UHGV virus genome: UHGV-0173695 | Reading direction: 5' to 3' (one strand) | DNA length: 24,637 nt | Source of the DNA: a virus | Part shown: in pieces, positions 1 through 24,637 of the stretch | How the letters are laid out: the number at the start of each line of letters is the position of its first letter | Position numbering within the stretch: position 1 is the first letter of the stretch | The notes under the pieces: model-generated | Databases searched by the model: none | Told to the model about the DNA's origin: nothing | The model's input: only the letters and a program-made list of their open reading frames with translations | Program-made: the position numbers and the translations under genes

Positions 1-841
1 CTTCTCCCAAACCAAGGTATGCGAGAAGGCCGGCAACATCCTTTCCACTCAAATTAGTCAGCGTCTCATCCAGTGGCTGCTTGCCTGACAGCGCATTGTT
101 AATGGTGGTGCTGAATTTCGGGTCATTGTTAATGGCCGCGGCAATTTCTTTCAGTGTGTCCAGTGTGGCTGGCGCACCGTTAATCAGAGCGGTAATAGCA
201 GCCTGAACAAACGCAGTAGTCGCAATCCGCGTGGTGTTATTTCCTGCGGCAGGCGTCGGCGCTTTTGGTTCTCCGGTAAATGTCGGATTATGTTTCTGTG
301 CATACTGGGTATGAGGATCCTGTGCGGCAATGTGGTTTCTCATCTGGTCATCCACATACAGCTTTAATTCCAGGACTTTATCATCCACGTATTTACGGGT
401 CGCCAGTACCACTGACGGGTCGATTTTCAGCGTGATGGCTTCGGTGTTCGTGACAACCAGAATCATGCGGATAGTCTGGGTGCGTCCACTGCCTTCCTGC
501 AACTGCGGTTTGTACGTTTCCGGGCAGTTTGCCACCGCAATGAGTACACCTTCATCATCATAAAGACCAATCTCACGGATCCAGAATCCTCCCTCGTTTT
601 CAGGGATGATTTGCTCCGCAATAATCTGGCTCTGATTGTTAGGGTCAACACTCAGAAGATTCAGCGGTGCAATGCGTTTCTGGTTAATCAGTTTTGTTTG
701 TGCAGGGTCTGGTGTTGGTAACACACCATTTGCATCACCAACGGCCATTTGCGTCAGATTCAGCTTACTGCCGAGCATCGTCGCGTTAGCCAGTCGTGCC
801 GCGCCCTGATTAGTCAGAATGGCGTAGTATTTCACTGTCAT
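1..841 (-). CDS. H: Tail fiber protein, N-terminal portion (3' end lies beyond the left window edge)
   Basis: Minus-strand frame is open from ATG at 841 to position 1 (checked codon by codon; no stop). Translation begins MTVKYYAILTNQGAARLANATMLGSKLNLTQMAVGDANG, typical of the conserved N-terminal baseplate-attachment domain of P2 gpH-type fibers. ATG overlaps the stop of I (ATGA). Absent from the ORF track because no stop lies in the window. Confidence 0.8.
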   Translation of the reverse strand, partial: MTVKYYAILTNQGAARLANATMLGSKLNLTQMAVGDANGVLPTPDPAQTKLINQKRIAPLNLLSVDPNNQSQIIAEQIIPENEGGFWIREIGLYDDEGVLIAVANCPETYKPQLQEGSGRTQTIRMILVVTNTEAITLKIDPSVVLATRKYVDDKVLELKLYVDDQMRNHIAAQDPHTQYAQKHNPTFTGEPKAPTPAAGNNTTRIATTAFVQAAITALINGAPATLDTLKEIAAAINNDPKFSTTINNALSGKQPLDETLTNLSGKDVAGLLAYLGLGE

Positions 842-1446
842 GCGTTTACTCTCAGATTATCAATTAAATGAATGGCCGGGGCAGGGAAATAGTCCCCTTC
901 GACAATAATGGACTCCGGGGTGTAGGGATAAACCGTCAGGGCATCGCCGTGATAGCATCCCGTACCAACGAAAATCTTTCCGTTCACACTCAGGCTGATC
1001 GCCAGCCCCGTCAGATGGCGACTTACTGGTTTTGCATCCGCAATAAGGCGCTCAAGTTCCTGATACATTTCATCGGTGATGCCCTGATCAAGTACTCCGA
1101 CAACAATGCGAAATGTTCCCGGCTCCTCGTTGAGTTGCCACCACTCCTTTACTTCAATCAGGTAGCCGAGAGGCTCCACGGCTCTTCGCAGTGCGCTGAT
1201 GGTCCCTTTGTGTCGGTGTATCAGCCATGCATCACGAATCACCTGTCGCTTTGTCTCTTCCGGCCAGTTGCGATCCCAGCGGTCAACGGAAAATGCCCAG
1301 GCGAGATAAGGCAGCAGATGCACCGGGCAGGTATCCGGCGACCACAGCGTGTTGAGGTCTACCGGAATGTCTGTAATGCGTGTTCCGATGGCTTCGGCAC
1401 AACGCATGAAATTGCTGGCTGATGGTGGTAACAGTGAATTACTCAT
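838..1446 (-). CDS. I: Baseplate assembly protein I
   Basis: Position between J and H; internal start MSNSLLPP at 1446 overlaps the J stop (ATGAGTAA). Track ORF extends to 1479, but that N-terminal extension overlaps J. Confidence 0.8.
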   Translation of the reverse strand: MSNSLLPPSASNFMRCAEAIGTRITDIPVDLNTLWSPDTCPVHLLPYLAWAFSVDRWDRNWPEETKRQVIRDAWLIHRHKGTISALRRAVEPLGYLIEVKEWWQLNEEPGTFRIVVGVLDQGITDEMYQELERLIADAKPVSRHLTGLAISLSVNGKIFVGTGCYHGDALTVYPYTPESIIVEGDYFPAPAIHLIDNLRVNA

Positions 1447-2335
1447 TGCGCCCACCTTCGCTGATGGTGAACGACTCACAGCGCGCCGCCTGTATGTCGC
1501 TGATGGCCATATTCTGTGTGGGTTCGATTATCTCCACGCGTTGCACACCGTGCACATGCAGTGCGGCAGCAATGGCGGACAACGCCACGTCCTGACCGAT
1601 AAGCCCCTGCTCAGCCAGCCACTTCCTGAACGACGATTCAGCCGCCGCCAGAATAGGTTCGGATTCCGGGCCGGGGTAAAAGTACAGTTTTGCATTCAGC
1701 CGCCATGTCACGATTCTGGCGCTCTGTACAGTAAGGCGGTCGGCCACCGGGCGGGTATCCTCTGCATTCAGAACGGCGCGAACGGTATTAAGCAACGCCT
1801 CCGTTGCTGTGCCGTCGCCTTCAGTGGACAGGATGGAAACCGTCACATTTGCCGGAGACGGACTGATAGCCCGCGCATCACGCACCAGACCGCTGGCGCT
1901 GCGGGCAAAATACTCGTATGCACCTGACGGGCCAGCAACACTCAGGCCATCGTACGCCCGCTGCGCCCGCAGTCTCAGCGAGGTGTCACTTTCCATCACT
2001 GCGTCGGTGGTATCCGTTGCCGGAGTGATGGTCAGGCGCTTTGTGTTCATATTGCCCGCGAGGTTGTCCAGGTCTGTCCCGGCGCTGTGGCTTAACATGC
2101 AGGCGCGTGCCCCCTCATTGACCCGCTGGCGTAACAGCATTTCACGAAACGCTGTTGTCTGGGCGATAACGTTCAGGGGTTCCGATTCCAGCTCCAGCGC
2201 GGCGGAGACGGCTTCACGCTGTTCGGCGGGATAAGCCGCAATCATCATGGCCTTTGTGTCAGCCAGAATTGCCTCAAAGTCAGGCTCCGCGATGATGGCG
2301 GGTTCCGGTAACTGGGAAAGGTCAACGGCGGGCAT
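1439..2335 (-). CDS. J: Baseplate assembly protein J
   Basis: 298 aa, similar size to P2 gpJ; position between W and I. Confidence 0.9.
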   Translation of the reverse strand: MPAVDLSQLPEPAIIAEPDFEAILADTKAMMIAAYPAEQREAVSAALELESEPLNVIAQTTAFREMLLRQRVNEGARACMLSHSAGTDLDNLAGNMNTKRLTITPATDTTDAVMESDTSLRLRAQRAYDGLSVAGPSGAYEYFARSASGLVRDARAISPSPANVTVSILSTEGDGTATEALLNTVRAVLNAEDTRPVADRLTVQSARIVTWRLNAKLYFYPGPESEPILAAAESSFRKWLAEQGLIGQDVALSAIAAALHVHGVQRVEIIEPTQNMAISDIQAARCESFTISEGGRNE

Positions 2336-2338
2336 GAT

Positions 2339-2689
2339 TTACTCCCTCAGCGTGATGGTTAACTCAACATTCTGCATGGTCTGCATGACAGTGCCCGACA
2401 GCGTCACCCCGGCGCGGCCTCCCGCTTTCCAGACAACGTCGATGGCATCCAGGGCAATGCGGGGTTCCCATCGTGTCAGCGCAATCACGGCAGCACTCAT
2501 GCATTGCAGACGCGTGGTGTTATTCATGGGTTCGTCAATCAAATCAGGCACAAGGCTGCCATATTCCCGTCGCATAACCCGGCTTGCCAGCGGGGTGGTC
2601 AGGATATCCCTGACTGACTGTTTCAGGTGCTCCATATCGTTCAGGTTTCCCGTCCCGTCCGGATTCATTCCTGTGTAGCGGGTTGTCAC
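2339..2689 (-). CDS. W: Baseplate assembly protein W (GPW/gp25 family)
   Basis: 116 aa; position between V and J; size matches P2 gpW. Confidence 0.9.
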   Translation of the reverse strand: MTTRYTGMNPDGTGNLNDMEHLKQSVRDILTTPLASRVMRREYGSLVPDLIDEPMNNTTRLQCMSAAVIALTRWEPRIALDAIDVVWKAGGRAGVTLSGTVMQTMQNVELTITLRE

Positions 2690-3267
2690 TGCGGGCCTCC
2701 TGTCGAATCGCTGCCGCCTTTCACGCCACCGTGTTTATGCGTATGCACGGTAATGCCGTTTGAGGTGAAGTTGCCGCCGCTGTGCGTGATATTGCCGCTC
2801 ATCTTTCCTCCTTTTGTGACGTCAAGCGTCGCTGTTCTCAGAAGGTCTGTGCATTCCACGACAGGTGTGTCCAGTGTCACACTGACGGATGCCTGCAGGG
2901 TGGCCGTTTTCATGCCGCTGGCGCTCAGTGCGCCTGCGTCCGCGTCGTAGCGGAACACCGCGCCATCCGGCGCGCTGACCACGATTTCTTTCAGGCTTTT
3001 GCCGGGGGCCGGATTGGCATCACTCCACAGGCTGCCAATTATCATGGCGGTTTCCGGGTTGCCGCCAATGCAGGCAATTACCACCTGTTCGCCTGGTGAT
3101 GGCGGCAGCCACACATTGAAGGCTCCCGCGCGCGTGGTGTTCCAGCGCAACCAGCCTGTTTCCAGTTCGCCGCTGCGAACGCGCACGCGCCAGGACTTCT
3201 CATCAACTTCAGAGATGATCCCGGTGCGGATGATATTGCTCAGCAGTCGCATGAGTTCTGCGCTCAC
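2686..3267 (-). CDS. V: Baseplate spike protein V
   Basis: 193 aa; motifs RTGIISEVDE, HTHKHGG and a Gly-rich C-terminus as in P2 gpV; ends overlap S and W. Confidence 0.9.
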   Translation of the reverse strand: MSAELMRLLSNIIRTGIISEVDEKSWRVRVRSGELETGWLRWNTTRAGAFNVWLPPSPGEQVVIACIGGNPETAMIIGSLWSDANPAPGKSLKEIVVSAPDGAVFRYDADAGALSASGMKTATLQASVSVTLDTPVVECTDLLRTATLDVTKGGKMSGNITHSGGNFTSNGITVHTHKHGGVKGGSDSTGGPQ

Positions 3268-3908
3268 CGTACAGCCTCCGCAATCCGGCCCAGCACCGTG
3301 TTATAAATCAGGCGCTCATCTGCCTGGCTGATACCCAGCAGCTCACGTACCGGGTAATCGGTGAAAATGCCCGGCGCAACCTGATCGCGCTCACCGTACT
3401 GATGAACGCGGGCAATACGTGCGGCTACGCCGCTGTAACCCACCGTCACACCGGAAGCATCTGCACGGGCTTTCAGGTAGCGGGCGGTGCGCAGTTTTAC
3501 GAACATGGGGACGCGCTTTGTGCTGTCCTGGTTGATGCGCCGGGTGCGTATTTCCAGAAAACGGTCGATGTCATCCCGGTAAAACGTGCGGATATTATTT
3601 TTATCCTCATCCCACCCGGTAATGGTTCGCCCGTATTTCCCCGTGTCGTGATGCCAGTTTTTCAGCGTGCGTGCTTCGTTATTCCAGATAAAGCGAATGC
3701 GCTCCTGTATCCGGGTTACGCGGCGTCTGCGTGGTGTCCATGCGGTCCCGTCCGGCGCTTTCTGTGACCGGATACGTGCCTGCTGGGCGCGGCGTAAATC
3801 CTGTGCCAGCTTTCTGGCGATGTTATTGATGGCCTGCTGATTCAGGCTGTCGCGGATAGCCTCAAAGGTTTCATCCACGCGGGTGAATGCCTTATCCATC
3901 GCTTTCAC
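3264..3908 (-). CDS. S: Tail completion / virion morphogenesis protein (S-like), longer than P2 gpS
   Basis: Position between R and V; 214 aa versus about 150 aa recalled for P2 gpS. Start at 3908 or at the in-frame ATG at 3899; overlaps the R stop. Confidence 0.7.
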   Translation of the reverse strand: MKAMDKAFTRVDETFEAIRDSLNQQAINNIARKLAQDLRRAQQARIRSQKAPDGTAWTPRRRRVTRIQERIRFIWNNEARTLKNWHHDTGKYGRTITGWDEDKNNIRTFYRDDIDRFLEIRTRRINQDSTKRVPMFVKLRTARYLKARADASGVTVGYSGVAARIARVHQYGERDQVAPGIFTDYPVRELLGISQADERLIYNTVLGRIAEAVR

Positions 3909-4359
3909 CCCGCGTCACATCCTGGAATACATGCGACCAGTCGCCTTCGGAAGATGGCAGGCGGGGTTTTGGCTCCGGCAGGTGTTCTGCCTGCGGCGTG
4001 CCCTGACTGCTGCGCGTGATGCGAACGCGTTCCCGCAGAGGGAGCGTAAACAGGAGATCGGCGCTGTCATCGTCATTGATAACGGCGGAGAATTTGATGT
4101 CCTGATTACGCTCCGGATTGAGCAACAACTGTGGCTGATTTTCTGATAACCACGCCAGTAGCGGCAGCGTGAGGTCGTCCAGCTCCCCGGCGTAATCCAT
4201 GACAAACATCACCATCTGATAGCGGTAAACAAACGAGGGCGTTTCTCCGGTCGTTTCAATGTTGCCGCTCTCCACGAAAATGGTGAATTTTTCCGGGTTG
4301 GCCTGACACCATCGGCATGAACGGGTCATGGCTTCACGCAGGGAATCAGTTTTCAGCAT
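3892..4359 (-). CDS. R: Tail completion protein R
   Basis: 155 aa, same length as P2 gpR; begins MLKTDSLR; position after the lysis genes. Confidence 0.85.
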   Translation of the reverse strand: MLKTDSLREAMTRSCRWCQANPEKFTIFVESGNIETTGETPSFVYRYQMVMFVMDYAGELDDLTLPLLAWLSENQPQLLLNPERNQDIKFSAVINDDDSADLLFTLPLRERVRITRSSQGTPQAEHLPEPKPRLPSSEGDWSHVFQDVTRGESDG

Positions 4360-4636
4360 GGTTGTTGTCCTCGTTGTTCAGTCGTTGCAGTCTGCGCTGT
4401 TCCAGTAATTCAATGGCCCGTTTATCCGCGTTACAGGTTTCCAGTGCATCCAGAAGGCGGTCGCCCCATATACCGAGATTTCCCCATGTGGGAGTATCAG
4501 GGAAGGGGGGAGGCATTACTGGTATGGTCAGCGTCTGCGGTATAAGCCGGACTGACGGCGCTGGCCGTGGCGCGTTCTGCGTGCCTGCGCAACCTGTCAG
4601 TAAAACGAGCGTCAGGCAAAGCGTGGGCGCATTCAT
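4346..4636 (-). CDS. lysC: Outer-membrane spanin (o-spanin) lipoprotein, LysC-like
   Basis: Internal start MNAPTLCLTLVLLTGCAG gives a signal peptide with lipobox LTGC; Pro-rich mature part; starts inside the i-spanin gene in another frame (overlapped spanin architecture as in P2 lysB/lysC). Confidence 0.7.
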   Translation of the reverse strand: MNAPTLCLTLVLLTGCAGTQNAPRPAPSVRLIPQTLTIPVMPPPFPDTPTWGNLGIWGDRLLDALETCNADKRAIELLEQRRLQRLNNEDNNHAEN

Positions 4637-4904
4637 CTTTTGCAATATCGTTGCGTAGCTGTTCACGTCTGGCCTCTCCGTCCTGATTTCGCTGTTGATT
4701 TTCCACGCGGAGTTGCGCCAGCACCTGCTGCATATCCTGTACCCCGGTGCTGATGATATTCAGGGTGTCGACGGTACTTTTCAGGGCGCTGGCCTGCGCT
4801 TCGTTTCTGGCGTTCTCCCGGCCCAGCGACCACGACAGACGCATGGATGTTCCCCATGCGGCAATCAGAAGGAAAGCGACGCCCAGCGTGGGCCAGAGCT
4901 TCAT
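4497..4904 (-). CDS. lysB: Inner-membrane spanin (i-spanin), LysB-like
   Basis: Internal start MKLWPTLGVAFLLIAAW (N-terminal TM helix) then a charged coiled-coil-like region; ATG at 4904 overlaps the endolysin stop (ATGA). Track ORF 4497..5048 has a non-coding-looking N-terminal extension. Confidence 0.65.
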   Translation of the reverse strand: MKLWPTLGVAFLLIAAWGTSMRLSWSLGRENARNEAQASALKSTVDTLNIISTGVQDMQQVLAQLRVENQQRNQDGEARREQLRNDIAKDECAHALPDARFTDRLRRHAERATASAVSPAYTADADHTSNASPLP

Positions 4905-5293
4905 GCCGGATAGGCTCCGTGTGGTAACTGAAAATGCGGTCCGTCTTTCAGGGTCTTCCAGTCGCCGCCCCATTCCACCGGAATATTCAGTTCCCGGCTG
5001 GCCTGTCTGAATGCTGCTGCGATTTTTTCGTACAGCGGCCATTCCCATGACACCTGGCTGCCGATATAAGCCACAACATCCACGGCATGCCCCGTAAGGT
5101 GGCGGCTGTTCATGGTCTGGCTCTTACCCGTGGCCACCAGTTGCTTCTGGCGGTAACGGCTGCGCAACCCTTCGGTGATACCAAAATCCACTTCCGAGAT
5201 TTCCAGTGCCCGTCGGGTCACTTTCACCAGATCAGGATTTACGCCCTGCAAATTCTTTTCGCTCCGGCTGCTGAATTTAAATGTGTTGCTCAT
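4901..5293 (-). CDS. Endolysin, peptidase M15-family (L-alanyl-D-glutamate endopeptidase type)
   Basis: 130 aa; zinc-binding signature SRHLTGHAVDV (H-x6-D) with a downstream His, characteristic of M15 peptidoglycan peptidases; located between holin and spanins. Not a P2 gpK-type lysozyme. Confidence 0.8.
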   Translation of the reverse strand: MSNTFKFSSRSEKNLQGVNPDLVKVTRRALEISEVDFGITEGLRSRYRQKQLVATGKSQTMNSRHLTGHAVDVVAYIGSQVSWEWPLYEKIAAAFRQASRELNIPVEWGGDWKTLKDGPHFQLPHGAYPA

Positions 5294-5613
5294 TCGTCCT
5301 TCTCCTTCACCCTGCGATTAAAGGCCGCAATAACCTTGTCGCGTGCTTTCTCTGCCCCCATAAAACCGATTGATGCGCCGATAAACGTCACGGCATCTTC
5401 AGGAAAACCGAAGAAGCGCAACGACCCGGCCACGGCCATGGCAAGAACGCCGCACGCCAGCGATCCCGTTACGGTCTGAACCAGTGTTCGTCCGTCATAA
5501 AGACTCATCAGCGCGGAAATGCTGACCGCCGCGCCTACTGCATACACCGTTGGCAGGTGGTCAAAGAGCCACGCAATAACCTGCTCTGTGATCCCTGTTT
5601 GAATGGTGCTCAC
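5290..5613 (-). CDS. Holin (putative, P2 gpY position)
   Basis: Proposed GTG start at 5613 directly after the X stop, preceded by GGGGGGAG Shine-Dalgarno; product has 2-3 hydrophobic segments and a charged C-terminus (RRVKEKDE); stop overlaps the endolysin ATG (ATGA). The exact start is uncertain. Confidence 0.6.
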   Translation of the reverse strand: MSTIQTGITEQVIAWLFDHLPTVYAVGAAVSISALMSLYDGRTLVQTVTGSLACGVLAMAVAGSLRFFGFPEDAVTFIGASIGFMGAEKARDKVIAAFNRRVKEKDE

Positions 5614-5615
5614 TG

Positions 5616-5816
5616 CTACTCCCCCCACAACTGAATCATTTCTCGTTTCTTCTTCTCCGGCTCCGGCATCTCCACTTCCTGCCCGGCGTCCAGAAATACC
5701 TGTTGACAGAGTCCGGGGTTGGCATCCAGCACCTTTTCGGTGACGCCCTGCGTCGTGCCGTAGTACCGGAAACAGAGCGAATCCACGGTGTCGCCTTCCA
5801 GTGCCTTCACTTTCAT
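5616..5816 (-). CDS. X: Tail protein X (LysM-like)
   Basis: Internal start MKVKALEGDTVDSLCFRYYG...NPGL resembles P2 gpX; ATG overlaps the L stop (TGATG at 5814-5818). Confidence 0.75.
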   Translation of the reverse strand: MKVKALEGDTVDSLCFRYYGTTQGVTEKVLDANPGLCQQVFLDAGQEVEMPEPEKKKREMIQLWGE

Positions 5817-6319
5817 CAGCACAGCTCCGCAAAGATTCGCGGGCGGCACAGAATGTCAGAGATGGCCCAGCTCACATCACGCCACAAATCCGATGTCTGT
5901 ATATCCAGAGCGTCCGCCCGGCGGTCGCCCTTGTCCGTTGTGTCTGCATCACGATAACGCTCCAGAATCAGGGCGCGTGTGGCGGTATAAACAGCATTGC
6001 GCCAGTGCCAGAGATTGACGCTTTCTCCGTTAATTACGGGTGCCGGAACATCGGCCAGCGTCTGATGGCCAGCCGCCTGCTGTTCCTGCTGCCATGCTTC
6101 CAGCTCGCGGGTAACGTGAGCCACGGCCCCGGTGGCAGTATGCAGCAGGCGGGAGGTGGTCACGCGGCCCGGCAGTCGTACCGCCAGACGCAGCTCGCGC
6201 AGCACAATATCCGGCCAGAATGCACCTGCTGAAATGCGAGTGTCGCCATCATCGGTATCGGTGATGTCGTCCTCTGCGGGTCCTGGTTCAGTTCTGGCAA
6301 CCATACTCATGGGGTTCAC
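5816..6319 (-). CDS. L: Head completion/stabilization protein L
   Basis: 167 aa; position after M and before X as in P2. Confidence 0.85.
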   Translation of the reverse strand: MNPMSMVARTEPGPAEDDITDTDDGDTRISAGAFWPDIVLRELRLAVRLPGRVTTSRLLHTATGAVAHVTRELEAWQQEQQAAGHQTLADVPAPVINGESVNLWHWRNAVYTATRALILERYRDADTTDKGDRRADALDIQTSDLWRDVSWAISDILCRPRIFAELC

Positions 6320-6414
6320 TCCTGAAAAAAAAATCGGGCGGTGGGTGCGCGGTGTAAACGGTCACGGAGTCAAACCGGAACACCGTGCACGCCGCCCGCT
6401 GACGGGGTCAGTCG

Positions 6415-7215
6415 TTAACCGCGCTTCGCCTTCTGCGACGCGGTGGTTTTTCGTGTTGCAGGCTTCCGCGTTGTCTTTTTACTTTTGCTGCTTTCGTCCT
6501 GCGTCTGCGGTGTGCTGGCGTCTTCTGGTTCGGCTGCGGAATCGGCTTTTTTCAGGGCGCGGGAAAGGGTTGCAATCTCGCGTTTCACACCTGCGTTCGG
6601 GTTCAGGTGCATTGCTTCGCGCATCAGCTTCAGTGATGAGGCCATGCTGTCCGCATCGGTCAGGCCACGACGGGCAAAGGCACACGCCTTGCATAATTTG
6701 GCGCGCACTTCGTCCGGCATGTCCTGGTCGGTGACAATCTCCCGGAGGGTATCCAGTGGTTCGATAAAGGCGGATAAATCCGCGTCGGCATCCGTCCCGG
6801 CCTGCGTCAGTACCGGGTTGCAGATTTCTTCGGTCAGTACCGTGGCAGCAGTACGGCCAAAGTTATCCGGCATAATGAGGTTGTGACGGACCACATACGC
6901 ACCAATACGCAGCGCCAGCGGAAGATCGCCGCAGTCAATCGCCCACACCATCAGCGTGGCAATCACTTCATCCTGCTGCCCGCCGTCAGCCTCCAGCGTT
7001 CCCTCAATCCAGCCGGAAAAGTCCGGCAACAACTCTTTTTTGATGGCGGCTTTCGCGCTTCTGGCCTGTACGCCCTTAAGCCGGGCCTGTGCCAGACGCA
7101 GACGATACAGCACCTCTTCATGCGCGGTACGCGCGGCGTGGTCCACGCCTTCATTCGCCCGGCCTGCGCGCTGTGCCATCACGTTCTGCCAGTGTTGCTG
7201 TGCAGGAGTAATCAT
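6415..7215 (-). CDS. M: Terminase small (endonuclease) subunit M
   Basis: 266 aa; position after N; Lys-rich C-terminal tail; GGAGAG Shine-Dalgarno upstream. Confidence 0.85.
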   Translation of the reverse strand: MITPAQQHWQNVMAQRAGRANEGVDHAARTAHEEVLYRLRLAQARLKGVQARSAKAAIKKELLPDFSGWIEGTLEADGGQQDEVIATLMVWAIDCGDLPLALRIGAYVVRHNLIMPDNFGRTAATVLTEEICNPVLTQAGTDADADLSAFIEPLDTLREIVTDQDMPDEVRAKLCKACAFARRGLTDADSMASSLKLMREAMHLNPNAGVKREIATLSRALKKADSAAEPEDASTPQTQDESSKSKKTTRKPATRKTTASQKAKRG

Positions 7216-7260
7216 TTTTTCTCTCCGTTACAGGCGGGCATGATGCCCGCCGTGAGTTGA

Positions 7261-8313
7261 TTAGCTGTCGGCGAACTTCAGGCCAGTGACCATCGCGCAC
7301 TTGCCATAGTCTTCAACGACATAAGCGTCATTGATGGACTGATAGGTGGCGATGCGGTTGTATTCCGGTTCGTCTTTCATCAGACGACGCATTGAACCTT
7401 TCTGCCAGTAAATCGACAGGTTGTTGAACGAGGTGATCAGCATCGTTGCATCCGGGAAGAACGGCGCAAGGAACACGCCCAGCCCGCCAATGGTGCGCGA
7501 TGACAGGATGAGCTGCCCGGCAAGTAATTCCGCATTGGGATTCTGGCCGCTGATGCTGTTCAGCACGGGCAGACGCAGCGAGTTAAACAGGTTGCGCCCC
7601 ATAATCACCACGAGGTCGTCAGCTTCCTTGTGCCATTCATCCAGCAGGGATGAACGCGCGTCCTGTACCAGTGCATCAGCGTTCGCATACTTACCCGCGT
7701 GCGCCACGGTGTTGTCCATGTTGCGGGAGGTCAGCGTCACGTCATTCATAACGCGTTCGCTGGCGTCGGTTCTGATGTGCTCCAGCCAGCCCACGTTAAC
7801 GTCCTGAAGCAGCTTGTTGGTGCTGAAGTTGGACTCATCCGCGTGAGACGTGCCGTTGAAACCGATCATGATGCGGTCAAGCGCCACCTGTCGGGCAATC
7901 TGTGCGCTGATGCGGGACTGAAAATCAGGGTGTGCCGACCAGGCATCAAGCTGCGGATACGAAATAAACGTGTCGTAGTTCACCTGTTCGCACTGGTATT
8001 TGCGGTTTTTCAGATCAACCACATTATTCGGGTTACGGCGTTTTGTTCCGTCATAACTGGTATTCGTGCGCGCAATTGGTCCTGTGGTATCCAGGAGGAT
8101 TTTTTCGCCTTTCTGGTCGGTCACGCCGATCACGTTAATTCTTTTCGTAAATTCGGTACTTTCCTTTGAGGCGTTTTCAAAACGCTGCTGCACCGCGGGT
8201 TCCACGGTAAATCGCGATACCAGTGCAGATACCGGGATATTGTTAAGCGACGCCTGCTGCGCCATATAGCAACCCAGCTTGTTGCGGGTAATATCTGACA
8301 TCACCAGATTCAT
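7261..8313 (-). CDS. N: Major capsid protein N
   Basis: 350 aa; position between O and M; size as P2 gpN. Confidence 0.9.
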   Translation of the reverse strand: MNLVMSDITRNKLGCYMAQQASLNNIPVSALVSRFTVEPAVQQRFENASKESTEFTKRINVIGVTDQKGEKILLDTTGPIARTNTSYDGTKRRNPNNVVDLKNRKYQCEQVNYDTFISYPQLDAWSAHPDFQSRISAQIARQVALDRIMIGFNGTSHADESNFSTNKLLQDVNVGWLEHIRTDASERVMNDVTLTSRNMDNTVAHAGKYANADALVQDARSSLLDEWHKEADDLVVIMGRNLFNSLRLPVLNSISGQNPNAELLAGQLILSSRTIGGLGVFLAPFFPDATMLITSFNNLSIYWQKGSMRRLMKDEPEYNRIATYQSINDAYVVEDYGKCAMVTGLKFADS

Positions 8314-8336
8314 AAAAAATTTGCTCCTTTGTCTTA

Positions 8337-9173
8337 TCAGAAGTCAGCCAGCTGGTCGGAGGCTGCGCCCGTTGCGGTGAACCGGTTCTGCGGATCGCCG
8401 TCCTGCGTGCGCAGTTTTTCCTTCAGTGCTGCCAGCTCTGTGGTCAGTGAAGTGATTTTCTGGCGGTCCTGCTGATGGCGGGTTTCCAGTGCATTAAAAC
8501 GGTCGATAATGTCGGCCTGTGACGTTGCGACGCCTTCCACCGCTTCCTGAATGCGGGAAAAACTGGCGTCATCCGCTTTGCGGCCACGGCCAATAATCCC
8601 CATTACGCGGTTAAACCACTGGGTGCCTTCTTCCTGGCGTTGTTCTGCCATTTCGATGATTTCAGACTCGATGGCTTCGGAGATAAGCGGTGCTTCACCC
8701 TGGACACTGTTGAACGTCATCACCGCCTGACGTTGCTGTGCCGTGAATTTCAGGCGCTCAGTGCCCAGGCTTGCCGGGGTGTCGGTCATCGCCAGCCCGA
8801 CCAGATAGGCGCGCCCGTTAACGGAGAACTGCGGGTGCAGTTCGATACTGGAATAGATTTTCTTGCCGTCCGCGACAAGCTGCTTCATGCGCTCGGTCGG
8901 TTCGATTTCTGCATACAGCGCAGTACGTCCGGCCAGCGGGCCTTCCGTAATATCTTCCGTACTCAGCGCGGTGACATCGCCCATTGCGGAAAATTCGCTT
9001 GACGGGCATGGCGAGAGATAGTGCTCAACGTTCACGCGGGCGGCGTAAACATCCGGGTTGAAGTTCTCGGCGGCTTCACGCAGATGCACCGGACTGATTT
9101 CGCGGCCATCAACAGTTGATCCGGAGACAGCCACGCGAAACTTTTTGCGGGATGTCTTTTTTTCATTAGCCAT
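8337..9173 (-). CDS. O: Capsid scaffolding protein O
   Basis: Internal start MANEKKTSRKKFRVAVSGSTVDGREISP resembles the P2 gpO N-terminus; GAGGGG Shine-Dalgarno 9 nt upstream of ATG at 9173. Track ORF extends to 9206. Confidence 0.85.
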   Translation of the reverse strand: MANEKKTSRKKFRVAVSGSTVDGREISPVHLREAAENFNPDVYAARVNVEHYLSPCPSSEFSAMGDVTALSTEDITEGPLAGRTALYAEIEPTERMKQLVADGKKIYSSIELHPQFSVNGRAYLVGLAMTDTPASLGTERLKFTAQQRQAVMTFNSVQGEAPLISEAIESEIIEMAEQRQEEGTQWFNRVMGIIGRGRKADDASFSRIQEAVEGVATSQADIIDRFNALETRHQQDRQKITSLTTELAALKEKLRTQDGDPQNRFTATGAASDQLADF

Positions 9174-9327
9174 AGTTTTTGCCCCTCTGACTGGTTCTTC
9201 AGTCATGATGGCAAAGCGTAACAGGCTGATACAAAGGGCTTTTGTTGTAAGAAAACGGCCAGAACAGGGGATTAAGGAGAACGGTTTCGCGCGCGGGTAA
9301 TCTTCCTGTAATTACTCAGGGGGAGCA
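9174..9327. promoter_or_regulatory. Divergent late promoter region (P_O leftward, P_P rightward), expected target of an Ogr-type late activator
   Basis: 154-bp non-coding gap between divergently transcribed O and P, the position of the P2 late promoters; I could not pin exact -10/-35 or activator half-sites by eye. Confidence 0.4.
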
Positions 9328-11079
9328 ATGATTCAGGACGCTTTTGTGCGCCAGCGTGCGCGGCAACTTTACTGGCAGGGTTATCCGCCCGCAGAAATAT
9401 CACGTCTGATGGGAATAAACCCGAACACGATTTATGCGTGGAAAAAACGTGACCAGTGGGATGAAACGCCACCCGTGCAGCGTGTCACGCAGTCCATCGA
9501 TGCGCGCCTCATCCAGCTTACTGAAAAACAGAATAAAACAGGCGGTGACTTTAAGGAAATAGACCTGCTGACCCGGCAGCTTAAAAAACTGCATGATGGC
9601 CAGCCGGATGCGACGGTCACAGGAAAGAAAGGCCGGGCGAAAAAACTCAAAAATCATTTCACGCCGGAACAGATTGCCGCACTGCGGGAAAAAATCATCA
9701 GCAGGCTGGAGTGGCATCAGCGGGGCTGGTTTGACTCCCTGACCCTTTGCAGGGAAGCCGGGATACGTAACAGGATGATCCTGAAATCCCGACAGATTGG
9801 GGCGACCTGGTATTTTGCACAGGAAGCGCTGCTGATGGCGCTGCGTGACGATGTGGCGCAACCTTACCAGCGTAACCAGATTTTTTTGTCTGCGTCGCGT
9901 CGTCAGGCGTTCCAGTTTAAAAGCATTATTCAGAAGGCCGCGGCTGAAGTTGATGTGGAGCTGAAAGGGGGCGATAAAATCATCCTCTCCAACGGCGCAG
10001 AGCTGCATTTTCTCGGCACTTCTGCTGCGTCGGCACAGTCCTATACGGGCAATTTTTATTTTGATGAATTTTTCTGGGTCAGTCGCTTTGCTGAACTGCG
10101 CAAGGTGGCTGGCGCTATGGCAACCCTCAGCGGACTGCGGCGCACCTACTTCTCCACGCCATCCACCGAAACGCACGAGGCATACGCCTACTGGAACGGC
10201 GACCGCTGGAACGAGAAAAAGGCCTCGCATAAACGCCAGCGTTTTTCTGTGGACTGGAAAACGCTGCATAACGGGCTTATCTGCCCTGACCGGACGTGGC
10301 GGCAAATTGTCACGCTGGAAGATGTGGTTAATCACGGCTGGAAACACACCGATATTGACGAAATCCGTGATGAAAACACCGAAGACGAGTTCCTCAATCT
10401 CTATATGTGTGAGTTTGTTCGCGAAGGGGAATCGGCATTTAACCTGAATATCCTGATTGGCTGCGGTGTTGACGGATACGACGACTGGAAAGACTGGAAA
10501 CCTTTTGCTCCCCGCCCGATGGGGAATCGTCCGGTATGGATTGGGTATGACGCAAACGGCAGCAGTGGCAACGGCGACAGCGGCGCTGTGTCCGTGGTGG
10601 TTCCTCCGGCTGTTCCTGGTGGCCGTTTTCGAACGGTGGAGACGCGACGCGTTCAGGGGCTGGAGTTTGAAGAACAGGCCAGAGTCATTGAAGAGTTCAC
10701 GTATCGCTACAACGTGGAACACATCGGCATTGATGTGACGGGCGGGAACGGGGAGGCTGTTTATCAGATAGTGAAACGGTTTTTCCCTGCTGCTATTCCG
10801 TACACCTTCACGCTGTCATCAAAACGGTCGCTGGTACTGAAAATGCTGCAAATAATGCGTGCCGGGCGGTGGGAATACGATCGCGCCGAACGCGAGCTGG
10901 TCGCGGCCTTTAACGCCGTGCGTAAGGTGAAAACACCGGGCGGCTTTATCACTTACGAAACGGACCGCGCGAGGGGGATCAGCCACGGCGACCTTGCGTG
11001 GGCAACCATGCTTGCTGTCATTAACGAACCGATTGGCGGCGAAGGAGAAAACGAGCGTTTCACGGTTATGGAGTTCTGA
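9328..11079 (+). CDS. P: Terminase large (ATPase) subunit P
   Basis: 583 aa; begins MIQDAFVRQRARQLYWQGYPPAEISRLMG with an N-terminal HTH as in P2 gpP; stop overlaps the Q start (TGATG). Confidence 0.95.
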   Translation: MIQDAFVRQRARQLYWQGYPPAEISRLMGINPNTIYAWKKRDQWDETPPVQRVTQSIDARLIQLTEKQNKTGGDFKEIDLLTRQLKKLHDGQPDATVTGKKGRAKKLKNHFTPEQIAALREKIISRLEWHQRGWFDSLTLCREAGIRNRMILKSRQIGATWYFAQEALLMALRDDVAQPYQRNQIFLSASRRQAFQFKSIIQKAAAEVDVELKGGDKIILSNGAELHFLGTSAASAQSYTGNFYFDEFFWVSRFAELRKVAGAMATLSGLRRTYFSTPSTETHEAYAYWNGDRWNEKKASHKRQRFSVDWKTLHNGLICPDRTWRQIVTLEDVVNHGWKHTDIDEIRDENTEDEFLNLYMCEFVREGESAFNLNILIGCGVDGYDDWKDWKPFAPRPMGNRPVWIGYDANGSSGNGDSGAVSVVVPPAVPGGRFRTVETRRVQGLEFEEQARVIEEFTYRYNVEHIGIDVTGGNGEAVYQIVKRFFPAAIPYTFTLSSKRSLVLKMLQIMRAGRWEYDRAERELVAAFNAVRKVKTPGGFITYETDRARGISHGDLAWATMLAVINEPIGGEGENERFTVMEF

Positions 11080-12125
11080 TGAGCAGAAAAAATAAAAAAG
11101 TGCGCATGAGTTCACGCATTGATCTCGCTGATGCGCTCAGGAAAGAATCGTCGCTCAGTGCATTCACATTTGATGGTCCTTATCGCCTGACCGGGCATGA
11201 TTTGCTGGACAATATGTACTGTGCTGATAACGGGCGGTGGTATGAAACCCCGGTGGACTGGTACGGTCTGGCAAGAGCTGCCCGGCAAACGTCCTGGCAT
11301 CAGTCTGCGCTTTACTTTAAGCGCAATGTATTGCTCGGTTGCTATATTCCGCACCCGCTGCTTTCCCGGCAGGATTTCTCGGCGCTGGCGCTGGACTGGT
11401 TTGTGTTCGGTAACGCATTCCTTGAGCTTCGAAGCAATATGCTCGGCGAACCGCTTAAATTACGGCACGCCCTGGCGAAATACATGCGACGCGGAAGCGA
11501 TCTTGAATCATGGTGGTATGTGCAGGATGGCAAGGACGCGTTTCAGTTTCGCCCTGGCAAAGTGTGCCACCTGATGAATCCGGATATTAACCAGGAAATC
11601 TACGGCATGCCGGAATATCTCGGCGCATTACTCTCGGCCAGCCTGTCTCATTCGGCGGACATGTTCAGAAAACTGTATTACGACAACGGATCCCACGCCG
11701 GGTGCATCATCTACATCGGTGCAGCGCAGGTAAACCGCGAAAGCATGGACTCCCTGAAAGAAACGTTACAGGGTGCGCGTGGTGGTGGTGCATTTAAAAA
11801 CGTGCTCATTCATGCGCCCAACGGTGGCAAAGAAGGTGTGCAAATTTTGCCGTTCCAGCAGATCACAGCAAAGGATGAGTTCATGAATGTTAAGGCGGCA
11901 TCCCGTGATGATGTGCTGGCTGCGCACCGCGTTCCGCCGCAACTGATGGGGGCGATGCCGGGTGAAAAAAGTGCGTTTGGTGATGTGGAGAAGGCCGCGC
12001 GGGTTTACGCAATTAACGAGCTGATGCCCGTCATGGAGGCCATGAAGCACATCAATGACTGGCTTGGCGAAGAGGTGATCCGCTTTAACCCTTACGCACT
12101 GTTAGATACCCAGCCCACATCCTGA
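11079..12125 (+). CDS. Q: Portal protein Q
   Basis: 348 aa, size as P2 gpQ; immediately follows P; followed by a hairpin and the non-coding cos-proximal region. Confidence 0.9.
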   Translation: MSRKNKKVRMSSRIDLADALRKESSLSAFTFDGPYRLTGHDLLDNMYCADNGRWYETPVDWYGLARAARQTSWHQSALYFKRNVLLGCYIPHPLLSRQDFSALALDWFVFGNAFLELRSNMLGEPLKLRHALAKYMRRGSDLESWWYVQDGKDAFQFRPGKVCHLMNPDINQEIYGMPEYLGALLSASLSHSADMFRKLYYDNGSHAGCIIYIGAAQVNRESMDSLKETLQGARGGGAFKNVLIHAPNGGKEGVQILPFQQITAKDEFMNVKAASRDDVLAAHRVPPQLMGAMPGEKSAFGDVEKAARVYAINELMPVMEAMKHINDWLGEEVIRFNPYALLDTQPTS

Positions 12126-12152
12126 CGCGCTTCGCTTGTCTGCTGCTTCGCC

Positions 12153-12175
12153 GGGGCATAAAAAATTTATGCCCC
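12153..12175 (+). terminator. Hairpin downstream of Q (GGGGCATAAA-aaa-TTTATGCCCC); weak terminator candidate
   Basis: Perfect 10-bp inverted repeat 28 bp after the Q stop; no clear T-tract follows, so its function as an intrinsic terminator is uncertain. Confidence 0.35.
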
Positions 12176-12549
12176 GACTCTCCAGCTCCTGTATCAATCA
12201 GATAATTTCACGACGCCTTCCAGTTTATCGCCACCATCGACGGTCAGACTCTTACGCAATCCTACCGCGTTGACTGTATGTTCTCGCCGCCTCAGTGCGA
12301 TTTTGACGGCCTTACCTTTCCCCCCATCAAATCAAAAGCCCTCACATCTTTTTCACGCTCAGCGTGAGAAATATGGCCATTCTGTTGTGTCGCTGCGACA
12401 TCGCTCAGGGAATGCTATTTACCCCCTGAAACGCGGGCTGTTCCCCCGTCACCTGCGCGCAGAAAAAACGCGTTTTTTTGTGCACGCACGGATCCTTGAC
12501 GGATCCAGCCGCCACGCGGGCCGGAAGGGCAAAAAGTCGTTCAAAAAAA

Positions 12550-12576
12550 TTGTGCAAGTTTGTGCACTATTGTGCA
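12550..12576. repeat. Three direct repeats of TTGTGCA phased exactly 10 bp apart
   Basis: aTTGTGCAagtTTGTGCActaTTGTGCAg read directly from the sequence (copies at 12550, 12560, 12570). Confidence 0.6.
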
Positions 12577-12872
12577 GTTTGAAAATGAGCATATATTTAA
12601 CACGCGCGTTAGCTTGAGTTGACTAAAAATTTCAGTGGATTGGGCGAGGTGAAACTATAAACGCAAAATCCCAGTGACTAGCTAACAACAATCCCAGAGT
12701 GTGTTTGAATCTGGAGGGGTTAATATGAAAGATTGTTTGACAAATTTGATGTTTTCTAAATGCGTTAACCACTATGAGGCGGAGAGTGCATCTCCGCCTT
12801 TGTATGTGCGTCGGGCATGGCACGCTCGTTTCGTTTGTGCGCCCGTTCAGGGTTTCATTCTCTGATATTCAG

Positions 12873-13160
12873 TCAGCGTGGATAAATTAACTTGAATTTG
12901 AGGAAGTTTTGTTTAATCCAGTCTTTAACATTTTCCCTTCCCTGAATACCTGATGGTAAGTGTTCGTGAATCATCCATTCGACAATGAGTTTCTCTTTCA
13001 GGGAGTATGCCTTAAAGGAATTAAGCATATTTAGTACTTCATAACCCTCTTTGCGGCTAAACCGATGGCGGTCAGCAGCGGTTTTCGTGGGATCATCTCC
13101 TGGCAAAGCAGTCCAACTGTAATCGTCATAAAATAAATCGCTTCTTTTAATATCGGTCAT
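12873..13160 (-). CDS. Hypothetical protein, 95 aa, AT-rich; cargo gene at the tin/old position
   Basis: Complete ORF; weak Shine-Dalgarno (AAGGA) upstream; a stem-loop (CCACCTC...GAGGTGG) lies in the 66-bp gap from the upstream gene; no family recognised. Confidence 0.45.
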   Translation of the reverse strand: MTDIKRSDLFYDDYSWTALPGDDPTKTAADRHRFSRKEGYEVLNMLNSFKAYSLKEKLIVEWMIHEHLPSGIQGRENVKDWIKQNFLKFKLIYPR

Positions 13161-13226
13161 TTGATTATCCTTTTCAGAAGAACCACCTCTCCAACTATTG
13201 TTGAGGTGGTGAAAAAGCAGAAATCG

Positions 13227-13505
13227 TTATGCAGCTTTGAGCAGTGCGCTGCTCATTGCATAGTCGTACCCAAGCATGTATGCCTCAAAGGCGTCTTTAT
13301 GTCTGACTGTGCCAGCCTGGCTATATGGAATATTTGCCAGGAAGGAATCATCTTTAGCTTTAGGAATACCGATCATTGCGTGAAGTACACCAAGCTCGTA
13401 TGCGCAGGCAGCGCAGCGGTGGCGGCCTGTCTGTCCCTGGTTATCGGGAAGGTGTGAGTATTGGGGGTTGTATCGGTGGGAGTTTTTACAAATCTTTATA
13501 CCCAT
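13227..13505 (-). CDS. Hypothetical protein, 92 aa; cargo gene at the tin/old position
   Basis: Complete ORF with GAGGT about 9 nt upstream of the ATG; no family recognised; the overlapping plus-strand ORFs look less protein-like. Confidence 0.45.
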   Translation of the reverse strand: MGIKICKNSHRYNPQYSHLPDNQGQTGRHRCAACAYELGVLHAMIGIPKAKDDSFLANIPYSQAGTVRHKDAFEAYMLGYDYAMSSALLKAA

Positions 13506-13611
13506 ATTTGATTTACCTCAATAAAATGAGGTGTTCACCTTTACATGGGCACACGCAGAAAATACGATTCCGGCGAGCTCAAGAGGTAGATGACACCTCG
13601 ATTTCTTTGGC

Positions 13612-13642
13612 GCCCCAATAGTTACCGCTATTGGGGCGTTTT
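13612..13642 (+). terminator. Rho-independent terminator-like hairpin (plus strand)
   Basis: Perfect 10-bp stem GCCCCAATAG / CTATTGGGGC with loop ttaccg, followed by GTTTT. Confidence 0.5.
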
Positions 13643-13784
13643 CCTATGCATGACACACAAACAAAGTGGTCATATCGTGATCGATCCTACAAAATCCCAT
13701 ACAACTGTCAAGGGTATTGATCGTTTTAATCGATAGATAAATCAATATCTATCTGTTTAACAGATCGATTATTAGGGTAAACAT

Positions 13785-13807
13785 GAAAAAACACCCGTGA
13801 AGGGTGT
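13785..13807 (-). terminator. Rho-independent terminator downstream of the parR-like gene (minus strand)
   Basis: Minus-strand hairpin ACACCC-ttca-CGGGTGT followed by a T-run (plus strand AAAAAACACCCGTGAAGGGTGT), 8 bp after the ParR stop. Confidence 0.55.
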
Positions 13808-13814
13808 TTGTAGG

Positions 13815-14129
13815 TTATTCTGGGAAAAACTCCTGAATGTTCCTTTTTAACTGGCTCTTACTGTGACTGTTTTCTGTTGCAGATGTGCCAGTATGCTTGT
13901 TTCGGATGTTATTTCTTGGTGGTATTGCTTCCTCTTCCTGCCATTCAGCCAGCCAGTAAGCAAAGGCGGGATCGCTTTTAATAAGCGCCAGTCCAGCCAG
14001 AAATGCCGCGCGTTGCGCGCGGCTGCGTTCGGAGGCTGGCAGGCTGTCGAGATAATTACACGCTTCTCGTTCACTCTTGACGGCTGCTGGCTTCAGATAG
14101 AAACTTATCCGTCTGGTTGGAGTCGTCAT
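13815..14129 (-). CDS. parR: ParR-like centromere-binding protein (ribbon-helix-helix, type II partition)
   Basis: Internal start MTTPTRRISFYLKP...NYLDSLPASERSRAQRAAFLAGLALIKSDP closely resembles plasmid R1 ParR as I recall it; AGGAG Shine-Dalgarno 7 nt upstream; start 5 bp after the ParM stop. Track ORF 13815..14264 has an N-terminal extension overlapping parM. Confidence 0.75.
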   Translation of the reverse strand: MTTPTRRISFYLKPAAVKSEREACNYLDSLPASERSRAQRAAFLAGLALIKSDPAFAYWLAEWQEEEAIPPRNNIRNKHTGTSATENSHSKSQLKRNIQEFFPE

Positions 14130-14133
14130 TGGT

Positions 14134-15093
14134 TTACTCCTTGTCCATTGCGTACAGCCCATTAACCAGAGCAAACTGTGGCACCCCGTCCGCGATGAAA
14201 GTCGCATTAACTCCGCAGGCTTCGCGGATAGCGGGTGCCACAATCTCCGCCCCGCCACCGACAACCATCACCCGCCCGTAACCCGAAAACCCCGCCAGCG
14301 CGCGGATCACTCGTTGTTTCAGTGTTTCTTCCTTTTCACGAATAACCGCCATCAGGCTGGCGTAATGCGCGTCATTGTGGATGTGCTGGCGCAACCAGGC
14401 TTCATCATGGCGATGTTCGATAATGGTATTGGCGATGTGGTGACTGGTGCGCATACCGTTAGTGGCCATCACCGACAGTACGGCATCGGCCATCAGAGAA
14501 ACGCCTACGTGTGGATCGCAAAACACCTGGCTGATACCTGCCAGTTGCCCCTGAACCTTTGCCACATCCAGCGTGGTTCCGCCCAAATCCACAATCAGCA
14601 GGGATTCAAACGGACTCATGTCAGCCAGTGCCTTAAAGCCAGCCGGAATGGATTCAGGCATAACCCGCACGTTACGGATAGTGAATGCTTCGCCGTTCTG
14701 GTACTCCACCGGGCGCATAACGTTCGCTTTTTTGCGGTTGATGTTGGCCATGTCCGGCTGTGCGTTTGTGTCGAAATATTCGCTCAGTGGCAGGGTGACA
14801 ACCACATCCACTTCCTGTGGTGTGATGCCTGATTTGACCAGCGCGTGATGAATGGCAATGACATTCACATCGCTGTACTGGTATTGCGTGTCGGTCGTCT
14901 GGACAAAGCGATCGCTGACCGGATCAAAACCATAGCGCACGCCATCAAGCATGTAGTTCGCGGGCTGCGTGCCACCGAACGGCGCAGACCATTCCGACTT
15001 GAAGCTGTTTGGGCTGATGGCGTTGCGGCGTTCGCCGTTCTCAGTCCATGCCAGCTTGATGTTGGTGGAGCCGTCATCGATACAAATTTTCAT
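14134..15093 (-). CDS. parM: ParM/StbA-family actin-like ATPase (type II partition motor)
   Basis: 319 aa; N-terminus MKICIDDGSTNIKLAW (R1 ParM begins MLVFIDDGSTNIKLQW as I recall); further matches ISPNSFK, YSDVNVIAIHHAL, DLGGTTLD, VMVVGGGAE. Confidence 0.9.
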   Translation of the reverse strand: MKICIDDGSTNIKLAWTENGERRNAISPNSFKSEWSAPFGGTQPANYMLDGVRYGFDPVSDRFVQTTDTQYQYSDVNVIAIHHALVKSGITPQEVDVVVTLPLSEYFDTNAQPDMANINRKKANVMRPVEYQNGEAFTIRNVRVMPESIPAGFKALADMSPFESLLIVDLGGTTLDVAKVQGQLAGISQVFCDPHVGVSLMADAVLSVMATNGMRTSHHIANTIIEHRHDEAWLRQHIHNDAHYASLMAVIREKEETLKQRVIRALAGFSGYGRVMVVGGGAEIVAPAIREACGVNATFIADGVPQFALVNGLYAMDKE

Positions 15094-15120
15094 GTCGCTT
15101 TTCCTTATGTTGATTAATTA

Positions 15121-15240
15121 ATCGTTTACGGGATTCTGAAATCCCGTTTTTGCCTGTTTTATGCGCGCTTCATATATCGCGGCGCGTTTTTTGCTCATTT
15201 ACGGGATTTGTGAATCCCGTTTCTGTCTGTTTTTTGTTTC
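15121..15240. repeat. parC-like region: two imperfect direct repeats of about 36 bp, each with the palindrome ACGGGATT-N4-AATCCCGT, upstream of parM
   Basis: Palindromes at 15128-15147 and 15201-15220, 73 bp apart, each followed by a T-rich tail (TTTTTGCCTGTTTT / TTTCTGTCTGTTTT). The first lies between the A stop and the parM start; the second lies within the last codons of A. Confidence 0.5.
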
Positions 15241-17992
15241 CACTGGTCAGGCCACCCCGCAGCAGGTCTGCTTTGCGGCGGGCGCGTTCAGTGGTTTCAC
15301 TGATTCTCTGTGCGTGCTCTGCGTCGCGGATGGCGCGCAGCATGTCAGAAAGCACGGTAACGGGTGTTTTCATGGTGTTCTGGTCTTGCTGAAGTGTGGA
15401 TGCCAGGCGTGCGGCGGCTTCGGGGTCTGATGTCCCCAGCTGTTCCAGATAGCTGGCGACCGGGTTATGGCGGATCTCCGTACTGCTTACGCCGTGGTTA
15501 CGGCTCAGGCGCTGCCAGAGCTGCGTGATCCGGCTGTCCGGTCGGGTATCCGGTTTGCGTACAATTTCAAATCCCTGCGGTGCAATGTTGCTGCCGTCAA
15601 CGTACAGACTGCCGCCCCGTAACAGGTGCTGCATCTGCTGTTCACCGATATGCAGGCCGAGAGATTCAGCAGACTCCCGCCATTCTTTAGCGAGTAGTTC
15701 GTGGTTATCAGGCAAAGGCCGCTGCTGTTTGCGGCTCTGTGTCCAGCTCTGCATTTCATCACGGCTGTTTTTTGCCTGTTTGTCACGAAGCGAACGCATC
15801 AGCGCCCGGCGTTCGTGCCGTTTCAGTGAGCGCATCCATTCGTTCACTTCAACGCCGTCAGGGAGCTGCGGCCACGGTGCTGGCCGTTCTTCCGGCTGTT
15901 CTGTCCCGTTGTTGTCCGTTTCCTGTACACGGGGACAGTTATTGCCACGAGTCCAAGGGGCGGCAGGGCCGCCCTGAAGGTCAAAACCATTTTCGTGGGC
16001 GTTGTCTTCTGGTTCTGGTTTACGTCTTACCAACTTCCAGTTATCCGGATGCGTGCACACACGGGAGGATTCCCCGATGAGTGGTGACCAGATCCCGTAA
16101 ATCTGTACGCTCTGTTCGCCGTAATCGTTCAGCTCATCTGCGAGGTCGTAGGCGGTGCGAATCAGGTAGTCCTTGCGTGGAACAAGCACGCCACCCTGTT
16201 TTTCAATGTAGGTGGCAAAACACCCGGCATCGGCGGCAGCGAGTACCGCATCCATTGCATCATCTTTCAGCCGTTGCGGGCCTTCCGGATTGCGTGCCAT
16301 CTGGCTGGCAAGGCGGCGCAGTTCACGCCACACCTGACGGGAGGGGATGCCAAAGAACTGGAACTGACGGACCCGGTGAAGGCGCGCCCAGCCGATGGCG
16401 CGCTCCACGCTCTCGGCCATTGATTTTCCGGTTTCGTGGTCAACGCGTGGCTTGCCCGTTTTCGGGTCGATGCCATCCACGGCGCGGCTGTCCAGGTTCT
16501 TTCCGATGTAGGTAGCGATGTAGCTGGTTGGTGTGCCTTTTGAGCCGTCGACATACTCCGCCTTAAAACGCGGAGTTATGTCATCGCCCAGCTCGTGGCG
16601 GTCCTCCTGAATGGCAATATCGCAGACGTGGGACACGATGGTTTCAATCTCGTCCGGATGTGCAAAGACCATCATATGCCAGTGCACAGTGCCGTCATGG
16701 TGAGGCTCCACCGTGCGGATGCCATACCAGCGCAGGCCGTCGCGGTTCAGTTTTTTGCGGACCGCCGCAAAAAACGTGTTAACCAGGTAATCGCTGGAGT
16801 CGCGCATGGTGGCCCCGTTCCATTTGGGGTTCGGATGACCGTTCTCCGTTGTTGCGTGGTATTTTGACGGGCAGGTGACGGTCAGAAACACCGCTCTGTC
16901 GCCACGGGCTTCGGCCAGAAGTTCCAGTCCCTTCATGGTGGCCATCATTTCTGCCTTACGGTGAACCGGGTTACTTACTCCCGCGTAATACACCGTCTCG
17001 AGATCAATCGTGAACCCGTCTTCATTTTCCAGCGTGAAACTTTTCAGGAAATCGCGTGTTTTCTCGCGCTGTGCGCGAAACTCGCTTAACGCGTCCTGGC
17101 TCAGATAGGGCGATGTTTTTCTGGAAACCAGACAGGCGGCGCGGAGTTGTTCTTCCCGCCACTCGCAACGTAACAGCCACAGTTTGCGTTTCCACCATTC
17201 CGCACAGGTCAGGCGAAGGATTGCGCCCGGCAGCAGCTCCGTGTCTGGTTCGTTCCTCCGGTCTTTGTCTGTTGTCAGTGCGTCATAATGTGGAGGCATG
17301 GCGTGCAGGTGTAACGCCATGCGGGCCAGCATCTGATACGCCTTCAGCGTTACATCCATGGTCAGCTCGCCATCGGTCGCGCCAAAGCCATCGCAGAGTT
17401 TTTCGAAGGTGCTGCTGAACATCGCCGCCGTCATGGTGGCCAGCGTCTGTATCTGGTGTTTGTTGAGCTGCGGCAGGTAAAGCAAATCGTCCAGGCGTTC
17501 GCGTCCGGCAAGGGAGCGATAACCCGGTGTCAGCCAGCGGTGATCGGTGCGGTCCAGACGTTCGAATATTTTGCGCAGGGTTCCGCGTGCATAGCGTTCC
17601 GCCTGCCAGCTCTTTTTGCCTTTCCGGCGATCGGCTTCCTGTTTTTTGCGCAGGAAGGAGAGGTGGCGAATAAGCGGATCGCGCAGATAGGACGGCAGCA
17701 GGCGCAGCGAGGCCATGGCTTCATCCACTGCGCCGCGTGCCTGTTTTCTGGCGTCTCCTGCCAGTGTGATGGTTTTGTCCTGTTTTTCCTGTGCGTCCAG
17801 GCTTTTATTAATCAGGTTGCCCAGCGGCGTGGCGGAGAACGCCGCATCAGCCATTTCCTTGCGGCGCTCGTTCTCTGCCCGGTAGGCATCCAGCCAGGAG
17901 GAAAGCGCGGATTCAGGAGCGGGGATCCCCGTTCCTTCACGCCCCACTGCGTGGCGCGGTTGTTGCCAGTCCCTGATGTACTCTGCCGTCAT
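15170..17992 (-). CDS. A: Replication initiation protein A (rolling-circle endonuclease), P2 gpA family
   Basis: 940 aa; contains HWHMMVFAH and TSYIATYIGKNLD (HUH-type and catalytic-Tyr motifs of gpA-like initiators). Longer than the roughly 761 aa recalled for P2 gpA. Confidence 0.9.
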   Translation of the reverse strand: MTAEYIRDWQQPRHAVGREGTGIPAPESALSSWLDAYRAENERRKEMADAAFSATPLGNLINKSLDAQEKQDKTITLAGDARKQARGAVDEAMASLRLLPSYLRDPLIRHLSFLRKKQEADRRKGKKSWQAERYARGTLRKIFERLDRTDHRWLTPGYRSLAGRERLDDLLYLPQLNKHQIQTLATMTAAMFSSTFEKLCDGFGATDGELTMDVTLKAYQMLARMALHLHAMPPHYDALTTDKDRRNEPDTELLPGAILRLTCAEWWKRKLWLLRCEWREEQLRAACLVSRKTSPYLSQDALSEFRAQREKTRDFLKSFTLENEDGFTIDLETVYYAGVSNPVHRKAEMMATMKGLELLAEARGDRAVFLTVTCPSKYHATTENGHPNPKWNGATMRDSSDYLVNTFFAAVRKKLNRDGLRWYGIRTVEPHHDGTVHWHMMVFAHPDEIETIVSHVCDIAIQEDRHELGDDITPRFKAEYVDGSKGTPTSYIATYIGKNLDSRAVDGIDPKTGKPRVDHETGKSMAESVERAIGWARLHRVRQFQFFGIPSRQVWRELRRLASQMARNPEGPQRLKDDAMDAVLAAADAGCFATYIEKQGGVLVPRKDYLIRTAYDLADELNDYGEQSVQIYGIWSPLIGESSRVCTHPDNWKLVRRKPEPEDNAHENGFDLQGGPAAPWTRGNNCPRVQETDNNGTEQPEERPAPWPQLPDGVEVNEWMRSLKRHERRALMRSLRDKQAKNSRDEMQSWTQSRKQQRPLPDNHELLAKEWRESAESLGLHIGEQQMQHLLRGGSLYVDGSNIAPQGFEIVRKPDTRPDSRITQLWQRLSRNHGVSSTEIRHNPVASYLEQLGTSDPEAAARLASTLQQDQNTMKTPVTVLSDMLRAIRDAEHAQRISETTERARRKADLLRGGLTSGNKKQTETGFTNPVNEQKTRRDI

Positions 17993-17998
17993 AGTGAT

Positions 17999-18598
17999 TT
18001 ACTTCGTCATGCCATTCAGGGTGTCGCGGCAGACGGTAGCCAGCCGCTGAATTTCCAGCACGGTGTCTTCTGTGTCGGCATAGTGATGTGTGATGCGGAT
18101 GCTGTCGGCAATCACATCGACGATCGCAGAGGATGGGCGCTGGTAAATGCCAATAACGGACGGGGTGCCACCTTCAATACGGTAAAGCCTGTAATTTCCC
18201 TCGTGGCTGTCAATCATGTAACGACCATCAATAACAATCTTTCCGTCAGCGAGCTGCGGTACAGGCAGGGATTTCAGGTACATGTCATAACGTTCACGCA
18301 CGCGAACGGCAAGATCACGCTCTGTGTTGAGCAGGTATTCAAGAAAGTCGTTGGCGAGAATCATGCTGCGTTTCTCCTGGTCACAGGTGTGTGACGTGTT
18401 CATGTTGTTGTGAGTGGATGAGTTGTCCGCATTCCGGAGTAACGTGGTATCCATCCAGAACAGGGCGACATAGCCCAGTTCTTTAAGCTCTTTGCGGGCG
18501 GCGTGTTGTGACACAGCGGTAACAGCGATAAAGCATTCTCCTGCCTGTAAGTTGTCGCGATGCAATCCGCTGAAGATATAGATGTTTTTATGTGTCAT
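17999..18598 (-). CDS. Hypothetical early protein, 199 aa
   Basis: Internal start MTHKNIYIFSG with GGAG Shine-Dalgarno upstream; ends 7 bp before the A start. Confidence 0.5.
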   Translation of the reverse strand: MTHKNIYIFSGLHRDNLQAGECFIAVTAVSQHAARKELKELGYVALFWMDTTLLRNADNSSTHNNMNTSHTCDQEKRSMILANDFLEYLLNTERDLAVRVRERYDMYLKSLPVPQLADGKIVIDGRYMIDSHEGNYRLYRIEGGTPSVIGIYQRPSSAIVDVIADSIRITHHYADTEDTVLEIQRLATVCRDTLNGMTK

Positions 18599-18669
18599 GG
18601 TCTTATCTCCGTGACAGGGATGTGCGAAGGCCTCCCGCCGCAAGGTGCAGGAAAGGCCCGGAACAGGAA

Positions 18670-18900
18670 TTAACGGAGTTTGTTTTGCTGCTGGATGAGC
18701 TGCTGAAGCTCGTACAAATCATCCGCCAGATAGCTAAAAACAGAGGCGGAATAAGTGTTTGATAGCGCATGACTGCGCTCATGCAGCATATTGATGTGCA
18801 TGATTTGCGCGACGCGTGATGCGCGGAAAAGTCTGCGGTTGATTTCAGTCTGGATGTGACGACGCTCCGCGATAGCGCGGTGCTGTTTGCGGTTTGCCAT
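18670..18900 (-). CDS. Hypothetical early protein, 76 aa, basic
   Basis: Complete ORF; no Cys, so not an Ogr-type zinc finger; follows a 320-bp non-coding region. Confidence 0.45.
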   Translation of the reverse strand: MANRKQHRAIAERRHIQTEINRRLFRASRVAQIMHINMLHERSHALSNTYSASVFSYLADDLYELQQLIQQQNKLR

Positions 18901-19079
18901 GGTGTGGCCTCTGTAGTTGCAAGTTTTGAAAACTCACCATCCAGAGGTGGAAAACTCGGGGTGGTGAGACGTACAGGGTTTCCACAACCGGCAACTACAG
19001 AACCCGGCCCGACCGAAGTCGGCCCCGTACGCCCCACCATAATTCGTGTGCGAAAAAGACGTGGCGATACAGTACACAC

Positions 19080-19100
19080 AAAAAAACCGCTGGCGCGGTT
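19080..19100 (-). terminator. Weak terminator-like hairpin on the minus strand (AACCGC-gcca-GCGGTT followed by a T-run)
   Basis: Plus strand AAAAAAACCGCTGGCGCGGTT; short stem, so low confidence. Confidence 0.3.
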
Positions 19101-19220
19101 GTGCGCTGTAGTTGTCAGCGGGGTGGAAATCCCGGCACCCGTTTTATGAGATGCAGCGGAAATGTAACCTGACTGATTGCGGCATGGCAAGCAGTTTTTT
19201 TGTGTGTGCATGATGATTAC

Positions 19221-19781
19221 TCAGTTTGGTAATAGCTCGTACAGCACGGCGTCGGCGGCGGTGCGGCGACCGTAAAGAAAACGTGCTGTGCGAGTGGTGA
19301 CTTTTATTTGCAGTGTGTGATTAATGTGTTTTGCTATCATGGCGAACGTCATGTGCTGCTCATCATGTAGTTCAGTCACCAGTTCCACCAGGTGATCGCT
19401 GTATCTGGTCAGGTGGTGGAGTCCTCCGCATTTTCGCAGGCTGTAACCACGTTTTTTCAGGTGCACTTGTACGGTGCGAATGGTGCATCCCACCTCGGCG
19501 GCCAGTTCCCGTGCCGTTCTGGTGCGGCGGTTTTCGATGAGAAAGGCGATCTCCTTTGCACTCAGAGTCTTTTTCTTGCGGCCAATCAATCCACGATCAC
19601 GTAAAAAACTTAGTCGGTGCATAACTGCGTCATGGGTTCGTTGAATTTGTTCGGTTATCTGGCGTGTGTTGCACTCCTGATAAAGCGAGATAAGCATTTC
19701 ATCTTCCTGTTGTGTCCATGGCTTTACATGTGCCGGAGCCACGCCAGGTGTACCCATTGGTTTGAGTTTGAAGTTGTGCAT
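19221..19781 (-). CDS. Putative DNA-binding protein with three tandem helix-turn-helix-like repeats
   Basis: 186 aa with three repeats of about 45 aa (WTQQEDEMLISLYQ...HRLSFLRDRGLIG; SAKEIAFLIENRRTRTARELAAEVGCTIRTVQVHLKKRG; a third repeat), resembling GcrA/Myb-like HTH units; family assignment is tentative. Confidence 0.55.
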   Translation of the reverse strand: MHNFKLKPMGTPGVAPAHVKPWTQQEDEMLISLYQECNTRQITEQIQRTHDAVMHRLSFLRDRGLIGRKKKTLSAKEIAFLIENRRTRTARELAAEVGCTIRTVQVHLKKRGYSLRKCGGLHHLTRYSDHLVELVTELHDEQHMTFAMIAKHINHTLQIKVTTRTARFLYGRRTAADAVLYELLPN

Positions 19782-19966
19782 ATTTCTTACCCCGTTAGTG
19801 GTGGTGCTTTACACGACGTATAAACCGCGGTGGTGGCACCACACTTCAAACATTCGTTTCACAATTTCGCGGCAGTAGTAGCCATTGGTATCTCTTGTCA
19901 GGTCGTAGCGGTTGCCGTAACGCTGATGCATCCATCGTTCAAAGGCTTTGTGCATGCTCTGGTCCC

Positions 19967-20266
19967 TTACTGGTTAAGGAAAAAATCAAAAACCTTGTCG
20001 ATGCGTTGCAGTAGCTCTCGTTGCATTGCTTCCGGCGTTTCTGGTTCACCAGGCGAACCCAGTGGTGCGCAGAAATCAGCGATTTCATGATGGAGCGCCA
20101 GGCGAATGGCTGGAGACATGGTTCTGGCGTGCTCCAGCTCATCCAGCAGTGCCAGCACGGCAGACGGCGAGAGCATTGCGCGAAACGCCAGTAATTTTTG
20201 ATGCGTTGCCATTCGTTGCAGGTCAATCGCCAGTTCGCGTAATTCCTGATGGTTGATGGCGCTCAT
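19967..20266 (-). CDS. Hypothetical early protein, 99 aa
   Basis: Complete ORF whose start overlaps the stop of the upstream gene. Confidence 0.45.
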   Translation of the reverse strand: MSAINHQELRELAIDLQRMATHQKLLAFRAMLSPSAVLALLDELEHARTMSPAIRLALHHEIADFCAPLGSPGEPETPEAMQRELLQRIDKVFDFFLNQ

Positions 20267-20508
20267 GCTCTGGCTTCCTTCAGTAGCTGGTTAAACATGT
20301 TGGTAAGTGGATTGCCGCACCCGAACGGCATCGGGTTTATCTGGTAAGAAAAGCGACCGCCTGTTCTGCGCTCTTTTCTTATGACTGAACCGCTGCGCCA
20401 GAGTCGGCGTAACTCCGCATTAATGGCTGTGGTTGGGGTATTCAGTGCTGCGGCGATTTCTCCACCGCTACACCCCGGATTGGCGGCGATGTAGTCCAGA
20501 ATGGTCAT
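20263..20508 (-). CDS. Putative winged-helix DNA-binding protein, 81 aa
   Basis: N-terminus MTILDYIAANPGCSGGEIAAALNTPTTAINAELRRLWRSGSV resembles a winged-HTH fold; overlaps neighbours at both ends. Confidence 0.5.
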   Translation of the reverse strand: MTILDYIAANPGCSGGEIAAALNTPTTAINAELRRLWRSGSVIRKERRTGGRFSYQINPMPFGCGNPLTNMFNQLLKEARA

Positions 20509-20708
20509 CTGCGTGACTCCTGTACCTGTCTGATAAGATTCACCTGCACCACGTTGGTGGCGCAGAAGTAAGTGTCGTCAGTGAGATAAATGTGATGCGC
20601 GTCAGGTTGCGAACGGTGACGGTCGAGCGTTTTAATCAGCCGTTCGTCAACTTCGTATTCACGTCCTCTGGAAGTGAAACGAACGACGGTAAATCGCTTA
20701 ATTGCCAT
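20505..20708 (-). CDS. Hypothetical early protein, 67 aa
   Basis: AAGGAGG Shine-Dalgarno 4-5 nt upstream of the ATG. Confidence 0.5.
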   Translation of the reverse strand: MAIKRFTVVRFTSRGREYEVDERLIKTLDRHRSQPDAHHIYLTDDTYFCATNVVQVNLIRQVQESRR

Positions 20709-20794
20709 TGCGCCTCCTTGGCGTGTGCGAATACCTCCGCGAATGCGGATTGTTTTTACATTTTCTTATCTAACCTGTGGTTTTATTTGCTCTG

Positions 20795-20908
20795 TTATTC
20801 GCCAGTGAAAAAGCGTTCAATCTTTTTTACTGAATGAATAATTCGCATAATCCCAATGGCGCAGGCCACCGAAATAATCAGAACAAGCCATGAGATAAAT
20901 ATACTCAT
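20795..20908 (-). CDS. Candidate small membrane peptide, 37 aa (MSIFISWLVLIISVACAIGIMRIIHSVKKIERFFTGE)
   Basis: ORF below the track size cutoff, found by hand translation; ATG overlaps the stop of the upstream 81-aa gene (ATGA); one predicted TM helix then a basic tail. Confidence 0.3.
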   Translation of the reverse strand: MSIFISWLVLIISVACAIGIMRIIHSVKKIERFFTGE

Positions 20909-21150
20909 GCAATATTCCCCAGCTTATACGGTTCAATATGTTCCCCGCATTCTGCGGCACAGATCAGCTCGGAAAGTTCGTTAAGTGCATCCAGATCATC
21001 AGCGTAAAAAGCCACGTCATACAGACTCCGGATTGCCCTGGTCAATGAGTCACGGGCTGCACGTTCAGCATGAGCGCCTGATGCACTTAAGCGAAAATAA
21101 AATCGTTCAAGTGCTTTGTTAATGAGAGTTTTATATTCTTTGCCCATCAC
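20905..21150 (-). CDS. Hypothetical early protein, 81 aa
   Basis: Complete ORF in the early operon orientation. Confidence 0.45.
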   Translation of the reverse strand: MMGKEYKTLINKALERFYFRLSASGAHAERAARDSLTRAIRSLYDVAFYADDLDALNELSELICAAECGEHIEPYKLGNIA

Positions 21151-21158
21151 AACGCCCT

Positions 21159-21437
21159 TTAATCTGCTTTCTTAATTTCAGCTTCTGAATCCATACAAAT
21201 AATTTCGATATAGGGTTCATCGCTATTAGCCTGGCGCGCTTTTTCAGCTTCGTTAATGGCTTCGCGAACGGTCTGGTACGGAAGCTCCACGATCAGTTGT
21301 GCGTTGTTCGCATAAACGTGAGTAACTGCTTTTTTTTCTGCCTGGGCTACAGCATCAATAGCTGATGCACGTAATAACAGTTCACCGCGAAAATCAATAA
21401 AACGGATAAATACACCTTGTGCATGCTCTTTGGTCAT
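21159..21437 (-). CDS. Hypothetical early protein, 92 aa
   Basis: Internal start MTKEHAQG at 21437, just after the upstream stop; the track ORF start at 21497 would overlap the upstream gene by 50 nt. Confidence 0.45.
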   Translation of the reverse strand: MTKEHAQGVFIRFIDFRGELLLRASAIDAVAQAEKKAVTHVYANNAQLIVELPYQTVREAINEAEKARQANSDEPYIEIICMDSEAEIKKAD

Positions 21438-21447
21438 AAAGCACCTG

Positions 21448-21798
21448 TTATAAATCAGCCTGTTTAATAAAACTTTGCCCGCGAAGCAGACGATCAACCG
21501 TGCGAAGTGCTTCGTATAATGTGAAATCCTGCCCGAATTGATTGTCGCCGCAGCTCAATGCAAAAATGCGGTTTCCGGTAAACGGATTGCGTGGGCATTT
21601 GTGGACCACGATTCCAGCTTTCTCAATCAGCCAGGCATGCTCGCCGATTTGTTTTACTGGGTAGCCATCCGGCGTTGCGTGTGTTTCGCTCAGGCTGTAG
21701 CGAGAGTTGCTACGTGATGCACTGGTAGCGAAACGGTTAGCATGGCGTTCCGCACCGTTGCGGAAGCGCTGCTGTGAAGAATTGCGCTGTAGTTTCAT
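21448..21798 (-). CDS. Hypothetical early protein, 116 aa
   Basis: Complete ORF with a single possible ATG start. Confidence 0.45.
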   Translation of the reverse strand: MKLQRNSSQQRFRNGAERHANRFATSASRSNSRYSLSETHATPDGYPVKQIGEHAWLIEKAGIVVHKCPRNPFTGNRIFALSCGDNQFGQDFTLYEALRTVDRLLRGQSFIKQADL

Positions 21799-21933
21799 AT
21801 TAAAACTCTGTACCTTCGGTAAGGTGTACTCGTGTCACCTTGTATTGATTTGTGGTATTTTTTGTGTGTCTAGGACTTGGACTGGCCGGTTCAGGTCCTG
21901 GCTTATGTTTAATTAAATTGTTTAGAGGTTTTC

Positions 21934-22125
21934 ATGTCAGAAGATAAAAAAGTTGTTAATTTGTTGAGTGACCTTAGTGCTGCTCTGGATAACATTAACC
22001 CTCCTAGGGTAAAAACGACGGGTGATAAAGACGCATTAAACGCAGAGATTCATATATTACTGGCGTTAGTAACTGACAAAATTCAGCGTAAATACCCACC
22101 TGTCACACAACTGGTTGATTTTTAA
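21934..22125 (+). CDS. Hypothetical small protein, 63 aa, in an AT-rich island, opposite in orientation to the early operon
   Basis: AGAGG Shine-Dalgarno 5 nt upstream of the ATG; convergent with the 140-aa minus-strand ORF; a GC-rich hairpin lies between the two stops. Confidence 0.35.
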   Translation: MSEDKKVVNLLSDLSAALDNINPPRVKTTGDKDALNAEIHILLALVTDKIQRKYPPVTQLVDF

Positions 22126-22131
22126 TTTGAT

Positions 22132-22554
22132 TTATGCCGGGCTGCTCCCGGCATCTTCTAGCTGCCATAATGTCTCGTCACCTGATAGAGCAAAACGAAA
22201 TGAGTGAAGTATATCCTCCCGAGAGAAGCTCACGGCTACAGCTGCGGGAAAGTCAAATATAATCCCACCTTCATTTTTAAAACGATTACGCAATTGATAG
22301 GCTATCGGTTTGATTTGCGCAGGAAGAGTATCTACATCTCTTCCATTGACAACAGAATCTTTGTTTTCCAGTACTGATTTAGCGATTAGATATAGATGCC
22401 AGTAACTGGTTACAATTGTTACTCCTGTGATGTGTCGTAAATTAATTGCAATTCGTCCGTTATTATGTTTTTCCGCAAGGTATTTCAGGTTATCAATTAA
22501 TGCTTGGTCATTTTTTGAAATAGTTATTGTGAAATCTGACGTGTTTGTTTTCAT
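22132..22554 (-). CDS. Hypothetical protein, 140 aa, AT-rich; possible moron downstream of cox
   Basis: Internal start MKTNTSDF at 22554, 4 bp after the cox-like stop. The track ORF 22132..22797 has a low-complexity N-terminal extension overlapping the cox-like frame. The sequence is visibly AT-rich compared with the flanking phage genes. Confidence 0.5.
   Translation of the reverse strand: MKTNTSDFTITISKNDQALIDNLKYLAEKHNNGRIAINLRHITGVTIVTSYWHLYLIAKSVLENKDSVVNGRDVDTLPAQIKPIAYQLRNRFKNEGGIIFDFPAAVAVSFSREDILHSFRFALSGDETLWQLEDAGSSPA
22136..22152. terminator. GC hairpin GCCGGG-ctgct-CCCGGC between convergent ORFs (possible bidirectional terminator)
   Basis: Perfect 6-bp inverted repeat 11 bp after the plus-strand ORF stop, overlapping the last codons of the minus-strand ORF. 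Confidence 0.4.
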
Positions 22555-22558
22555 ACGA

Positions 22559-23080
22559 TTAGTTGCCTCTGTTGTTTCTGAGTTGGTCCAGTTTTGAGCT
22601 TCTGCCTGTATAAACTCGCTTACCGTTAATGGTCTGGCAGTCTTCTTTATTAGCTGGAGAGAACTTCCTTTTCTGGCGGTCATACGTCCAGTAACTTTTC
22701 CAGTTGTGCCATTCTGGGGGCTCGTGCTCTGGTAGCTCATCAGCCAACTTGTCCCACTCTTTGGCGTTAAACCACCATACTCCGTCTGAGTTTTCATCTT
22801 CCGGGTTTGTGCGCGTCTTGTGTCCCGGCATTTGACCGCGATGAATGGCTACGCGCAGTGCAGATTTTGTTAGCCCAATATATGCCGCGCCTTTTTCCAG
22901 AGAGCAAAGCCCGGCGATCGGACCATCCAGCCGTAAAGTCGCTCCTTTTTTGTAGGAACGCTTTTTCTTGTTTTCTTCGTGTTCGTCGTCGTTGGCGGCA
23001 TCAATGGATCCGCTGAGTGCGTCACTTTCCTGAAGTGGTTGGTGGTCAGATAACTCTTTATCGGCAATGAAGTCCCGCAT
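22559..23080 (-). CDS. cox: Cox/Apl-like excisionase-type DNA-binding regulator, extended form (173 aa)
   Basis: First gene of the early operon, divergent from C. Central region AYIGLTKSALRVAIHRGQMPGHK...GVWWFNAKEW parallels the P2 Cox pattern (HTH then an aromatic-rich segment) as I recall it. Has an acidic N-terminal extension and a Trp-rich C-terminal extension absent from the 91-aa P2 Cox. Confidence 0.6.
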   Translation of the reverse strand: MRDFIADKELSDHQPLQESDALSGSIDAANDDEHEENKKKRSYKKGATLRLDGPIAGLCSLEKGAAYIGLTKSALRVAIHRGQMPGHKTRTNPEDENSDGVWWFNAKEWDKLADELPEHEPPEWHNWKSYWTYDRQKRKFSPANKEDCQTINGKRVYTGRSSKLDQLRNNRGN

Positions 23081-23183
23081 TTGTTATCCTCTTGCGTTGG
23101 TGCGCTTGTTGCGCCTTGTGATGGTTTGTTTTGGTTTGTTTTCTTCACCCTGTGGTGAAGAGTAAAAAGAGGATACTCATCGT
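23081..23183. promoter_or_regulatory. Immunity switch region with divergent promoters (Pe leftward, Pc rightward) and operator-like repeats
   Basis: Tandem direct repeat GGTTTGTTTT x2 (23123-23142) followed by inverted repeat TTCACC-ctgt-GGTGAA (23144-23159), between divergent cox and C. P2 C repressor is known to bind direct repeats flanking the early promoter. Confidence 0.5.
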
Positions 23184-23525
23184 ATGGTGAACATGTCAAG
23201 AGATTACGCCAAAAAACTAAAGGCGATCAGAAATGCGGAAAAACTTACACAATCTCAGTTTTCGCAAGTAACGGGGGTTTCTGTAGGGACTATAGGAAAT
23301 TATGAGTCTGGATATAAACCTGCGCGCATTGAGGTTGTAGAAAAAGTAATCCAAGTCGAGCGATTCGAAAAATACACTATGTGGATACTTCACGACAAAA
23401 CATTTCCCGCTGCCGGGCAGGTTGCTCCGGCTCTCTCTCTTGATGGCTCTATTCAGTCGGAGGGCGATCAGGTTTCAATCGGTATTACCCAAAAATCACC
23501 CCGATCAGGCCGCAATGTTGGCTGA
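23184..23525 (+). CDS. C: Immunity repressor, P2 C-type
   Basis: 113 aa; KLKAIRNAEKLTQSQFSQVTGVSVGTIGNYESG...FEKYTMWIL...GQVAPAL parallels P2 C as I recall it. Start could be 23184 or the in-frame ATG at 23193. Confidence 0.85.
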   Translation: MVNMSRDYAKKLKAIRNAEKLTQSQFSQVTGVSVGTIGNYESGYKPARIEVVEKVIQVERFEKYTMWILHDKTFPAAGQVAPALSLDGSIQSEGDQVSIGITQKSPRSGRNVG

Positions 23526-23594
23526 CTCTACACATTGAGCGAATTACATATCGCAAGGAGTGTTTAGTTAATTTATCCGTTAGAGGGGCTAATC

Positions 23595-24587
23595 ATGTCG
23601 ATTAAGCAACTCAAAGACGGACGTTATCAGGTCGATGTCAGACCGCAGGGGGCGGAAGGAAAGCGGATTCGAAAAATCTTTGCCCTGAAATCAAAGGCTC
23701 AGGAGTTTGAGAAGTATGTGTTACAGAACTTTCATGACAAGCCATGGCAGGCTAAGCCAGCTGATCAGCGGCGATTATCAGAGCTGCTTGATGCGTGGTG
23801 GATGCTTGATGGGCGTAATCAGGCTTACGGGGATAGCTACAGGGTTAGGCTAGGGAAGGTTGTTCGTGAAATGGGAGATCCTCGCGCCAGTCAGATGACG
23901 CGAAAATTTATGCTTGAATATCGGTCAGAGAAATTACAGGCCGGATTAATGCCGTCCAGTATTAATCGTGACTTATGCGTACTGTCTACCATGTTCACGG
24001 TGCTGATTGAAGCTGAGGTCTTTCACAACGCGAACCCTGTACGCGGTATACGAAAACTGAAAGTTCAGAACACAGAGATGGCCTTTCTTTCTGATGATGA
24101 GATTGAACGGCTTCTTGAGCGACTGGAGGGTGATGCGCGTCGTGTTGCCATTCTGTGTCTTTCTACTGGTGCCCGATGGAGTGAAGCATCGGAACTACGT
24201 GGAGAGCATATCGTTGGCAACCGGGTGACGTTCTTTAACACCAAAAACGGAAAATCCCGTTCGGTTCCTGTGGCGGATTCGGTCGTGCCTCTGATTAAAA
24301 CCCGTCGAACGGGGTTATTGTATCAGGTTGATTATCTGAAGTTCCGGGAGATTCTTCAGGAGGTGAAACCGGATTTGCCGAAGGGGCAGGCTACGCATGT
24401 CATGCGTCATACATTTGCCACACACTTTATGATGAATGGCGGAAATATTGTTACGTTGCAACGAATCCTGGGGCACGCAACGATTCAGCAAACAATGACG
24501 TACGCTCATTTTTCGCCGGACTTCTTACAGGACGCGATCAACTTTAATCCGCTGGCTGAAAGTGTCCATAAACTGTCCATCGATTAG
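23595..24587 (+). CDS. int: Tyrosine integrase (P2 Int family)
   Basis: 330 aa; C-terminal catalytic region HVMRHTFATHFMMNGGNIVTLQRILGHATIQQTMTYAHF (R-H-x-x-R...Y); located after C and at the prophage edge as in P2. Confidence 0.95.
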   Translation: MSIKQLKDGRYQVDVRPQGAEGKRIRKIFALKSKAQEFEKYVLQNFHDKPWQAKPADQRRLSELLDAWWMLDGRNQAYGDSYRVRLGKVVREMGDPRASQMTRKFMLEYRSEKLQAGLMPSSINRDLCVLSTMFTVLIEAEVFHNANPVRGIRKLKVQNTEMAFLSDDEIERLLERLEGDARRVAILCLSTGARWSEASELRGEHIVGNRVTFFNTKNGKSRSVPVADSVVPLIKTRRTGLLYQVDYLKFREILQEVKPDLPKGQATHVMRHTFATHFMMNGGNIVTLQRILGHATIQQTMTYAHFSPDFLQDAINFNPLAESVHKLSID

Positions 24588-24637
24588 TTATAATTTGTGT
24601 TAATTTGTTCCCCCTGTTTTGGCTTATTCGTTGAAAA

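Follow-up and report, generated by a model that had tools for sequence, protein, structure and literature searches.

The DNA analysed here, hereafter the window, is a stretch of 24,637 nucleotides from the virus genome UHGV-0173695. Pfam hits on its open reading frames reveal a head and packaging module of the P2 family, comprising M, N, O, P and Q, together with A, in the same gene order as in P2; the capsid gene N and the scaffold gene O belong to this head module, and parM and the replication gene A are found further on. By BLAST, the region groups with the P88-like phages (Xuanwuvirus, Peduoviridae), and judged by these similarities the window is a P88-like (Xuanwuvirus) prophage of the P2 family. 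The features that set the scene for the packaging site are the following.

6415-7215, minus strand: small terminase subunit, homologue of gpM (Pfam Phage_term_smal, 5.7e-37; 36% identical to P2 gpM)
9328-11079, plus strand: large terminase subunit, homologue of gpP (Pfam Terminase_5, Terminase_6N and Terminase_6C; 44% identical to P2 gpP)
11079-12125, plus strand: portal protein, homologue of gpQ (Pfam Phage_portal), the synteny anchor for cos, which in P2 and 186 is found ~190 bp past the portal stop
12420-12576, no strand assigned: predicted cos region as a whole, the block common to distant relatives and a satellite-like island, delimited by the footprint of homology
12577-14100, no strand assigned: variable cargo region of lower GC beside the predicted cos, given as context and lying outside it; from 12577 onwards the sequence differs in every lineage

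The gpP homologue combines an N-terminal HTH with an ATPase and a nuclease domain. A headful (pac) site, which would go with a pac-type terminase and terminally redundant, circularly permuted genomes, was considered in brief; by Pfam, the terminase of the window falls in the P2 gpP/gpM family, the studied members of which are cos phages. Directly past the Q stop lies a perfect hairpin with an 11-bp stem (CGGGGCATAAA/TTTATGCCCCG, 12152-12176), in the position that the terminators tQ and tW occupy in P2 and 186; it was not called by the terminator scan because it has no T-run on either strand. An Rfam scan placed a gyrA RNA on this hairpin at 22 bits, far below the gathering score of 45 bits, which is taken as chance, and returned no match apart from this one. 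The stretch between Q and the predicted cos (12126-12419) is a second variable spot, measuring ~310 bp in the window, ~170 bp in P2 and 890-940 bp in some relatives; the P2-like E. coli prophage L010 (6000-6870) carries an extra minus-strand gene here, and insertions between cosL and Q are mentioned in PMC5694545. A plus-strand open reading frame of 115 aa with a TTG start (12270-12617) overlaps the predicted cos; it has no Pfam hit and is treated as probably spurious.

On the far side, GC in the cargo region beyond 12577 is 0.35-0.45, and the unrelated sequence together with the drop in GC beyond 12576 fits the cos-adjacent cargo hotspot of P2-like phages described in PMC9122126. Between the predicted cos and gene A, this region encodes a full-length ParM, an actin-like plasmid segregation ATPase (14134-15093, minus strand), and in Citrobacter phage Shae_phiSM parM and parP are annotated at the matching position. 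This arrangement suggests that these phages may be able to persist as plasmids. The repeats described below were considered as a parC centromere for the nearby parM, a reading that was rejected because they also occur in an island that lacks parM and in L010, which has no annotated parM between cos and gene A.

In order to delimit the site, I relied on its conservation in relatives of increasing distance. P88 and a dozen coliphages match the window at 93-96%, with this homology ending at 12576-12584, and Shae_phiSM is 92% identical over 12100-12720 (BLAST). Novemvirus phiT5282H has only 12432-12576 in common with the window, and L010 carries a visibly diverged yet collinear version of the predicted cos. 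An 18-mer anchor collected 61 non-redundant variants from IMG/VR, every one of them downstream of a portal gene, and more than 100 related loci have the site behind Q. None of the variants retains homology past 12576, the point after which conservation collapses in a 60-variant alignment. The same block is found in 1142 of the 5426 complete E. coli genomes, so that it would represent a common packaging signal.

The cos blocks are kept in 35 distant variants, the portal proteins of which are ~69-78% identical where measured. Conserved among these are 12432-12461, TTTTTTGTGCA at 12474-12484, GATCC at 12491-12495, GGGC.GGAAGGGCA at 12517-12531 and TCAAAAAAATTGTGCAAnTTTGTGCACTATTGTGCA at 12541-12576. 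The invariance of 12441-12458 is partly an artefact, because the 18-mer used for collecting the variants forces it; the flanks, phiT5282H, L010 and the satellite-like island were found independently of this anchor. On the Q side, conservation of the ~290 bp of 12126-12419 is limited to close P88-like relatives. The parts of the block, with the predicted functions that the comparisons below suggest, are these.

12435-12453, minus strand: cosN homologue, predicted 19-nt 5' cohesive end 5'-GGTGACGGGGGAACAGCCC-3', placed by gapless alignment to the P2, 186 and P4 ends
12454-12472, no strand assigned: 19-nt spacer between cosN and R1, beginning with the conserved GC palindrome TGCGCGCA (12454-12461), the remainder variable
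12463-12478, no strand assigned: perfect 16-bp palindrome, lineage-specific, spanning the variable part of the spacer and the T-run of R1
12473-12484, plus strand: R1, a T-run followed by TTGTGCA, the counterpart of TTTTAATGCA in the 55-bp core of P2, 186 and P4
12485-12542, no strand assigned: spacer between R1 and R2 of ~62 nt, including the ACGGATCC repeat, its length as in P2, 186 and P4
12543-12576, plus strand: A7 tract and R2-R4, three copies of TTGTGCA 10 bp apart and thus phased at roughly one helical turn, the proposed terminase recognition (cosB-like) array

The spacer between cosN and R1 is 19 nt in P2, 186, P4, the window, phiT5282H, L010 and the copy in the island (L009). Among the 35 distant variants, the A7 tract with R2-R4 is the most conserved part of the predicted cos (90-100%), followed by all homology stopping directly after R4, and R1 is 80-100% conserved. 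Positions 12463-12472 are unconserved, and in the spacer between R1 and R2 only the first GATCC (12491-12495) and the block at 12517-12531 are kept. This latter spacer is deleted entirely in the variant shared by L063 and L121. L121 (5400-8905), like L063, is a hybrid P2-like prophage with a P88-like gene A/parM arm and a very different head and terminase module, its portal protein being 30% identical; in its cos, R1 is fused to R3 and the equivalent of 12487-12566 is missing, and an ogr-like zinc-finger open reading frame lies between Q and cos.

According to Ziermann & Calendar (1990), as cited in PMC5694545 and PMC9594776, P2-family phages have a 55-bp cos core in common. Its layout of a GC-rich flank, a 19-nt cosN, a 19-nt spacer and TTTT(A/T)(A/T)TGCA is found in the window as well, but with the GCGCGC flank on the opposite side of cosN. 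Beyond this core, I derived a distal array of three TGCA repeats from the GenBank records of P2, 186 and P4, which start and finish at the cohesive ends (annotated as such in the P2 and 186 records); no description of its geometry was found in the searched literature, which did not cover Ziermann & Calendar 1990. In these three genomes, RTGCA repeats lie at offsets of 23/95/105/117-118 from cosN, counted to the start of the 7-mer. The motif TTGTGCA has eight copies in the window, four of which, all on the plus strand, begin at 12478 (R1), 12550, 12560 and 12570 (R2-R4), which in the window, the island, phiT5282H and L010 alike corresponds to offsets of 25/97/107/117; the distal three thus lie at 97/107/117 against 95/105/117-118. 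This clustering at the repeat offsets of P2, 186 and P4, which the first-pass annotation of the window had missed, is far above chance. When both strands of the window were scanned for the geometry, only the anchors 12454-12456 on the plus strand fitted, and none of 200 shuffled sequences did.

Sequence alignments gave the same picture. A MAFFT alignment of seven sequences has 35 invariant columns, including the TTTT and TGCA of R1, TGCAA in R2 and TGCAC in R3, and aligns the cosN homologue gaplessly with the mapped cohesive ends of P2, 186 and P4. With a profile of P88-type sites (nhmmer), the P4 junction was the best of 903 sequences, 900 of them shuffled, though with a weak score of 11.4 bits (E = 0.049); the match runs collinearly from cosN to R3 (profile positions 18-151) in the expected orientation, and pairs 12436-12452 with the P4 end without gaps. 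The same profile scored 186 at 5.7 bits, on the fourth rank, and did not report P2.

The 19-mer by itself is a poor guide. The cosN homologue is identical to the P2 end at 13 of 19 positions, which on its own is background, as the window contains fifteen 19-mers with 13/19 or more to the P2 or 186 end. The best match to the 186 end in the window, GGCGTGGCGGAGAACGCCG with 15/19 (17826-17844, plus strand), lies inside gene A and is almost certainly due to chance, so that the 19-mer alone is misleading; similarity to the P2/186 end was therefore discarded as a stand-alone test for cos, being non-discriminating. In the island (L009) the equivalent 19-mer is the best P2-end match (14/19) in the 14-kb stretch examined. 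The end sequence of P2, 186 and P4, GGCG(A/T)GGCGGGGAAAGCA(C/T), is not present: the predicted cos of the window lacks this 19-nt end, because no match to the P2 end within 3 mismatches exists in the entire 24.6 kb and the 13/19 of the homologue is background.

The cut positions at 12435-12453, placed by analogy with P2, are uncertain by about 2 nt in either direction (the alternative register being 12437-12455), and uncertain too is the overhang length of 19 nt, assumed from P2, because R1-R3 are displaced outwards by 2 nt relative to P2, and because the cohesive end of phages SEN4/SEN5 has GGGGGAAC in common with it at a 2-nt offset. Two scans of IMG/VR, with an 18-mer and a 25-mer anchor, gave no common terminus: over more than 120 loci, the distances from the anchor to the end of the entry were scattered, with values of 22, 64, 107... 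in one direction and of 0, 39, 41, 56... in the opposite one. For the most part, the entries are prophage cut-outs, and a retrieved locus may end before the true end of its contig.

The weakest full-length match to the block in the complete E. coli genomes is located in a non-phage island of ~12.7 kb between hpt and gcd (L009:3500-14153 and L134:1-3200; E. coli JML285, NZ_AP024114.1, ~3986.5-3999.2 kb), and the same island occupies the same locus in another strain (L185). It encodes two recombinases, an 889-aa toprim primase, an ogr/delta zinc finger protein, an Icd-like protein and HTH regulators, and contains no portal, terminase or tail genes. Its copy of 12425-12577 is 153 bp long and 79% identical with every block present, and this variant of the site occurs in ~56 of the 5426 complete genomes. 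Strain P13-6 (NZ_CP080223.1) gave matches to both versions of the site, that of the window and that of the island, and may contain the two elements together. As P2 and P4 are described in the literature as having only cos in common, a packaging signal is what one would naturally expect a gene-poor island to share with a phage; the 79% copy in an island without packaging genes is what a cos shared with a helper-dependent satellite would look like. Presumably, the island carries the site so that a P88-type terminase packages it.

The gene content of this island departs from the classical P4 layout, with a P2-family capsid gene instead of psu/sid, no psu/sid-type genes being annotated in it. The capsid homologue, of 423 aa and with an N-terminal extension of ~120 aa, is 34-35% identical to both the gpN of the window and P2 gpN, and, by its gene content, the island may be a satellite producing capsid protein of its own. 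A 236-aa protein of unassigned function and a MazEF pair are further present.

The first-pass annotation had searched for cos in 12126-12520, just downstream of Q, and had proposed a divergent relative of the P2/186 site. Both the place and the relationship are borne out: the block 12420-12576 follows the portal gene, and an alignment with the cos regions of P2 and 186, suggested there as a check and extended here to P4, recovers a collinear layout against the mapped sites (MAFFT; nhmmer for P4). Its interval contains cosN and R1 but misses the A tract and the three TTGTGCA copies (12543-12576), as the predicted cos, at 12420-12576, runs 56 bp beyond 12520. It was right that the exact P2 end is absent. 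The G-rich motif that it had likened to part of the P2/186 end corresponds to GGTGACGGGGGAACAGCCC (12435-12453, minus strand), which holds as the positional homologue of the P2 end, although its 13/19 identity is not significant alone. The other motifs that it singled out do exist: the 16-bp palindrome AAAAAACGCGTTTTTT at 12463-12478, the direct repeat ACGGATCC at 12488-12495 and 12499-12506, and TCACGC-tca-GCGTGA at 12353-12367, which extends to an 87% inverted repeat over 12345-12375. As hallmarks of cos, however, they do not hold, being absent or unconserved outside close P88-like relatives. AAAAAACGCGTTTTTT is the only perfect palindrome of 14 or 16 bp in the 24.6-kb window, and 32% of shuffled sequences hold at least one of 16 bp; two-copy 8-mers such as the ACGGATCC repeat are unremarkable by chance. 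In other lineages the 16-bp palindrome is replaced by ACATTTGCTTCGTTTTTT or similar, the 35 distant variants show essentially no conservation of its left arm (12463-12472) or of the second ACGGATCC copy, and the TCACGC palindrome is located outside the block common to distant phages and the satellite. On this comparative evidence, the two palindromes and the second ACGGATCC copy are lineage-specific and mostly incidental.

Taken together, conservation, layout and the shared island argue that 12420-12576 is very probably the cos (cohesive-end packaging) site of this P88-like, P2-family prophage, and as such an ordinary element of its kind that differs in sequence from the cos of P2, 186 and P4. 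Other readings of the same DNA have been considered. The cut could lie elsewhere in the block, for example in the GC-rich segment 12505-12531, which on the minus strand contains GCGTGGCGG, resembling the start of the 186 end GGCGTGGCGG, and CCCGCGTGGCGGCTGGATCC, like the first 10 nt of that end. Among phage-collection records, only LR595891.1 (P88_4B11) begins within the block, exactly at the 12531/12532 boundary and 80 bp off the predicted cut, and the P2-like records of the same series start exactly at the P2 left cohesive end. However, the authors of LR595891.1 chose its first nucleotide relative to reference genomes and not from mapped ends, which is why this start is not taken as a mapped end here. 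Moreover, neither the satellite (CCAGTACTGG) nor the variants L015, L016, L037 and L062 preserve GTGGCGG, 12505-12531 is deleted outright in L063/L121, and in the layout of P2, 186 and P4 it sits in the spacer, which in P2 is AT-rich and unrelated. I therefore regard a cut at such a place as unlikely.

Alternatively, only the proximal ~55 bp could be cos, and the A tract with TTGTGCA (12543-12576) a signal for transcription of the neighbouring genes, acting as a terminator or else as an operator/promoter. The terminator scan did flag a 5-bp hairpin that R2-R3 form on the minus strand with T7 after it, and the equivalent repeats of P2 are close upstream of the old/tin transcript starts. However, this hairpin is weak, the region contains two terminator-like sites against a shuffle mean of 1.0, and a scan of the region found no sigma-70-like promoter. 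The repeats are also invariant, while each lineage has cargo of its own content and orientation beyond them; the satellite keeps R2-R4 as well, and the repeats of P4, 186 and P2 lie at matching offsets despite unrelated neighbours. Transduction was far better with a P2 cosmid that had longer cos flanks (PMC9594776), which likewise speaks against restricting cos to its proximal part, and a purely transcriptional role appears quite improbable. Even less credit can be given to the idea, implied in the first-pass annotation, that a novel cos owes its function to the palindromes and the ACGGATCC repeat: these motifs exist and are clustered in or beside the block, but they are not conserved in phiT5282H, L010, the satellite or the 35 distant variants, and TCACGC...GCGTGA lies beyond the limits of the shared block, so that I consider this explanation highly improbable.

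If 12420-12576 is indeed the cos site, packaging could proceed as in P2 and lambda. After replication, a terminase consisting of gpM as small and gpP as large subunit would bind the repeat array, the binding of gpM to the repeats being presumed purely from these analogies; the A7 and T7 tracts would perhaps bend the DNA, and the gpP nuclease would thereby be positioned on cosN. It would nick both strands ~19 nt apart at ~12435-12453 (+/- 2 nt), leaving 5' cohesive ends with GGTGACGGGGGAACAGCCC on the Q-side arm, after which the DNA would be pumped via the gpQ portal into the capsid, and the ends would re-anneal after injection.

The P88 paper contains nothing on cos, the predicted end GGTGACGGGGGAACAGCCC occurs in no paper of the searched literature, and nothing relevant was found under Xuanwuvirus either. 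The P88-type cos sequence itself, the fixed distal TGCA geometry across P2, 186, P4 and the P88 group with its changed repeat word, and the satellite lineage that uses a P88-type cos all appear to be new, each being undescribed in the searched literature, which did not cover Ziermann & Calendar 1990. As far as the sequences tell, they suggest a rule for P2-family terminases, in which the geometry stays constant and the repeat word differs. Such a rule may explain which helpers mobilise which satellites, and would aid the design of P2-type transducing particles. A more speculative extension, which I put forward tentatively and think could well be wrong, is that the P88-type site represents a second packaging-specificity group in the enterobacterial P2 family, in which a diverged gpM/gpP reads TTGTGCA instead of ATGCA and cuts a changed cosN, with its own dedicated satellite lineage in the hpt-gcd island; in that case, P88-like and P2/186-like phages would not package each other's DNA or satellites. 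Knowing the place of cos fixes the true genome ends of P88-like phages and marks the inner edge of the cos-adjacent hotspot for cargo and defence genes. The P88-type cos does not overturn the current understanding, and its interest is modest.

With regard to known systems, the resemblance to lambda is one of outline and by analogy only. Its cos consists of cosN and of cosB, with R sites and an IHF bend, and has a 12-nt end; the window shares with it a nicking site with an adjacent repeat array for the small terminase, possibly with bent DNA in between. There is no sequence relationship, the terminase is of another family and the end is of a different length, so that the cos of the window is no member of the lambda family. 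Divergent cohesive ends within the P2 family are known from HP1 and phiCTX. Variant ends are also on record for the Ralstonia phage phiRSA1 (GGTGAGGCGGGGTCCAAC, starting GGTGAGG...) and for the Salmonella phages SEN4/SEN5 (GGCGAGGCGGGGGAACGAG); like that of the window, these are G-rich, start with GG(T/C)GA and contain GGGGGAAC-like runs, but they differ in sequence and host, and were compared by end sequence only. At that level, phiRSA1 and SEN4/SEN5 show that the cohesive end drifts within the P2 family while the core layout persists, and since divergent ends are thus already documented (phiRSA1, SEN4/SEN5, HP1 and phiCTX), the P88-type end would be one more such case.

The closest counterparts are P2, 186 and P4. 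As in these, the predicted site lies beyond the portal gene (in the phages) and has a G-rich 19-nt cosN with the same strand orientation towards Q, followed by a 19-nt spacer, a T-run with TGCA, a spacer of ~62 nt and three phased TGCA repeats whose offsets agree to within 2 nt; likewise, a variable cargo hotspot is found directly beyond it, and the site is shared with a satellite. However, the cohesive-end word differs from theirs at 6 of 19 positions (GGTGACGGGGGAACAGCCC in the window, GGCGAGGCGGGGAAAGCAC in P2), the repeat word is TTGTGCA instead of ATGCA, and an A7 tract precedes R2. The GCGCGC palindrome, on the Q side of cosN in P2, 186 and P4, is on the far side from Q in the window, and cosN is ~310 bp away from the Q stop as opposed to ~170 bp. 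These differences are accompanied by terminase subunits that are only 36% (M) and 44% (P) identical to those of P2.

Follow-up and report, generated by a model that had tools for sequence, protein, structure and literature searches.

In phage lambda, the cosB site is made up of the elements R3-I1-R2-R1 and is bound by gpNu1 together with IHF, and cosQ is a single short element near the nick. The pac sites of the SPP1/SF6 type contain phased short repeats that are bound by an oligomeric small terminase, with the DNA wrapped (PMC7617512). For the P2 family, Ziermann and Calendar (1990) is the study that later papers cite for a core shared by phages P2 and 186 and the satellite P4, also described as a 55-bp core (PMC9122126, PMC5694545), and a hotspot for accessory and defence genes is known to adjoin cos in phages of this family (PMC9122126). 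DNA recognition by P2-family terminases is poorly defined, and the map that we present here consists of four short sites at fixed offsets from a cos core, with a middle stretch that appears to be dispensable.

The DNA that we analyzed, referred to below as the window, is the 24,637-nucleotide UHGV virus genome UHGV-0173695. It is a P88-like prophage (Xuanwuvirus, Peduoviridae, P2 family), 96–97% identical over approximately 70–75% of its length to phage P88, Citrobacter phage Shae_phiSM and others. Capsid and scaffold genes lie between the terminase genes M and P. The portal gene Q is followed by approximately 290 bp of conserved non-coding DNA, the cos region, and a stretch that is variable among relatives, beyond which are found a ParR-like stability gene (PF10784), parM, a gene for a 940-aa replication protein A, and an integrase gene. 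The repeat array that is the subject of this analysis lies approximately 425–428 bp past Q, and the layout of P, Q and cos is identical in all related loci. The features of the region are collected in Table 1.

Table 1. Features of the cos region and the genes related to it, in window positions; offsets (+) are counted from the end of the core to the start of the pentamer.
Feature	Position	Strand	Remarks
Terminase small subunit gpM	6415–7215	-	PF05944; shares 36% identity with P2 gpM; one of two candidate readers of the sites
Terminase large subunit gpP	9328–11079	+	N-terminal helix-turn-helix (HTH), residues 6–63 (PF06056), ATPase and RNaseH-like nuclease; candidate reader
Portal gpQ	11079–12125	+	cos region always downstream of gpQ
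Whole functional cos segment, as delimited by comparison	12412–12577		Sole stretch common to P88-like prophages and a satellite lacking portal and terminase
Predicted cos cleavage core GGGCTGTTCCCCCGTCACC	12435–12453		Homologue of the P2 19-nt cohesive end, orientation relative to Q kept
Spacer between core and site 1	12453–12478		Palindromes CTGCGCGCAG (12453–12462) and AAAAAACGCGTTTTTT (12463–12478), leading into a T-run
Site 1 (proximal) TTGTGCAC	12478–12485	+	GTGCA at +27; counterpart of TTTTAATGCA at +25 in P2, 186 and P4
Variable middle of fixed length	12486–12542		Keeps sites 1 and 2 at 71–72 bp
A7 tract	12543–12549	+	Abuts the array; conservation limited to the GTGCA lineage
Site 2 TTGTGCA	12550–12556	+	GTGCA at +99
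Site 3 TTGTGCA(C)	12560–12566	+	GTGCA at +109
Site 4 TTGTGCA	12570–12576	+	GTGCA at +119; last conserved bases before the cargo hotspot

Attention had been drawn to the array by an earlier note, which described three TTGTGCA repeats at exact 10-bp phasing near cos. Both parts of that description held. The plus strand at 12543–12577 reads AAAAAAATTGTGCAAGTTTGTGCACTATTGTGCAG, and the three copies are found at exactly the positions claimed, with start-to-start spacings of 10 and 10 bp. As a word, TTGTGCA is without enrichment in the window (8 copies, with 6.2 expected); it is the sole 7-mer of the window that is repeated three times at exactly 10 bp, and when the window was shuffled 2000 times with its dinucleotides preserved, no 7-mer triple at 10 bp appeared. 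Such a triple is far more than chance would give. The note had overlooked one more copy, TTGTGCA(C) at 12478–12484, which lies 72 bp upstream of the first copy of the array; the four copies form a 1+3 arrangement, with the array as its distal portion. Proximity to cos was borne out as well: counted from its first GTGCA, the array begins 99 bp past the homologue of the 19-nt core of P2 and 186.

This core was located by an alignment of 59 distinct relatives, in which it is among the best conserved blocks. The P2 cohesive end, GTGCTTTCCCCGCCTCGCC when read on the window's strand and GGCGAGGCGGGGAAAGCAC as the P2 19-nt sequence, aligns without gaps to the window core and is identical to it at 13 of 19 positions. 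The sequence GCTCCCCCGCCTCGCC, present in L015 and L101, is an intermediate that bridges the window core and the P2 core, and L170 also links them. On the strength of this homology, 12435–12453 is the predicted cleavage core, and the exact positions of the cuts are predicted in the same way. An orientation inverted relative to P2, derived from the G+C-rich element at 12508–12531, was dropped once the homologue at 12435–12453 had been aligned. The ends of P88_4B11, the only linear record of the group, map to 12531/12532 and could be taken for a physical cos with sites flanking the cut. This reading was also dropped, because the authors of that record chose nt 1 relative to reference genomes (PMC6969025), and record ends set by such a convention are no evidence for a physical end; no P88-like genome with mapped ends was found. 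In two further contigs, ends near the array proved to be merely storage-chunk boundaries.

The two palindromes of the spacer in the window are adjacent and perfect. A dyad and a T-run also fill the equivalent 19-bp spacer in P2, 186, P4 and L015; their sequences differ, and it is symmetry, not sequence, that seems to be conserved here. Site 1 forms the right edge of the conserved core, which is approximately 55 bp long by our count, and the window carries TTTTTTTGTGCA at +20 to +31. By the same count, the 55-bp core of the literature would begin at GCGCGCA, include the 19-mer and end with the first ATGCA (+29); in 2374 E. coli genomes, +29 is also the point at which BLAST matches to P2 break off. 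The variable middle contains a direct repeat of ACGGATCC at 12488–12495 and 12499–12506, which includes two GATC sequences, as well as the G+C-rich element. The copies of this 8-bp repeat are 11 bp apart and supply two Dam (GATC) sites; P88-type sequences have this repeat, others have it in part, and P2, 186 and P4 lack it.

When sequences were anchored on the end of the core, with offsets giving the start of RTGCA, the same arrangement appeared across the P2 family. ATGCA occurs at +25, +97, +107 and +119 in P2, and at +25, +97, +107 and +120 in both 186 and the satellite P4. In the window and in Enterobacter phage phiT5282H, GTGCA occurs at +27, +99, +109 and +119, and in other lineages (L015, L101 and L102) the same pentamer occurs at +25, +97, +107 and +117. 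Three sites could be placed in Ralstonia phage RSA1 (ATGCA at +25, +96 and +106) and in Pseudomonas phage phiCTX (CTGCA, CTGCG and CTGCA at +25, +96 and +106; NC_003278 35150–35580). The start-to-start distance between sites 1 and 2 is 71–72 bp in every one of these elements, and the DNA between the sites is unrelated among P2, 186 and P4. A search for the motif in related phages, which had been proposed as a check, returned RTGCA sites (CTGCR in phiCTX) at nearly constant offsets from the cos core in these relatives. By this comparison, the three repeats are sites 2–4 of a predicted 1+3 arm that P2-family members have in common.

To quantify conservation in the lineage of the window, 129 GTGCA-type sequences were grouped into 37 types (≤90% identity). 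Of these types, 34 have RTGCA at site 2, 26 have it at site 3 and 24 have it at site 4, compared with 0–1 of 37 at fifteen control offsets. Information content per column is approximately 1.5 bits at site 1 and 1.1 bits at site 2, whereas the middle has 0.6 and the DNA past site 4 has 0.14. Scanning viral contigs for the P2-type core gave 77 right-arm types, which comprised 65 beside phage genes, 10 P4-like satellites and 2 unassigned. In these, RTGCA occurs at +25 in 73 of 77 types, at +96–98 (site 2) in 64, at +106–108 (site 3) in 62 and at +115–121 (site 4) in 45, over a background of 0.4% per 3-nt window in the middle, where pairwise identity is 0.34. In the window, the three distal copies happen to be perfect, but this is not a requirement, as many relatives have degenerate versions of sites 3 and 4; where Q is approximately 68% identical, these two sites drift to TTRYGCR.

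Arrays of a similar appearance were also seen outside the family. Unrelated viral contigs contain 3–5 TGTGCA units at 10-bp spacing. In a small sample of seven such contigs with annotated neighbouring genes, five of the arrays adjoin terminase or portal genes, and the other two adjoin primase or integrase genes.

Judged by its features, the window contains a P2-family cos: it has the position after Q, the homologue of the 19-nt core, the core composed of dyad, T-run and RTGCA, the distal sites, and the sharing with a satellite. The distal-site criterion (+97, +107 and +117–120) was derived in this work rather than from the literature. The strongest evidence comes from the satellites, which use the terminase of a helper and share little else with it. 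P4 retains four ATGCA sites at the P2/186 positions, and other P4-like satellites retain the sites too (10 P4-like types in all). The P88-type cos is carried by a P4-like E. coli satellite (L211 4163–13162; NZ_CM132658, adjoining hpt) whose genes include those for an integrase, an 889-aa toprim primase, an Icd-like protein, an ogr/Delta-like protein and a P2-family major capsid protein (423 aa, PF05125). No portal or terminase gene was found among the annotated genes of this 14-kb locus, and satellites of the same type are present in 55 of 5426 complete E. coli genomes. The only DNA that it shares with P88-like phages is a stretch of approximately 166 bp (L211 7001–7167, corresponding to window ~12412–12577), which ends at repeat 3. 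Its signal consists of the core, TTTTTTGTGCAC, a diverged middle and AAAAAATTGTGCAaatTTGTGCActtTTGTGCA, and all four TTGTGCA copies are kept. The sharing works as a natural deletion analysis, in which 12412–12577 would be what a packaging parasite must keep, and it offers a natural minimal definition of a cos of this type (~166 bp).

Taken together, these comparisons lead us to consider it probable that the three TTGTGCA repeats are sites 2–4 of a four-site recognition arm of the prophage cos, that is, a cosB-like docking array for terminase. The arm would lie on one side of the core at 12435–12453, with the proximal site TTGTGCAC approximately 25 bp away and the distal sites 72, 82 and 92 bp further. 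All four sites have the same orientation and would face roughly one side of the helix, since 72 bp amounts to approximately seven turns and the distal sites are one turn apart. Terminase could bind them cooperatively via gpM and/or the N-terminal HTH of gpP, with the non-conserved 64-bp middle, constant in length, being bent or looped. The gpP nuclease would thereby be positioned on the core, make a staggered cut, and allow packaging to start from this end, so that the arm would act at initiation rather than at termination. Binding of a protein to the array, and the identity of that protein, are predictions from sequence comparison. The earlier note had proposed a cosB-like array recognized by the terminase small subunit. 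The cosB-like array fits all of the comparative evidence; gpM as its reader is not established, and the HTH of gpP is an equally good candidate.

Part of the case for gpP comes from the putative recognition helix of its N-terminal HTH, within residues 1–68 (window 9328–9530), which differs consistently between the phages with the two site types. In ATGCR phages the helix reads KRPTVQSWKQRD, with 69 A-type sites to 1 G-type, and in GTGCR phages it reads NxNT[IV]Y[AS]WKKRD, with 81 G-type sites to 5 A-type. This association between HTH and motif is suggestive; it involves two clades and is phylogenetically confounded, and gpM also differs between the ATGCR and GTGCR clades (36% identity). The 186 record notes a putative helix-turn-helix in the P homologue. 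A sequence search for relatives of gpM or gpP with solved structures returned none. We can postulate, tentatively and with considerable doubt, that P2-family terminases read the 1+3 code via the N-terminal HTH of gpP, alone or with the small subunit, and that the letter of the lineage (ATGCA in P2 and 186, GTGCA in P88-like phages, CTGCR in phiCTX) together with the core defines compatibility groups of helpers and satellites. If so, P4-like satellites would belong to helpers of the P2/186 type, and the capsid-gene-carrying L211 satellite to P88-like helpers, and the arrangement would provide a sequence criterion for predicting which satellites a helper can package.

Instead of terminase itself, the reader of the sites could conceivably be an architectural protein of the host that helps terminase in the way that IHF helps at I1 of lambda cosB. 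The motif is nearly constant (ATGCA, GTGCA or CTGCA) although the terminases are only 36–44% identical and the hosts range over Escherichia, Pseudomonas and Ralstonia, and a conserved host protein would explain this near-identity equally well; such a protein would also suit the satellites. However, the IHF consensus WATCAANNNNTTR is absent from 12412–12577 at ≤1 mismatch, and direct repeats do not, on inspection, fit a pair of CRP half-sites. Moreover, the A/G variant follows the phage lineage within E. coli, which a single host protein would not require. We know of no enterobacterial factor with an RTGCA-type motif, and we consider a host reader improbable. Among other regulators, Ogr/Delta sites (TGT-N12-ACA), cox boxes and CRP sites were rejected by inspection, as none of them fits; the Cox protein of P2 and the Apl protein of 186 differ, yet P2 and 186 share ATGCA sites.

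A different question is whether the arm acts at the end of packaging, in the manner of cosQ at the terminal cut, rather than at initiation. The sites are located at the right end of the mature chromosomes of P2, 186 and P4, which counts in its favour. On the other hand, a 100-bp arm with several sites resembles cosB and is unlike the single short cosQ, and to a role at the terminal cut we likewise give only a small chance.

Whichever cut the arm serves, examination of the DNA around the array in other genomes revealed what it travels with. The P88-type signal occurs in approximately 20% of complete E. coli genomes. Matches to 12420–12720 were obtained in 1108 E. coli genome records, and those sampled end at 12576–12588, mostly at 12576–12577, the last base of repeat 3; the exceptions, with matches over at least 80% of the length of 12420–12720, are 3 of 5426 E. 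coli genomes. Downstream of the array are genes on the opposite strand in P88 and phiT5282H, the 3' end of psu in P4 and a terminator in 186. In viral contigs, wherever sufficient upstream DNA is available, the cos family is always downstream of a Q homologue (69–100% identity), and this linkage holds with a replication protein A of the P88 type (87–98%) or of another type (31–34%), and with or without parMR. Among all of its neighbours, only the packaging genes stay linked to the array.

Variability is also seen upstream. In six related loci, approximately 620 bp of inserted DNA separate the portal gene from cos, so that Q ends approximately 1050 bp before the array; this points to a second variable spot, on the Q side of cos.

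The pattern downstream bears on the second candidate of the earlier note, an activator site for a promoter just past the array, and more generally on the possibility that the cargo is transcribed from a promoter for which the array supplies the -35 region or a binding site for an activator or repressor. TTGTGC (12570–12575), a 17-bp spacer and TATATT (12593–12598) resemble a weak promoter. In P2, the -35 sequence TTGAAT of the old/tin promoter overlaps GAATGCA of site 4 (P2 33424–33464; L007 1125–1165), and one cargo family has, approximately 21 bp past the array, a TTGAC with a ribosome-binding site and a short ORF behind it. However, a consensus scan gave no promoter at the array, and the array is conserved while the DNA past repeat 3 changes completely in content and orientation, so that in P4 and 186 it faces the end of psu or a terminator. 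A promoter would also give no reason for the array to stay at a constant distance from the cos core and from site 1. The TATATT noted near 12593 is present in the sequence, but it is part of the variable cargo, outside the conserved block. We therefore find a promoter function of the array very unlikely, and the comparison did not support an activator site as the reason for the array. A secondary effect of the array on transcription of the cargo is possible, and in P2, terminase binding and old transcription could interfere with each other.

The cargo of the window (12577–13800) is rare and contains ORFs of 95 aa (12873–13160, minus strand) and 92 aa (13227–13505, minus strand), neither of which had a match in Pfam. 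A search of 12100–13300 for Rfam RNA families returned none. The leader of the cargo, at 12597–12810, recurs before several cargo types, with TTGAC(A) approximately 21 bp past repeat 3, a GGAGGGG ribosome-binding site, an 11-codon ORF (M[KR]KM[YF]DEFDGF) and then a hairpin at 12777–12785/12791–12799. In the window, the -35-like hexamer is TTTAAC, and the short ORF appears to be frameshifted into a 46-aa ORF (12725–12865). The leader looks like a leader-peptide or attenuator unit.

The abrupt loss of homology right after repeat 3 in approximately 1100 genomes, along with the known hotspots beside cos (PMC9122126), could also mean that the array is itself a recombination boundary for the exchange of cargo at the defence hotspot. 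A sharp boundary is expected wherever constraint ends, though, and P4 retains the array beside psu even though its hotspot is found at the opposite side of cos. The distance between the array and the cos core is fixed as well, and we regard a primary role in recombination as highly improbable. With the array taken as a part of cos, its position explains where the cargo and defence hotspot of P88-like prophages starts.

A minus-strand intrinsic terminator, flagged by a pattern scan at 12567–12552 (hairpin GTGCA/TGCAC with a T-run opposite the A-tract), and a partition centromere for ParMR, whose genes parM/parR are 1.2 kb away, have next to no likelihood, since the hairpin (-7.0 kcal/mol, z = -0.2 against shuffled sequences) has no added stability, P2, 186 and P4 are without a T-run at that place, and the array is present in relatives without parMR (phiT5282H and lineages with an A protein 31–34% identical). 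A parC site in particular was rejected, as the array is located 1.2 kb downstream of parR rather than upstream of parM and is not co-inherited with parMR.

Set against the described systems, the cos of P2, 186 and P4 shares with the window the position after Q, a homologous 19-nt core, a spacer with dyad and T-run, the four-site arm and the sharing with satellites. The window differs from it in having TTGTGCA instead of (A)ATGCA, three perfect distal copies at exactly 10 bp, and an A7 tract before them. Its core differs from that of P2 at 6 of 19 positions, and its cohesive ends would therefore not match those of P2. The distal sites are not annotated in the reference records of P2, 186 and P4, and in the literature that we searched, the shared core, or 55-bp core, is what is described (PMC9122126, PMC5694545), with no account of distal repeats.

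Like the window, lambda cosB has short repeats on one side of the nick site, a span of approximately 100 bp and a spacer to be bent. In contrast to lambda, the small subunit of the window matches PF05944 only and not the Nu1 family, an IHF consensus is lacking, the sites are all direct with a fixed 72-bp gap, and the large subunit has an N-terminal HTH of its own. The pac sites of SPP1 and SF6 are more distant, as they belong to headful systems with unrelated proteins and have binding sites on both sides of the cut. Within the P2 family, the record of phiCTX (NC_003278) annotates a 'region3; containing R4,R5,R6 repeats' and IHF sites around cos, with no function stated. The motif of phiCTX differs (CTGCR), and R4–R6 lie in the same neighbourhood as the sites at +25, +96 and +106; the annotation means that for at least one member of the family, repeats close to cos were already on record. 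The 1990 study by Ziermann and Calendar reportedly included a deletion analysis, which may already cover the arm. The signal described here is of a known kind, a cos with terminase-binding repeats, and that of the window is a lineage-specific P2-family cos; the family-wide 1+3 map and the pairing of helpers with satellites may be new.

What the first reader, a model, noticed from the sequence alone, without database searches (positions are those of the whole stretch)
12873..13505. Two small co-oriented genes of unknown function in the cos-proximal cargo locus
Two minus-strand ORFs (92 aa then 95 aa) lie between the cos region and the par cassette, in the same variable locus. Neither resembles a P2 core protein or any family I recognise. 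The downstream gene is markedly AT-rich and a stem-loop separates the two. A small two-gene unit at this position is a plausible candidate for an uncharacterised defence, anti-defence or toxin-antitoxin module.
Basis: inference. Interest (0 to 1): 0.65.

Follow-up and report, generated by a model that had tools for sequence, protein, structure and literature searches.

The report
Two unrelated prophage cargo genes, one sRNA-guarded
The two small genes are real but are not a working pair: each is independent cargo in a known variable spot of a P2-like prophage, and the upstream one belongs to a widespread, undescribed cassette that appears to be silenced by its own antisense RNA and by Dam-methylation sites.

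Summary
Two minus-strand ORFs (92 aa at 13227-13505, 95 aa at 12873-13160) lie in the P2 gpA-gpQ hotspot. Both are under purifying selection, the downstream one has low GC (0.40), and a hairpin separates them.

The 'two-gene module' reading does not hold. The genes co-occur only in one narrow lineage. 75 loci with an orfA homologue lack orfB, about 60 loci with an orfB homologue lack orfA, and 64 of 67 prophages with a ≥99%-identical ParM have neither.

orfA encodes a zinc-knuckle protein (C6, H10, C31, C34; two SQxGxxRHK repeats) with no Pfam, PDB or PADLOC match. Its domain is fused elsewhere to HNH and NOV_C nucleases, DpdB/DndB-like and WYL proteins. It travels as a cassette found in three classic accessory-gene sites of temperate phages. 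The cassette has a promoter with positionally conserved GATC sites, a ~170-nt leader that occludes the SD and AUG, and a predicted ~75-nt cis-antisense sRNA (+ strand, 13572-13647). The sRNA has a conserved promoter and a covarying terminator. This design resembles type I toxin-antitoxin loci and IS10; toxicity is inferred, not shown.

orfB is a solitary member of a pan-bacterial family of ~100-aa proteins. It often sits beside defence genes and has no fixed partner.

The parts
12873..13160 (-). orfB: 95-aa helical protein, a solitary member of a pan-bacterial family of ~100-aa proteins with no Pfam entry. Conserved motifs: YSWxxxPGDDPxKT, RFSRxEGYEVL and EWMIHExLPxxxQGR.
   Evidence: ORF. dN/dS 0.06-0.28. 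More than 1000 clusters, all about 100 aa. Alignment A2. AF2 pLDDT 86.7. No PDB or BFVD fold match.
13182..13210 (-). Terminator-like hairpin between orfA and orfB (ACCACCTC...GAGGTGGT followed by TCTTCTG). It probably acts as a leaky terminator of the orfA transcript, so orfB would be expressed by read-through (inferred).
   Evidence: Inverted repeat I5. Fold. Compensatory stem changes and a TTTTTCT tail in L016.
13227..13505 (-). orfA: 92-aa protein with an invariant C6/H10/C31/C34 zinc knuckle and two tandem LPxSQxGxxRHK-helix repeats.
13506..13677 (-). Predicted orfA 5' leader (~172 nt), very stably folded. The SD GAGGT (13519-13515) pairs with ACCTC (13532-13528). The AUG region pairs with GCCCAUGU (13550-13543).
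   Evidence: Fold -64.7 kcal/mol against -44.4 +/- 4.4 for shuffles, z -4.65. An SD-containing hairpin recurs with different sequences in the non-redundant groups. In 15 of the 17 groups the leader is 165-187 nt; L039 is 219 nt and L073 290 nt, the latter from a mispredicted promoter.
13684..13711 (-). Sense sigma-70-like promoter of orfA: -35 TTGACA (13711-13706), 16-nt spacer, -10 TAGGAT (13689-13684).
   Evidence: 10 of 12 consensus match. Conserved in relatives.
13540..13568 (+). Antisense promoter inside the orfA leader: -35 TTTACA (13540-13545), 17-nt spacer, -10 TACGAT (13563-13568).
   Evidence: Promoter scan. CTTTACA is invariant and a TAnnnT -10 at 17-nt spacing is present in all 17 non-redundant groups.
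13572..13647 (+). Predicted ~75-nt cis-antisense sRNA lying wholly inside the orfA leader. Its terminator hairpin spans 13611-13638 and is followed by TTTTCC.
   Evidence: Covariance model R1 hit of 42.5 bits, E 1e-8. 10 of 11 terminator pairs show compensatory changes. 74 hits in 92 orfA-bearing sources, one per locus and always antisense. Two weak hits in 989 kb of controls, one of them at the only orfA-bearing control locus. Rfam gives only sub-threshold hits, NsiR1 and sar.
13679..13766 (.). Cluster of four GATC (Dam) sites at 13679, 13683, 13719 and 13763. Two abut or overlap the sense -10 and one lies 8 nt upstream of the -35.
   Evidence: Positions. GATC is enriched 3.8-fold upstream of orfA homologues, 67 observed against 17.6 expected, and no other 4-mer palindrome exceeds 1.9-fold. 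A GATC sits at -46 of the sense TSS in 16 of 17 groups; others sit at +2..+4 of the sRNA and in the antisense promoter spacer.
13716..13769 (.). Imperfect 24-nt-arm palindrome just upstream of the orfA promoter. It is conserved in the P2-like variants only and could be an operator or a parC-like site (unresolved).
   Evidence: Inverted repeat I1. Conservation in alignment A3. Absent from the lambdoid versions.
13789..13809 (-). Intrinsic terminator ending the parM-parR operon, so orfA is not co-transcribed with par.
   Evidence: Terminator scan: 8-pair stem followed by TTTCATGTTT.
12585..13940 (.). The variable segment of this hotspot. The conserved flanks are portal plus cos up to about 12584, and ParM plus the N-terminal part of ParR from about 13941.
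   Evidence: blastn of the window against 10 related loci.

Best explanation
The interval holds two independently acquired accessory genes stacked in the P2 gpA-gpQ hotspot. It does not hold a two-component system.

(1) orfA is the protein-coding part of a compact, self-contained cassette, about 13227-13720. The same cassette occurs in the P2 hotspot, in the cI-N ('rex') slot and in the Q-lysis slot of temperate enterobacterial phages.
- Shown by sequence and comparison: a sigma-70 promoter with GATC sites at conserved positions; a ~170-nt leader whose fold buries the Shine-Dalgarno and start codon; and a convergent ~75-nt cis-antisense sRNA (+ strand 13572-13647) with a conserved promoter and a covarying terminator.
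- Inferred: in the resting, fully Dam-methylated lysogen, orfA synthesis is kept off by three layers, namely methylation-sensitive promoters, the antisense RNA and the occluded translation start. The protein is made only when this control lapses, for example on hemimethylated or unmethylated DNA during rapid phage replication, or when the unstable sRNA is lost.
- Inferred: the product is a zinc-knuckle protein that binds nucleic acid. Its domain serves elsewhere as the non-catalytic N- or C-terminal module of HNH and NOV_C nucleases and of DpdB/DndB-like and WYL regulators. It is likely harmful or defensive when expressed, which gives type I toxin-antitoxin or IS10-like logic.

(2) orfB is a solitary member of a very large, strongly conserved family of ~100-aa helical proteins found across bacterial phyla. 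It sits on chromosomes, small plasmids and prophages, usually in variable or defence islands, and has no fixed partner. Here it sits behind orfA's leaky terminator and is probably expressed by read-through (inferred). Its molecular role is unknown; my best guess is a stand-alone regulator or accessory factor of neighbouring defence or mobile-element genes.
For: Independence of the two genes:
- Co-occurrence only in one lineage.
- 64 of 67 loci with a ≥99%-identical ParM lack both genes.
- Cassette boundaries mapped.
- Discordant divergence between orfA and orfB.
- A covarying terminator-like hairpin between them.

The orfA cassette:
- Conserved upstream architecture in 10 unrelated phage contexts.
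- Antisense promoter TTTACA-17-TAnnnT in 17 of 17 non-redundant groups.
- Terminator covariation in 10 of 11 pairs.
- The covariance model finds exactly one antisense hit upstream of orfA in 74 sources, including the untrained phages BIS08P22 and PSTCR7lys. It finds essentially nothing in 989 kb of controls.
- Leader fold z -4.65 with SD and AUG paired, a feature repeated across groups.
- GATC enriched 3.8-fold at fixed positions relative to both promoters.
- Accessory-gene slots: cI-N, Q-lysis and the P2 hotspot.
- Domain fusions to PDC-S36/PD-T4-1-type NOV_C nucleases, an HNH REase, DpdB-like and WYL proteins.
- Linkage to Dam-class methyltransferases.
- Plasmid copies lie among TA and par genes.

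orfB:
- More than 1000 clusters, all stand-alone, in 55 genome loci from many phyla with no conserved neighbour.
- Neighbours include AbiLi/AriA-like ATPases, reverse transcriptases, PD-Lambda-2_C, a type I R-M S subunit and integrases.
- Found upstream of the EcoVIII-type REase on pEC156-like plasmids.
- Found between an ATPase/helicase pair and Avs1 on pHG1.
Against: - There is no transcript or phenotype data. The sRNA, both transcription starts, Dam control and any toxicity are predictions.
- orfA is soluble and 92 aa, unlike typical type I toxins.
- In fusion proteins its domain is the non-catalytic partner, so a stand-alone copy has no evident effector.
- Distant orfA homologues (55% identity or less, including the R-M-linked and plasmid copies) lack the sRNA and the GATC enrichment. 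The regulatory shell is therefore clade-specific and says little about the ancestral function.
- In the window lineage the sRNA model scores only 42.5 bits, and this lineage was part of the training set.
- In this lineage orfB is immediately downstream with a good SD, so the two may be co-transcribed and could still cooperate locally.
- The defence association of orfB neighbours is modest, about 10-15% of immediate neighbours.
Confidence: 0.6

Rival explanations
1. One reading: orfA and orfB form one functional two-gene module, such as a type II-like toxin-antitoxin, a defence pair or an anti-defence pair. They would be co-transcribed and act through a protein-protein interaction.
For: The genes are adjacent, co-oriented and 66 nt apart in a known defence hotspot. 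orfB has a good SD and no convincing promoter of its own, so it probably depends on orfA transcription. The pair is intact in all 7 E. coli genomes and 5 IMG/VR contigs of this lineage.
Against: There is no co-occurrence outside that lineage: 75 orfA loci lack orfB and about 60 orfB loci lack orfA. The two genes have different phyletic ranges, phage-restricted for orfA and pan-bacterial for orfB. Their divergence is discordant. A covarying terminator-like hairpin lies between them. Neither resembles any toxin, antitoxin or defence family.
Confidence: 0.08
2. orfA is not a toxin. It is a Dam-methylation-gated DNA- or RNA-binding regulator, or an anti-restriction or replication-coupled factor. 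It would be made briefly when the phage genome is hemimethylated or unmethylated, after infection or during lytic replication. Possible roles are binding GATC-containing DNA or modulating methyltransferase or repressor activity. The antisense RNA would merely sharpen the timing, as for IS10 transposase or P22 Ant/sar.
For: GATC sites sit at fixed positions in both promoters. orfA-like genes overlap the start of a Dam-class methyltransferase in a MutH-like R-M locus and lie near D12-class methyltransferases in other phages. The protein has a zinc knuckle and basic RHK motifs. Its domain is appended to DNA-binding regulators (WYL, DpdB/DndB-like) and to nucleases as a likely targeting module. 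In P22-like phages it sits next to cI, in the same orientation.
Confidence: 0.27
3. The orfA cassette is an accessory of the ParMR partition locus, for example a parC-linked regulator or a post-segregational killer paired with par, like hok/sok with parMRC on plasmid R1. orfB would be irrelevant cargo.
For: In P2-like loci orfA always lies directly after parR. A conserved palindrome (13716-13769) lies between the parR terminator and the orfA promoter. A plasmid copy sits among par and TA genes.
Against: 64 of 67 loci with a ≥99%-identical ParM have no orfA. The same cassette occurs without any par genes in lambdoid phages. parMR ends in a strong terminator before orfA.
Confidence: 0.05

Closest known systems
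Type I toxin-antitoxin loci with structured leaders (tisB/istR-1, hok/sok) and with soluble toxins (symE/symR, ralR/ralA)
   Same: A small cis-encoded antisense RNA has its own promoter and terminator inside or opposite the mRNA leader. The sRNA targets an upstream leader region rather than the SD itself, as in tisB/istR-1. The translation start is occluded by mRNA structure. The locus is carried by a prophage or plasmid. The comparison with these systems rests on established knowledge; the features themselves come.
   Different: The protein is 92 aa, not hydrophobic, binds zinc and belongs to a new family. Toxicity has not been shown. Both promoters carry positionally conserved GATC sites. 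There is no Rfam or Pfam match to any known type I system.
IS10 transposase control (RNA-IN/RNA-OUT plus Dam methylation of pIN)
   Same: Convergent sense and antisense promoters are combined with GATC sites overlapping promoter elements. This suggests expression bursts on hemimethylated DNA (analogy from established knowledge; GATC data).
   Different: orfA is not a transposase and there are no inverted-repeat ends. The antisense RNA does not cover the start codon. The cassette appears to move by recombination into accessory-gene slots of phages.
P2 gpA-gpQ hotspot cargo (Rousset et al. 2022, PMC9122126)
   Same: The position is the same, between the replication endonuclease gpA and the portal gpQ, next to cos. 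Turnover among close relatives is high. [quoted passage not shown]
   Different: That paper neither tested nor interpreted these two genes. The ParMR part is not a defence system. No anti-phage activity is known for either gene.
PADLOC candidates PDC-S36 / PD-T4-1 (NOV_C/DUF3883 nuclease proteins)
   Same: Proteins such as P0130 and P0133 carry one or two copies of the orfA zinc-knuckle/SQxGxxRHK unit at the N-terminus of a NOV_C nuclease. That nuclease domain matches PDC-S36 at E 3e-42 to 7e-50.
   Different: orfA has no nuclease domain and does not itself hit any PADLOC model. It corresponds only to the presumed sensor or targeting module.
R-M controller (C) proteins, as a comparison for orfB
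   Same: On pEC156-like plasmids the orfB homologue is a ~97-aa gene directly upstream of, and co-oriented with, the EcoVIII-type restriction endonuclease gene. This is the position usually taken by a C gene.
   Different: No Xre-type HTH is detected. Most family members are nowhere near an R-M system. The papers on pEC156 read here do not mention the ORF.

Membership tests
Two-gene toxin-antitoxin or two-gene defence operon (orfA+orfB) | Both genes are conserved together across lineages | tested here: not met
   Co-occurrence is found only where orfA is at least 93% identical. 75 orfA loci lack orfB and about 60 orfB loci lack orfA. 64 of 67 ParM-matched prophages lack both.
Two-gene toxin-antitoxin or two-gene defence operon (orfA+orfB) | Tight translational or transcriptional coupling (overlap or a very short spacer) | tested here: not met
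   The spacer is 66 nt and holds a terminator-like hairpin that covaries in L016.
Two-gene toxin-antitoxin or two-gene defence operon (orfA+orfB) | Homology of either protein to a known toxin, antitoxin or defence family | tested here: not met
   No hit in Pfam, NCBIfam or PADLOC at E<=1. No PDB hit by sequence or fold.
Two-gene toxin-antitoxin or two-gene defence operon (orfA+orfB) | Toxicity of one gene neutralised by the other | not testable with these tools
   This needs cloning and expression.
Type I toxin-antitoxin (orfA mRNA + cis-antisense sRNA) | A cis-encoded antisense sRNA with its own promoter and terminator overlapping the mRNA | tested here: met
   Computational evidence only. 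Conserved TTTACA-17-TAnnnT promoter, covarying terminator, and a covariance model that hits specifically upstream of orfA.
Type I toxin-antitoxin (orfA mRNA + cis-antisense sRNA) | A structured mRNA with a sequestered translation start | tested here: met
   Leader fold z -4.65 with SD and AUG paired. An SD hairpin recurs with different sequences in the other groups.
Type I toxin-antitoxin (orfA mRNA + cis-antisense sRNA) | The toxin is a small (usually under 60 aa) hydrophobic membrane peptide | tested here: not met
   orfA is 92 aa, polar, has a zinc knuckle and is predicted to fold as a soluble helical protein. Soluble exceptions exist (SymE, RalR; established knowledge).
Type I toxin-antitoxin (orfA mRNA + cis-antisense sRNA) | Growth arrest on toxin expression, relieved by the sRNA | not testable with these tools
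P2 gpA-gpQ hotspot cargo | Located between the replication endonuclease gpA and the portal gpQ, adjacent to cos, with high turnover among relatives | tested here: met
   Gene order. Flanks and variable segment mapped. Turnover among relatives. Definition of the hotspot in PMC9122126.
Known anti-phage defence systems (PADLOC-DB 2.0) | A match of the proteins to a defence-system model | tested here: not met
   Neither protein matches any family. Only fusion relatives of the orfA domain hit PDC-S36, PD-T4-1, DpdB or HNH REase models, and they do so through their other domains.
R-M controller (C) protein (orfB) | An Xre-type helix-turn-helix | tested here: not met
Mu Com-type zinc-finger translational activator (orfA) | Sequence similarity to Com | tested here: not met
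   hhalign probability 0.4%.

The most novel reading that the evidence does not exclude
The orfA cassette defines a new, widespread class of prophage- and plasmid-borne type I toxin-antitoxin or abortive-infection module. Its toxin would be a soluble zinc-binding protein that targets nucleic acid, homologous to the sensor module of PDC-S36-type nucleases. Its release would be gated both by a new antisense sRNA family and by the Dam-methylation state of the element's own DNA, so that it fires when the element, or a competitor, replicates out of step with the host. In the same reading, orfB would be the first recognised member of a pan-bacterial family of small proteins that ride along with and modulate neighbouring defence systems, including the EcoVIII R-M system of pEC156.
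Probability: 0.2. Interest if true: 0.75.

Novelty: new variant of a known kind. Interest (0 to 1): 0.55.

Why it matters
The result corrects a plausible mis-annotation. Adjacency in a defence hotspot does not make a system, and here the two genes have separate histories.

It also brings out an apparently undescribed unit: a new protein family, a new antisense sRNA family and fixed Dam sites. This unit recurs in three classic accessory-gene sites of temperate enterobacterial phages. One variant is present in 166 of 5426 complete E. coli genomes, and automatic annotation often misses the gene. If the predicted control is real, the unit is a compact natural example of a gene gated by methylation state and antisense RNA together. 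It would also give a handle on the function of a zinc domain found in candidate defence nucleases.

orfB points to a very large, highly conserved family of small proteins of unknown role that sit beside R-M, Avs and Abi-like genes. One member lies on the well-studied plasmid pEC156, so it could be tested directly.

Tried and rejected
- Family searches (Pfam, NCBIfam, PADLOC) found nothing for either protein. PHROGs returned only families of unknown function.
- PDB sequence-profile searches found nothing significant. The best hit was Vps28 at E 0.08 for orfB, which I reject as chance.
- Megablast of the locus against the phage and plasmid collections found no match.
- I tested whether orfA is related to the zf-C4_ClpX protein that precedes a Dam methylase in Pectobacterium. 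hhalign gave probability 5%, so I reject it.
- I tested similarity to Mu Com and reject it.
- Rfam gave only sub-threshold hits at the sRNA (NsiR1 E 0.0027, sar E 0.1). No family matched in other cassette-bearing loci, apart from an unrelated sRNA-Xcc1 hit in L081.
- A LexA box in the orfA promoter was ruled out by eye: CTGT-N3-ACAG has the wrong spacing.
- The apparent 541-aa fusion of orfB in L117 is an ORF-calling artefact in high-GC DNA.
- The idea that orfA is obligately linked to parMR is rejected by the ParM-anchored survey.
- A leaderless orfB promoter (TGGAGA-18-GATAAT) is implausible because the start would fall after the ATG.
- Literature searches for the PHROG identifiers and for a matching type I system found nothing relevant.
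Full report
**Setting.** The window is a P2-like prophage. Terminase large subunit (9328-11079, +) and portal (11079-12125, +) are followed by the cos region. On the minus strand come orfB (12873-13160), orfA (13227-13505), ParR (PF10784; real start probably at 14129), ParM (14134-15093) and a 940-aa gpA-type replication endonuclease. Near-identical E. coli prophages are annotated the same way. This is the gpA-gpQ hotspot of Rousset et al. 2022. They note that about a quarter of P2-like phages carry a partition system there (PMC9122126). [quoted passage not shown]

**Observation check.** The ORFs, their lengths and their strand are as stated.
- Both are genuine genes. orfA has dN/dS 0.02-0.13, with 39 synonymous against 6 non-synonymous changes versus L016. 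orfB has dN/dS 0.06-0.28.
- GC is 0.396 for orfB and 0.491 for orfA, against 0.53 for the window.
- The intergenic hairpin (13182-13210) exists. L016 keeps it through compensatory changes, and there a TTTTTCT tail follows it.
- Neither protein matches Pfam, NCBIfam or PADLOC. Both fall in PHROGs of unknown function.

**Are the two genes a unit? No.**
- Over 99 loci, tblastn finds the pair only where orfA is at least 93% identical (L001-3, L012-16). 75 loci with orfA homologues at 37-68% identity have no orfB within 5 kb. orfB homologues at 59% identity or less have no orfA.
- A further 55 genome loci with orfB homologues, from Proteobacteria, Clostridium, Bacteroidota, Campylobacterota, Spirochaetes and others, contain no orfA.
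- In about 34 IMG/VR P2-like loci the order is gpA-ParM-ParR-orfA (89 aa, 63% identical) followed directly by the cos flank, with no orfB.
- Anchoring on ParM instead, 64 of 67 evaluable loci with a ≥99%-identical ParM have neither gene.
- The variable segment of the window is 12585-13940, with conserved flanks on both sides.
- Against L002, orfA is 96.4% and orfB 76.8% identical at the nucleotide level, so the two have been exchanged separately.

**orfA, the protein.**
- Alignment of homologues shows invariant C6, H10, C31 and C34, and an invariant SQAGxVRHK motif.
- Longer relatives reveal that the domain is an internal duplication of 'LPxSQxGxxRHK + helix'.
- A full-database profile search finds 502 representatives. 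They include fusions to DndB/DpdB-like proteins (domain at the C-terminus), a WYL regulator, an HNH_2 nuclease, and NOV_C nucleases that match the PADLOC candidate PDC-S36 and PD-T4-1.
- In these fusions the orfA unit is the non-catalytic module. I infer that it is a nucleic-acid-binding or sensor domain.
- Distant stand-alone homologues overlap the start of a Dam-class methyltransferase in a locus with a second methyltransferase, a MutH-like endonuclease and a C protein. Others lie on plasmids among TA and par genes, usually unannotated.

**orfA, the cassette.** The parMR operon ends in a strong terminator (13809-13789), and a TTGACA-16-TAGGAT promoter (13711-13684) follows it. Aligning the upstream regions of orfA homologues from ten unrelated phage contexts shows a shared architecture.

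In all 17 non-redundant groups with orfA at 57% identity or more:
- An invariant CTTTACA lies 34-56 nt upstream of the ATG on the opposite strand. A TAnnnT hexamer follows at 17-nt spacing.
- The sequence transcribed from this promoter folds into a GC-rich hairpin with a T-rich tail, preceded in most groups by an upstream stem-loop.
- The terminator stem differs in sequence between groups but stays paired, with 10 of 11 pairs showing compensatory changes.

A covariance model built from these sequences behaves specifically:
- It finds 74 hits in 92 orfA-bearing sources (821 kb). Each is single, antisense and 60-170 nt upstream of orfA. They include two sequenced phages that were not in the training set: Salmonella phage BIS08P22 and Providencia phage PSTCR7lys.
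- In 989 kb of control loci it gives two weak hits, and one of those is the only control locus that carries orfA.
- In the window the hit is 13572-13647 on the + strand (42.5 bits).
- Rfam has no family for this RNA.

The predicted sense leader (13677 to 13490) folds at -64.7 kcal/mol against -44.4 +/- 4.4 for shuffles, z -4.65. Its Shine-Dalgarno and AUG are both paired. An SD-containing hairpin recurs with different sequences in the other groups. The leader is 165-187 nt in 15 of the 17 groups; L039 is 219 nt, and L073 is 290 nt because of a mispredicted promoter. Blocking the sRNA target lowers the predicted SD accessibility in 14 of 17 groups and leaves it unchanged in three; this is a crude model.

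**Dam sites.**
- GATC is 3.8-fold enriched in the 250 nt upstream of orfA homologues, 67 observed against 17.6 expected. No other 4-mer palindrome exceeds 1.9-fold.
- The positions are fixed. A GATC sits at -46 of the sense start in 16 of 17 groups (all 17 if L073's mispredicted promoter is corrected). Another sits at +2..+4 of the sRNA in most groups, another inside the antisense promoter spacer in 11, and another at or overlapping the sense -10 in the window type.
- The window has four GATC in 88 bp (13679, 13683, 13719, 13763), against one per 385 bp overall.
- This combination resembles IS10 control (RNA-OUT plus Dam) and type I TA designs such as tisB/istR-1. That comparison is an inference from established knowledge.
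- Distant orfA homologues at 55% identity or less lack both the sRNA and the GATC enrichment.

**Where the cassette sits.** It occupies the P2 gpA-gpQ hotspot, the cI-N 'rex' slot of a P22-like phage and the Q-lysis slot of a lambdoid Providencia phage. All three are classic accessory-gene positions. The L042-type variant is in 166 of 5426 complete E. coli genomes and the window type in 7. PGAP often leaves the gene unannotated.

**orfB.**
- The family has more than 1000 90%-identity clusters, all about 100 aa, stand-alone and unnamed.
- Sequence conservation is strong: 40-60% identity between phyla.
- There is no hit in 50,697 phage records.
- Neighbours vary and gaps to them are usually 30-450 nt.
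- Immediate neighbours include AbiLi/AriA-like ATPases, Beta_protein/PD-Lambda-2_C, reverse transcriptases, a type I R-M S subunit, Xre-MbcA antitoxins and integrases.
- On pEC156-like ColE1 plasmids the homologue lies directly upstream of the EcoVIII-type HindIII-family endonuclease gene. The pEC156 papers read here do not mention this ORF.
- On Cupriavidus pHG1 it lies between an ATPase/helicase pair and Avs1.
- I conclude that orfB is a solitary gene associated with variable and defence islands. Its role is unknown.

**Mechanism, with levels of support.**
- Shown by comparison: the two genes are independent, the cassette architecture is conserved, the sRNA promoter and terminator are conserved, the GATC positions are conserved, and the leader is structured.
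- Inferred: the transcription starts, repression of orfA translation by the sRNA, sensitivity to Dam, nucleic-acid binding by the zinc domain, harmful or defensive activity of the protein, and read-through expression of orfB.
- The main rival for orfA is a non-toxic, methylation-gated regulator or anti-restriction factor.
- The par-accessory idea and the two-gene-module idea are poorly supported.

**Verdict.** What is there is an apparently undescribed, antisense-guarded cassette studded with Dam sites, next to an unrelated orphan gene. I rate it a new variant of a known kind, of moderate interest.

Noticed in passing
window 13815-14129 (parR), breakpoint near 13941; loci L157-L236: Prophages with a ≥99%-identical ParM carry ParR proteins that are only 49-78% identical to the window's ParR, apart from L164 and L167, which are 100% identical. 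DNA homology to relatives stops inside parR at about 13941. The C-terminal half of ParR and whatever lies downstream are therefore swapped as part of the hotspot.
   Followed up: partly
window 13716-13769: An imperfect palindrome with 24-nt arms (ATCGAT and AGATAG motifs) lies between the parR terminator and the orfA promoter. It is conserved in the divergent L042-type P2-like loci but absent from lambdoid versions of the cassette. It could be a parC-like centromere placed downstream of parR, or an operator.
   Followed up: partly
L237 (NZ_CP091669.1) 1138-1431; L239 (pEC886) 386-664: A 97-aa orfB homologue (54% identical) sits directly upstream of, and co-oriented with, the EcoVIII-type HindIII-family restriction endonuclease gene. 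It is found on 4.3-kb pEC156-like ColE1 plasmids and on the 9.3-kb pEC886, in the position a C protein would take. The pEC156 papers read here do not discuss this ORF.
   Followed up: partly
L008-L011 (Logan SRR324065xx contigs), e.g. L008 960-1226: An 88-aa orfA homologue overlaps by 11 nt the start of a Dam-class (MethyltransfD12) methyltransferase. A second methyltransferase, a convergent MutH-like endonuclease and an HTH C protein follow. This looks like a GATC-type R-M locus with an extra zinc-protein gene.
   Followed up: partly
L002 8338-8616, L003 8627-8905; hits H15, H16, H19-H21: NCBI PGAP leaves the intact orfA gene unannotated in several complete E. coli genomes, for both the window type and the L042 type, although it is under strong purifying selection.
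   Followed up: yes
L002 7414-7671; L016/L096 (cluster 33): In some relatives an Ogr/Delta-like zinc-finger gene lies between the portal gene and orfB, inside the hotspot. The window has none at that position.
   Followed up: no
L240 (Cupriavidus necator pHG1) 4995-5297: An orfB homologue lies between an AAA ATPase/helicase gene pair and an annotated AVAST type 1 system (avs1a/avs1b), so it sits inside a plasmid defence island.
   Followed up: no
window 12152-12176 and 12777-12799: Two perfect hairpins lie outside the finding. CGGGGCATAAA/TTTATGCCCCG sits just after the portal stop and is probably the P-Q operon terminator. AGGCGGAGA/TCTCCGCCT sits in the segment shared with L219, downstream of orfB, and on the + strand is followed by TTTGT.
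   Followed up: no
L081 2804-2893 (-): An Rfam sRNA-Xcc1 match above the gathering score (59.9 bits) lies about 1.1 kb from the orfA homologue in an IMG/VR contig. It is unrelated to the antisense RNA described here.
   Followed up: no

Follow-up and report, generated by a model that had tools for sequence, protein, structure and literature searches.

A mobile cargo gene of P2-like and other phages is probably opposed by a structured antisense RNA of about 70 nt

A short interval upstream of a small cargo gene in a P2-like prophage probably encodes a cis-antisense RNA of about 70 nt, which would belong to a mobile cargo cassette and control the 92-aa gene of that cassette. The window, the whole 24,637-nt stretch of DNA analysed here, is a P2-like prophage of the Xuanwuvirus/P88-like kind. 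An earlier note on this DNA had left two readings of the interval side by side, a small RNA of roughly 70 nt antisense to the leader of the 92-aa gene and a device that blocks convergent transcription. Comparison with relatives favours the former over the latter: the promoter, its spacing, two hairpins and their position are kept in three unrelated phage backbones. The features of the locus are as follows.

13227–13505, minus strand: 92-aa target gene (phrog_3941), with C6, H10, H29, C31, C34 and SQAGxVRHK conserved
13506–13677, minus strand: predicted 172-nt 5′ leader of the 92-aa mRNA, placed from the promoter position
13515–13532, minus strand: hairpin sequestering the Shine–Dalgarno sequence, ACCTCA / ttttat / TGAGGT, from the leader fold
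13540–13545, plus strand: −35 hexamer TTTACA of the antisense-RNA promoter
13563–13568, plus strand: −10 hexamer TACGAT, 17 bp past the −35
13575–13644, plus strand: predicted antisense small RNA of ~68–71 nt, from covariance model R1 and folding
13583–13599, plus strand: hairpin 1, GAGGT / agatgac / ACCTC, from RNAfold
13600–13608, plus strand: U-rich linker GATTTCTTT between the hairpins
13609–13642, plus strand: hairpin 2 and T run, presumed intrinsic terminator, with TTTT at 13639–13642
13684–13711, minus strand: predicted sense promoter of the 92-aa gene, TTGACA, 16 bp, TAGGAT (10/12)

The two hexamers pointed out in the earlier note, with their 17-bp spacing, were recovered by a promoter scan with a score of 9/12. 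By itself this match is not above chance, as the window has 4 promoter-like sites against 3.0 ± 1.9 in shuffles; its significance comes from conservation in relatives only, not from the window alone. Among 160 related loci collected, TTTACA-N17-TAnnnT lies opposite the gene in every Enterobacterales copy with at least 57% protein identity, the sole exception being one truncated copy, and Gilliamella copies carry TTTACT-17-TAGAAT. The distance from the antisense −35 to the start codon is about 34–47 nt across ~50 distinct upstream regions from Enterobacterales and Gilliamella. When 31 distinct promoter regions were anchored on the −35, every position of TTTAC and −10 positions T1, A2 and T6 carried 2.0 bits, the sixth −35 base was A (T in Gilliamella) and the spacing was constant at 17 bp. 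In the same regions, −10 positions 3–5 and nearly all of the spacer carried at most 1.1 bits and the discriminator at most 0.7 bits, with one spacer column, 3 nt before the −10, likewise invariant. As judged from these alignments, the pattern of invariance is that expected of sigma-70 contacts and not that of an RNA helix; the spacing falls within the 16–18 bp of sigma-70 promoters, and the bases that polymerase contacts are kept in relatives.

The 5′ end of the predicted RNA was placed 7 nt past the −10 and its 3′ end within the T run. RNAfold gives two hairpins for 13575–13644, with a minimum free energy (MFE) of −29.4 kcal/mol (z = −4.6), and the T-rich linker between them is found in all clades. 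Hairpin 2 is a GC-rich stem-loop of the intrinsic-terminator type. Its stem is slightly better than the perfect 10 bp first described, with a core of 11 perfect Watson–Crick pairs (13611–13621/13628–13638, loop TTACCG), extended by RNAfold to 14 pairs when wobbles are included (13609–13622/13627–13640, ΔG −20 to −23 kcal/mol). Calling this terminator strong was an overstatement, as only four T precede CC. The stem is followed by TTTTCC in the window and by TTCCCTTAT in most relatives, where two or three U stand after the hairpin and then CCC, a short U run compared with the typical five or more. Termination efficiency at hairpin 2 is uncertain because of this short run and because hairpin 2 is absent from the terminator scan's list for the window. 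The annotated terminator of the P22 sar RNA is a very similar hairpin whose U tail is poorer still, which shows that termination is possible at structures of this kind, and by analogy with sar we infer that the RNA is made and ends at hairpin 2.

The interval holds no plausible plus-strand protein gene, a point on which the earlier note was right in substance. The only ATG open reading frame starting in it (13590–13736, 48 aa) runs through the terminator and is not conserved, and no ATG occurs in the representative RNAs of relatives; a peptide encoded by the plus-strand RNA was therefore rejected.

Across copies, the predicted two-hairpin RNA that follows the promoter is 70–85 nt long. A simple search showed that almost every clade has a hairpin 33–45 nt past the inferred RNA start, with stems that differ widely in sequence, and among the aligned phage relatives the hairpin at the matching place differs in sequence with its pairing still perfect. 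An alignment made with MAFFT alone and passed to RNAalifold misaligned the helices and gave a weak consensus (−5.5 kcal/mol); it was replaced by a covariance-model alignment. The model, R1, rests on 11 sequences from a single other clade, with window-type sequences left out. It finds the window copy at full length (13571–13650, plus strand, 33.2 bits, E about 7e-6) as its sole match in the window, and every one of its 51 matches with E < 0.01 in the 540 kb searched falls immediately 5′ of the gene and on the strand opposite to it. In the R1 alignment, which is fitted to the model and places helix 1 of the window copy badly, 96.3% of cells are paired, compared with 70% in shuffles, and 14 of the 18 pairs show double-sided changes. 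By helix, these changes affect 4 of 6 pairs in helix 1, whose equivalents in relatives include AAAACA/TGTTTT and others, and 10 of 12 in hairpin 2. The covariation score is 0.651, against 0.195 for shuffled alignments and at most 0.138 with slid partners. For the window copy, RNAfold independently gives GAGGT/ACCTC as helix 1.

The hairpins are nearly strand-symmetric, and wobble pairs were therefore counted to assign the structure to a strand. Across eleven pair positions, in plus-strand orientation, G-U/U-G pairs fill 41 cells and A-C/C-A combinations 2; the structure is therefore kept on the plus strand, where selection is visible. A modest preference, weaker than the wobble count, was seen in folding energies, with the antisense strand more stable in 23 of 34 sequences and a mean difference of −2 kcal/mol. 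By covariation and by the wobble count, a structured RNA under selection thus lies opposite a predicted transcribed leader. Both RNAs of the pair are probably structured, as in other antisense pairs.

The conserved structure might instead serve the minus-strand leader, as a 5′ stem-loop, processing site or sensor, with the hexamers kept as part of that leader. We consider this unlikely. The leader does fold stably (−63.8 kcal/mol, z = −4.8), the complements of the hairpins also form on the mRNA, and in 11 of the 34 sequences it is the mRNA strand that folds more stably. TGTAAAG, the complement of the antisense −35, is invariant among the aligned upstream regions of phage relatives, and part of this conservation could serve the mRNA, because TGTAAAG pairs with the start-codon region in the mRNA folds of several clades. 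However, TTTAC-17-TAnnnT with a free spacer and discriminator follows polymerase contacts rather than a helix, and the plus-strand G-U pairs, which would be A-C mismatches in the mRNA, exceed the reverse by 41 to 2.

The gene opposite the antisense RNA encodes a protein with invariant residues C6, H10, H29, C31 and C34 and an invariant SQAGxVRHK motif. It has no match in Pfam, NCBIfam or PADLOC, and a profile search with it returned at least 1,479 protein clusters, none of them named. Its AlphaFold model is globular (pLDDT 92), with no fold match in the PDB, and the protein is hydrophilic (GRAVY −0.36; maximum Kyte–Doolittle value over 19 residues 1.08), with no membrane segment. The predicted sense promoter is convergent with the antisense promoter. 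Its counterpart in phage 520873 is TTGACA-16-TAAGAT, and cassettes L005 and L110 have TTGATC-16-TATAAT and TTGAGG-17-TATTAT, respectively, at equivalent distances; the predicted leaders are 170–180 nt long in three clades. Full complementarity between the small RNA and the leader covers about +34 to +103 (roughly +35 to +105), a stretch 70–138 nt upstream of the start codon, and leaves the ribosome site uncovered. That site has a lock of its own. The last 40 nt of the leader hold the Shine–Dalgarno hairpin, and in 38 distinct relatives the Shine–Dalgarno sequence is part of the 3′ arm of such a local hairpin, with differing sequences and a median probability of being unpaired of 0.34 for positions −14 to −6. 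The start codon is also paired in many clades. Cassettes L005, L006 and L110 have their own downstream terminator, and the window cassette has a weak hairpin after the 92-aa gene.

The surroundings of the locus in the window comprise the following genes and RNAs.

up to 12125, plus strand: terminase and portal genes
13815–14129, minus strand: parR-like gene
14134–15093, minus strand: parM
15170–17992, minus strand: replication gene A (Phage_GPA, 431 bits)
18957–19044 and 19080–19154, minus strand: C4 and isrK-like RNAs (Rfam)

The antisense-RNA locus lies in the cargo region from parR to the portal gene, which is the cos-proximal gpA–gpQ hotspot, known in P2-like phages as a site of variable accessory and defence genes (PMC9122126). 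The cargo of the window consists of two small minus-strand genes, of 92 aa (13227–13505) and 95 aa (12873–13160). E. coli strains SW070912 and TUM9812 carry this prophage and share 95–98% identity with the window in this region. Cargo of this type is rare, with most of it present in 7 of 5,426 complete E. coli genomes; the L110-type cassette was found in none of the complete E. coli genomes, and the Salmonella-type cassette is known from one phage record only. The 95-aa gene, downstream of the 92-aa gene, belongs to phrog_33929 and has no other annotation; a hairpin with a weak T tail (13183–13209) separates the two. It was not found beside the 92-aa gene in other phages and is therefore probably an independent moron. 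Directly after parR stands a good minus-strand terminator (13789–13809, AAACACCC-ttcac-GGGTGTTT, then a T-rich tail), and the 92-aa gene is therefore probably a transcription unit apart from gpA–parM–parR.

Further elements were noticed in the same region. Between parR and the sense promoter, close to the latter, lies a cluster of palindromes (13715–13775) made up of TAGATA..TATCTA, CTGTTTAACAG and recurring (G)ATCGAT. Its conservation is 75% in phages 520873 and 503458, but the lambdoid and P22-like copies lack it; an operator or a parC-like centromere is a possible role for this cluster. Two more hairpins stand between the portal gene and the cargo (12150–12178, 12455–12480). One has an A/T loop and directly follows the stop codon of the portal gene; the other is a CGCG hairpin with seven T behind it. 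Both are probably part of the cos region. In the early region of the prophage, a C4 antisense RNA (80.5 bits) lies beside an isrK-like RNA (61.4 bits), both above Rfam gathering thresholds.

The 92-aa gene occurs on three kinds of phage backbone. In phage 520873 it occupies the same P2-like position, and the P2-like copies sit between parR and cos. A homologue lies downstream of cI in the P22-like Salmonella phage BIS08P22, and another lies between Q and the lysis genes of the lambdoid Providencia phage PSTCR7lys, in opposite orientation to both. The orientation of the cassette relative to its neighbours thus varies between backbones, which speaks against a function that depends on one specific neighbouring operon. 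The hosts of the combined RNA and gene are Enterobacterales and Gilliamella, and the covariance-model search found the RNA absent outside these groups. On this comparative evidence, sense promoter, leader, locked ribosome site, own terminator and antisense RNA together make up what is predicted to be a mobile one-gene cargo cassette, a moron.

A homologue in Serratia oryzae (locus L039), 46% identical, has TTTACA-18-TACAAT on the opposite strand at the same distance from the start codon, with a strong terminator ~100 nt further (a 13-bp stem, then TTTTTT), so that the module spans ~36–180 nt upstream of the gene. R1 does not match this arrangement, which is possibly a diverged version of the antisense one. 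A generic scan for antisense modules in 21 of the loci without restriction-modification neighbours returned only L039. Elsewhere, a viral contig (L167) carries an sRNA-Xcc1 match (RF02221, 59.9 bits, above the gathering score) at 2804–2893 on the minus strand, ~1.1 kb downstream of the gene and on the opposite strand.

The constant company of RNA and gene also bears on the idea that the RNA acts mainly in trans, in the manner of Hfq-dependent RNAs, with mRNAs of the host or of phages as its targets and only an incidental overlap with the leader. Its layout would suit such a role: the 5′ end is conserved and single-stranded (GAGCTCAAG / GAGATCTCAAG), and a U-rich linker joins a small hairpin to the terminator hairpin. 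The RNA also has a sub-threshold likeness to two-hairpin small-RNA models (NsiR1, 29.6 bits). Against this improbable reading, the RNA was never found apart from the gene, in 51 of 51 matches, and copies of the gene within restriction-modification operons lack it; its 3′ U run is also short for Hfq binding.

Mobility weighs in turn on the proposal that the hairpin is an insulator, halting stray plus-strand transcription, such as terminase–portal read-through across cos, before it enters parR–parM–gpA. The hairpin is indeed terminator-like in the plus-strand direction only, and no convincing terminator follows the portal gene. Yet it travels with the 92-aa gene into backbones with other neighbours and orientations, and it always stands a fixed 30–45 nt past the conserved promoter. 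Read-through from the portal gene would moreover first cross the 92-aa and 95-aa genes, and a dedicated insulator would be expected to have a stronger U tail, all of which leaves this explanation very improbable. A chance promoter-like match beside an ordinary hairpin is scarcely credible, for although such matches are no more frequent in the window than in shuffles, the arrangement recurs at ~50 distinct loci on three backbones, both helices covary and a model from an independent clade matches the window copy.

Under the preferred reading, that of a cis-antisense RNA, the transcript would begin with a short unpaired 5′ segment, continue through hairpin 1 and the U-rich linker, and close with the GC-rich hairpin 2 and its brief run of U. 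Its promoter would sit 35 nt ahead of the start codon, within the leader and facing the other way, and the RNA would end ~35 nt downstream of the mRNA start. The hairpin loops could make the first loop–loop contacts with the complementary hairpins of the leader, followed by a full duplex of ~70 bp; cutting of this duplex by RNase III would remove the 5′ structure of the leader and lower 92-aa expression. The convergent promoters are separated by 115 bp, and colliding polymerases or occlusion of one promoter by the other may add a transcriptional component. Because the RNA leaves the ribosome site uncovered, it would not block initiation directly; it would act on mRNA fate or on upstream access, atop the intrinsic translational lock. 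Most likely the RNA lowers expression of the 92-aa gene, a prediction from sequence that does not decide between repression and processing-dependent activation.

Distant relatives of the 92-aa protein are encoded within GATC restriction-modification (R-M) operons of the DpnII type (loci L018–L087 and L169–L172), with R-M genes within 3 kb at 50 of 70 such loci. A Dam-family methyltransferase is present at 44, a DpnII endonuclease at 32, a second methyltransferase at 33 and DUF6996/6997/7226 at 10; the typical order is dam, small gene, DpnII, M2, as exemplified by L036 (1908–4901) and L022 (2015–5082). The Dam-family methyltransferase of L169 scores 323 bits (TIGR00571) and the DpnII endonucleases score 353–377 bits (PF04556). 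No R-M genes lie beside the RNA-bearing genome loci, and the phage-borne copies, including that of the window, have no such neighbours. The location in or next to an R-M operon that is usual for R-M controller (C) proteins is thus found for the distant homologues only, not for the window copy, and the 92-aa protein is not a small Xre-type helix-turn-helix protein.

GATC itself is enriched 4.5-fold upstream of the gene in phage cassettes (12 versus 2.7 per kb, over 320 nt). It recurs at conserved places: the sense −35, the sense −10, the spacer of the antisense promoter and the first bases of the RNA (GAGATCTC, GTGATCAC). Across clades the sense promoter has a conserved GATC, and the window keeps the sites at 13679, 13683 and 13719, listed below; at the RNA start it has GAGCTC in place of GATC. 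A further GATC in the window lies at 13763–13766.

13679–13682 and 13683–13686, either strand: two adjacent GATC sites, the second overlapping the sense −10 (TAGGATC)
13719–13722, either strand: GATC directly upstream of the sense −35; nearly all clades have one at ~−215 relative to the start codon

By analogy, this clustering suggests a link to Dam methylation reminiscent of IS10. A tentative and rather speculative extension is that the cassette might be a methylation-gated switch, in which the Dam state of DNA that is entering or being replicated would decide which promoter wins and the 92-aa protein would act on GATC restriction or methylation of competing elements. The protein would then be an accessory, controller-like factor of DpnII-type systems, captured without the enzymes by phages of dam+ Gammaproteobacteria. 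Two convergent promoters studded with GATC, together with the antisense RNA, would set its expression, with Dam state acting much as it does on IS10 pIN/RNA-OUT. A protein acting on competing mobile elements would fit its place in the P2 defence hotspot.

The accessory genes in the gpA–gpQ hotspot of P2 are a known defence reservoir (PMC9122126), and little is known of their timing and silencing. Here one small gene travels through three kinds of phage with a regulatory package, namely convergent promoters, a structured antisense RNA, a locked ribosome site and clustered GATC. The locus offers databases a new, well-supported RNA family, and it provides a testable example of multilayer moron control. 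The association with DpnII/Dam systems is a first functional lead for an unannotated family of more than 1,400 clusters, whose fold, confidently predicted by modelling, appears unlike any solved structure.

No Rfam family (Rfam 15) matched 13150–13900 or the relatives' copies at gathering score, and the sole gathering-score matches in the window were C4 and isrK, 5 kb away. A permissive scan of 13150–13900 gave sub-threshold matches to NsiR1 (29.6 bits) and sar (23.5 bits). In the literature searched, no description of the RNA or of the 92-aa protein was found; STnc6030 of BTP1, a 786-nt antisense RNA, is unrelated (PMC7067206).

Identity with sar (RF00262) was rejected. The score of 23.5 bits compares with a gathering score of 43 and covers model positions 35–62 only, which is the hairpin; ten relatives gave no sar match at E ≤ 1, and R1 scored P22 sar at 16.9 bits, again on the hairpin only. 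The placement differs as well, as the target in the window is the phrog_3941 gene, with no arc or ant, and complementarity stops ~70 nt before the start codon. In P22 the annotated sar RNA (15021–15090) ends at AAGCCCTGACTG-TTACCG-CAGTTGGGGCTT plus CAACTTT. Like the window RNA, sar is a phage-borne antisense RNA of ~69 nt whose convergent promoter lies inside the 5′ part of the target unit, and it has a GC-rich terminal hairpin with a poor U tail. The hairpins themselves are similar (CGCCCCAATAG-TTACCG-CTATTGGGGCG in the window, GCCCTGACTG-TTACCG-CAGTTGGGGC in sar), whereas the 5′ halves and the target proteins are unrelated, the sar target being the antirepressor gene ant. Moreover, sar covers the ant ribosome site, whereas the window RNA pairs 70–138 nt upstream of the start codon. 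The P22 oop terminator (L168, 32273–32339, minus strand) scores 15.1 bits on R1, near the score of sar, and both the oop and sar terminators resemble hairpin 2 in having CTG-TTnCCG-CAG near the loop. Hairpins of this type seem to be a terminator common to phage antisense RNAs.

RNA-OUT of IS10 is a single long stem-loop that covers the ribosome site and start codon of its target. The RNA-OUT/RNA-IN pair resembles the window locus as an antisense RNA of ~70 nt directed against an mRNA 5′ end from a convergent promoter, and at the Dam-sensitive IS10 promoter pIN, as in the window (13683–13686, with TAGGAT), a GATC overlaps the sense −10. There is no sequence similarity between the two, and Dam sensitivity in the window is suggested by GATC clustering only.

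The toxins of tisB/istR-1 and zorO/orzO are short hydrophobic peptides, and their regulators IstR-1 and OrzO are only partly complementary to their targets. These systems share with the window a locked Shine–Dalgarno sequence and start codon and a regulator RNA that pairs with the upstream leader. They differ in that the window RNA is fully complementary and its target encodes a soluble 92-aa protein, predicted to bind zinc. The mRNA thus has the sequestered ribosome site of type I toxin–antitoxin systems, and in place of their short hydrophobic peptide it encodes a 92-aa globular protein.

FinP covers the ribosome site of traJ and needs the FinO chaperone. It has no sequence relation to the window RNA, and no FinO-like gene lies nearby in the window. 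The FinP/traJ pair of F-like plasmids is nonetheless alike in design, with an antisense RNA of ~79 nt, two stem-loops, short tails and a short spacer, directed against the 5′ UTR of its target. Absent from Rfam and from the papers searched, the RNA predicted here is, by the sequence comparisons, very probably a real new family of a familiar kind of regulator.

Follow-up and report, generated by a model that had tools for sequence, protein, structure and literature searches.

The window, by which we mean the whole 24,637-nucleotide stretch of DNA that we analyzed, is a P2-family prophage of the P88/Xuanwuvirus type, as its terminase, portal, parMR and gpA-like replication genes show. The large terminase gene (9328-11079) and the portal gene (11079-12125), both on the plus strand, are followed by p95 (12873..13160, minus strand), p92 (13227..13505, minus strand), a block of GATC sites and dyad symmetry, a terminator, a Plasmid_stab_B/ParR-like gene (13815-14129), the ParM gene (14134-15093) and a gene for a 940-aa gpA-like replication endonuclease (15170-17992). 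The gpA-gpQ interval beside cos is a published diversity hotspot of P2-like phages, about one quarter of which carry a partition system there, and the catalogue of this hotspot includes StbA and Plasmid_stab_B followed by two hypothetical genes (PMC9122126).

The cargo segment of the window has a GC content of 0.37-0.46, against a window mean of 0.53, and, going by the predicted promoter and the strands of the genes, the cargo cassette is transcribed leftward, on the minus strand. Its upstream edge is the intrinsic terminator of the parM-parR operon, which a terminator scan placed at 13789..13809 on the minus strand (an 8-bp stem, then a T run); homology between versions of the cassette starts just past this terminator, near 13781. 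Farther to the left, at about 12.1-12.6 kb, is a conserved portal-proximal segment in which we infer cos to be located. The conserved portal-proximal non-coding segment at 12440-12560, which may belong to cos, contains a palindrome, AAAAAACGCGTTTTTT, at 12463-12478, as well as a pair of GGATCC sites that lie 11 bp apart and have their GATC at 12491 and 12502.

Direct reading of the sequence gave four GATC sites in the block, starting at 13679, 13683, 13719 and 13763 and thus within 88 bp, where the original prediction had counted three. This cluster (13679-13766) is the densest in the window, which has 64 GATC in its 24.6 kb, and its first two sites make up GATCGATC (13679..13686). The perfect inverted repeat that had been described, GATAGATA-aatcaa-TATCTATC, is present at 13732-13753, as are the flanking ATCGAT copies, at 13680, 13729 and 13764 (three of the window's six copies), and the block had been correctly placed, with the par cassette on one side and the small cargo genes on the other. 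The inverted repeat is the core of a longer, imperfect dyad whose two 24-nt arms (13716-13739 and 13746-13769) show 75% complementarity; inside this dyad are two 15-bp palindromes, A (ATCGTTTTAATCGAT, 13720-13734) and B (ATCTGTTTAACAGAT, 13751-13765). The proximal arm of palindrome A is overlapped by the GATC at 13719-13722, and the distal arm of palindrome B by that at 13763-13766.

At least 4 GATC within 90 bp were reached in 18% of 500 Markov-1 simulated windows, and 4.1 ± 2.1 perfect palindromes with 8-bp arms were expected by chance per simulated window. The statistics of a single sequence are therefore not decisive, and the case for function rests on comparison. Between two P2-like phage lineages, the dyad and GATC block was 81% identical, against 57% for the p92 coding sequence; in the same two lineages a hairpin within the p92 leader, which we read as the terminator of an antisense RNA, was 84% identical and the remaining leader 21-59%. 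Together with the recurrence of the GATC positions in 20 diverged versions of the cassette (see below), this conservation shows that the block exceeds chance.

Linkage of the block to p92 and not to parMR

We sampled 86 loci encoding a ParR relative; a ParR-based scan of genome contigs yielded 2 loci, and viral contigs were far more productive. Among the 86 loci, a 16-nt dyad probe, ATCGATCTGTTAAACA, matched all those that had a p92 homologue and none of those lacking p92. This co-occurrence holds across five ParR alleles (100, 68, 67, 66 and 54% identity). Roughly half of the loci with ParR were without the module, among them some whose ParR allele is 76-78% identical to that of the window, and loci lacking p92 had unrelated cargo directly after parR. 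Since the dyad module tracks the presence and absence of p92, the block is part of the p92 cassette and not of parMR.

The original prediction had also suggested a link to the ParR-like protein, and the repeats could indeed be read as a ParR-binding centromere or operator (parC-like) downstream of parR: the block abuts the par cassette, and parR lay immediately upstream in all 75 of the dyad-type modules with enough flanking sequence. However, ParR loci lacking the 92-aa gene are also without the block, so that it is not co-inherited with parR as a parC site in cis would be, and a different pair of palindromes, linked to par, lies upstream of parM. We consider a par-related role of the block very improbable. 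From the sequence distribution, ParR is likewise unlikely to bind the dyad, because the block co-occurs with p92 and not with ParR.

The par-linked element consists of two 42-nt direct repeats, 73 bp apart (15122-15236). One of them falls in the gap between repA and parM, and the other is contained in the 3' end of the coding region of repA. Each repeat holds a 20-bp palindrome, ACGGGATT-N4-AATCCCGT, at 15128-15147 and 15201-15220, respectively. Relative to parM, these palindromes lay at -53 and -126 in the majority of ParR loci, whatever the cargo, and they do not resemble the dyad of the GATC block. The region upstream of parM is the classical position of parC, with repeats, and the 42-nt pair is likely to be the parC/operator of the phage parMR. 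The GATC/dyad block is accordingly reassigned from a par-adjacent feature to the control region of p92, with the par centromere likely to be upstream of parM. One of the loci with a ParR relative and the parM-upstream palindromes, L004 (NZ_JBQPOM010000071.1), is titled Vagococcus sp., a Gram-positive genus; it is near-identical in sequence to the Salmonella locus L005 and may be a contaminated or mislabelled assembly.

Homologues of p92 were also found in other phages. In a P22-like Salmonella phage the homologue lies downstream of cI, in the rex position, and in a Providencia lambdoid phage it lies between Q and the lysis genes. With a 271-base probe that spans the control block (13560-13830), we detected the cassette in 173 of 5,426 complete E. 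coli genomes. A related version, of the 520873 type, is carried by E. coli O157:H7 FRIK2455 (NZ_CP015843.2) at about 2,402,798-2,402,965. The neighboring gene p95 (phrog_33929) was found with some versions of the cassette and missing from others, and diverges faster, with 68-79% identity against 93-99% for p92 in the same loci; because of its partial presence and faster divergence, p95 is probably a separate module. In the literature, we found no name for the 92-aa protein and no description of a comparable Dam/antisense cassette from P2-like phages.

Predicted promoter and GATC positions in the cassette family

On the cargo strand, a promoter scan found TTGACA-16-TAGGAT, which matches the sigma-70 consensus at 10 of 12 positions. 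This predicted core promoter (13684..13711, minus strand) has its -35 hexamer, TTGACA, at 13711-13706 and, after the 16-nt spacer, its -10 hexamer, TAGGAT, at 13689-13684, with a sequence-based prediction of +1 near 13676-13678. Relative to a +1 at ~13677, the GATC sites start at -89, -45, -9 and -5. The -9 site (13686-13683) overlaps the -10 hexamer as TAGGATC, the -45 site (13719..13722) is 7 nt upstream of the -35 hexamer, and the -89 site (13763..13766) is in the distal arm of the dyad. The dyad is centered at about -66, and the -89 and -45 sites, which are 44 bp apart, are mirror-symmetric about its center.

We then compared the regions upstream of p92 homologues. The 142 loci fell into 28 clusters, and the compared set comprised the 20 clusters in which the p92 protein is at least 55% identical, drawn from P2-like, P22-like and lambdoid contexts. 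The -35 and -10 hexamers, at a spacing of 16-18 nt, were retained in all 20 clusters. The clusters also share a layout that runs, from the 5' end, through an upstream terminator, a GATC, the sigma-70 promoter and a short leader to a hairpin at a fixed position, an antisense promoter, a hairpin that sequesters the SD and, at the 3' end, the ATG. The comparative evidence, comprising the sigma-70 match, the exact co-occurrence with the 92-aa gene and the survival of both hexamers in diverged versions, thus supports well the earlier proposal that the block is the promoter/operator of the downstream cargo genes.

All 20 clusters had a GATC starting at -45 or -44, with flanking sequences of three different kinds, and the -89 site was kept in all three P2-like cassette clusters. 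A GATC at -9, overlapping the -10 hexamer, was found in 6 clusters and one at -34 or -32, overlapping the -35 hexamer, in 5 (together 11 of 20); other clusters have a second GATC at +7 or +18. In most clusters the second GATC lies in or near the core promoter. The extended dyad is confined to the P2-like versions. The non-P2 versions keep GATC sites and mostly have two further ones around the antisense promoter. Across the 20 clusters, GATC occurred 3.95 times per 280-nt upstream region, against 0.15-1.5 times for other palindromic tetramers of the same composition, a roughly fourfold enrichment over comparable tetramers across the family, and it was the third commonest of all 256 tetramers. 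In E. coli prophages GATC is under-represented (PMC4659465).

Conservation in this set is partly by descent, because the 20 clusters are homologous promoters. The -45 GATC is embedded in a larger conserved motif, TAAG-N2-GATC-TTT, and what is selected may therefore be a protein site or an UP-like element and not methylation. Distant p92 relatives (<50% identity) kept the antisense layout and had only 0-1 GATC. Their flanks resemble enterobacterial phages and, going by this resemblance, these relatives probably come from Dam+ hosts.

Predicted leader and antisense RNA, and the p92 protein

The predicted p92 mRNA leader is about 172 nt long (13506..13677, minus strand) and structured, with a fold z-score of -4.75, and its layout is conserved across clusters. 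Overlapping it on the plus strand (13540..13645) are a predicted convergent promoter, TTTACA-17-TACGAT at 13540-13568, and a cis-antisense RNA. The predicted antisense RNA of about 70 nt (about 13575-13645; fold z-score -4.4) is complementary to the middle of the leader and would form a small hairpin, then a hairpin with a perfect 11-bp stem (13611..13638, plus strand) and a TTTT after it, the one that we read as its terminator (13611-13642). The position of this hairpin is fixed between clusters and its stem sequence co-varies. The TTTACA element, seen on the sense strand as TGTAAAG, was kept in all clusters, including relatives of 42-46% protein identity that have strong terminators. An Rfam search of the window region and nine related loci gave sub-threshold matches only, to NsiR1 at 29.6 bits (gathering 39) and to sar at 23.5 (gathering 43), and no family was assigned.

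A further predicted hairpin (13501..13549, minus strand) pairs the SD, GAGGT, and the AUG of p92 with the upstream leader. Because an equivalent SD-sequestering hairpin, built from different sequences, was predicted in every cluster, the folds suggest that the primary transcript of p92 would be translationally inert.

In the 92-aa p92 protein, which belongs to phrog_3941, a C-x3-H...C-x2-C motif is conserved and one segment is repeated internally (QxGxxGRHKCxxCAYExG / SQAGxVRHKDAFEAYxxG). Its AlphaFold model was fairly confident (pLDDT 80) and had no structural match, and the protein had no sequence match in the PDB, no Pfam or other family annotation with a function beyond phrog_3941 and, like p95, no match to a defence system in PADLOC. 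A profile search of 1.84 billion representatives returned 502 p92 relatives, the majority of them unfused proteins of 80-100 aa. Some are fused to HNH_2, NOV_C, DndB or WYL, the NOV_C fusions often having two copies of the zinc-finger half of p92. Proteins listed with this domain observation are P0059, P0060, P0103, P0118 and P0128. Such fusion architectures recall modification-dependent nucleases and regulators of defence systems, and partners of this type commonly accompany modules for nucleic-acid recognition in proteins of defence or regulation. The p92 domain may be an undescribed nucleic-acid-binding module.

Models of cassette control and related systems

Our preferred reading, to which we assign a probability of roughly 0.6, is that 13677-13781 serves an autonomous moron cassette as its promoter and upstream control region, the promoter being tightly repressed and Dam-sensitive, with an operator-like dyad upstream. 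The predicted strong sigma-70 promoter would drive the leader and p92, and perhaps p95, which may be co-transcribed. Repression would have three layers. The first would be the Dam sites at fixed promoter positions, with one GATC overlapping the -10 hexamer, the -45 GATC where the alpha subunit of RNA polymerase or an activator would contact DNA, and the -89 GATC as the symmetric partner of the -45 site across the dyad. Full methylation, hemimethylation after passage of the replication fork or no methylation would then give different promoter strength, different binding of a protein to the dyad, or both. The second layer would be the convergent antisense RNA, complementary to the leader, and the third the leader hairpin that hides the ribosome-binding site and AUG. 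We infer from this arrangement that Dam methylation would alter the activity of the promoter, that a protein would bind the dyad and that p92 would need tight repression. Dam-methylation-sensitive control is plausible because the GATC sites occupy conserved promoter positions. No phage-encoded Dam was found among the ten early-region ORFs (17999-24587) when these were compared with Pfam.

Several observations count against the preferred reading. The GATC overlapping the -10 hexamer was present in only 6 of 20 clusters, the distant p92 relatives have the antisense layout but 0-1 GATC, and the dyad is limited to P2-like versions; in addition, the homologous clusters owe part of their conservation to inheritance, and in a single sequence the GATC cluster is within chance (18%). 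If the reading is correct, a widespread prophage cargo cassette would be under joint control by epigenetic state, antisense RNA and mRNA structure, and would be a compact system, amenable to experiment, in which Dam-linked regulation operates within an accessory hotspot of a phage. The p92 domain, fused to nucleases elsewhere, would be a candidate nucleic-acid-recognition module in defence or regulation.

The strongest competitor, unlikely though far from negligible in our estimate, is that the block is an operator and nothing more: the dyad and the TAAG-N2-GATC-TTT motif would bind a sequence-specific regulator, with the GATC sites incidental and Dam without a role. This regulator could be p92 itself or a host protein, either one of the LysR type, as OxyR is, or one of another kind. 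The better conservation of the dyad block than of the coding sequence and the larger motif around the -45 GATC both fit such an operator. So do the two palindromes of the T-N11-A type, whose centers near -50 and -81 correspond to the arrangement that LysR-type regulators usually have, and binding of a LysR-type regulator to the dyad is possible on sequence grounds. At 13720-13734, 8 of 10 positions agree with the OxyR half-site ATAGnTnnnAnCTAT, in the form of the consensus given in PMC2909390, and in a related locus 9 of 10 do; sequences reaching 8 of 10 numbered only 4 in the whole window on both strands, two of them being palindrome A. A full OxyR site was rejected, however, since the second half-site matches at only 6 of 10 positions and is offset by 31 bp against the canonical 22. 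The non-P2 versions of the cassette had no OxyR-like sites, and these versions are without the dyad yet retain their GATC sites. An incidental role is also at odds with the enrichment of GATC over palindromes of the same composition and with its occurrence at several promoter positions in unrelated flanks. An operator shared with C/Cox was rejected as well, with no second copy of any of the dyads in the window, the C/Cox immunity region included.

Late promoters that depend on P2 Ogr have a dyad, TGT-N12-ACA, centered near -55. We rejected a promoter of this type, having found no TGT-N12-ACA between 12401 and 18506.

It is improbable that a random GATC cluster and palindrome happened to fall in an AT-rich spacer (GC 0.37-0.39) whose sole role is to contain the promoter. 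The simulations described above, and the ease with which 8-bp palindromes arise randomly, would allow this in a single window, but the block is conserved above the adjacent coding sequence, the -45 GATC is fixed in 20 of 20 clusters and GATC is enriched about fourfold across the family.

Somewhat more doubtful still is a speculative reading in which p92 is itself a small DNA-binding "reader" of GATC methylation state and the promoter GATCs are its autoregulatory operators. This idea draws on the nuclease, DndB and WYL fusions and on the GATC sites fixed in close versions of the cassette. The cassette would then act as a phage-borne sensor of the Dam methylation status of the host or of an invader, responding, for example, to undermethylated DNA during rapid phage replication or to DNA newly entering the cell, and the antisense RNA and leader hairpin would serve as safety catches.

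An origin, a SeqA sequestration site or a part of cos is hardly credible: the region is cos-proximal and GATC clusters are typical of oriC-like, SeqA-bound regions, but cos is expected in the portal-proximal segment, the 19-nt P2 cos end had no match anywhere in the window, P2-type origins lie inside gene A, and the module travels with p92 to P22-like and lambdoid moron positions unrelated to ori or cos.

We compared the cassette of the preferred reading with four known systems. Like the cargo of the P2 old/tin hotspot, the p92 cassette lies between gpA and gpQ beside cos, in hypervariable cargo with its own promoters, and its order of StbA, Plasmid_stab_B and two hypotheticals is catalogued there, p95 being a listed "hypothetical" (PMC9122126). 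That catalogue is one of gene content, and describes neither the p92 family nor the layout of promoter, GATC sites and antisense RNA. With type I toxin-antitoxin systems (hok/sok, symE/symR) the cassette shares a small ORF on prophages, a long structured leader, a sequestered SD and AUG and, by prediction, a short antisense RNA that is transcribed convergently from a promoter of its own and has its own terminator; a cis-antisense RNA and an inert leader are thus both present as predictions. In contrast to the small hydrophobic peptides of those systems, p92 is soluble-looking and zinc-finger-like, with no fold match, and the predicted antisense RNA does not overlap the translation start.

The Dam/OxyR switches (P22 gtr, agn43, opvAB) likewise have GATC sites in or beside palindromes upstream of a promoter of the lysogenic-conversion type, and one palindrome of the p92 cassette resembles an OxyR half-site with ATCG/CGAT in place of ATAG/CTAT. 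However, two half-sites ATAGnTnnnAnCTAT at tetramer spacing were not found; the cassette has one acceptable half-site, and its 31-bp spacing is not that of an OxyR tetramer. In gtr the GATC sites are paired within half-sites, whereas those of the p92 cassette are not, and the dyad is missing from most versions of the cassette.

In IS10, the -10 of pIN has an overlapping Dam site, and the transcript from this promoter is also the target of a 69-nt antisense RNA (PMC5006887). The p92 cassette differs in encoding a 92-aa phrog_3941 protein and not a transposase, and in an antisense RNA that would pair with the middle of the leader and not with the ribosome-binding site, a separate hairpin hiding the SD and AUG. 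It also adds the invariant -45 GATC and, in P2-like versions, the dyad with its symmetric GATC pair. Nevertheless, a GATC lies on the -10 hexamer of the sense promoter in the window, as in 6 of the 20 clusters (5 others have it in the -35), a convergent promoter is predicted in the leader with a cis-antisense RNA of ~70 nt, and in both cases a gene on a mobile element would be under several layers of repression. By this analogy the logic of the p92 cassette resembles that of IS10 pIN/RNA-OUT, the closest documented system.

What the first reader, a model, noticed from the sequence alone, without database searches (positions are those of the whole stretch)
13815..15240. ParM/ParR-like type II partition cassette with parC-like repeats inside a P2-like prophage, at the tin/old cargo position
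A 319-aa actin-like ATPase with the ParM/StbA N-terminus (MKICIDDGSTNIKLAW) is followed 5 bp later by a ParR-like protein, and preceded by two ~36-bp repeats each carrying the palindrome ACGGGATT-N4-AATCCCGT. This sits between replication gene A and the cos region, where P2 carries tin and old and where P2-like phages are known to carry variable cargo, often anti-phage systems. A plasmid segregation module in an integrating phage is unexpected. It could mean an episomal (phage-plasmid) stage, a stabilisation function, or an actin-like filament system used for something other than partition.
Basis: partly seen in the sequence, partly recalled or inferred. Interest (0 to 1): 0.8.

Follow-up and report, generated by a model that had tools for sequence, protein, structure and literature searches.

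The report
Actin-type partition cassette in P88-like prophage
A plasmid-style DNA-segregation gene pair (ParM/ParR with two palindromic sites) really does sit next to the replication gene of this integrated P2-like prophage. It is a fixed, already annotated and already published feature of the common phage P88 lineage, and its function has never been tested.

Summary
parM (14134-15093, minus strand) encodes a full-length actin-like ATPase 46.7% identical to plasmid R1 ParM. parR (13815-14129, minus strand) is a PF10784/StbB-family adaptor. Two 42-nt repeats, each with an 8-N4-8 palindrome, lie just upstream.

It is not new. ParM is 100% identical to that of phage P88. The cassette occurs in 1304 of 5426 complete E. 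coli genomes and is annotated as ParM/partitioning protein. Pfeifer 2021 and Rousset 2022 both flagged it with the same "may be maintained as plasmid" speculation.

What I add:
- The cassette is not swappable cargo. It is strictly linked to the P88-type gene A, and the variable defence hotspot (IetAS, PDC-M11A and others) begins downstream of parR.
- parM is under strong purifying selection (dN/dS 0.05) and intact in 84 of 85 loci.
- ParR keeps an invariant N-terminus and C-terminal tail around a hypervariable linker.
- I found no convincing promoter or terminator between A and parM.
- 1442 of 1444 E. coli copies are chromosomal.

Best reading: a working ParMRC module at the end of the early replication operon. 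It would act on extrachromosomal phage circles after infection or induction, as srpMRC does in SXT/R391 or AlpAC in CGP3. It is not a stable phage-plasmid lifestyle. Function remains untested.

The parts
15195..15236 (.). Distal parC-like repeat (42 nt) with palindrome ACGGGATT-TGTG-AATCCCGT at 15201-15220. It lies inside the last codons of gene A.
   Evidence: repeat family D1, inverted repeat I1. The palindrome core is conserved across 84 related loci with only single-sided point changes.
15122..15163 (.). Proximal parC-like repeat (42 nt) with palindrome ACGGGATT-CTGA-AATCCCGT at 15128-15147. It ends 34 nt upstream of the parM ATG.
   Evidence: Spacing to the distal copy is 73 bp, about 7 helical turns.
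14134..15093 (-). parM: a 319-aa actin-like ATPase of the ParM/StbA family.
   Evidence: Pfam StbA_N 1.8e-82 plus ParM C-terminal domain 1.3e-68. PDB 1mwk (R1 ParM) E 9e-93 over the full length, with IDDGSTNIKL, MPESIPAG, DLGGTTLD and GGGAE identical. Identity to R1 ParM is 46.7%. 100% identical to phage P88 ParM. dN/dS 0.051 over 67 haplotypes; intact in 84 of 85 loci.
13815..14129 (-). parR: a 104-aa StbB/ParR-family adaptor. It has a conserved N-terminus (MTTPTRRISFYLKP), a helical core, a hypervariable linker (about residues 66-95) and a conserved C-terminal tail (NIxxxFPE).
   Evidence: PF10784 3.7e-26. PDB 2jd3 (pB171 ParR/StbB) E 0.002. 41% identity over 61 aa to the ParR of an IncFII plasmid. 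Conservation pattern in 64 homologues. AF2 secondary structure: H20-29, H32-52, H54-61, disordered 62-85, H86-101.
13789..13809 (-). Intrinsic terminator-like hairpin with a T-run immediately after parR. It marks the end of the A-parM-parR transcription unit.
   Evidence: 8-bp stem, followed by TTTTCATGTTT.
15170..17992 (-). Gene A (940 aa, rolling-circle replication endonuclease). This is the replicon to which parMR is physically and evolutionarily linked.
   Evidence: Pfam Phage_GPA 2.6e-129. It is co-oriented with parM, 76 nt upstream, with no minus-strand terminator in between. The same 14 phage records carry this A allele and parMR.
12873..13711 (-). The variable hotspot cargo of this particular prophage; not part of the partition module. 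It holds a promoter-like site at 13711->13684, a 92-aa ORF at 13227-13505 and a 95-aa ORF at 12873-13160.
   Evidence: Promoter-like site scoring 10/12. PHROGs 3941 and 33929, function unknown, with no Pfam or PADLOC hits. GC is about 40-43% against 53-58% for parM. This region differs among loci.

Best explanation
This is a functional type II (ParMRC-like) DNA partition module that belongs to the replication module of the P88-like lineage of P2-like phages.

Proposed mechanism:
1. ParR, as ribbon-helix-helix dimers of dimers, binds the two 20-bp palindromes at the 3' end of gene A (inferred).
2. Its conserved C-terminal helix captures the ends of ATP-dependent ParM filaments (inferred from R1 ParMRC).
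3. The growing filaments push apart or spread extrachromosomal circular phage genomes.

parM and parR lie co-oriented at the very end of the early, gene-A-containing operon. There is no terminator upstream of them and no convincing promoter of their own. I therefore infer that they are made when that operon is on, that is after infection or after derepression and excision, and not in the quiescent integrated prophage.

The benefit would be one or both of the following:
- Even distribution of the monomeric circles made by gene A rolling-circle replication, for efficient replication and packaging, as with AlpAC of prophage CGP3.
- Inheritance of not-yet-integrated or excised copies by both daughter cells, as with srpMRC of SXT/R391 ICEs.

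Shown here: gene identities, conserved motifs, purifying selection, linkage to gene A, the repeats and their conservation, operon geometry, chromosomal location.
Inferred: ParR-palindrome binding, filament formation, timing of expression, and the benefit.
For: - Family membership of both proteins.
- All ParM nucleotide-binding motifs are identical to R1 ParM.
- parM dN/dS is 0.051, against 0.102 for a gene A segment. parM is intact in 84 of 85 loci.
- The parts of ParR expected to read DNA (invariant R6 R7 I8 F10 Y11 L12 K13) and to bind ParM (NIxxxFPE on a predicted C-terminal helix) are conserved, while the linker varies freely.
- The two palindromes are conserved in all related loci.
- The order parC-parM-parR matches R1.
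- parM sits 76 nt after gene A on the same strand. There is no minus-strand terminator between them, the best promoter match there is only 7/12, and a strong terminator follows parR.
- Strict co-occurrence with the P88-type A allele.
- parM has core-like GC, with the compositional break inside parR.
- The one parM pseudogene seen is in a prophage whose capsid genes are also truncated.
- Precedents for actin-type partition in integrating elements: srpMRC, whose srpC has four 13-bp repeats and whose expression is tied to the excision regulon, and AlpAC.
Against: - There are no expression data. A weak promoter between the palindromes (TGAGCA-17-TATGAA, 7/12) cannot be excluded, so expression in lysogens is possible.
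- There are only two palindromic sites, unlike the ten direct iterons of R1 parC (own knowledge). Binding by ParR is untested.
- The RHH fold was not recovered by structure prediction (pLDDT 64.7, no Foldseek hit).
- A short lytic cycle leaves little time for cell division, so the advantage of 'partition' proper is unclear.
- No experiment on this cassette was found in the searchable literature.
Confidence: 0.58

Rival explanations
1. Facultative phage-plasmid: the cassette lets P88-like prophages be stably maintained as low-copy plasmids as an alternative to integration. This is the speculation of Pfeifer 2021, Rousset 2022 and the first reader.
For: - A complete partition module sits next to the replicon.
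- One PLSDB record (NZ_CP148288.1, 34,461 bp, circular) is a whole P88-like genome deposited as a plasmid.
- A P2-like phage that is a true plasmid prophage exists: KS14.
Against: - 1442 of 1444 copies in 5426 complete E. coli genomes are chromosomal.
- The window and related records keep a tyrosine integrase and a P2-type repressor-int arrangement.
- The replicon is the rolling-circle gene A. In P2 it is repressed in lysogens (own knowledge).
- KS14 instead has RepB and ParA and lacks gene A.
- The single circular record breaks at or near the att core (the junction query splits at position 432 of 900, 19 nt before the record's end). This is what an assembled excision product would look like.
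Confidence: 0.1
2. Lysogen-expressed accessory function: ParR/ParM made from the integrated prophage act on other DNA. Examples are partition incompatibility or exclusion against incoming P88-like phages or satellites carrying the same palindromes, or some host-benefit role, in line with the neighbouring defence hotspot.
For: - The position is adjacent to the gpA-gpQ defence hotspot.
- ParR is unusually diverse: 89 clusters at 48-94% identity, and dN/dS 0.32 for codons 1-65. This could reflect conflict.
- A weak promoter candidate lies between the palindromes.
Against: - There is no PADLOC hit.
- The module is invariant rather than swappable.
- The DNA-reading N-terminus and the C-terminal tail of ParR are invariant, so specificity does not diversify. 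The diversity sits in the linker and tracks the downstream cargo and the GC break, consistent with hitch-hiking on hotspot recombination.
- There is no strong promoter of its own, unlike the cargo unit, which has a 10/12 site.
- The palindrome occurs nowhere else in the window.
Confidence: 0.12
3. The two palindromes are not a centromere. They are RNA or DNA hairpins, for example plus-strand terminators that protect gene A from antisense transcription, or elements in the mRNA. ParR would then bind elsewhere or nowhere.
For: - Both palindromes score as terminator-like on the plus strand, with an 8-bp stem followed by a T-rich tail that is part of the 42-nt repeat.
- There are only two copies.
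Against: - No plus-strand gene runs into this region.
- On the sense (minus) strand the hairpins are followed by A-runs, so they are not terminators for the A-parM transcript.
- All natural variants are single-sided transitions with no compensatory pair, half of them compatible with each strand. There is no covariation support for an RNA structure.
- Position and geometry fit a ParR operator pair: immediately upstream of parM, 7 helical turns apart, with 20-bp dyad symmetry that suits an RHH tetramer. srpC similarly has four half-sites.
Confidence: 0.12
4. Decaying remnant of a plasmid-derived insertion with no current function.
For: One E. coli prophage copy has an internal stop in parM.
Against: - dN/dS for parM is 0.051, and parM is intact in 84 of 85 loci.
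- All catalytic motifs are kept.
- The cassette is present in 24% of complete E. coli genomes at 90-99% identity.
- The pseudogene copy sits in a prophage that is itself degraded.
Confidence: 0.03

Closest known systems
parMR cassette of Escherichia phage P88 and other Xuanwuvirus (P88-like Peduoviridae), and Citrobacter phage phiSM
   Same: ParM is 100% identical to P88 ParM, and the DNA is 95-98% identical. The gene order A-parM-parR is the same. These genes are annotated as 'plasmid segregation protein ParM' and 'plasmid partitioning/stability family protein'. PHROGs 691 and 2515 are 'partition protein'. The cassette was noted by Pfeifer 2021 and Rousset 2022.
   Different: The 3' half of parR and the downstream cargo are a different allele from P88: homology to P88 stops at about parR codon 22. 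Otherwise nothing differs. This is the same element.
ParMRC (parA locus / stbAB) of plasmids R1/NR1 and par2 of pB171
   Same: ParM is 46.7% identical to R1 ParM over its full length, with identical nucleotide-binding motifs. ParR belongs to the same Pfam family as StbB and matches pB171 ParR. The order repeats-parM-parR is the same.
   Different: It resides in an integrating rolling-circle phage, not a theta-replicating low-copy plasmid. The putative centromere is two 20-bp palindromes 73 bp apart, rather than ten 11-bp direct iterons flanking a promoter (R1; own knowledge). No convincing promoter of its own was found. The nearest plasmid ParM is only about 53% identical, so this is a separate clade. 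An IncFII homologue has AT-rich direct repeats upstream, not these palindromes.
srpMRC of SXT/R391 integrative conjugative elements (Carraro et al. 2015, PMC4489591)
   Same: [quoted passage not shown] It acts on the excised, rolling-circle-replicating form, and its expression is tied to the excision/transfer regulon.
   Different: SrpM and SrpR are only distantly related to R1 ParM and ParR according to that paper, whereas the phage proteins are close R1/StbAB homologues. The element is an ICE, not a phage. srpMRC has experimental support and this cassette has none.
AlpAC of Corynebacterium glutamicum prophage CGP3 (Donovan et al. 2015, PMC4446434)
   Same: It is an actin-like protein plus adaptor encoded by an integrated prophage. 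The adaptor binds sites upstream of the operon, the genes are induced early after excision, and they are needed for efficient phage DNA replication.
   Different: The host phylum and actin-like family are different. The gene order is alpA-alpC. Homology was not tested here.
Phage-plasmids with partition systems (P1-like D6 with StbA; P2-like KS14 with ParA)
   Same: These are phages carrying plasmid partition genes. D6 StbA is 47.8% identical to this ParM. KS14 has P2-like virion genes.
   Different: They are maintained as plasmids, with plasmid-type replication initiators and no need for integration. This element is integrated, with integrase and gene A.

Membership tests
Type II (ParMRC) partition system | Actin-like ATPase of the ParM/StbA family with intact nucleotide-binding motifs | tested here: met
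   Pfam StbA_N 1.8e-82 and ParM C-terminal domain 1.3e-68. R1 ParM structure 1mwk E 9e-93 over residues 2-316, with the phosphate-1, E148, phosphate-2 and adenosine motifs identical. Identity is 46.7%.
Type II (ParMRC) partition system | Small ParR adaptor gene immediately downstream of parM, co-transcribed | tested here: met
   A 104-aa ORF starts 4 nt after the parM stop and has its own Shine-Dalgarno sequence. PF10784 Plasmid_stab_B 3.7e-26. 41% identity to the ParR of an IncFII plasmid.
Type II (ParMRC) partition system | ParR N-terminal ribbon-helix-helix DNA-binding fold | tested here: inconclusive
   There is a sequence match to pB171 ParR (2jd3), E 0.002 for the single sequence and 0.009 for the profile. 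AF2 with 64 homologues gave pLDDT 64.7, with three helices and an unstructured N-terminus in the monomer. Foldseek against the PDB found nothing. The invariant N-terminal RRISFYLKP is compatible with the RHH strand.
Type II (ParMRC) partition system | ParR C-terminal peptide that binds ParM filament ends | not testable with these tools
   The C-terminal NIxxxFPE on a predicted helix (residues 86-101) is conserved behind a hypervariable linker. The interaction itself was not modelled.
Type II (ParMRC) partition system | parC centromere: array of ParR-binding repeats upstream of parM that also contains the autoregulated promoter | tested here: inconclusive
   Two conserved 20-bp palindromes within 42-nt direct repeats lie directly upstream of parM. 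There are only two sites, and no convincing sigma-70 promoter lies between them (best 7/12). Binding is untested.
Type II (ParMRC) partition system | Carried by, and stabilising, a low-copy extrachromosomal replicon | tested here: not met
   The location is an integrated prophage with integrase. 1442 of 1444 E. coli copies are chromosomal. Stabilisation activity is not testable here.
Phage-plasmid | Prophage maintained extrachromosomally | tested here: not met
   A single 34.5-kb circular record exists.
Phage-plasmid | Plasmid-type replication initiator; integrase dispensable or absent | tested here: not met
   The replication gene is Phage_GPA, a rolling-circle endonuclease, and a tyrosine integrase is present. 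For contrast, KS14 has RepB and ParA.
P2 gpA-gpQ hotspot anti-phage cargo (tin/old-like) | Similarity to a known or candidate defence family | tested here: not met
   PADLOC gives no hit for ParM, ParR or the two small ORFs. Cargo downstream of parR in other loci does hit IetAS and PDC-M11A.
P2 gpA-gpQ hotspot anti-phage cargo (tin/old-like) | Variable presence among otherwise closely related phages | tested here: not met
   The same 14 phage records carry this A allele and parMR. parM is at least 98% identical at protein level in all 83 fetched related loci, while the next 900 nt fall into 24 clusters.
Actin-type partition of integrating elements (srpMRC/AlpAC-like; functional analogy, not homology) | Expression coupled to the excision/replication programme rather than to the integrated state | tested here: inconclusive
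   Operon geometry only. The cassette is co-oriented with gene A, has no intervening terminator and no strong promoter, and is followed by a terminator after parR. There are no transcript data.

The most novel reading that the evidence does not exclude
The cassette is an integral part of the P88-type rolling-circle replication module. It is expressed only with the early operon and builds actin-like filaments that position or spread the monomeric phage circles during lytic growth or during establishment of lysogeny. That would make it a cytoskeletal DNA-positioning system of a common integrating Gram-negative phage, not a plasmid-maintenance device. Because about a quarter of E. coli genomes carry it, it would be a widespread and experimentally tractable case.
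Probability: 0.35. Interest if true: 0.55.

Novelty: already known. Interest (0 to 1): 0.3.

Why it matters
The cassette occurs in about a quarter of complete E. coli genomes and of P2-like phages, yet nobody has tested what a plasmid segregation machine does in an integrating rolling-circle phage.

If it positions or partitions phage circles, it would extend actin-based DNA handling from plasmids, ICEs and one actinobacterial prophage to a major family of enterobacterial phages. It would also clarify whether these phages have a transient episomal phase.

For annotation and defence-island mining there is a practical point. parMR marks the fixed A-proximal border of the P2 hotspot. The swappable defence cargo starts inside or after parR, so parMR should not be counted as cargo or as a candidate defence system.

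Tried and rejected
- **Single-sequence AF2 of ParR.** pLDDT was 52.7, which is uninformative. With 64 homologues pLDDT was 64.7. Foldseek against the PDB returned only noise, so the RHH fold could not be confirmed structurally.
- **NCBIfam.** Only sub-threshold hits were found: PRK13917 ParM at 19 bits against a cut-off of 417, and PRTRC_D. It adds nothing beyond Pfam.
- **PADLOC on ParM, ParR and the two small ORFs.** No hits, so the defence-system idea was dropped.
- **Promoter search between A and parM.** The strict scan found none on the minus strand. The relaxed scan found at best 7/12. The question is unresolved.
- **RNA-hairpin reading of the palindromes.** Natural variants are single-sided transitions with no compensatory pairs. 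The sequences are too closely related for a covariation test, so I did not pursue it further.
- **P2 cos 19-mer recalled from memory.** There was no match within 3 mismatches, so cos was not located.
- **attP-junction search from the 34.5-kb circular record against E. coli genomes.** None of 442 genomes had an intact junction. The test is blind to circular records that start at the junction, and 10 places were on plasmids, so it is only weak evidence.
- **Genome-contig scan.** It returned only 3 loci (E. albertii, Salmonella, and a probably mislabelled 'Vagococcus'). This showed a narrow host range but added little.
- **Literature searches for experiments on this cassette.** Several queries returned only author-name noise ('Parma', 'Parmley'), and no functional study was found.
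Full report
**1. Observation**

The region reads as the first-stage reader described.
- On the minus strand, a 319-aa ORF at 14134-15093 begins MKICIDDGSTNIKLAW.
- It is followed, 4 nt after its stop codon, by a 104-aa ORF at 13815-14129 with its own AAGGAG ribosome-binding site.
- Upstream are two 42-nt direct repeats (15122-15163 and 15195-15236, 81% identical, 73 bp apart). Each contains a perfect ACGGGATT-N4-AATCCCGT palindrome.
- The pattern occurs nowhere else in the 24.6-kb window even with three mismatches. The chance expectation is 0.10.
- Gene A (Pfam Phage_GPA, 2.6e-129) occupies 15170-17992 on the same strand, so the distal repeat lies in its last codons.
- The portal gene ends at 12125. 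A tyrosine integrase (23595-24587) and an HTH repressor (23184-23525) lie at the right end.

**2. Identity of the proteins**

*ParM*
- It matches Pfam StbA_N (1.8e-82) and the ParM C-terminal domain (1.3e-68), and PHROG 691 'partition protein'.
- Against solved structures it aligns end to end with plasmid R1 ParM (1mwk, E 9e-93; 46.7% identity).
- The IDDGSTNIKL, MPESIPAG, DLGGTTLD and GGGAE nucleotide-binding segments are identical.

*ParR*
- It matches PF10784 (Plasmid_stab_B, 3.7e-26) and PHROG 2515.
- It matches the one solved relative, pB171 ParR/StbB (2jd3, E 0.002).
- It is 41% identical over its first 61 residues to the ParR of an IncFII plasmid.
- Structure prediction did not confirm the ribbon-helix-helix fold. 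The single-sequence model had pLDDT 52.7 and the model with 64 homologues had 64.7. It showed three helices, a disordered 62-85 segment and a C-terminal helix at 86-101. The N-terminal 19 residues were unstructured, as might be expected for a monomer model of an obligate dimer. Foldseek found nothing.

**3. It is already known**

- The DNA is 95-98% identical to Escherichia phage P88, other Xuanwuvirus records and Citrobacter phage phiSM. ParM is 100% identical to that of P88.
- The cassette is present in 1304 of 5426 complete E. coli genomes. PGAP annotates it as 'plasmid segregation protein ParM | plasmid partitioning/stability family protein | replication endonuclease'.
- Pfeifer et al. [quoted passage not shown]
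- Rousset et al. [quoted passage not shown]
- I found no experimental study of the cassette in the searchable library.

**4. Core module, not cargo**

- Using gene A as the query, exactly the same 14 phage records that carry parMR carry this A allele. All other P2-like phages match only a roughly 50-nt patch.
- In 83 related loci from IMG/VR and genomes, ParM is at least 98% identical and 319 aa long in 84 of 85 cases.
- The distance from parR to the portal gene varies from 950 to more than 3678 nt.
- The first 900 nt downstream of parR fall into 24 unrelated clusters.
- That downstream cargo includes the known IetAS defence system and the candidate PDC-M11A. ParM and ParR have no PADLOC match.
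- Some loci even have a different portal/terminase set.
- GC content is 53-58% across parM, like gene A. It falls to about 40-43% from roughly 13950 downwards, that is inside parR.

So parMR marks the fixed, A-proximal edge of the hotspot, and the recombination boundary runs through parR.

**5. Evidence that it is functional**

- Pairwise Nei-Gojobori estimates give dN/dS 0.051 for parM (67 haplotypes), 0.102 for a 300-codon segment of gene A, and 0.32 for parR codons 1-65.
- ParR homologues form 89 clusters at 48-94% identity.
- Their alignment shows an invariant N-terminus (R6 R7 I8 F10 Y11 L12 K13) and a near-invariant helix (QRxAFLAGLAL).
- It also shows a hypervariable linker (about residues 66-95) and a conserved C-terminal NIxxxFPE.
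- This is the pattern expected of an adaptor that reads DNA with its N-terminus and holds ParM with its C-terminal tail. It also indicates that DNA specificity does not diversify.
- The palindrome cores are conserved in all loci. Variants are single-sided transitions without compensatory changes.
- The only parM pseudogene seen lies in a prophage whose capsid and scaffold genes are also truncated.

**6. When is it expressed?**

- All genes from the promoter-like site at 23199-23170 (TTGACA-18-TATCCT, facing the repressor gene) down to parR are on the minus strand.
- parM starts 76 nt after the stop codon of gene A.
- No minus-strand terminator lies between them. The palindromes are followed by A-runs on the sense strand.
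- The strict promoter scan found nothing there, and a relaxed scan found at best 7/12 (TGAGCA-17-TATGAA, between the palindromes).
- A strong terminator follows parR at 13809-13789.
- By contrast, the cargo unit further downstream has a 10/12 promoter-like site at 13711-13684, next to a 24-nt inverted repeat.

I infer, but have not shown, that parMR is the tail of the early, replication operon. It would therefore be made after infection or derepression, not in the quiescent lysogen.

**7. Episomal lifestyle?**

- Of 1444 places in complete E. coli genomes, 1442 are chromosomal.
- PLSDB holds seven records. Most are very large replicons with an integrated copy. One is a 34,461-bp circular record that is the whole phage genome including integrase.
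- Its junction with the rest of the record coincides with the point where integrated copies break (query position 432 of 900, 19 nt before the record's end). This is what an assembled excision product would look like.
- None of 442 genomes with this integrase type showed an intact junction. The test is blind to records that begin at the junction.
- The replicon is the rolling-circle gene A, not a plasmid initiator.
- KS14, the one P2-like phage shown to be a plasmid prophage, instead carries RepB and ParA and lacks gene A (PMC3091744).

A stable phage-plasmid state is therefore poorly supported.

**8. Most likely mechanism and precedents**

The best-supported reading is a working ParMRC-type machine attached to the A/ori replication module. 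ParR would bind the two palindromes, which are 7 helical turns apart, and recruit ParM filaments. The filaments would then move extrachromosomal phage circles.

Two published systems do this in integrating elements.
[quoted passage not shown] It is expressed only from the excision/transfer regulon and stabilises the excised, rolling-circle-replicating form (PMC4489591).
- AlpAC of prophage CGP3 is induced early and is needed for efficient phage DNA replication (PMC4446434).

P2-type replication produces monomeric circles that are the packaging substrate (own knowledge). Spreading such circles during lytic growth, or distributing unintegrated copies to both daughters during establishment, are therefore the two plausible benefits. 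I cannot separate them.

Rivals, in descending order:
- a lysogen-expressed exclusion or incompatibility function;
- palindromes that are hairpins rather than a centromere;
- a stable plasmid state;
- a dead remnant, effectively excluded by the selection data.

**9. Verdict**

The finding is real and correctly identified, but it is already annotated and already discussed in the literature with the same interpretation. This analysis adds five points:
- the cassette is a conserved part of the P88-type replication module rather than hotspot cargo;
- it is under strong purifying selection;
- ParR shows the conservation pattern of a functional adaptor;
- the cassette appears to be transcribed with the early operon;
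- genome data argue against a stable plasmid lifestyle.

Interest is modest. It would rise if experiments showed actin-based positioning of phage DNA.

Noticed in passing
window 15927-15976 (inside gene A): This is the only stretch of the P88-type gene A that megablast finds in other P2-like phages (Klebsiella, Salmonella Fels-2/SEN8, Yersinia; 82-91% identity over about 46-50 nt). Such an island of nucleotide conservation may be the cis-acting origin or nick site. It lies about 0.75 kb from the parC-like palindromes.
   Followed up: no
window about 13815-14062 (3' two-thirds of parR) and related loci L004-L086: The mosaic boundary of the hotspot runs through parR. Homology to P88 stops at about codon 22 and to other phages at about codon 63. 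ParR allele types largely track the downstream cargo cluster, and GC drops from about 55% to about 41% inside parR. ParR is far more diverse (89 clusters at 90% identity) than ParM (at least 95%).
   Followed up: partly
L071 and L066, downstream of parR: The cargo immediately after parR in other P88-like phages includes the IetAS defence system (734 aa + 360 aa; PADLOC E 6.6e-41 and 3.6e-89) and the candidate PDC-M11A (E 3.6e-131). A 198-aa protein in L039 and a 174-aa protein seen in L023 and L038, among other loci, have no match.
   Followed up: partly
window 12873-13769: The cargo unit of this prophage has a promoter-like site, TTGACA-16-TAGGAT, at 13711->13684 (minus strand). It sits next to a 24-nt imperfect inverted repeat (13716-13739 / 13746-13769) that could be an operator. 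Two small ORFs follow: 92 aa at 13227-13505 and 95 aa at 12873-13160. They match PHROGs 3941 and 33929 (function unknown) and have no Pfam or PADLOC hits.
   Followed up: no
L017, L036, L064, L084, downstream of parR: These parMR-bearing loci carry a different portal (344 aa) and terminase (506 aa in L017, L064 and L084; only a 318-aa part was seen in L036) from the window (348-aa portal). The A-parMR module therefore recombines independently of the head genes.
   Followed up: no
L001 (NZ_CP128926.1, best E. coli match to the window): In this prophage parM has an internal stop and the major capsid and scaffold genes are truncated. parM decays together with the phage, not independently.
   Followed up: no
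L002 (NZ_CP148288.1, 34,461 bp, circular, deposited as an E. coli plasmid): This is a complete P88-like genome with integrase, Cox-type switch and parMR, recorded as a non-mobilizable plasmid. The record starts within about 20 nt of the point where integrated copies break. I could not decide whether it is a true episome or an assembled excision product.
   Followed up: partly
L085 (NZ_JBQPOM010000071.1, labelled Vagococcus sp.): A 226-kb contig labelled as a Firmicute carries this enterobacterial prophage cassette at 98% protein identity. This is probably contamination or mislabelling of the assembly.
   Followed up: no
window 15170-15900 (C-terminal about 240 codons of gene A): Gene A here encodes 940 aa, much longer than the P2 and 186 A proteins as I remember them (own knowledge, not checked). 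The Pfam GPA domain covers only residues 179-503. The reading frame runs into the distal parC-like repeat.
   Followed up: no

What the first reader, a model, noticed from the sequence alone, without database searches (positions are those of the whole stretch)
15170..15240. 3' end of replication gene A overlaps the second parC-like palindrome
The A ORF is 940 aa, longer than the roughly 761 aa I recall for P2 gpA, and its last codons (FTNPVNEQKTRRDI) are encoded by the second repeat of the par cassette. Insertion of the par module may have replaced or extended the native 3' end of A.
Basis: inference. Interest (0 to 1): 0.4.

Follow-up and report, generated by a model that had tools for sequence, protein, structure and literature searches.

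The report
Replication gene runs into partition cassette
In this P88-like (P2-family) E. coli prophage the last 28 codons of replication gene A come from the junction with a plasmid-type partition cassette sitting in a known cargo hotspot, so the overlap is real but is an ordinary by-product of module swapping.

Summary
A is a 940-aa ORF (15170-17992, minus strand). Its stop lies between two perfect 20-bp palindromes (15128-15147 and 15201-15220), and the distal palindrome encodes TGFTNPV.

The window is a P88-like (Xuanwuvirus) prophage. The same junction occurs in 1287 of 5426 complete E. coli genomes, almost always on the chromosome.

- Par-free relatives carry an A of 927 aa. They share the sequence up to residue 912 (...RRKADLL-R/Q) and then diverge, so only the last 28 codons depend on the cargo.
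- The last 21 codons travel with the par cassette. In two loci they terminate a different, 155-aa ORF.
- The tail is under relaxed constraint: pN/pS 0.71, against 0.22 for the 50 A codons before it and 0.05 for parM.
- Most of the 179-aa excess over P2 gpA is native to this lineage.

The palindromes are probably a two-site ParR centromere/operator. Distant cassettes in Plesiomonas and Hafnia P2-like phages keep two GGGA-N10-CCC sites 72-74 nt apart, with the distal one again inside the upstream ORF.

The gpA-gpQ hotspot and its partition systems were already reported by Rousset et al. 2022. Interest is low to moderate.

The parts
15257..17992 (-). Replication gene A, residues 1-912: the part shared with par-free P88-like relatives
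   Evidence: Phage_GPA domain at aa 179-503. 98% identical to P88 gpA, which is also 940 aa. DNA and protein homology to the par-free loci L088, L091, L093 and L090 runs up to ...RRKA-x-LL-(R/Q). pN/pS is 0.22 for the 50 codons ending at residue 908.
15173..15256 (-). A tail, residues 913-940 (GGLTSGNKKQTETGFTNPVNEQKTRRDI): junction- and cassette-encoded, weakly constrained
   Evidence: Absent from par-free A genes. The segment 15173-15234 is attached to a different ORF in L092 and L043. pN/pS is 0.71 over the last 32 codons, and natural frameshift variants exist in the A6 run.
15170..15172 (-). A stop codon (TGA), lying between the two repeat copies
   Evidence: Invariant in 61 haplotypes.
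15195..15236 (-). Distal 42-nt repeat copy with palindrome ACGGGATTCACAAATCCCGT (15201-15220): putative distal ParR site, inside the A ORF
   Evidence: Positional counterparts exist in the Plesiomonas (L099) and Hafnia (L100) cassettes.
15122..15163 (-). Proximal 42-nt repeat copy with palindrome ACGGGATTTCAGAATCCCGT (15128-15147): putative proximal ParR site/operator
15094..15121 (-). parM leader with the conserved ATTAATCAA...TAAGGAA (candidate -10-like element plus Shine-Dalgarno)
   Evidence: The least variable non-coding stretch among 61 haplotypes. The motif is shared with L099 and L100. No consensus sigma-70 promoter was found, so a promoter here is an inference.
14134..15093 (-). parM (actin-like segregation ATPase), 319 aa
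   Evidence: StbA_N E 1.8e-82 and ParM C-terminal domain E 1.3e-68. pN/pS 0.05 over 69 haplotypes.
13815..14129 (-). parR/stbB (DNA-binding adaptor), 104 aa
   Evidence: Plasmid_stab_B E 8.4e-26 and phrog_2515 'partition protein'. The N-terminus MTTPTRRISFYLKP is invariant across alleles.
13789..13809 (-). Intrinsic-terminator-like hairpin plus T-run just after parR: the likely end of the A-parM-parR transcription unit
12585..15256 (.). Variable cargo hotspot between gpA and the cos/portal side; the par cassette occupies about 13789-15256
   Evidence: Homology among loci with different cargo resumes at about 12580 on the portal side and at about 15257 on the A side. The hotspot is described in PMC9122126.

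Best explanation
The window is a P88-like (Xuanwuvirus, P2-family) prophage. Its cargo hotspot between replication gene A and the portal gene holds a type II (ParM/ParR) partition cassette. The left recombination junction of that hotspot lies inside the A reading frame, after codon 912. A therefore has no stop codon of its own and runs into whatever cargo lies downstream until the first in-frame stop. With the par cassette this adds 28 codons that pass through the distal of two palindromic repeats and end in the spacer between them.

I infer three further points.
- The two palindromes, 73 bp apart (about 7 helical turns), are the ParR-binding centromere/operator (parC).
- The protein tail they encode is unselected filler.
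- A, parM and parR form one transcription unit that ends at the terminator after parR, so the partition proteins are made together with A when the early operon is on. They would then act on the free circular phage genome.

Shown here: the junction position, the linkage of the tail to the cassette, the relaxed constraint on the tail, and the conservation of the two-site layout. Inferred: ParR binding, co-transcription, and the biological role.
For: Identity of the element.
- 92-98% DNA identity to P88, P884B11, phiSM and related phages. P88 gpA is also 940 aa.
- The junction is present in 1287 of 5426 complete E. coli genomes; 1532 of 1534 matching places are chromosomal.

Junction inside A.
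- Four different downstream contexts share A up to RRKA-x-LL-(R/Q) and then diverge: par (window), Dam methylase + AAA ATPase (L088/L091), AAA ATPase + S8 peptidase (L093), and L090.

The tail belongs to the cassette.
- In L092 and L043 cassette homology starts at window 15234. There it terminates a 155-aa ORF with ...KQTETGFTNPVNEQKTRRDI, while A ends separately.
- Only the last 22 residues of that ORF match the end of the P88-type A profile phrog_6857.

Relaxed constraint.
- pN/pS is 0.71 for the last 32 codons, 0.22 for the preceding 50 A codons and 0.05 for parM.
- Several frameshifted tails occur in natural sequences.

The palindromes as parC.
- They are unique in the window, with 0 matches in 100 shuffles, and lie immediately upstream of parM.
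- Cassettes with 62-63% ParM identity in Plesiomonas and Hafnia P2-like phages keep two GGGA-N10-CCC sites 72-74 nt apart, in register with those here. Their ParR N-terminus (TRR[I/V]SFYL) is conserved.
- The Serratia cassette has a different ParR N-terminus (RKISFYL) and different repeats.

Operon.
- No terminator-like site lies on the coding strand between A and parM, and there is a clear one after parR.

Literature.
Against: - No ParR binding data exist.
- Within the P88 group the palindromes are no better conserved than their flanks. 44 of 83 sequences have at least one substitution in the distal palindrome, and P88 itself has three.
- The closest plasmid ParMR loci (53% ParM identity; IncL/M and IncFII) use R1-like direct iterons, not palindromes.
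- No consensus sigma-70 promoter was found in parC, so autoregulation is unproven.
- The pN/pS values come from pooled pairwise counts on related sequences over 32 codons and are rough.
- The upstream ORF overlaps the distal site in three lineages. This could mean the overlap is selected rather than incidental.
Confidence: 0.75

Rival explanations
1. The overlap is functional and selected. Placing the distal ParR site inside the last codons of the upstream ORF couples the two modules. For example, bound ParR could act as a roadblock on early-operon read-through. Alternatively, translation up to the middle of parC could prevent Rho-dependent polarity, so that parMR is expressed together with A.
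For: The ORF upstream of parM overlaps the distal site in four independent arrangements: A in E. coli, orf155 in L092/L043, A in Plesiomonas L099, and orf167 in Hafnia L100. The A stop codon is invariant in 61 haplotypes.
Against: - All three reading frames are open through the palindrome and close within 1-12 codons after it, so any upstream ORF fused there would overlap it by default (sequence).
- Phage genomes are compact, and parC reaches about 140 nt upstream of the parM start codon.
- In the Serratia cassette (L102) A stops before the repeats.
- The tail's amino-acid sequence and even its frame vary.
Confidence: 0.12
2. The tail is a native, functional part of A, and the distal palindrome arose secondarily inside it. 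Par-free variants would then be deletions that clipped the A end.
For: RefSeq labels the orphan 22-codon segment in L092 as a remnant of a 'DNA replication protein'. ParMR sits next to gpA in distant P2-like phages, so the association may be old.
Against: - The distal copy is a 42-nt direct repeat of the proximal, non-coding copy.
- Protein-level constraint on the tail is relaxed.
- A proteins of 927, 877, 878, 803, 794 and 761 aa lack the tail entirely.
- The distal site in Plesiomonas is in the same position although the A tail there is unrelated in sequence.
Confidence: 0.08
3. The palindromes are RNA hairpins, not protein-binding sites. They would be intrinsic terminators for plus-strand (antisense) transcripts, or mRNA stability elements.
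For: Both are scored as terminator-like on the + strand, with an 8-bp stem, 4-nt loop and T-rich tail. Predicted hairpin energies are -10 to -11 kcal/mol, z -2 to -5.
Against: - No gene is transcribed toward them on the + strand, and on the coding strand there is no U-tract.
- Substitutions in the stems give wobble pairs on opposite strands for the two copies, so no strand shows consistent compensation.
- The Plesiomonas and Hafnia counterparts keep only the outer GGG/CCC with a roughly 10-nt centre. That makes a poor hairpin but fits a dimer-binding site. They also keep the 72-74 nt spacing.
Confidence: 0.05

Closest known systems
gpA-gpQ (old/tin, 'TO') cargo hotspot of P2-like phages (Rousset et al. 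2022, PMC9122126; Nucleic Acids Res 2026, PMC13586616)
   Same: Same place, between replication gene A and the portal gene next to cos. Same behaviour: alternative cargo in otherwise near-identical phages (par; methylase + ATPase; ATPase + S8 peptidase). The paper already states that about a fourth of E. coli P2-like phages carry a putative partition system there. I find the junction in 1287 of 5426 complete genomes.
   Different: The passages I searched in those papers treat the hotspot as lying between genes. Here the left junction is mapped inside the A ORF, after codon 912, so the last residues of A change with the cargo. I found no description of this, nor of the two palindromes, in those passages.
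ParMRC (type II) partition locus of plasmid R1 / NR1 stbAB
   Same: Gene order: cis site, then parM, then parR. ParM matches both Pfam ParM domains over their full length and ParR matches Plasmid_stab_B. The cis site has two blocks just upstream of parM. The nearest plasmid loci also have two repeat blocks 73 nt apart.
   Different: ParM is at most 53% identical to plasmid ParMs. The cis site is two 20-bp palindromes rather than two arrays of direct 11-bp-type iterons. The cassette sits in an integrating phage, and its distal site is inside a coding region.
srpMRC of SXT/R391 integrative conjugative elements (Carraro et al. 2015, PMC4489591)
   Same: A type II partition system carried by an element that normally lives integrated. 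It was shown to stabilise the excised, replicating circular form, and its centromere has a few direct and inverted repeats upstream of the motor gene. This is the best functional precedent for a par cassette in an integrating element.
   Different: The element type is different (ICE with relaxase-driven replication), and according to that paper SrpR is unrelated in sequence to ParR. Function here is untested.
AlpAC/alpS of Corynebacterium prophage CGP3 (Donovan et al. 2015, PMC4446434)
   Same: A prophage-encoded actin-like protein plus an adaptor that binds repeats upstream of the operon. It is induced early after excision and needed for efficient replication of the circular phage DNA.
   Different: The gene order is reversed (adaptor first), the actin family is distant, and the host and phage are different.

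Membership tests
P2-type replication initiator gpA (Phage_GPA, rolling-circle nickase) | Full-length match to the Phage_GPA domain | tested here: met
   PF05840, E 2.6e-129, profile positions 1-321 of 321 at residues 179-503. 31% identity to P2 gpA over residues 77-708 and 42% to SEN8 gpA over residues 9-796.
P2-type replication initiator gpA (Phage_GPA, rolling-circle nickase) | Origin (nick site) located inside the A gene, as in P2 | tested here: inconclusive
   The P2 nick-site sequence GCCTCGGAGTCCTGTCAA has no match in the window at up to 3 mismatches. An origin of different sequence cannot be excluded or located with these tools.
Xuanwuvirus (P88-like Peduoviridae) | High nucleotide identity and synteny with P88 | tested here: met
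   97.6% identity over 92% of a 4.4-kb query, with the same gene order of terminase, portal, cargo, parR, parM, A.
Type II (ParMRC) partition system | Actin-like ParM ATPase | tested here: met
   StbA_N E 1.8e-82 and ParM C-terminal domain E 1.3e-68, both over the full profile length. pN/pS 0.05.
Type II (ParMRC) partition system | Small DNA-binding adaptor ParR encoded directly downstream of parM | tested here: met
   Plasmid_stab_B E 8.4e-26. The start codon is 4 nt after the parM stop. The N- and C-termini are conserved across alleles.
Type II (ParMRC) partition system | Repeated cis-acting centromere (parC) upstream of parM that also contains the promoter | tested here: inconclusive
   Two repeats are present, and their layout is conserved in distant cassettes. 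They are palindromes rather than iteron arrays, and no consensus promoter was found.
Type II (ParMRC) partition system | ParR binds parC, and the locus stabilises an unstable replicon | not testable with these tools
   Needs EMSA or footprinting and a plasmid-stability assay.
P2-like gpA-gpQ cargo hotspot | Alternative, unrelated gene sets at the same position in otherwise homologous phages | tested here: met
   Par, Dam methylase + AAA_15/21, AAA + S8 peptidase, and orf155 + par all lie between conserved A and portal flanks.

The most novel reading that the evidence does not exclude
The partition cassette is wired as the distal end of the phage's early replication operon, with its distal ParR site deliberately placed inside the last codons of the upstream gene. 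ParR bound there would gate read-through from A into parMR, or early transcription would strip ParR off. Either way, replication and positioning or segregation of the free circular phage genome would be coupled. This would allow a transient or stable plasmid-like state in a phage that normally integrates.
Probability: 0.1. Interest if true: 0.55.

Novelty: new member of a known kind. Interest (0 to 1): 0.25.

Why it matters
Three modest points.

1. The left edge of the well-studied P2 cargo hotspot lies inside the replication gene. The C-terminus of gpA is therefore a patchwork that changes with the cargo. This matters for annotation: A length varies from 761 to 946 aa, and orphan 'replication protein' fragments appear upstream of parM. 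It also matters for delimiting hotspot cargo automatically.

2. It points to a likely two-palindrome centromere for a ParMR family found in about a quarter of complete E. coli genomes and never tested experimentally. Why an integrating phage keeps a partition system under strong purifying selection is an open question.

3. The conserved gpA-parC-parM-parR arrangement in Escherichia, Plesiomonas, Hafnia and Serratia phages suggests the cassette serves the phage's replication phase rather than being random cargo.

Tried and rejected
- Searching the last 200 aa of A against the large protein database returned only 13 hits. Most were partial E. coli proteins and none was a distant relative of the tail. 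It did yield the informative alternative tails.
- P0013 came from a frameshift-ridden assembly and was discarded.
- tblastn of the tail against phage records found it only in Xuanwuvirus, plus a marginal match (E 0.09) to the end of SW5 gpA.
- The genome-contig scan with ParM gave only 3 near-identical loci, because the peptide patterns were too strict. Distant cassettes came from the protein search instead.
- I looked for the same palindromes upstream of the closest plasmid ParMs. They have R1-like direct iterons instead, so a plasmid donor of this parC was not found.
- The P2 ori nick sequence was not found in the window.
- The consensus promoter scan of 13700-15500 found nothing. The promoter suggestion rests only on a conserved ATTAATCAA motif.
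- I checked stem substitutions for RNA-type compensation. Wobble-compatible changes fall on opposite strands for the two copies, so there is no support for an RNA structure.
- I tested whether the palindromes are more conserved than their flanks within the P88 group. They are not.
- The idea that par explains the 940 vs 761 aa difference is rejected, because the par-free A is 927 aa.

Full report
**1. What is there**

The minus strand of the window carries a 940-aa ORF at 15170..17992. It ends ...ETGFTNPVNEQKTRRDI. It has a full-length Phage_GPA domain at residues 179-503, E 2.6e-129.

Seventy-six bases downstream of it parM begins (14134..15093; both ParM Pfam domains, E 1e-82 and 1e-68). parR/stbB follows 4 nt after parM (13815..14129; Plasmid_stab_B, E 8e-26). 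A terminator-like hairpin with a T-run lies just after parR, at 13809-13789.

Upstream of parM there are two perfect palindromes ACGGGATT-N4-AATCCCGT, at 15128-15147 and 15201-15220. Each sits in a 42-nt direct repeat (81% identical, 73 nt start to start). The pattern occurs nowhere else in the window and never in 100 shuffles.

The A stop (15170-15172) lies between the two copies. The distal palindrome encodes residues 925-931 (TGFTNPV). The last seven residues are encoded by the spacer between the repeats.

**2. What the element is**

The region is 92-98% identical to phage P88, Xuanwuvirus P884B11, Citrobacter phiSM and related E. coli phages. P88's annotated replication endonuclease is also 940 aa and is followed by ParM and a partition protein.

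The 701-bp junction (14900-15600) is found in 1372 of 5426 complete E. coli genomes. It is essentially full-length in 1287 of them, and 1532 of 1534 matching places are chromosomal. This is a very common integrated P2-family prophage.

**3. Where the similarity of A ends**

| gpA | Length (aa) | Similarity to the window's A extends to residue |
|---|---|---|
| P2 | 761 | 708 |
| Klebsiella ST437-phi4.1 | 794 | 796 |
| SEN8 | 803 | 796 |
| SW5 | 878 | 856 |

A multiple alignment shows the C-terminus growing stepwise across lineages.

The decisive comparison is with close relatives that lack par.
- L093 (E. coli JNE181771) has an A of 927 aa followed by an AAA ATPase and an S8 peptidase.
- L088 and L091 have the A end followed by a Dam-type methylase and an AAA_15/21 ATPase.
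- L090 has yet another downstream sequence.

At the DNA level all of these match the window up to ...CGCCGCAAAGC-GAC-CTG-CTG-C(G/A)G, that is ...RRKA-x-LL-(R/Q), residue 912, window ~15257. Beyond that point they are unrelated. Only the last 28 codons (15173-15256) are specific to the par context. The net length effect of par is 13 aa, not 179.

**4. The tail belongs to the cassette**

In E. coli O169:H41 (L092) and in an IMG/VR contig (L043), A is 877 and 871 aa and has its own stop. A 155-aa ORF with cysteine pairs follows it. That ORF reads into the par cassette and ends ...KQTETGFTNPVNEQKTRRDI at the same stop.

Cassette homology in these loci begins at window 15234. The core of that ORF matches phrog_21788. 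Only its last 22 residues match the end of phrog_6857, the P88-type A family. The last 21 codons of A therefore travel with parC-parM-parR, not with A.

**5. Constraint**

I compared the junction sequences from the roughly 90 related loci fetched; 61 distinct haplotypes were usable, 50 of them ungapped.
- pN/pS is 0.22 for the 50 A codons before the break and 0.71 for the last 32 codons.
- parM gives 0.05 over 69 haplotypes.
- Many amino-acid variants of the tail exist, and several are frameshifted, mostly at the A6 run at 15231-15236.

These are pooled pairwise counts on related sequences and are only indicative. They agree with a tail that is not selected as protein.

**6. Are the palindromes a centromere?**

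Against:
- Within the P88 group they are no better conserved than their flanks.
- The closest plasmid loci (ParM 53% identical; IncL/M and IncFII) have R1-like direct iterons, although in two blocks 73 nt apart.

For:
- More distant cassettes were found with ParM 62-63% identical in Plesiomonas (L099) and Hafnia (L100) and 58% in Serratia (L102). All sit in P2-like phages directly after gpA, or after gpA plus one small ORF, and before the portal gene.
- Aligned on the parM start, E. coli, Plesiomonas and Hafnia each show two sites in register, 72-74 nt apart. The sites share GGGA-N10-CCC but differ elsewhere.
- Their ParR N-termini share TRR(I/V)SFYL. Serratia has RKISFYL and quite different repeats.

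I read this as a footprint of a two-site ParR-binding parC. Binding itself is not shown.

The distal site lies inside the upstream ORF in Plesiomonas (A, 789 aa, stop directly after the site) and in Hafnia (orf167). It does not in Serratia.

**7. How it most likely works**

The left junction of the hotspot lies inside A, so A has no fixed stop. All three frames are open across the palindrome and close within 1-12 codons after it, so any ORF fused there overlaps the distal site.

No terminator-like site on the coding strand separates A from parM, and the first one follows parR. A consensus promoter was not found in parC. A conserved ATTAATCAA...TAAGGAA precedes the parM start codon in three genera and could be a weak -10 element plus ribosome-binding site.

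I therefore infer that parMR is at least partly expressed as an extension of the early replication operon. That is the period when the phage genome is a free circle.

Experimental precedents for partition systems serving the excised form of integrated elements are srpMRC of SXT/R391 ICEs (PMC4489591) and AlpAC of prophage CGP3 (PMC4446434). One complete assembly holds an entire P88-like genome, integrase included, as a 34.5-kb circular 'plasmid'. This is compatible with such a state but proves nothing.

**8. What is known already**

Rousset et al. 2022 described the gpA-gpQ hotspot. [quoted passage not shown] The phiSM paper lists the gene only as a fitness factor. The P88 paper does not mention it.

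In what I could search I found no description of the junction inside A, of the cargo-dependent A tail, or of the two palindromes. These are details within a known framework.

**9. Verdict**

The finding is an ordinary consequence of modular exchange at a known hotspot. The side results of modest interest are the likely parC architecture and its conservation next to gpA across genera.

Noticed in passing
window 13815-14129 and related loci L007-L098: ParR exists in at least three diverged allelic types among P88-like prophages, while ParM is 99-100% identical. The N-terminus MTTPTRRISFYLKP and the C-terminus NI(Q/R)xFFPE are invariant and the linker between them is hypervariable. The window's allele is a minority type.
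   Followed up: partly
window 12585-13940: This part of the hotspot holds the 3' half of the parR allele, ORF 13227..13505 (phrog_3941, unknown function) and ORF 12873..13160 (phrog_33929, unknown function). It is a rare variant: only 2 of about 90 related loci match it end to end.
   Followed up: partly
L092 5271-5738 (-) and L043 3457-3924 (+): A 155-aa ORF with two cysteine pairs (phrog_21788, unknown function) sits between a shorter A (877/871 aa) and the par cassette. It reads through the distal palindrome to the same stop. RefSeq annotates only its last 22 codons, as a partial 'DNA replication protein' pseudogene.
   Followed up: partly
L103 (NZ_CP148288.1, whole record): A complete P88-like genome is deposited as a circular 34.5-kb plasmid of an E. 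coli isolate from a cat. It includes the integrase, Cox and repressor genes, a Hok/Gef gene and the par cassette. It may be an excised replicating form or a plasmid-state lysogen.
   Followed up: no
L099 4868-4965; L100 4873-4964; L102 4887-4978: ParMR cassettes with 58-63% ParM identity lie directly after gpA in P2-like phages of Plesiomonas, Hafnia and Serratia. ParM is more conserved than gpA (34-55%) or the portal protein (30-46%) between these phages and the window.
   Followed up: partly
window 15231-15236: An A6 run (T6 on the + strand) at the start of the cassette-linked segment shows +1/-1 length variants in 4 of 83 related sequences, giving alternative A tails. These may be real variants or homopolymer sequencing errors.
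   Followed up: no
L097 (NZ_JBQPOM010000071.1): A contig labelled Vagococcus sp. (a Gram-positive genus) carries a ParM 98% identical to the E. coli prophage one. This is probably contamination or mislabelling of the assembly.
   Followed up: no
window 15094-15121: The parM leader is the least variable non-coding stretch of the junction. Its ATTAATCAA...TAAGGAA motif is shared by the E. coli, Plesiomonas and Hafnia cassettes.
   Followed up: partly

Follow-up and report, generated by a model that had tools for sequence, protein, structure and literature searches.

A conserved gene for a predicted single-helix membrane protein behind DUF4754 in the early operon of a P88-like Escherichia coli prophage

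The stretch of DNA analysed here (the window, 24,637 nucleotides) is, as judged from its sequence, a P88-like prophage of E. coli, namely, of a temperate phage of the P2 family (Peduoviridae, Xuanwuvirus). The 1.2 kb around the small open reading frame (ORF) that is the subject of this work is 99% identical to Escherichia phage P88 and to E. coli chromosomal prophages, and the region is matched in 1369 of 5426 complete E. coli genomes. The relevant genes and features, listed from the integrase towards the replication genes, are the following:

23595-24587, strand opposite to the operon: integrase gene
23184-23525, strand opposite to the operon: gene of a HTH repressor
23170-23199, minus strand: sigma-70-like promoter TTGACA-18-TATCCT upstream of the Cox ORF, presumed early promoter Pe
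22559-23080, minus strand: Cox-domain ORF of 173 aa, first in the minus-strand gene order
22132-22797, minus strand: ORF of 221 aa with no Pfam match, between the Cox ORF and DUF4761
21448-21798, minus strand: DUF4761 gene, a member of the conserved early-operon core
21159-21437, minus strand: gene of a PHROG 3800 hypothetical protein, present only in some lineages
20905-21147, minus strand: DUF4754 (PF15946) gene of 80 aa, directly upstream of the small ORF and its constant neighbour
20915-20920, minus strand: Shine-Dalgarno-like GGGGAA inside the DUF4754 coding end, with its last G at 20917, 8 nt from the ATG
20905-20908, minus strand: ATGA start/stop overlap with DUF4754, present in every lineage examined
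20795-20908, minus strand: small ORF with ATG start, 37 codons and TAA stop; product MSIFISWLVLIISVACAIGIMRIIHSVKKIERFFTGE
20846-20902, minus strand: codons 3-21 (IFISWLVLIISVACAIGIM), predicted transmembrane helix with conserved S6, W7, L10, A17 and G19
20798-20845, minus strand: codons 22-37 (RIIHSVKKIERFFTGE), amphipathic, positively charged tail, predicted to be cytoplasmic
20709-20794, minus strand: spacer of 86 nt, 3' of the small ORF, which ends in a strong Shine-Dalgarno sequence (AAGGAGG) for the next gene
20505-20708, minus strand: gene of 67 aa (PHROG 3459), next after the spacer, not a constant neighbour
20263-20508, minus strand: gene of a MarR-type winged-helix protein, after the 67-aa gene
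Minus strand, after the MarR-type gene and before further genes: gene of an Ead/Ea22-like protein
15170-17992, minus strand: replication gene A, downstream of the small ORF in operon order

The coordinates given for the small ORF in an earlier note on this DNA, which had been made from the letters alone and did not state the strand, are exact, and the strand is minus. The product is 100% identical to P88 SF19_gp07 (YP_009113050.1) and to RefSeq WP_000021656.1, and the genes encoding them do not differ from the window ORF in any respect considered here: they share its amino-acid sequence, its place behind DUF4754, and its phage group. The names in the public records are "membrane protein" for P88 SF19_gp07, "hypothetical protein" (assigned by PGAP) for WP_000021656.1, and "Prophage membrane protein" in UniProt, and none of these three records contains functional information. 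The small ORF is thus not a new discovery, as GenBank and RefSeq already annotate the gene. What our analysis adds is the comparative proof that it is a gene, the description of its family in forms of 37, 41, and 45 aa, and its fixed pairing with DUF4754.

The order of genes, together with the Pe-like promoter, is that of a classical P2-type early (Pe) operon, so that the location of the small ORF in an early operon, as proposed in the earlier note, holds: the integrase, HTH repressor, Cox ORF, DUF4761, and DUF4754 genes lie upstream of it, gene A lies downstream, and the promoter is on the same strand. The site at 23199-23170 is the sole strong promoter-like site on the operon strand, and no sense-strand terminator was found behind the small ORF. 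The only early genes that are retained across all deep lineages (loci L087-L095 and L178-L183) are DUF4761, DUF4754, and the small gene, while the genes of the PHROG 3800, 67-aa, MarR, and Ead/Ea22 proteins vary among these lineages.

Two other features of this region were observed in passing. The Cox ORF and the 221-aa ORF overlap by 239 nt in different frames, and the Cox domain comprises only residues 58-129 of the 173-aa ORF; the immunity region here is unlike that of P88. Farther downstream, matches to the C4 antisense RNA (18957-19044, minus strand, 80.5 bits) and to the isrK Hfq-binding RNA (19080-19154, minus strand, 61.4 bits), both at the Rfam gathering level, are located inside or adjoining an Ash-family ORF (18603-19211). 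Judging by these matches, the segment 18957-19154 resembles a regulatory module of the c4 antisense type of P1/P7 or of the IsrK type, situated in a P2-family early region, and it is missing at this place in P88.

An ORF of 37 codons may be open by chance, and its apparent conservation may reflect a DNA or RNA element or recent common ancestry. The shortness of the ORF and its weak Shine-Dalgarno sequence are consistent with such an explanation, and the closest relatives do little to decide the matter. In a sample of 164 related loci, reduced to 80 distinct haplotypes, the small ORF is intact in 77 (67 of the 37-aa form and 10 of the 45-aa form) and truncated or disrupted in three, while DUF4754 is intact in 79 of the 80. 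As the close copies share 92-99% identity at the DNA level, however, their intactness alone is weak evidence. The three exceptions are an error-ridden phage record, an early frameshift, and a 30-aa version in the viable phage Chuche. In the first of these records (Escherichia phage 503458, NC_049341; positions 100-520 of locus L084), several indels break both DUF4754 and the small ORF; these appear to be errors of sequencing, not true variation.

The decisive comparisons come from distant homologs. When 1.84 billion representative proteins were searched exhaustively, nine clusters were obtained, which include 41-aa proteins of 54-68% identity to the query: P0004 (MSVFLSWVILIISVLMAIGIMRIIEALKNIESLFTGEERRK), P0005, and P0007. 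On the contigs encoding these 41-aa homologs, the small gene comes after DUF4754 and overlaps it by the 4 nt ATGA, the pair being flanked by integrase/Cox and by gene A in early operons of the P2 type; the same layout was found in two further lineages of DUF4754. While the small homologs of the deep lineages retain 54-68% identity, their DUF4754 proteins are only 26-52% identical to the window copy, which indicates that the small protein has been conserved better than DUF4754. When differences were summed over four divergent comparisons and evaluated in all six frames, the annotated frame showed 55.5 synonymous differences at 100 synonymous sites, 67.5 non-synonymous differences at 344 non-synonymous sites, and no stop codon (pN/pS of 0.36; Fisher p = 2.4e-11). 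The remaining five frames contain from 4 to 31 stop codons, and just one of them has a pN/pS clearly below 1 (0.59, p = 0.003), the annotated frame being the sole one of the six that is open in all lineages. In pairwise comparisons, pS ranges from 0.5 to 0.9 and pN from 0.19 to 0.31, with pN/pS of 0.25-0.5 in the deep lineages. Although synonymous sites there are near saturation, the reading frame, its length, the start overlap, and the hydrophobic pattern are kept, and no RNA family matches the region (Rfam, positions 20400-21300, E up to 1). These results run against a chance, untranslated ORF, an explanation that we regard as having hardly any chance of being correct. The conservation in related prophages, which the earlier note had named as a check, is therefore borne out both by the frame intact in nearly all haplotypes and by homologs under purifying selection in deep lineages. 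From the pattern of substitutions, the small ORF is almost certainly a functional protein-coding gene.

At the junction of DUF4754 and the small gene, the ATG (20908-20906) and the DUF4754 stop codon TGA (20907-20905) share the ATGA on the minus strand (...GGGGAATATTGC-ATGA-GT...), just as the earlier note had described for the start of the ORF and the stop of an upstream gene. The pairing of the internal GGGGAA with the anti-Shine-Dalgarno sequence (-5.5 kcal/mol) is among the best 14% of window positions. Similar purine runs (GGGGAA, GAGGAG, GAAGGGGA, GAGGTGG) occur 6-10 nt upstream of the ATG in most lineages; the pairing energies across lineages lie between -3.1 and -8.5 kcal/mol (mean of the background, -2.1 kcal/mol), with the weakest lineages at -3.1 and -4.2 kcal/mol. 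The translational coupling proposed in the earlier note is supported: the overlap is of the coupling type and is conserved in all lineages examined, while the coupling itself is our deduction from it. On the evidence of this junction, the small ORF is probably translated through coupling to the termination of DUF4754 translation.

The invariance of this adjacency raises the question of whether the two proteins act together. As the two genes are adjacent and overlap in every sampled lineage, a functional partnership between their products is plausible. In its most specific form, such a partnership would be a two-protein module, in which the small helix serves at the membrane as an anchor or receptor of the DUF4754 protein, which is soluble and helical, while coupled translation sets the ratio of the two. 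In addition to the constant ATGA overlap, the narrow distribution that DUF4754 shares with the small-protein family is in agreement with such a module. The structure predicted for DUF4754 (pLDDT 89) is also compatible with such a module: it is a small bundle of helices, for which a fold search of the PDB gave nothing significant (best E = 1.7). However, the complete co-occurrence of the two genes may have no other cause than the backbone conserved in one phage group, and the two genes can be separated by exchange. In loci L092 and L093 (3762-4126), a sharp mosaic breakpoint is located at the ATGA junction: the small ORFs are identical at the nucleotide level (pS = 0), while the DUF4754 alleles are only 42% identical in protein (pS 0.74). 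This indicates that recombination exactly at the junction has shuffled the alleles, without tight co-evolution of the two proteins. Moreover, no in-frame natural fusion of DUF4754 and the peptide was found; the longer proteins of 103-128 aa that might be taken for such fusions were rejected, as they are frameshift read-throughs in the wrong frame. On balance, we consider the anchoring module a doubtful reading, although one worth keeping in mind.

A profile search with a 41-aa member as the leading sequence extended the family to 148 clusters at 90% identity, with E values down to 1e-21. Their hosts are Escherichia (E. coli, E. albertii, and E. fergusonii) and, occasionally, Salmonella, Shigella, and Citrobacter. 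All 148 clusters are without a Pfam domain, and their names are uninformative. A DUF4754 search of genome contigs gave at least one locus, in E. albertii, and an alignment-based search of viral contigs retrieved near-identical loci only. The limitation of the family to one phage group in Escherichia and its close relatives limits the comparative depth as well. The members fall into three length classes, which differ in their C-termini:

37-aa class: ...KKIERFFT[GED]E
41-aa class: ...IE[SL][LF]FTG[DE]KRRK
45-aa class: ...KKIERFSL[TV]NN[SD]TNKT..

The 45-aa form owes its origin to recurrent gains or losses of frame, each by a change of one base in a homopolymer run (T5-6 or A6) towards the 3' end of the gene (positions 20798-20830 of the window, where the runs are A6 and T5). 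The spacer, read in the +1 frame, supplies the last 12 residues of these alleles (SL[TV]NN[SD]TNKT..), which make up a different polar tail; such alleles are common. The recurrent changes may amount to decay, to variation that is tolerated, or to switching. This class is found in numerous clusters and on contigs of the size of a complete genome, and it has substitutions of its own, which indicates that it represents real alleles and not just sequencing errors. As seen from the frameshift alleles of 45 aa and from the 30-aa version of phage Chuche, the final residues are dispensable in at least some viable phages. Positions conserved in the family are M1, S6, W7, L10, A17, G19, I20, [RK]22, I23, I24, K28, I30, E31, F34, and T35; position 13 is always occupied by a small residue (S or A), and the tail follows the motif [RK]-I-I-x-x-[VIL]-K-x-I-E-x-[FL]-F-T.

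The spacer behind the small ORF is a slot whose cargo varies. In many relatives, one or two extra genes encoding proteins of 105-138 aa (275-770 bp) are inserted at about 20718-20731 in the operon orientation, while neither the window nor P88 has any insertion there. Within the spacer, at 20736-20749 on the plus strand, a terminator-like hairpin TCCGCGAATGCGGA followed by TTGTTTTT lies antisense to the operon and has no T-run in the sense direction. No plus-strand promoter or gene that could feed this hairpin was found in the window. The idea that the hairpin marks antisense cargo was rejected, as the genes inserted in relatives run in the direction of the operon.

The description of the product in the earlier note as a hydrophobic helix followed by a basic tail agrees well with our results. 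Residues 3-21 of the window protein are strongly hydrophobic (summed Hessa scale -2.9 kcal/mol; mean Kyte-Doolittle value 2.68), and the summed Hessa values across the family range from -2.9 to -4.0 kcal/mol. Only two residues, both uncharged, precede this span, while the tail (residues 22-37) has a net charge of +2 in the window protein and of +1 to +3 across the family, and is amphipathic, with a hydrophobic moment of up to 0.84. AlphaFold2, supplied with a 22-sequence alignment, predicts one continuous helix of residues 2-35 (pLDDT 88). By the positive-inside rule, the positive tail places the N-terminus outside and the C-terminus inside. Insertion of the protein into the membrane in this N-out/C-in topology is predicted with high confidence. 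A lipoprotein or a secreted peptide was considered and rejected: there is neither a basic n-region nor a mature domain, and a lipobox is ruled out since Cys16 is not conserved, being replaced by M, F, or I in homologs. The variable positions 15, 25, 26, 29, and 32 cluster on one face of the helix, which is suggestive of one conserved packing face, although the test for it is not strong: when the conservation moment was tested by permutation, p was 0.16 for an angle of 100 degrees and 0.013 for the heptad angle of 102.9 degrees.

Searches for function gave no lead. In Pfam, PHROGs, NCBIfam, and PADLOC, queried with the peptide and with a 41-aa homolog, no meaningful match emerged, the best being PET117 (E = 0.19), phrog_5620 (E = 0.38), and TatA (E = 0.11), and none of the Pfam, PHROG, or NCBIfam models covers the family. 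A profile search of PDB sequences returned chance matches only. No homology to toxin or holin families was detected, even at E values up to 1, nor any to defence or exclusion families. Literature searches concerning the sequence, its accessions, its DUF neighbours, P88/Xuanwuvirus, or small membrane proteins of P2-like early regions yielded nothing on function.

In size, in its single hydrophobic helix, and in its basic tail, the small protein resembles peptides of the Hok, TisB, and Ldr type as well as small holins, which may suggest a membrane-damaging toxin, i.e., a pore former or depolariser like type I toxins or holins that would shut down the host early or contribute to its killing. Several observations argue against this explanation, which we find distinctly improbable. 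Apart from the lack of any toxin or holin family match, neither a promoter of its own nor an opposite-strand promoter-like site was found near the small ORF, and no known antitoxin RNA was found there. The gene belongs to the early operon, as opposed to holins, which are encoded in the late lysis cassette, and a phage that depolarised its host ahead of replication and assembly would harm itself. Its conserved cytoplasmic motif is also unlike what is seen in generic pore formers. The assignment of the protein as a holin or antiholin was likewise rejected, considering the location of its gene away from a late cassette with endolysin and spanins and the absence of a holin family match. The suggestion of a host inhibitor or toxin in the earlier note thus gained no support from our analysis and is no more than a guess.

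Exclusion proteins of the T4 Imm and HK97 gp15 type are small membrane proteins, and the small protein might similarly act during lytic growth to block the entry of further phage DNA at the inner membrane. A predicted small inner-membrane protein that is expressed early, as we infer from the operon, would suit such a role. However, it shows no homology to exclusion or defence families, and no promoter for expression in the lysogen is present, so that we regard exclusion as very unlikely.

The explanation that we favour overall, with modest confidence, is that the gene encodes an accessory small membrane protein of the early lytic stage, which packs against a membrane partner. The small gene would share a transcript from the early lytic promoter with Cox, DUF4761, and DUF4754, and termination at the end of DUF4754 would couple translation of the small ORF through the ATGA, aided by the weak internal Shine-Dalgarno sequence. 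The 37-residue single helix would then enter the inner membrane with two residues in the periplasm, residues 3-21 in the bilayer, and the tail on the cytoplasmic face. There, its conserved face (S6/W7, L10, S/A13, A17, G19-I20-M21, I24, K28, E31, and F34-T35) would pack on a partner helix, which may be that of a host inner-membrane protein, of the small protein itself, or of a phage protein. The protein would thereby modulate its partner rather than simply damage the membrane. The specific conserved motif of the tail and the pattern of small residues in the transmembrane segment point to packing on a partner helix rather than to generic membrane damage. That this partner is one specific protein is a tentative proposal, for which the chances are slightly below even. 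Points that count against the favoured explanation are the weak test for a conserved face, the dispensability of the final residues, the limited comparative depth, and the weak Shine-Dalgarno sequence of some lineages.

A bolder version of the favoured explanation would make the small protein the effector of a new host-takeover module that inhibits an essential inner-membrane machine of E. coli, for example, the divisome, Sec/YidC, FtsH, or a sugar-transporter component. We consider it unlikely, yet it would, if true, provide both a new small-protein inhibitor and its target, and single-pass small proteins encoded by phage early genes have repeatedly proved to be precise inhibitors of host machines. 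By itself, the small gene reveals no new kind of system, and the interest in it hinges on a specific host target. With about a quarter of complete E. coli genomes carrying the region, the peptide is among the commoner uncharacterised small membrane proteins of this species, and a defined partner would serve phage biology and, possibly, the finding of antibacterial targets. At present, the small ORF is best described as a genuine gene of a small single-transmembrane protein of an ordinary phage type, already catalogued.

Several known systems resemble the small protein in part. Type I toxins (Hok/Gef, TisB, Ldr, Ibs, ShoB, and DinQ) are similar to it in having fewer than 50 aa, one hydrophobic helix, and a charged end. 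However, they are produced from a promoter of their own, with a structured leader and an antisense RNA antitoxin, while the small ORF is embedded in an operon and coupled by overlap, with no antisense promoter, Rfam match, or family match. The type I toxin model was rejected on the grounds of promoter, antisense RNA, and family homology. In TatA/TatE, an N-out transmembrane helix is followed by an amphipathic helix, as predicted here, but a 41-aa member matches the NCBIfam model of TatA with only 12.4 bits, where the cut-off is 104, and the residues of the TatA hinge and motif are absent. Identity with TatA/TatE was therefore rejected, the match being explained by hydrophobic composition.

With regard to position, the closest counterparts are the Fil and Dhr genes of phage 186, which are small, non-essential early genes of the P2 family; overexpression of Fil blocks cell division, and Dhr depresses host replication. 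Both are located in the early lytic operon just behind the genes of the lysis-lysogeny switch, in a place equivalent to that of the small ORF. They differ from it in sequence and architecture: BLASTP found nothing, hhalign gave a probability of 0.3%, and neither protein has an N-terminal transmembrane helix. Homology to 186 Fil, which had been prompted by a local likeness (IIRIVH and IMRIIH), was rejected as not significant. No transmembrane helix was found in P2 Orf78 or in other early ORFs of 186 and P2. By analogy with Fil, an effect of the small protein on host growth or division could be imagined, although we do not expect it.

There is also a likeness to small regulatory membrane proteins, such as AcrZ, MgtS, MgrB, and PmrR, and to division inhibitors, such as Caulobacter SidA and DidA and SPO1 gp56, which are single-pass proteins of 30-50 aa. 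Proteins of both groups act by packing on a larger membrane protein, and a conserved small-residue pattern in the transmembrane helix together with a conserved juxtamembrane tail is typical of such action. The small protein described here shares the architecture of these regulators and inhibitors but has no homology to them, and the likeness is one of kind, not of family.

Follow-up and report, generated by a model that had tools for sequence, protein, structure and literature searches.

A hypervariable slot behind cox in a P2-like Escherichia coli prophage holds an exchangeable pair of genes

The UHGV-0173695 window (the whole 24,637-nucleotide stretch of DNA analysed here) is a P2-like E. 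coli prophage, with int and the repressor gene C on the plus strand and cox, followed by the early operon, on the minus strand. Between cox and the gene for a DUF4761 protein, the first conserved early gene, lies a hypervariable slot, and in this prophage the slot is filled by an exchangeable cassette of two convergent genes encoding proteins of 140 and 63 amino acids (ORF140 and ORF63; Table 1). Both are real genes, and the island that they form is one allele of a two-gene cassette family rather than a one-off insertion. The reading that we tentatively favour, at a little under an even chance and on the strength of the sequence, is that the two products may form a cognate antagonistic pair, with ORF140 made early in lytic growth, ORF63 made in the lysogen and the balance between them flipped by convergent transcription.

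Table 1 Features of the cassette and its flanks (positions in the window)
Feature	Position	Strand	Basis or role
DUF4761 gene	21448-21798	-	Early gene that follows and bounds the slot on the right; Pfam DUF4761, E=3.6e-70
Variable AT-rich cassette	21816-22558		blastn breakpoints against loci L020, L023, L002, L028 and L003; lowest GC
14-mer TTTGTGGTATTTTT with extended -10-like TGGTATTTT (21853-21861)	21849-21862	+	Putative ORF63 promoter, conserved among loci
5' stem-loop at predicted ORF63 mRNA start	21868-21902	+	Folding energy; U-rich stretch follows; flagged as terminator-like
ORF63 (63 aa), small reverse-oriented gene	21934-22125	+	Shine-Dalgarno AGAGG at 21924-21928, 5 nt upstream of ATG
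ORF140 (140 aa), co-oriented early-operon gene	22132-22554	-	ATG at 22554; annotated in RefSeq
GC hairpin, core GCCGGG-ctgct-CCCGGC (22136-22152)	22134-22154	+	8-bp stem; candidate weak ORF63 terminator
cox (173 aa), Cox-family DNA-binding protein	22559-23080	-	First early-operon gene and left anchor of the slot

The slot after cox and its occupants

An AT-rich island downstream of cox was noted in a preliminary description of this DNA, and GC and codon-usage profiles along the window bear this out. The segment 21800-22560 has a GC content of 38.5%, against a window mean of 53.1% (sd 5.0, 761-nt windows); 0.18% of the 761-nt windows are as GC-poor as this, and the minimum, 38.2%, falls at 21903-22663. 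GC3 is similarly atypical, at 0.305 in ORF140 and 0.312 in ORF63 compared with 0.529 in cox and 0.504 in the DUF4761 gene. A scan of 20500-23600 against Rfam found no known RNA.

The island is bounded by the cox stop codon on one side and the ribosome-binding region of the DUF4761 gene on the other. The cox product matches Pfam PF10743 (Phage_Cox; 31.2 bits against a cutoff of 27.5, E=1.9e-7) and PHROG 23196 (E=1e-116), and carries the RefSeq name 'Cox family DNA-binding protein'. When the window is aligned by blastn with island-less phages whose Cox proteins are 94-95% identical, homology breaks off precisely at the stop codon of cox (22559) and picks up again at around 21790-21815. Alignment with related P2-like prophages, which had been proposed as a check, thus identifies the island as an indel or replacement with breakpoints at those two boundaries, rather than as a segment of typical composition conserved throughout the relatives. 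Replication gene A (15170-17992) is about 4 kb away, and the A-portal slot of the same prophage is occupied by a ParM/StbB module.

Among 5426 complete E. coli genomes, 270 carry the island and 1421 the DUF4761 flank. Hosts of the W-type allele, the one present in the window, include UTI89, JJ1886 and other O25b:H4-ST131 isolates among these 270, so that any phenotype of the cassette would concern clinically important strains. In the RefSeq relatives L003-L005 the DUF4761 gene follows cox or apl by 14-37 nt, and in L020 and L023 a short filler ORF separates cox from DUF4761. Across 36 IMG/VR loci with the same Cox type, at least eight different slot fillings are seen. Alternative cargo proteins of 78, 103, 151, 155, 162 and 212 aa carry no informative annotation and match PADLOC models at chance level only, and guilt by association therefore gave no function.

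The architecture itself recurs. With four Cox types (loci L002, L006, L008, L028, L039, L041, L045, L047 and L048), cox is directly followed by a forward gene whose 3' end a convergent partner abuts or overlaps. We define the cassette family by an ORF140-family gene that immediately follows the cox of a P2-like prophage and meets a convergent partner at its 3' end, and this is the arrangement found in the window. Homology searches returned near-identical E. coli copies first, and exhaustive HMMER searching added two true distant relatives; a further match, to an FG-GAP repeat protein, was judged spurious.

The description of the island as a horizontally acquired moron survives in part. Its patchy distribution and atypical GC content fit, as does ORF63, a reverse-oriented gene with a promoter-like motif and a hairpin; ORF140, by contrast, is an early-operon gene, and homology searches found no donor outside the P2-like prophages. 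On its composition and patchy distribution, the island may have been acquired horizontally.

The two genes and their predicted transcription signals

The 140-aa minus-strand frame and the convergent 63-aa plus-strand frame with its good Shine-Dalgarno sequence had both been picked out beforehand, and both frames, with the AGAGG motif before ORF63, are confirmed. Opposite orientation within the early operon had been claimed for the island: ORF63 does run against the operon, whereas ORF140 runs with it, starting 4 nt past the cox stop with AGAGG 11 nt upstream of its ATG. We have used the 140-aa RefSeq form of ORF140; the list of open reading frames also offers a longer, 221-aa frame overlapping cox. 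ORF140 probably has no promoter of its own.

The ORF140 family comprises about 44 clusters, all from Enterobacteriaceae and all labelled 'hypothetical'. An AF2 model built with the family alignment (pLDDT 66, pTM 0.61) is alpha/beta, and ORF140 is predicted to be a soluble alpha/beta protein; no match to the predicted structure was found in fold libraries. A weak match to DUF1408 (E=0.007) was absent from all 36 relatives and is for that reason taken as chance. Like ORF63, the ORF140 protein (pI 6.4) is mildly acidic, and in this the two products are unlike typical nuclease toxins.

Conservation of ORF63, on which the preliminary description had made its case depend, is found: the protein is kept in eight diverged alleles with 19-44% identity, in which M1 and K53-Y54-P55 are invariant, and tblastn between alleles gives E values of about 1e-12. 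The product is predicted to be helical, and its family profile yields only weak matches, to designed helical bundles, among PDB sequences.

The stop codons of the two genes are 6 nt apart (22126-22131). The hairpin, previously placed between them, is present with the sequence described but does not lie between the ORFs; it lies 8-10 nt past the ORF63 stop and encodes the last six codons of ORF140 (AGSSPA). Its folding energy is -13.7 kcal/mol as plus-strand RNA and -15.1 kcal/mol as minus-strand RNA, and perfect all-GC 6-bp stems occur at six sites in the window against 1.6 +/- 1.6 in Markov simulations. Equivalent hairpins lie past the small gene in other alleles, some followed by canonical T-tracts, on the small-gene strand only. 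In the W allele the U-tract on the ORF63 side is poor; on the early-operon strand there is none, and early transcripts should therefore pass the hairpin. If ORF63 transcription ends at this hairpin, within the 3' end of ORF140, the two mRNAs would converge and their 3' ends overlap.

Upstream of ORF63 lies the 14-mer TTTGTGGTATTTTT, the exact sequence of which is present in 21 of the 48 loci fetched, as a single copy and on the reverse-gene strand. In loci with mapped ORFs it stands 60-75 nt upstream of the reverse gene, including reverse genes unrelated to ORF63 (L027, L042, L045, L048), and it is absent from every island-less locus among the 48. TGNTATTTT occurs three times in the window against 0.62 expected. 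A consensus promoter scan did not flag the site, because it has no -35 element. Transcription is predicted to start near 21867-21869, which would place the stem-loop of Table 1 at the 5' end of the message. This structure is marked as plus-strand RNA (-21.5 kcal/mol, z -3.1) and not as minus-strand RNA (-7.8 kcal/mol, z -0.6), and the L002/L045 type and the Salmonella L006 type have stem-loops of different sequence at the corresponding place. We infer that ORF63 may form a separate transcription unit running in the 'lysogenic' direction; its promoter, its terminator and the 3' overlap are predictions.

A Rho-site-like stretch was also considered in the early mRNA, which is untranslated for some 330 nt where it is antisense to the small gene. 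Its C/G ratio is 1.33 here and only 0.91-1.18 in other alleles; the C-rich, G-poor bias is thus not consistent, and the candidate was set aside.

Pairing of the two families and possible functions

Both families are small and uncharacterised, occur only in P2-like prophages of the Enterobacteriaceae and only in the post-cox position, and diverge in parallel. The ORF63 family is seen only together with the ORF140 family; in the loci examined every ORF140-family gene has a convergent partner, and the empty slots retain no gene of either family. Pairwise identities of the large and small proteins across eight alleles are correlated (r=0.92, Spearman 0.45, Mantel p=2e-4), although tight linkage alone can produce both co-divergence and co-swapping.

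According to the antagonistic-pair reading, ORF140 and cox would share transcription from the early promoter Pe, so that ORF140 would be made only on infection or induction. The ORF63 message would start at the extended -10 promoter, carry the 5' stem-loop and end at the hairpin in the 3' end of ORF140. With Pe repressed in the lysogen, only the small helical ORF63 protein would be made, and it would restrain any ORF140 activity arising from an incoming relative or from leaky early transcription, of the kind reported for the P2-like lysogen of Salmonella BTP5 (PMC7067206). Once Pe fires, strong transcription through ORF140 would meet the weak ORF63 promoter head-on, and transcriptional interference together with antisense pairing would silence ORF63, freeing ORF140 early in lytic growth. 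The roles of effector and antidote could be assigned either way, as toxin and antidote or as exclusion factor and self-escape.

The chief alternative, a possible if rather doubtful one, is that the slot holds two independent accessory genes. ORF63 would then be a free-standing moron (acting, for instance, in cytoplasmic superinfection exclusion, defence or host modulation) and ORF140 an unrelated early accessory (for example, anti-defence or host takeover) serving as a 'frame', with its variable C-terminal tail arising incidentally from read-through into the cargo's terminator region. One large-protein core (82-93% identical) does occur with several reverse genes that are unrelated (60, 78, 155 and 162 aa) but stand behind one and the same promoter and 5'UTR module, which is the pattern of an exchangeable-cargo hotspot; a core shared by four unrelated partners argues against an obligate fit between core and partner, and suits a frame with free cargo. 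Moreover, the last six ORF140 codons are simply the hairpin, and ORF140, being small, acidic, fast-evolving and first after cox, resembles many anti-defence genes. Against independence, a small partner of the ORF63 family (S family) is retained in each of seven deeply diverged alleles, whose large proteins are 17-34% identical, and the lack of partnerless large genes and of half-emptied slots would be unexpected were the two functionally independent. In the L002-type frame, furthermore, what is exchanged is the entire reverse ORF together with the final ~25 codons of the large gene, and so the type of partner goes with the C-terminal tail that the large protein carries.

It is unlikely that the cassette is instead a lysis-lysogeny regulatory accessory at the cII/pE site, in which the reverse promoter would oppose the early operon (by antisense or interference, with possible read-through to C and int) and ORF140 or ORF63 would modulate this promoter or the Cox/C switch. 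The site immediately behind cox/apl is that of cII in phage 186, and no cII equivalent exists in P2-type switches (PMC3448106). A -35 is missing from the reverse promoter, and several alleles have an inverted repeat, GCCGGG-N11-CCCGGC, spanning the -35 region, an arrangement seen at activator-dependent promoters; the W-type hairpin, being a poor terminator, could also permit read-through antisense to ORF140 and cox. The W allele, however, lacks the upstream inverted repeat, and the direct repeats on either side of the Pe -10 (possible C operators) have no convincing counterparts near the ORF63 promoter. Both proteins are acidic and neither has a DNA-binding domain detectable with Pfam; canonical terminators past the small gene in other alleles would block read-through, and some close relatives, presumably viable, have an empty slot.

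That the pair belongs to a known toxin-antitoxin or anti-phage defence family missed by sequence searches is improbable. Prophage hotspots are rich in such systems (PMC9122126, PMC13586616), and two-gene modules with a small second protein are typical of them. Searches of Pfam, PHROGs, PADLOC and NCBIfam gave no informative family for ORF140 or ORF63 (with no match in PADLOC-DB v2 at E <= 1), no similarity links either product to known families of toxins, antitoxins, defence or anti-defence proteins (Pfam, NCBIfam, PADLOC, PDB and fold searches), and no database, fold library or RNA library gives a function to either product. The same Pfam, NCBIfam, PADLOC, PDB and fold searches found no homology to type II toxin-antitoxin systems, and the two neighbouring genes are convergent, whereas the type II layout has them adjacent and co-oriented in one autoregulated operon. 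A literature search by accession or locus tag found no report mentioning these loci.

Hardly any credence can be given to the idea that the ORFs are chance frames in AT-rich, non-functional filler, for despite the lack of functional annotation and of a clear synonymous excess within the allele (five non-synonymous and three synonymous changes in ORF140 and two of each in ORF63 across 13 island copies, too few to show selection), the protein sequences of both ORFs are conserved between alleles that can no longer be aligned as DNA, with start, Shine-Dalgarno sequence, length and arrangement kept, and their exact sequences occur on more than 400 and more than 1000 contigs.

P2-like prophages are a main model of how temperate phages carry and exchange accessory functions such as defence, and the post-cox slot offers a fixed frame (forward early gene, reverse gene, common reverse promoter and 5'UTR) with wholly uncharacterised cargo. 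The cargo would make compact, easy-to-clone candidates (0.7-1.3 kb) for new functions in phage-phage and phage-host conflict, and the cassette would suit the study of regulation by convergent transcription. A broader proposal, itself speculative, is that the slot is a further hotspot of P2-like phages and that its cargo may constitute a new class of mutually antagonistic two-component modules, with one component produced by the lysogen and the other within the opening minutes of lytic growth (an exclusion factor with its self-escape, or an early effector with its lysogen antidote), specificity residing in the exchangeable C-terminal tail and head-on transcription acting as the switch. Should ORF140 and ORF63 prove to be independent small accessory genes, the island would be an ordinary moron.

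Comparison with known systems

Under the phage 'moron' concept (Hendrix/Juhala), and beside the P2 lysogenic-conversion genes old, tin and Z/fun, the island looks familiar in several respects: it is present in some relatives only, has a lower GC content than its flanks and sits between two genes of an operon, and ORF63 has a candidate promoter and terminator and is oriented for possible expression from a repressed prophage. It differs in having two genes, of which ORF140 is a member of the early lytic operon without an evident promoter of its own, and in its location. The classical P2 moron sites are A-Q ('old/tin') and G-FI ('Z/fun') (PMC3573123; bioRxiv 10.1101/2024.10.15.618418), and the island is at neither, being between cox and DUF4761.

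Defence hotspots of P2-like phages have been mapped to A-portal, to the tail genes, to int-att and to the stretch separating a tail gene from cI (Rousset 2022 PMC9122126; Moura de Sousa 2026 PMC13586616; Egorov 2024 preprint), and a coarse 'integrase-primase' interval holds 8% of P2 defence systems (PMC13586616). The word cox appears in none of these three surveys; the slot is new in that it is absent from the hotspot surveys compared, and its contents are of an already known kind, the cargo of a phage accessory hotspot. Like those hotspots, it is a short locus between two conserved genes, with very high cargo turnover and modular swapping at conserved junctions, and different cargo turns up between near-identical flanks. 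Unlike them, it carries far smaller cargo (0.7 kb) in a fixed forward/reverse architecture, with no match to a PADLOC model.

The Bacillus subtilis modules txpA/RatA and bsrG/SR4 pair a small hydrophobic toxin peptide with a non-coding RNA antitoxin. They too are prophage-borne, convergent units; a 3' overlap is predicted for the cassette, and its reverse unit could lower the level of the forward mRNA. The forward product of the cassette is instead a 140-aa protein predicted to be soluble, and the reverse unit encodes a conserved 63-aa protein, which sets the pair apart from type I toxin-antitoxin systems, with their small hydrophobic toxin and non-coding antisense RNA.

In coliphage 186, cII lies directly after apl in the early operon, and pE fires back towards the repressor side. 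The cassette likewise places a gene right after cox, adjoining a putative promoter that points to the repressor side and lacks a -35. It differs in showing no sequence or predicted-structure similarity to CII (no HTH or CII-like match for the acidic ORF140 in Pfam, PHROGs or family searches), in that its reverse transcript would encode a protein of its own and in several alleles ends at a canonical terminator, and in being dispensable in close relatives.

The sieB/esc locus of lambda and P22 encodes a membrane protein, SieB, and esc is an internal in-frame product of sieB. There is no homology to the cassette, which consists of two separate convergent genes. The likeness is one of logic: a factor expressed from the prophage is combined with a product that is expressed early from the same locus and shields the development of the phage itself.

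Composition and limits of the segment after cox

A P2-like E. coli prophage has its immunity and early region at the right end of the window. The same region is carried at 99% identity by E. coli UTI89, where the prophage adjoins dmsA and RefSeq labels both ORF140 and ORF63 as hypothetical proteins. Direct repeats TCACCCTGTGGTGAA (23145-23159) and TCATCGTATGGTGAA (23177-23191) lie 32 bp apart on either side of the predicted early promoter -10 and are candidate operators for repressor C.

Features of the island and the adjoining immunity region
Feature	Position	Strand	Remarks
14-mer TTTGTGGTATTTTT, promoter-like	21849-21862	+	contains extended -10-like TGGTATTTT; 72-85 nt upstream of ORF63 start
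5' stem-loop	21868-21902	+	immediately past the 14-mer
ORF63	21934-22125	+	63 aa; AGAGG 5 nt ahead of ATG
GC hairpin GCCGGG-ctgct-CCCGGC	22136-22152		dG -13.7 kcal/mol (+ RNA), -15.1 (- RNA)
ORF140	22132-22554	-	140 aa; start 4 nt past cox stop
cox	22559-23080	-	173-aa Cox-family gene, opens early operon; Pfam Phage_Cox, PHROG 23196
Early promoter (predicted)	23199-23170	-	TTGACA-18-TATCCT
HTH repressor C	23184-23525	+	
Integrase	23595-24587	+	

A preliminary description had noted an AT-rich island after cox, with two convergent genes separated by a GC hairpin, and proposed a horizontally acquired moron. The composition is as described: GC content over the 761 bases is 38.5%, where the window averages 53%; only 0.18% of windows of that size are as GC-poor, and the window minimum falls within the island. 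Third-position GC is 0.31 in both ORF140 and ORF63, compared with 0.53 for cox and 0.50 for the next early gene. The arrangement of the genes needs some revision. Their stop codons are separated by 6 nt and the hairpin exists, but it is not strictly intergenic, since the last six ORF140 residues (AGSSPA) are encoded there; likewise, only ORF63 opposes the early operon, ORF140 being co-directional with it. An imperfect 22-nt direct repeat (77% identity) on either side of ORF63, CTGGCTTATGTTTAATTAAATT (21898-21919) and CTGGTTGATTTTTAATTTGATT (22111-22132), could be an insertion trace of the small gene or a chance occurrence in AT-rich DNA.

Of 5426 complete E. coli genomes, 270 have the island and 1421 match the flanking DUF4761 gene. 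In comparisons with phages that have a 94-95% identical Cox and no island (L020, L023), homology ends precisely at the stop codon of cox (22559) and restarts at 21790-21815, shortly ahead of the DUF4761 start. The variable segment is therefore 21816-22558, nearly matching the limits first proposed. In RefSeq relatives (L003-L005) the gap from cox or apl to DUF4761 is 14-37 nt. Slot fillings vary widely among 36 IMG/VR loci with the Cox type of the window: the same cassette is present in 11, and other fillings include a 68-aa two-TM protein, a 64-aa ORF, several more two-gene cassettes of like design and unrelated forward/reverse pairs. It is firmly supported that the island is an accessory cassette, exchangeable and sited in a hypervariable slot that follows cox, with two genuine genes travelling together; the original observation is confirmed and its interpretation supported in part.

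In the island-less relatives L020 (2040-2246), L023 (2041-2247), L037 and L038, the 68-aa protein, which has two predicted hydrophobic helices, follows cox on the same strand as the early operon, and a similar hydrophobic 58-aa TM ORF lies between cox and the cassette in L006. Beyond DUF4761, a further moderately AT-rich stretch (20717-21477, 42% GC) contains a 93-aa ORF (PHROG 3800), DUF4754 and a 37-aa hydrophobic ORF (20795-20908), none with an assigned function and all kept in relatives.

Two narrow protein families

ORF140 and ORF63 are real genes that represent new, narrow families. Word-based searches matched near-identical E. coli copies alone, whilst an exhaustive HMMER search of 1.8 billion representatives recovered two true relatives (31-32% identity) and a profile search about 44 clusters, all from E. 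coli, Salmonella or Citrobacter, all annotated as hypothetical and none with a Pfam domain. Family members share a gene order (int, repressor, cox, ORF140-family gene, convergent gene, remaining early operon) in which the convergent partner abuts or overlaps the 3' end of the ORF140-family gene, and the arrangement occurs with Cox proteins of 93, 95, 135 and 173 aa.

Eight alleles have small partners that align from end to end at 19-44% identity, with an invariant M1 and a K-Y-P motif close to the C-terminus, and tblastn detects allele-to-allele matches down to 1e-12 where DNA alignment is lost; the 63-aa ORF is thus conserved. Pairwise identities of large and small proteins across alleles are correlated (r=0.92, Spearman 0.45, Mantel p=2e-4). 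ORF140 and ORF63 are mildly acidic proteins. Sequence searches of Pfam, PHROGs, NCBIfam, PADLOC and PDB returned either nothing or chance-level matches for the two families, Rfam gave no match across the island region and the alternative slot cargo proteins are likewise without annotation; no function is readable from databases for either family.

Regulatory signals, module exchange and possible function

The exact 14-mer TTTGTGGTATTTTT occurs as a single copy on the reverse-gene strand in 21 of the 48 fetched loci, 60-75 nt upstream of the reverse gene where ORFs were mapped, and is missing from every island-less locus among them. Loci with reverse genes unrelated to ORF63 have it too (78-aa and 155-aa partners; L042). 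Several alleles, the one in the window excepted, have an inverted repeat GCCGGG-N11-CCCGGC over the -35 position. The T-run past the -10-like TA (21857-21865) varies by 0-2 T among 13 island copies, a length polymorphism that sits in the putative ORF63 promoter or discriminator region.

The 5' stem-loop is stable on plus-strand RNA only (-21.5 kcal/mol, z -3.1 vs -7.8, z -0.6), as would be expected of a functional plus-strand transcript element, and stem-loops of unrelated sequence occupy the same relative position in the L002/L045-type and Salmonella-type cassettes. The window has six places with perfect GC-only hairpins like that at the gene junction, where 1.6 hits would be expected. A hairpin lies 3' of every small gene, inside the last part of the large gene's coding sequence, and its T-tract, where present (L028, L039), is on the small-gene strand only. 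Given the poor U-tract of the allele studied here (AUCUUCU), termination may be leaky.

Judged from sequence, ORF140 would be an early-operon gene and ORF63 an independent, lysogenic-direction unit converging on it. The reading we prefer, albeit tentatively, is that they form a cognate antagonistic pair whose balance is decided by whichever promoter is active. With the early promoter Pe repressed, ORF63 would be produced; with Pe active, ORF63 would be silenced by head-on transcription together with antisense overlap, leaving ORF140 to act. The effector could be either partner. Leaky early transcription has been reported in a P2-like lysogen, Salmonella BTP5 (PMC7067206), offering a rationale for an antidote expressed in the lysogen.

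When the L002-type cassette is compared with relatives having a 78-, 155- or 162-aa partner, DNA homology extends to about codon 110 of the large gene, breaks there, and is regained at the reverse gene's SD and 5'UTR. The unit that is swapped therefore comprises the large protein's C-terminal tail together with the entire reverse ORF, whilst the N-terminal core, like the reverse promoter/5'UTR, serves as an unchanging frame. That a single ORF140 core is found with unrelated partners favours the main rival, a possible though less probable one, in which the two genes work independently, ORF140 belonging to the frame and the reverse gene being free cargo; against this, the ORF63-family partner is kept in seven deeply diverged alleles. 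A third, improbable rival, a regulatory role resembling 186 cII/pE, agrees with the position and promoter architecture but not with the protein properties or with the canonical terminators of other alleles.

Tandem second cassettes of like design are present in Salmonella P2-like prophages (L006 4766-5804, L008 4001-4937). Their forward genes (259 and 225 aa) have a C-terminal domain in common and pair with a convergent 103-aa protein, and one of the two forward proteins (P0016) resembles ORF140 in its N-terminal domain. A conserved promoter/5'UTR element of ~100 nt precedes the reverse gene in both L006 cassettes and the second L008 cassette.

Comparison with known P2 hotspots

The old/tin hotspot of the window, between portal (11079-12125) and replication gene A (15170-17992), encodes a 319-aa ParM/StbA actin-like segregation ATPase and a StbB-like plasmid stability protein (13815-15093, minus strand), which suggests that the prophage may persist as a plasmid too. 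DNA nearby is low in GC (12530-13290 and 13449-14209), and a 41%-GC stretch beside these genes holds unannotated ORFs of 95 aa (12873-13160) and 92 aa (13227-13505). In L006, Rfam scores C4 antisense RNA at 83.5 bits and isrK at 68.5 bits shortly upstream of gene A (7795-7996), which makes this an antisense immunity element of the P1/P7 type within a P2-like genome.

Moron and defence hotspots described in P2 are A-portal (old/tin), the tail genes (Z/fun), int-att, tail gene-cI and a coarse 'integrase-primase' interval that accounts for 8% of P2 defence systems (PMC3573123, PMC9122126, bioRxiv 10.1101/2024.10.15.618418, PMC13586616). Phage accessory hotspots whose cargo is moron-like are therefore well known as a kind. 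The word cox is unmentioned in three of these papers (PMC9122126, bioRxiv 10.1101/2024.10.15.618418, PMC13586616). The slot after cox, its fixed forward/reverse architecture and the two protein families appear to be undescribed so far.
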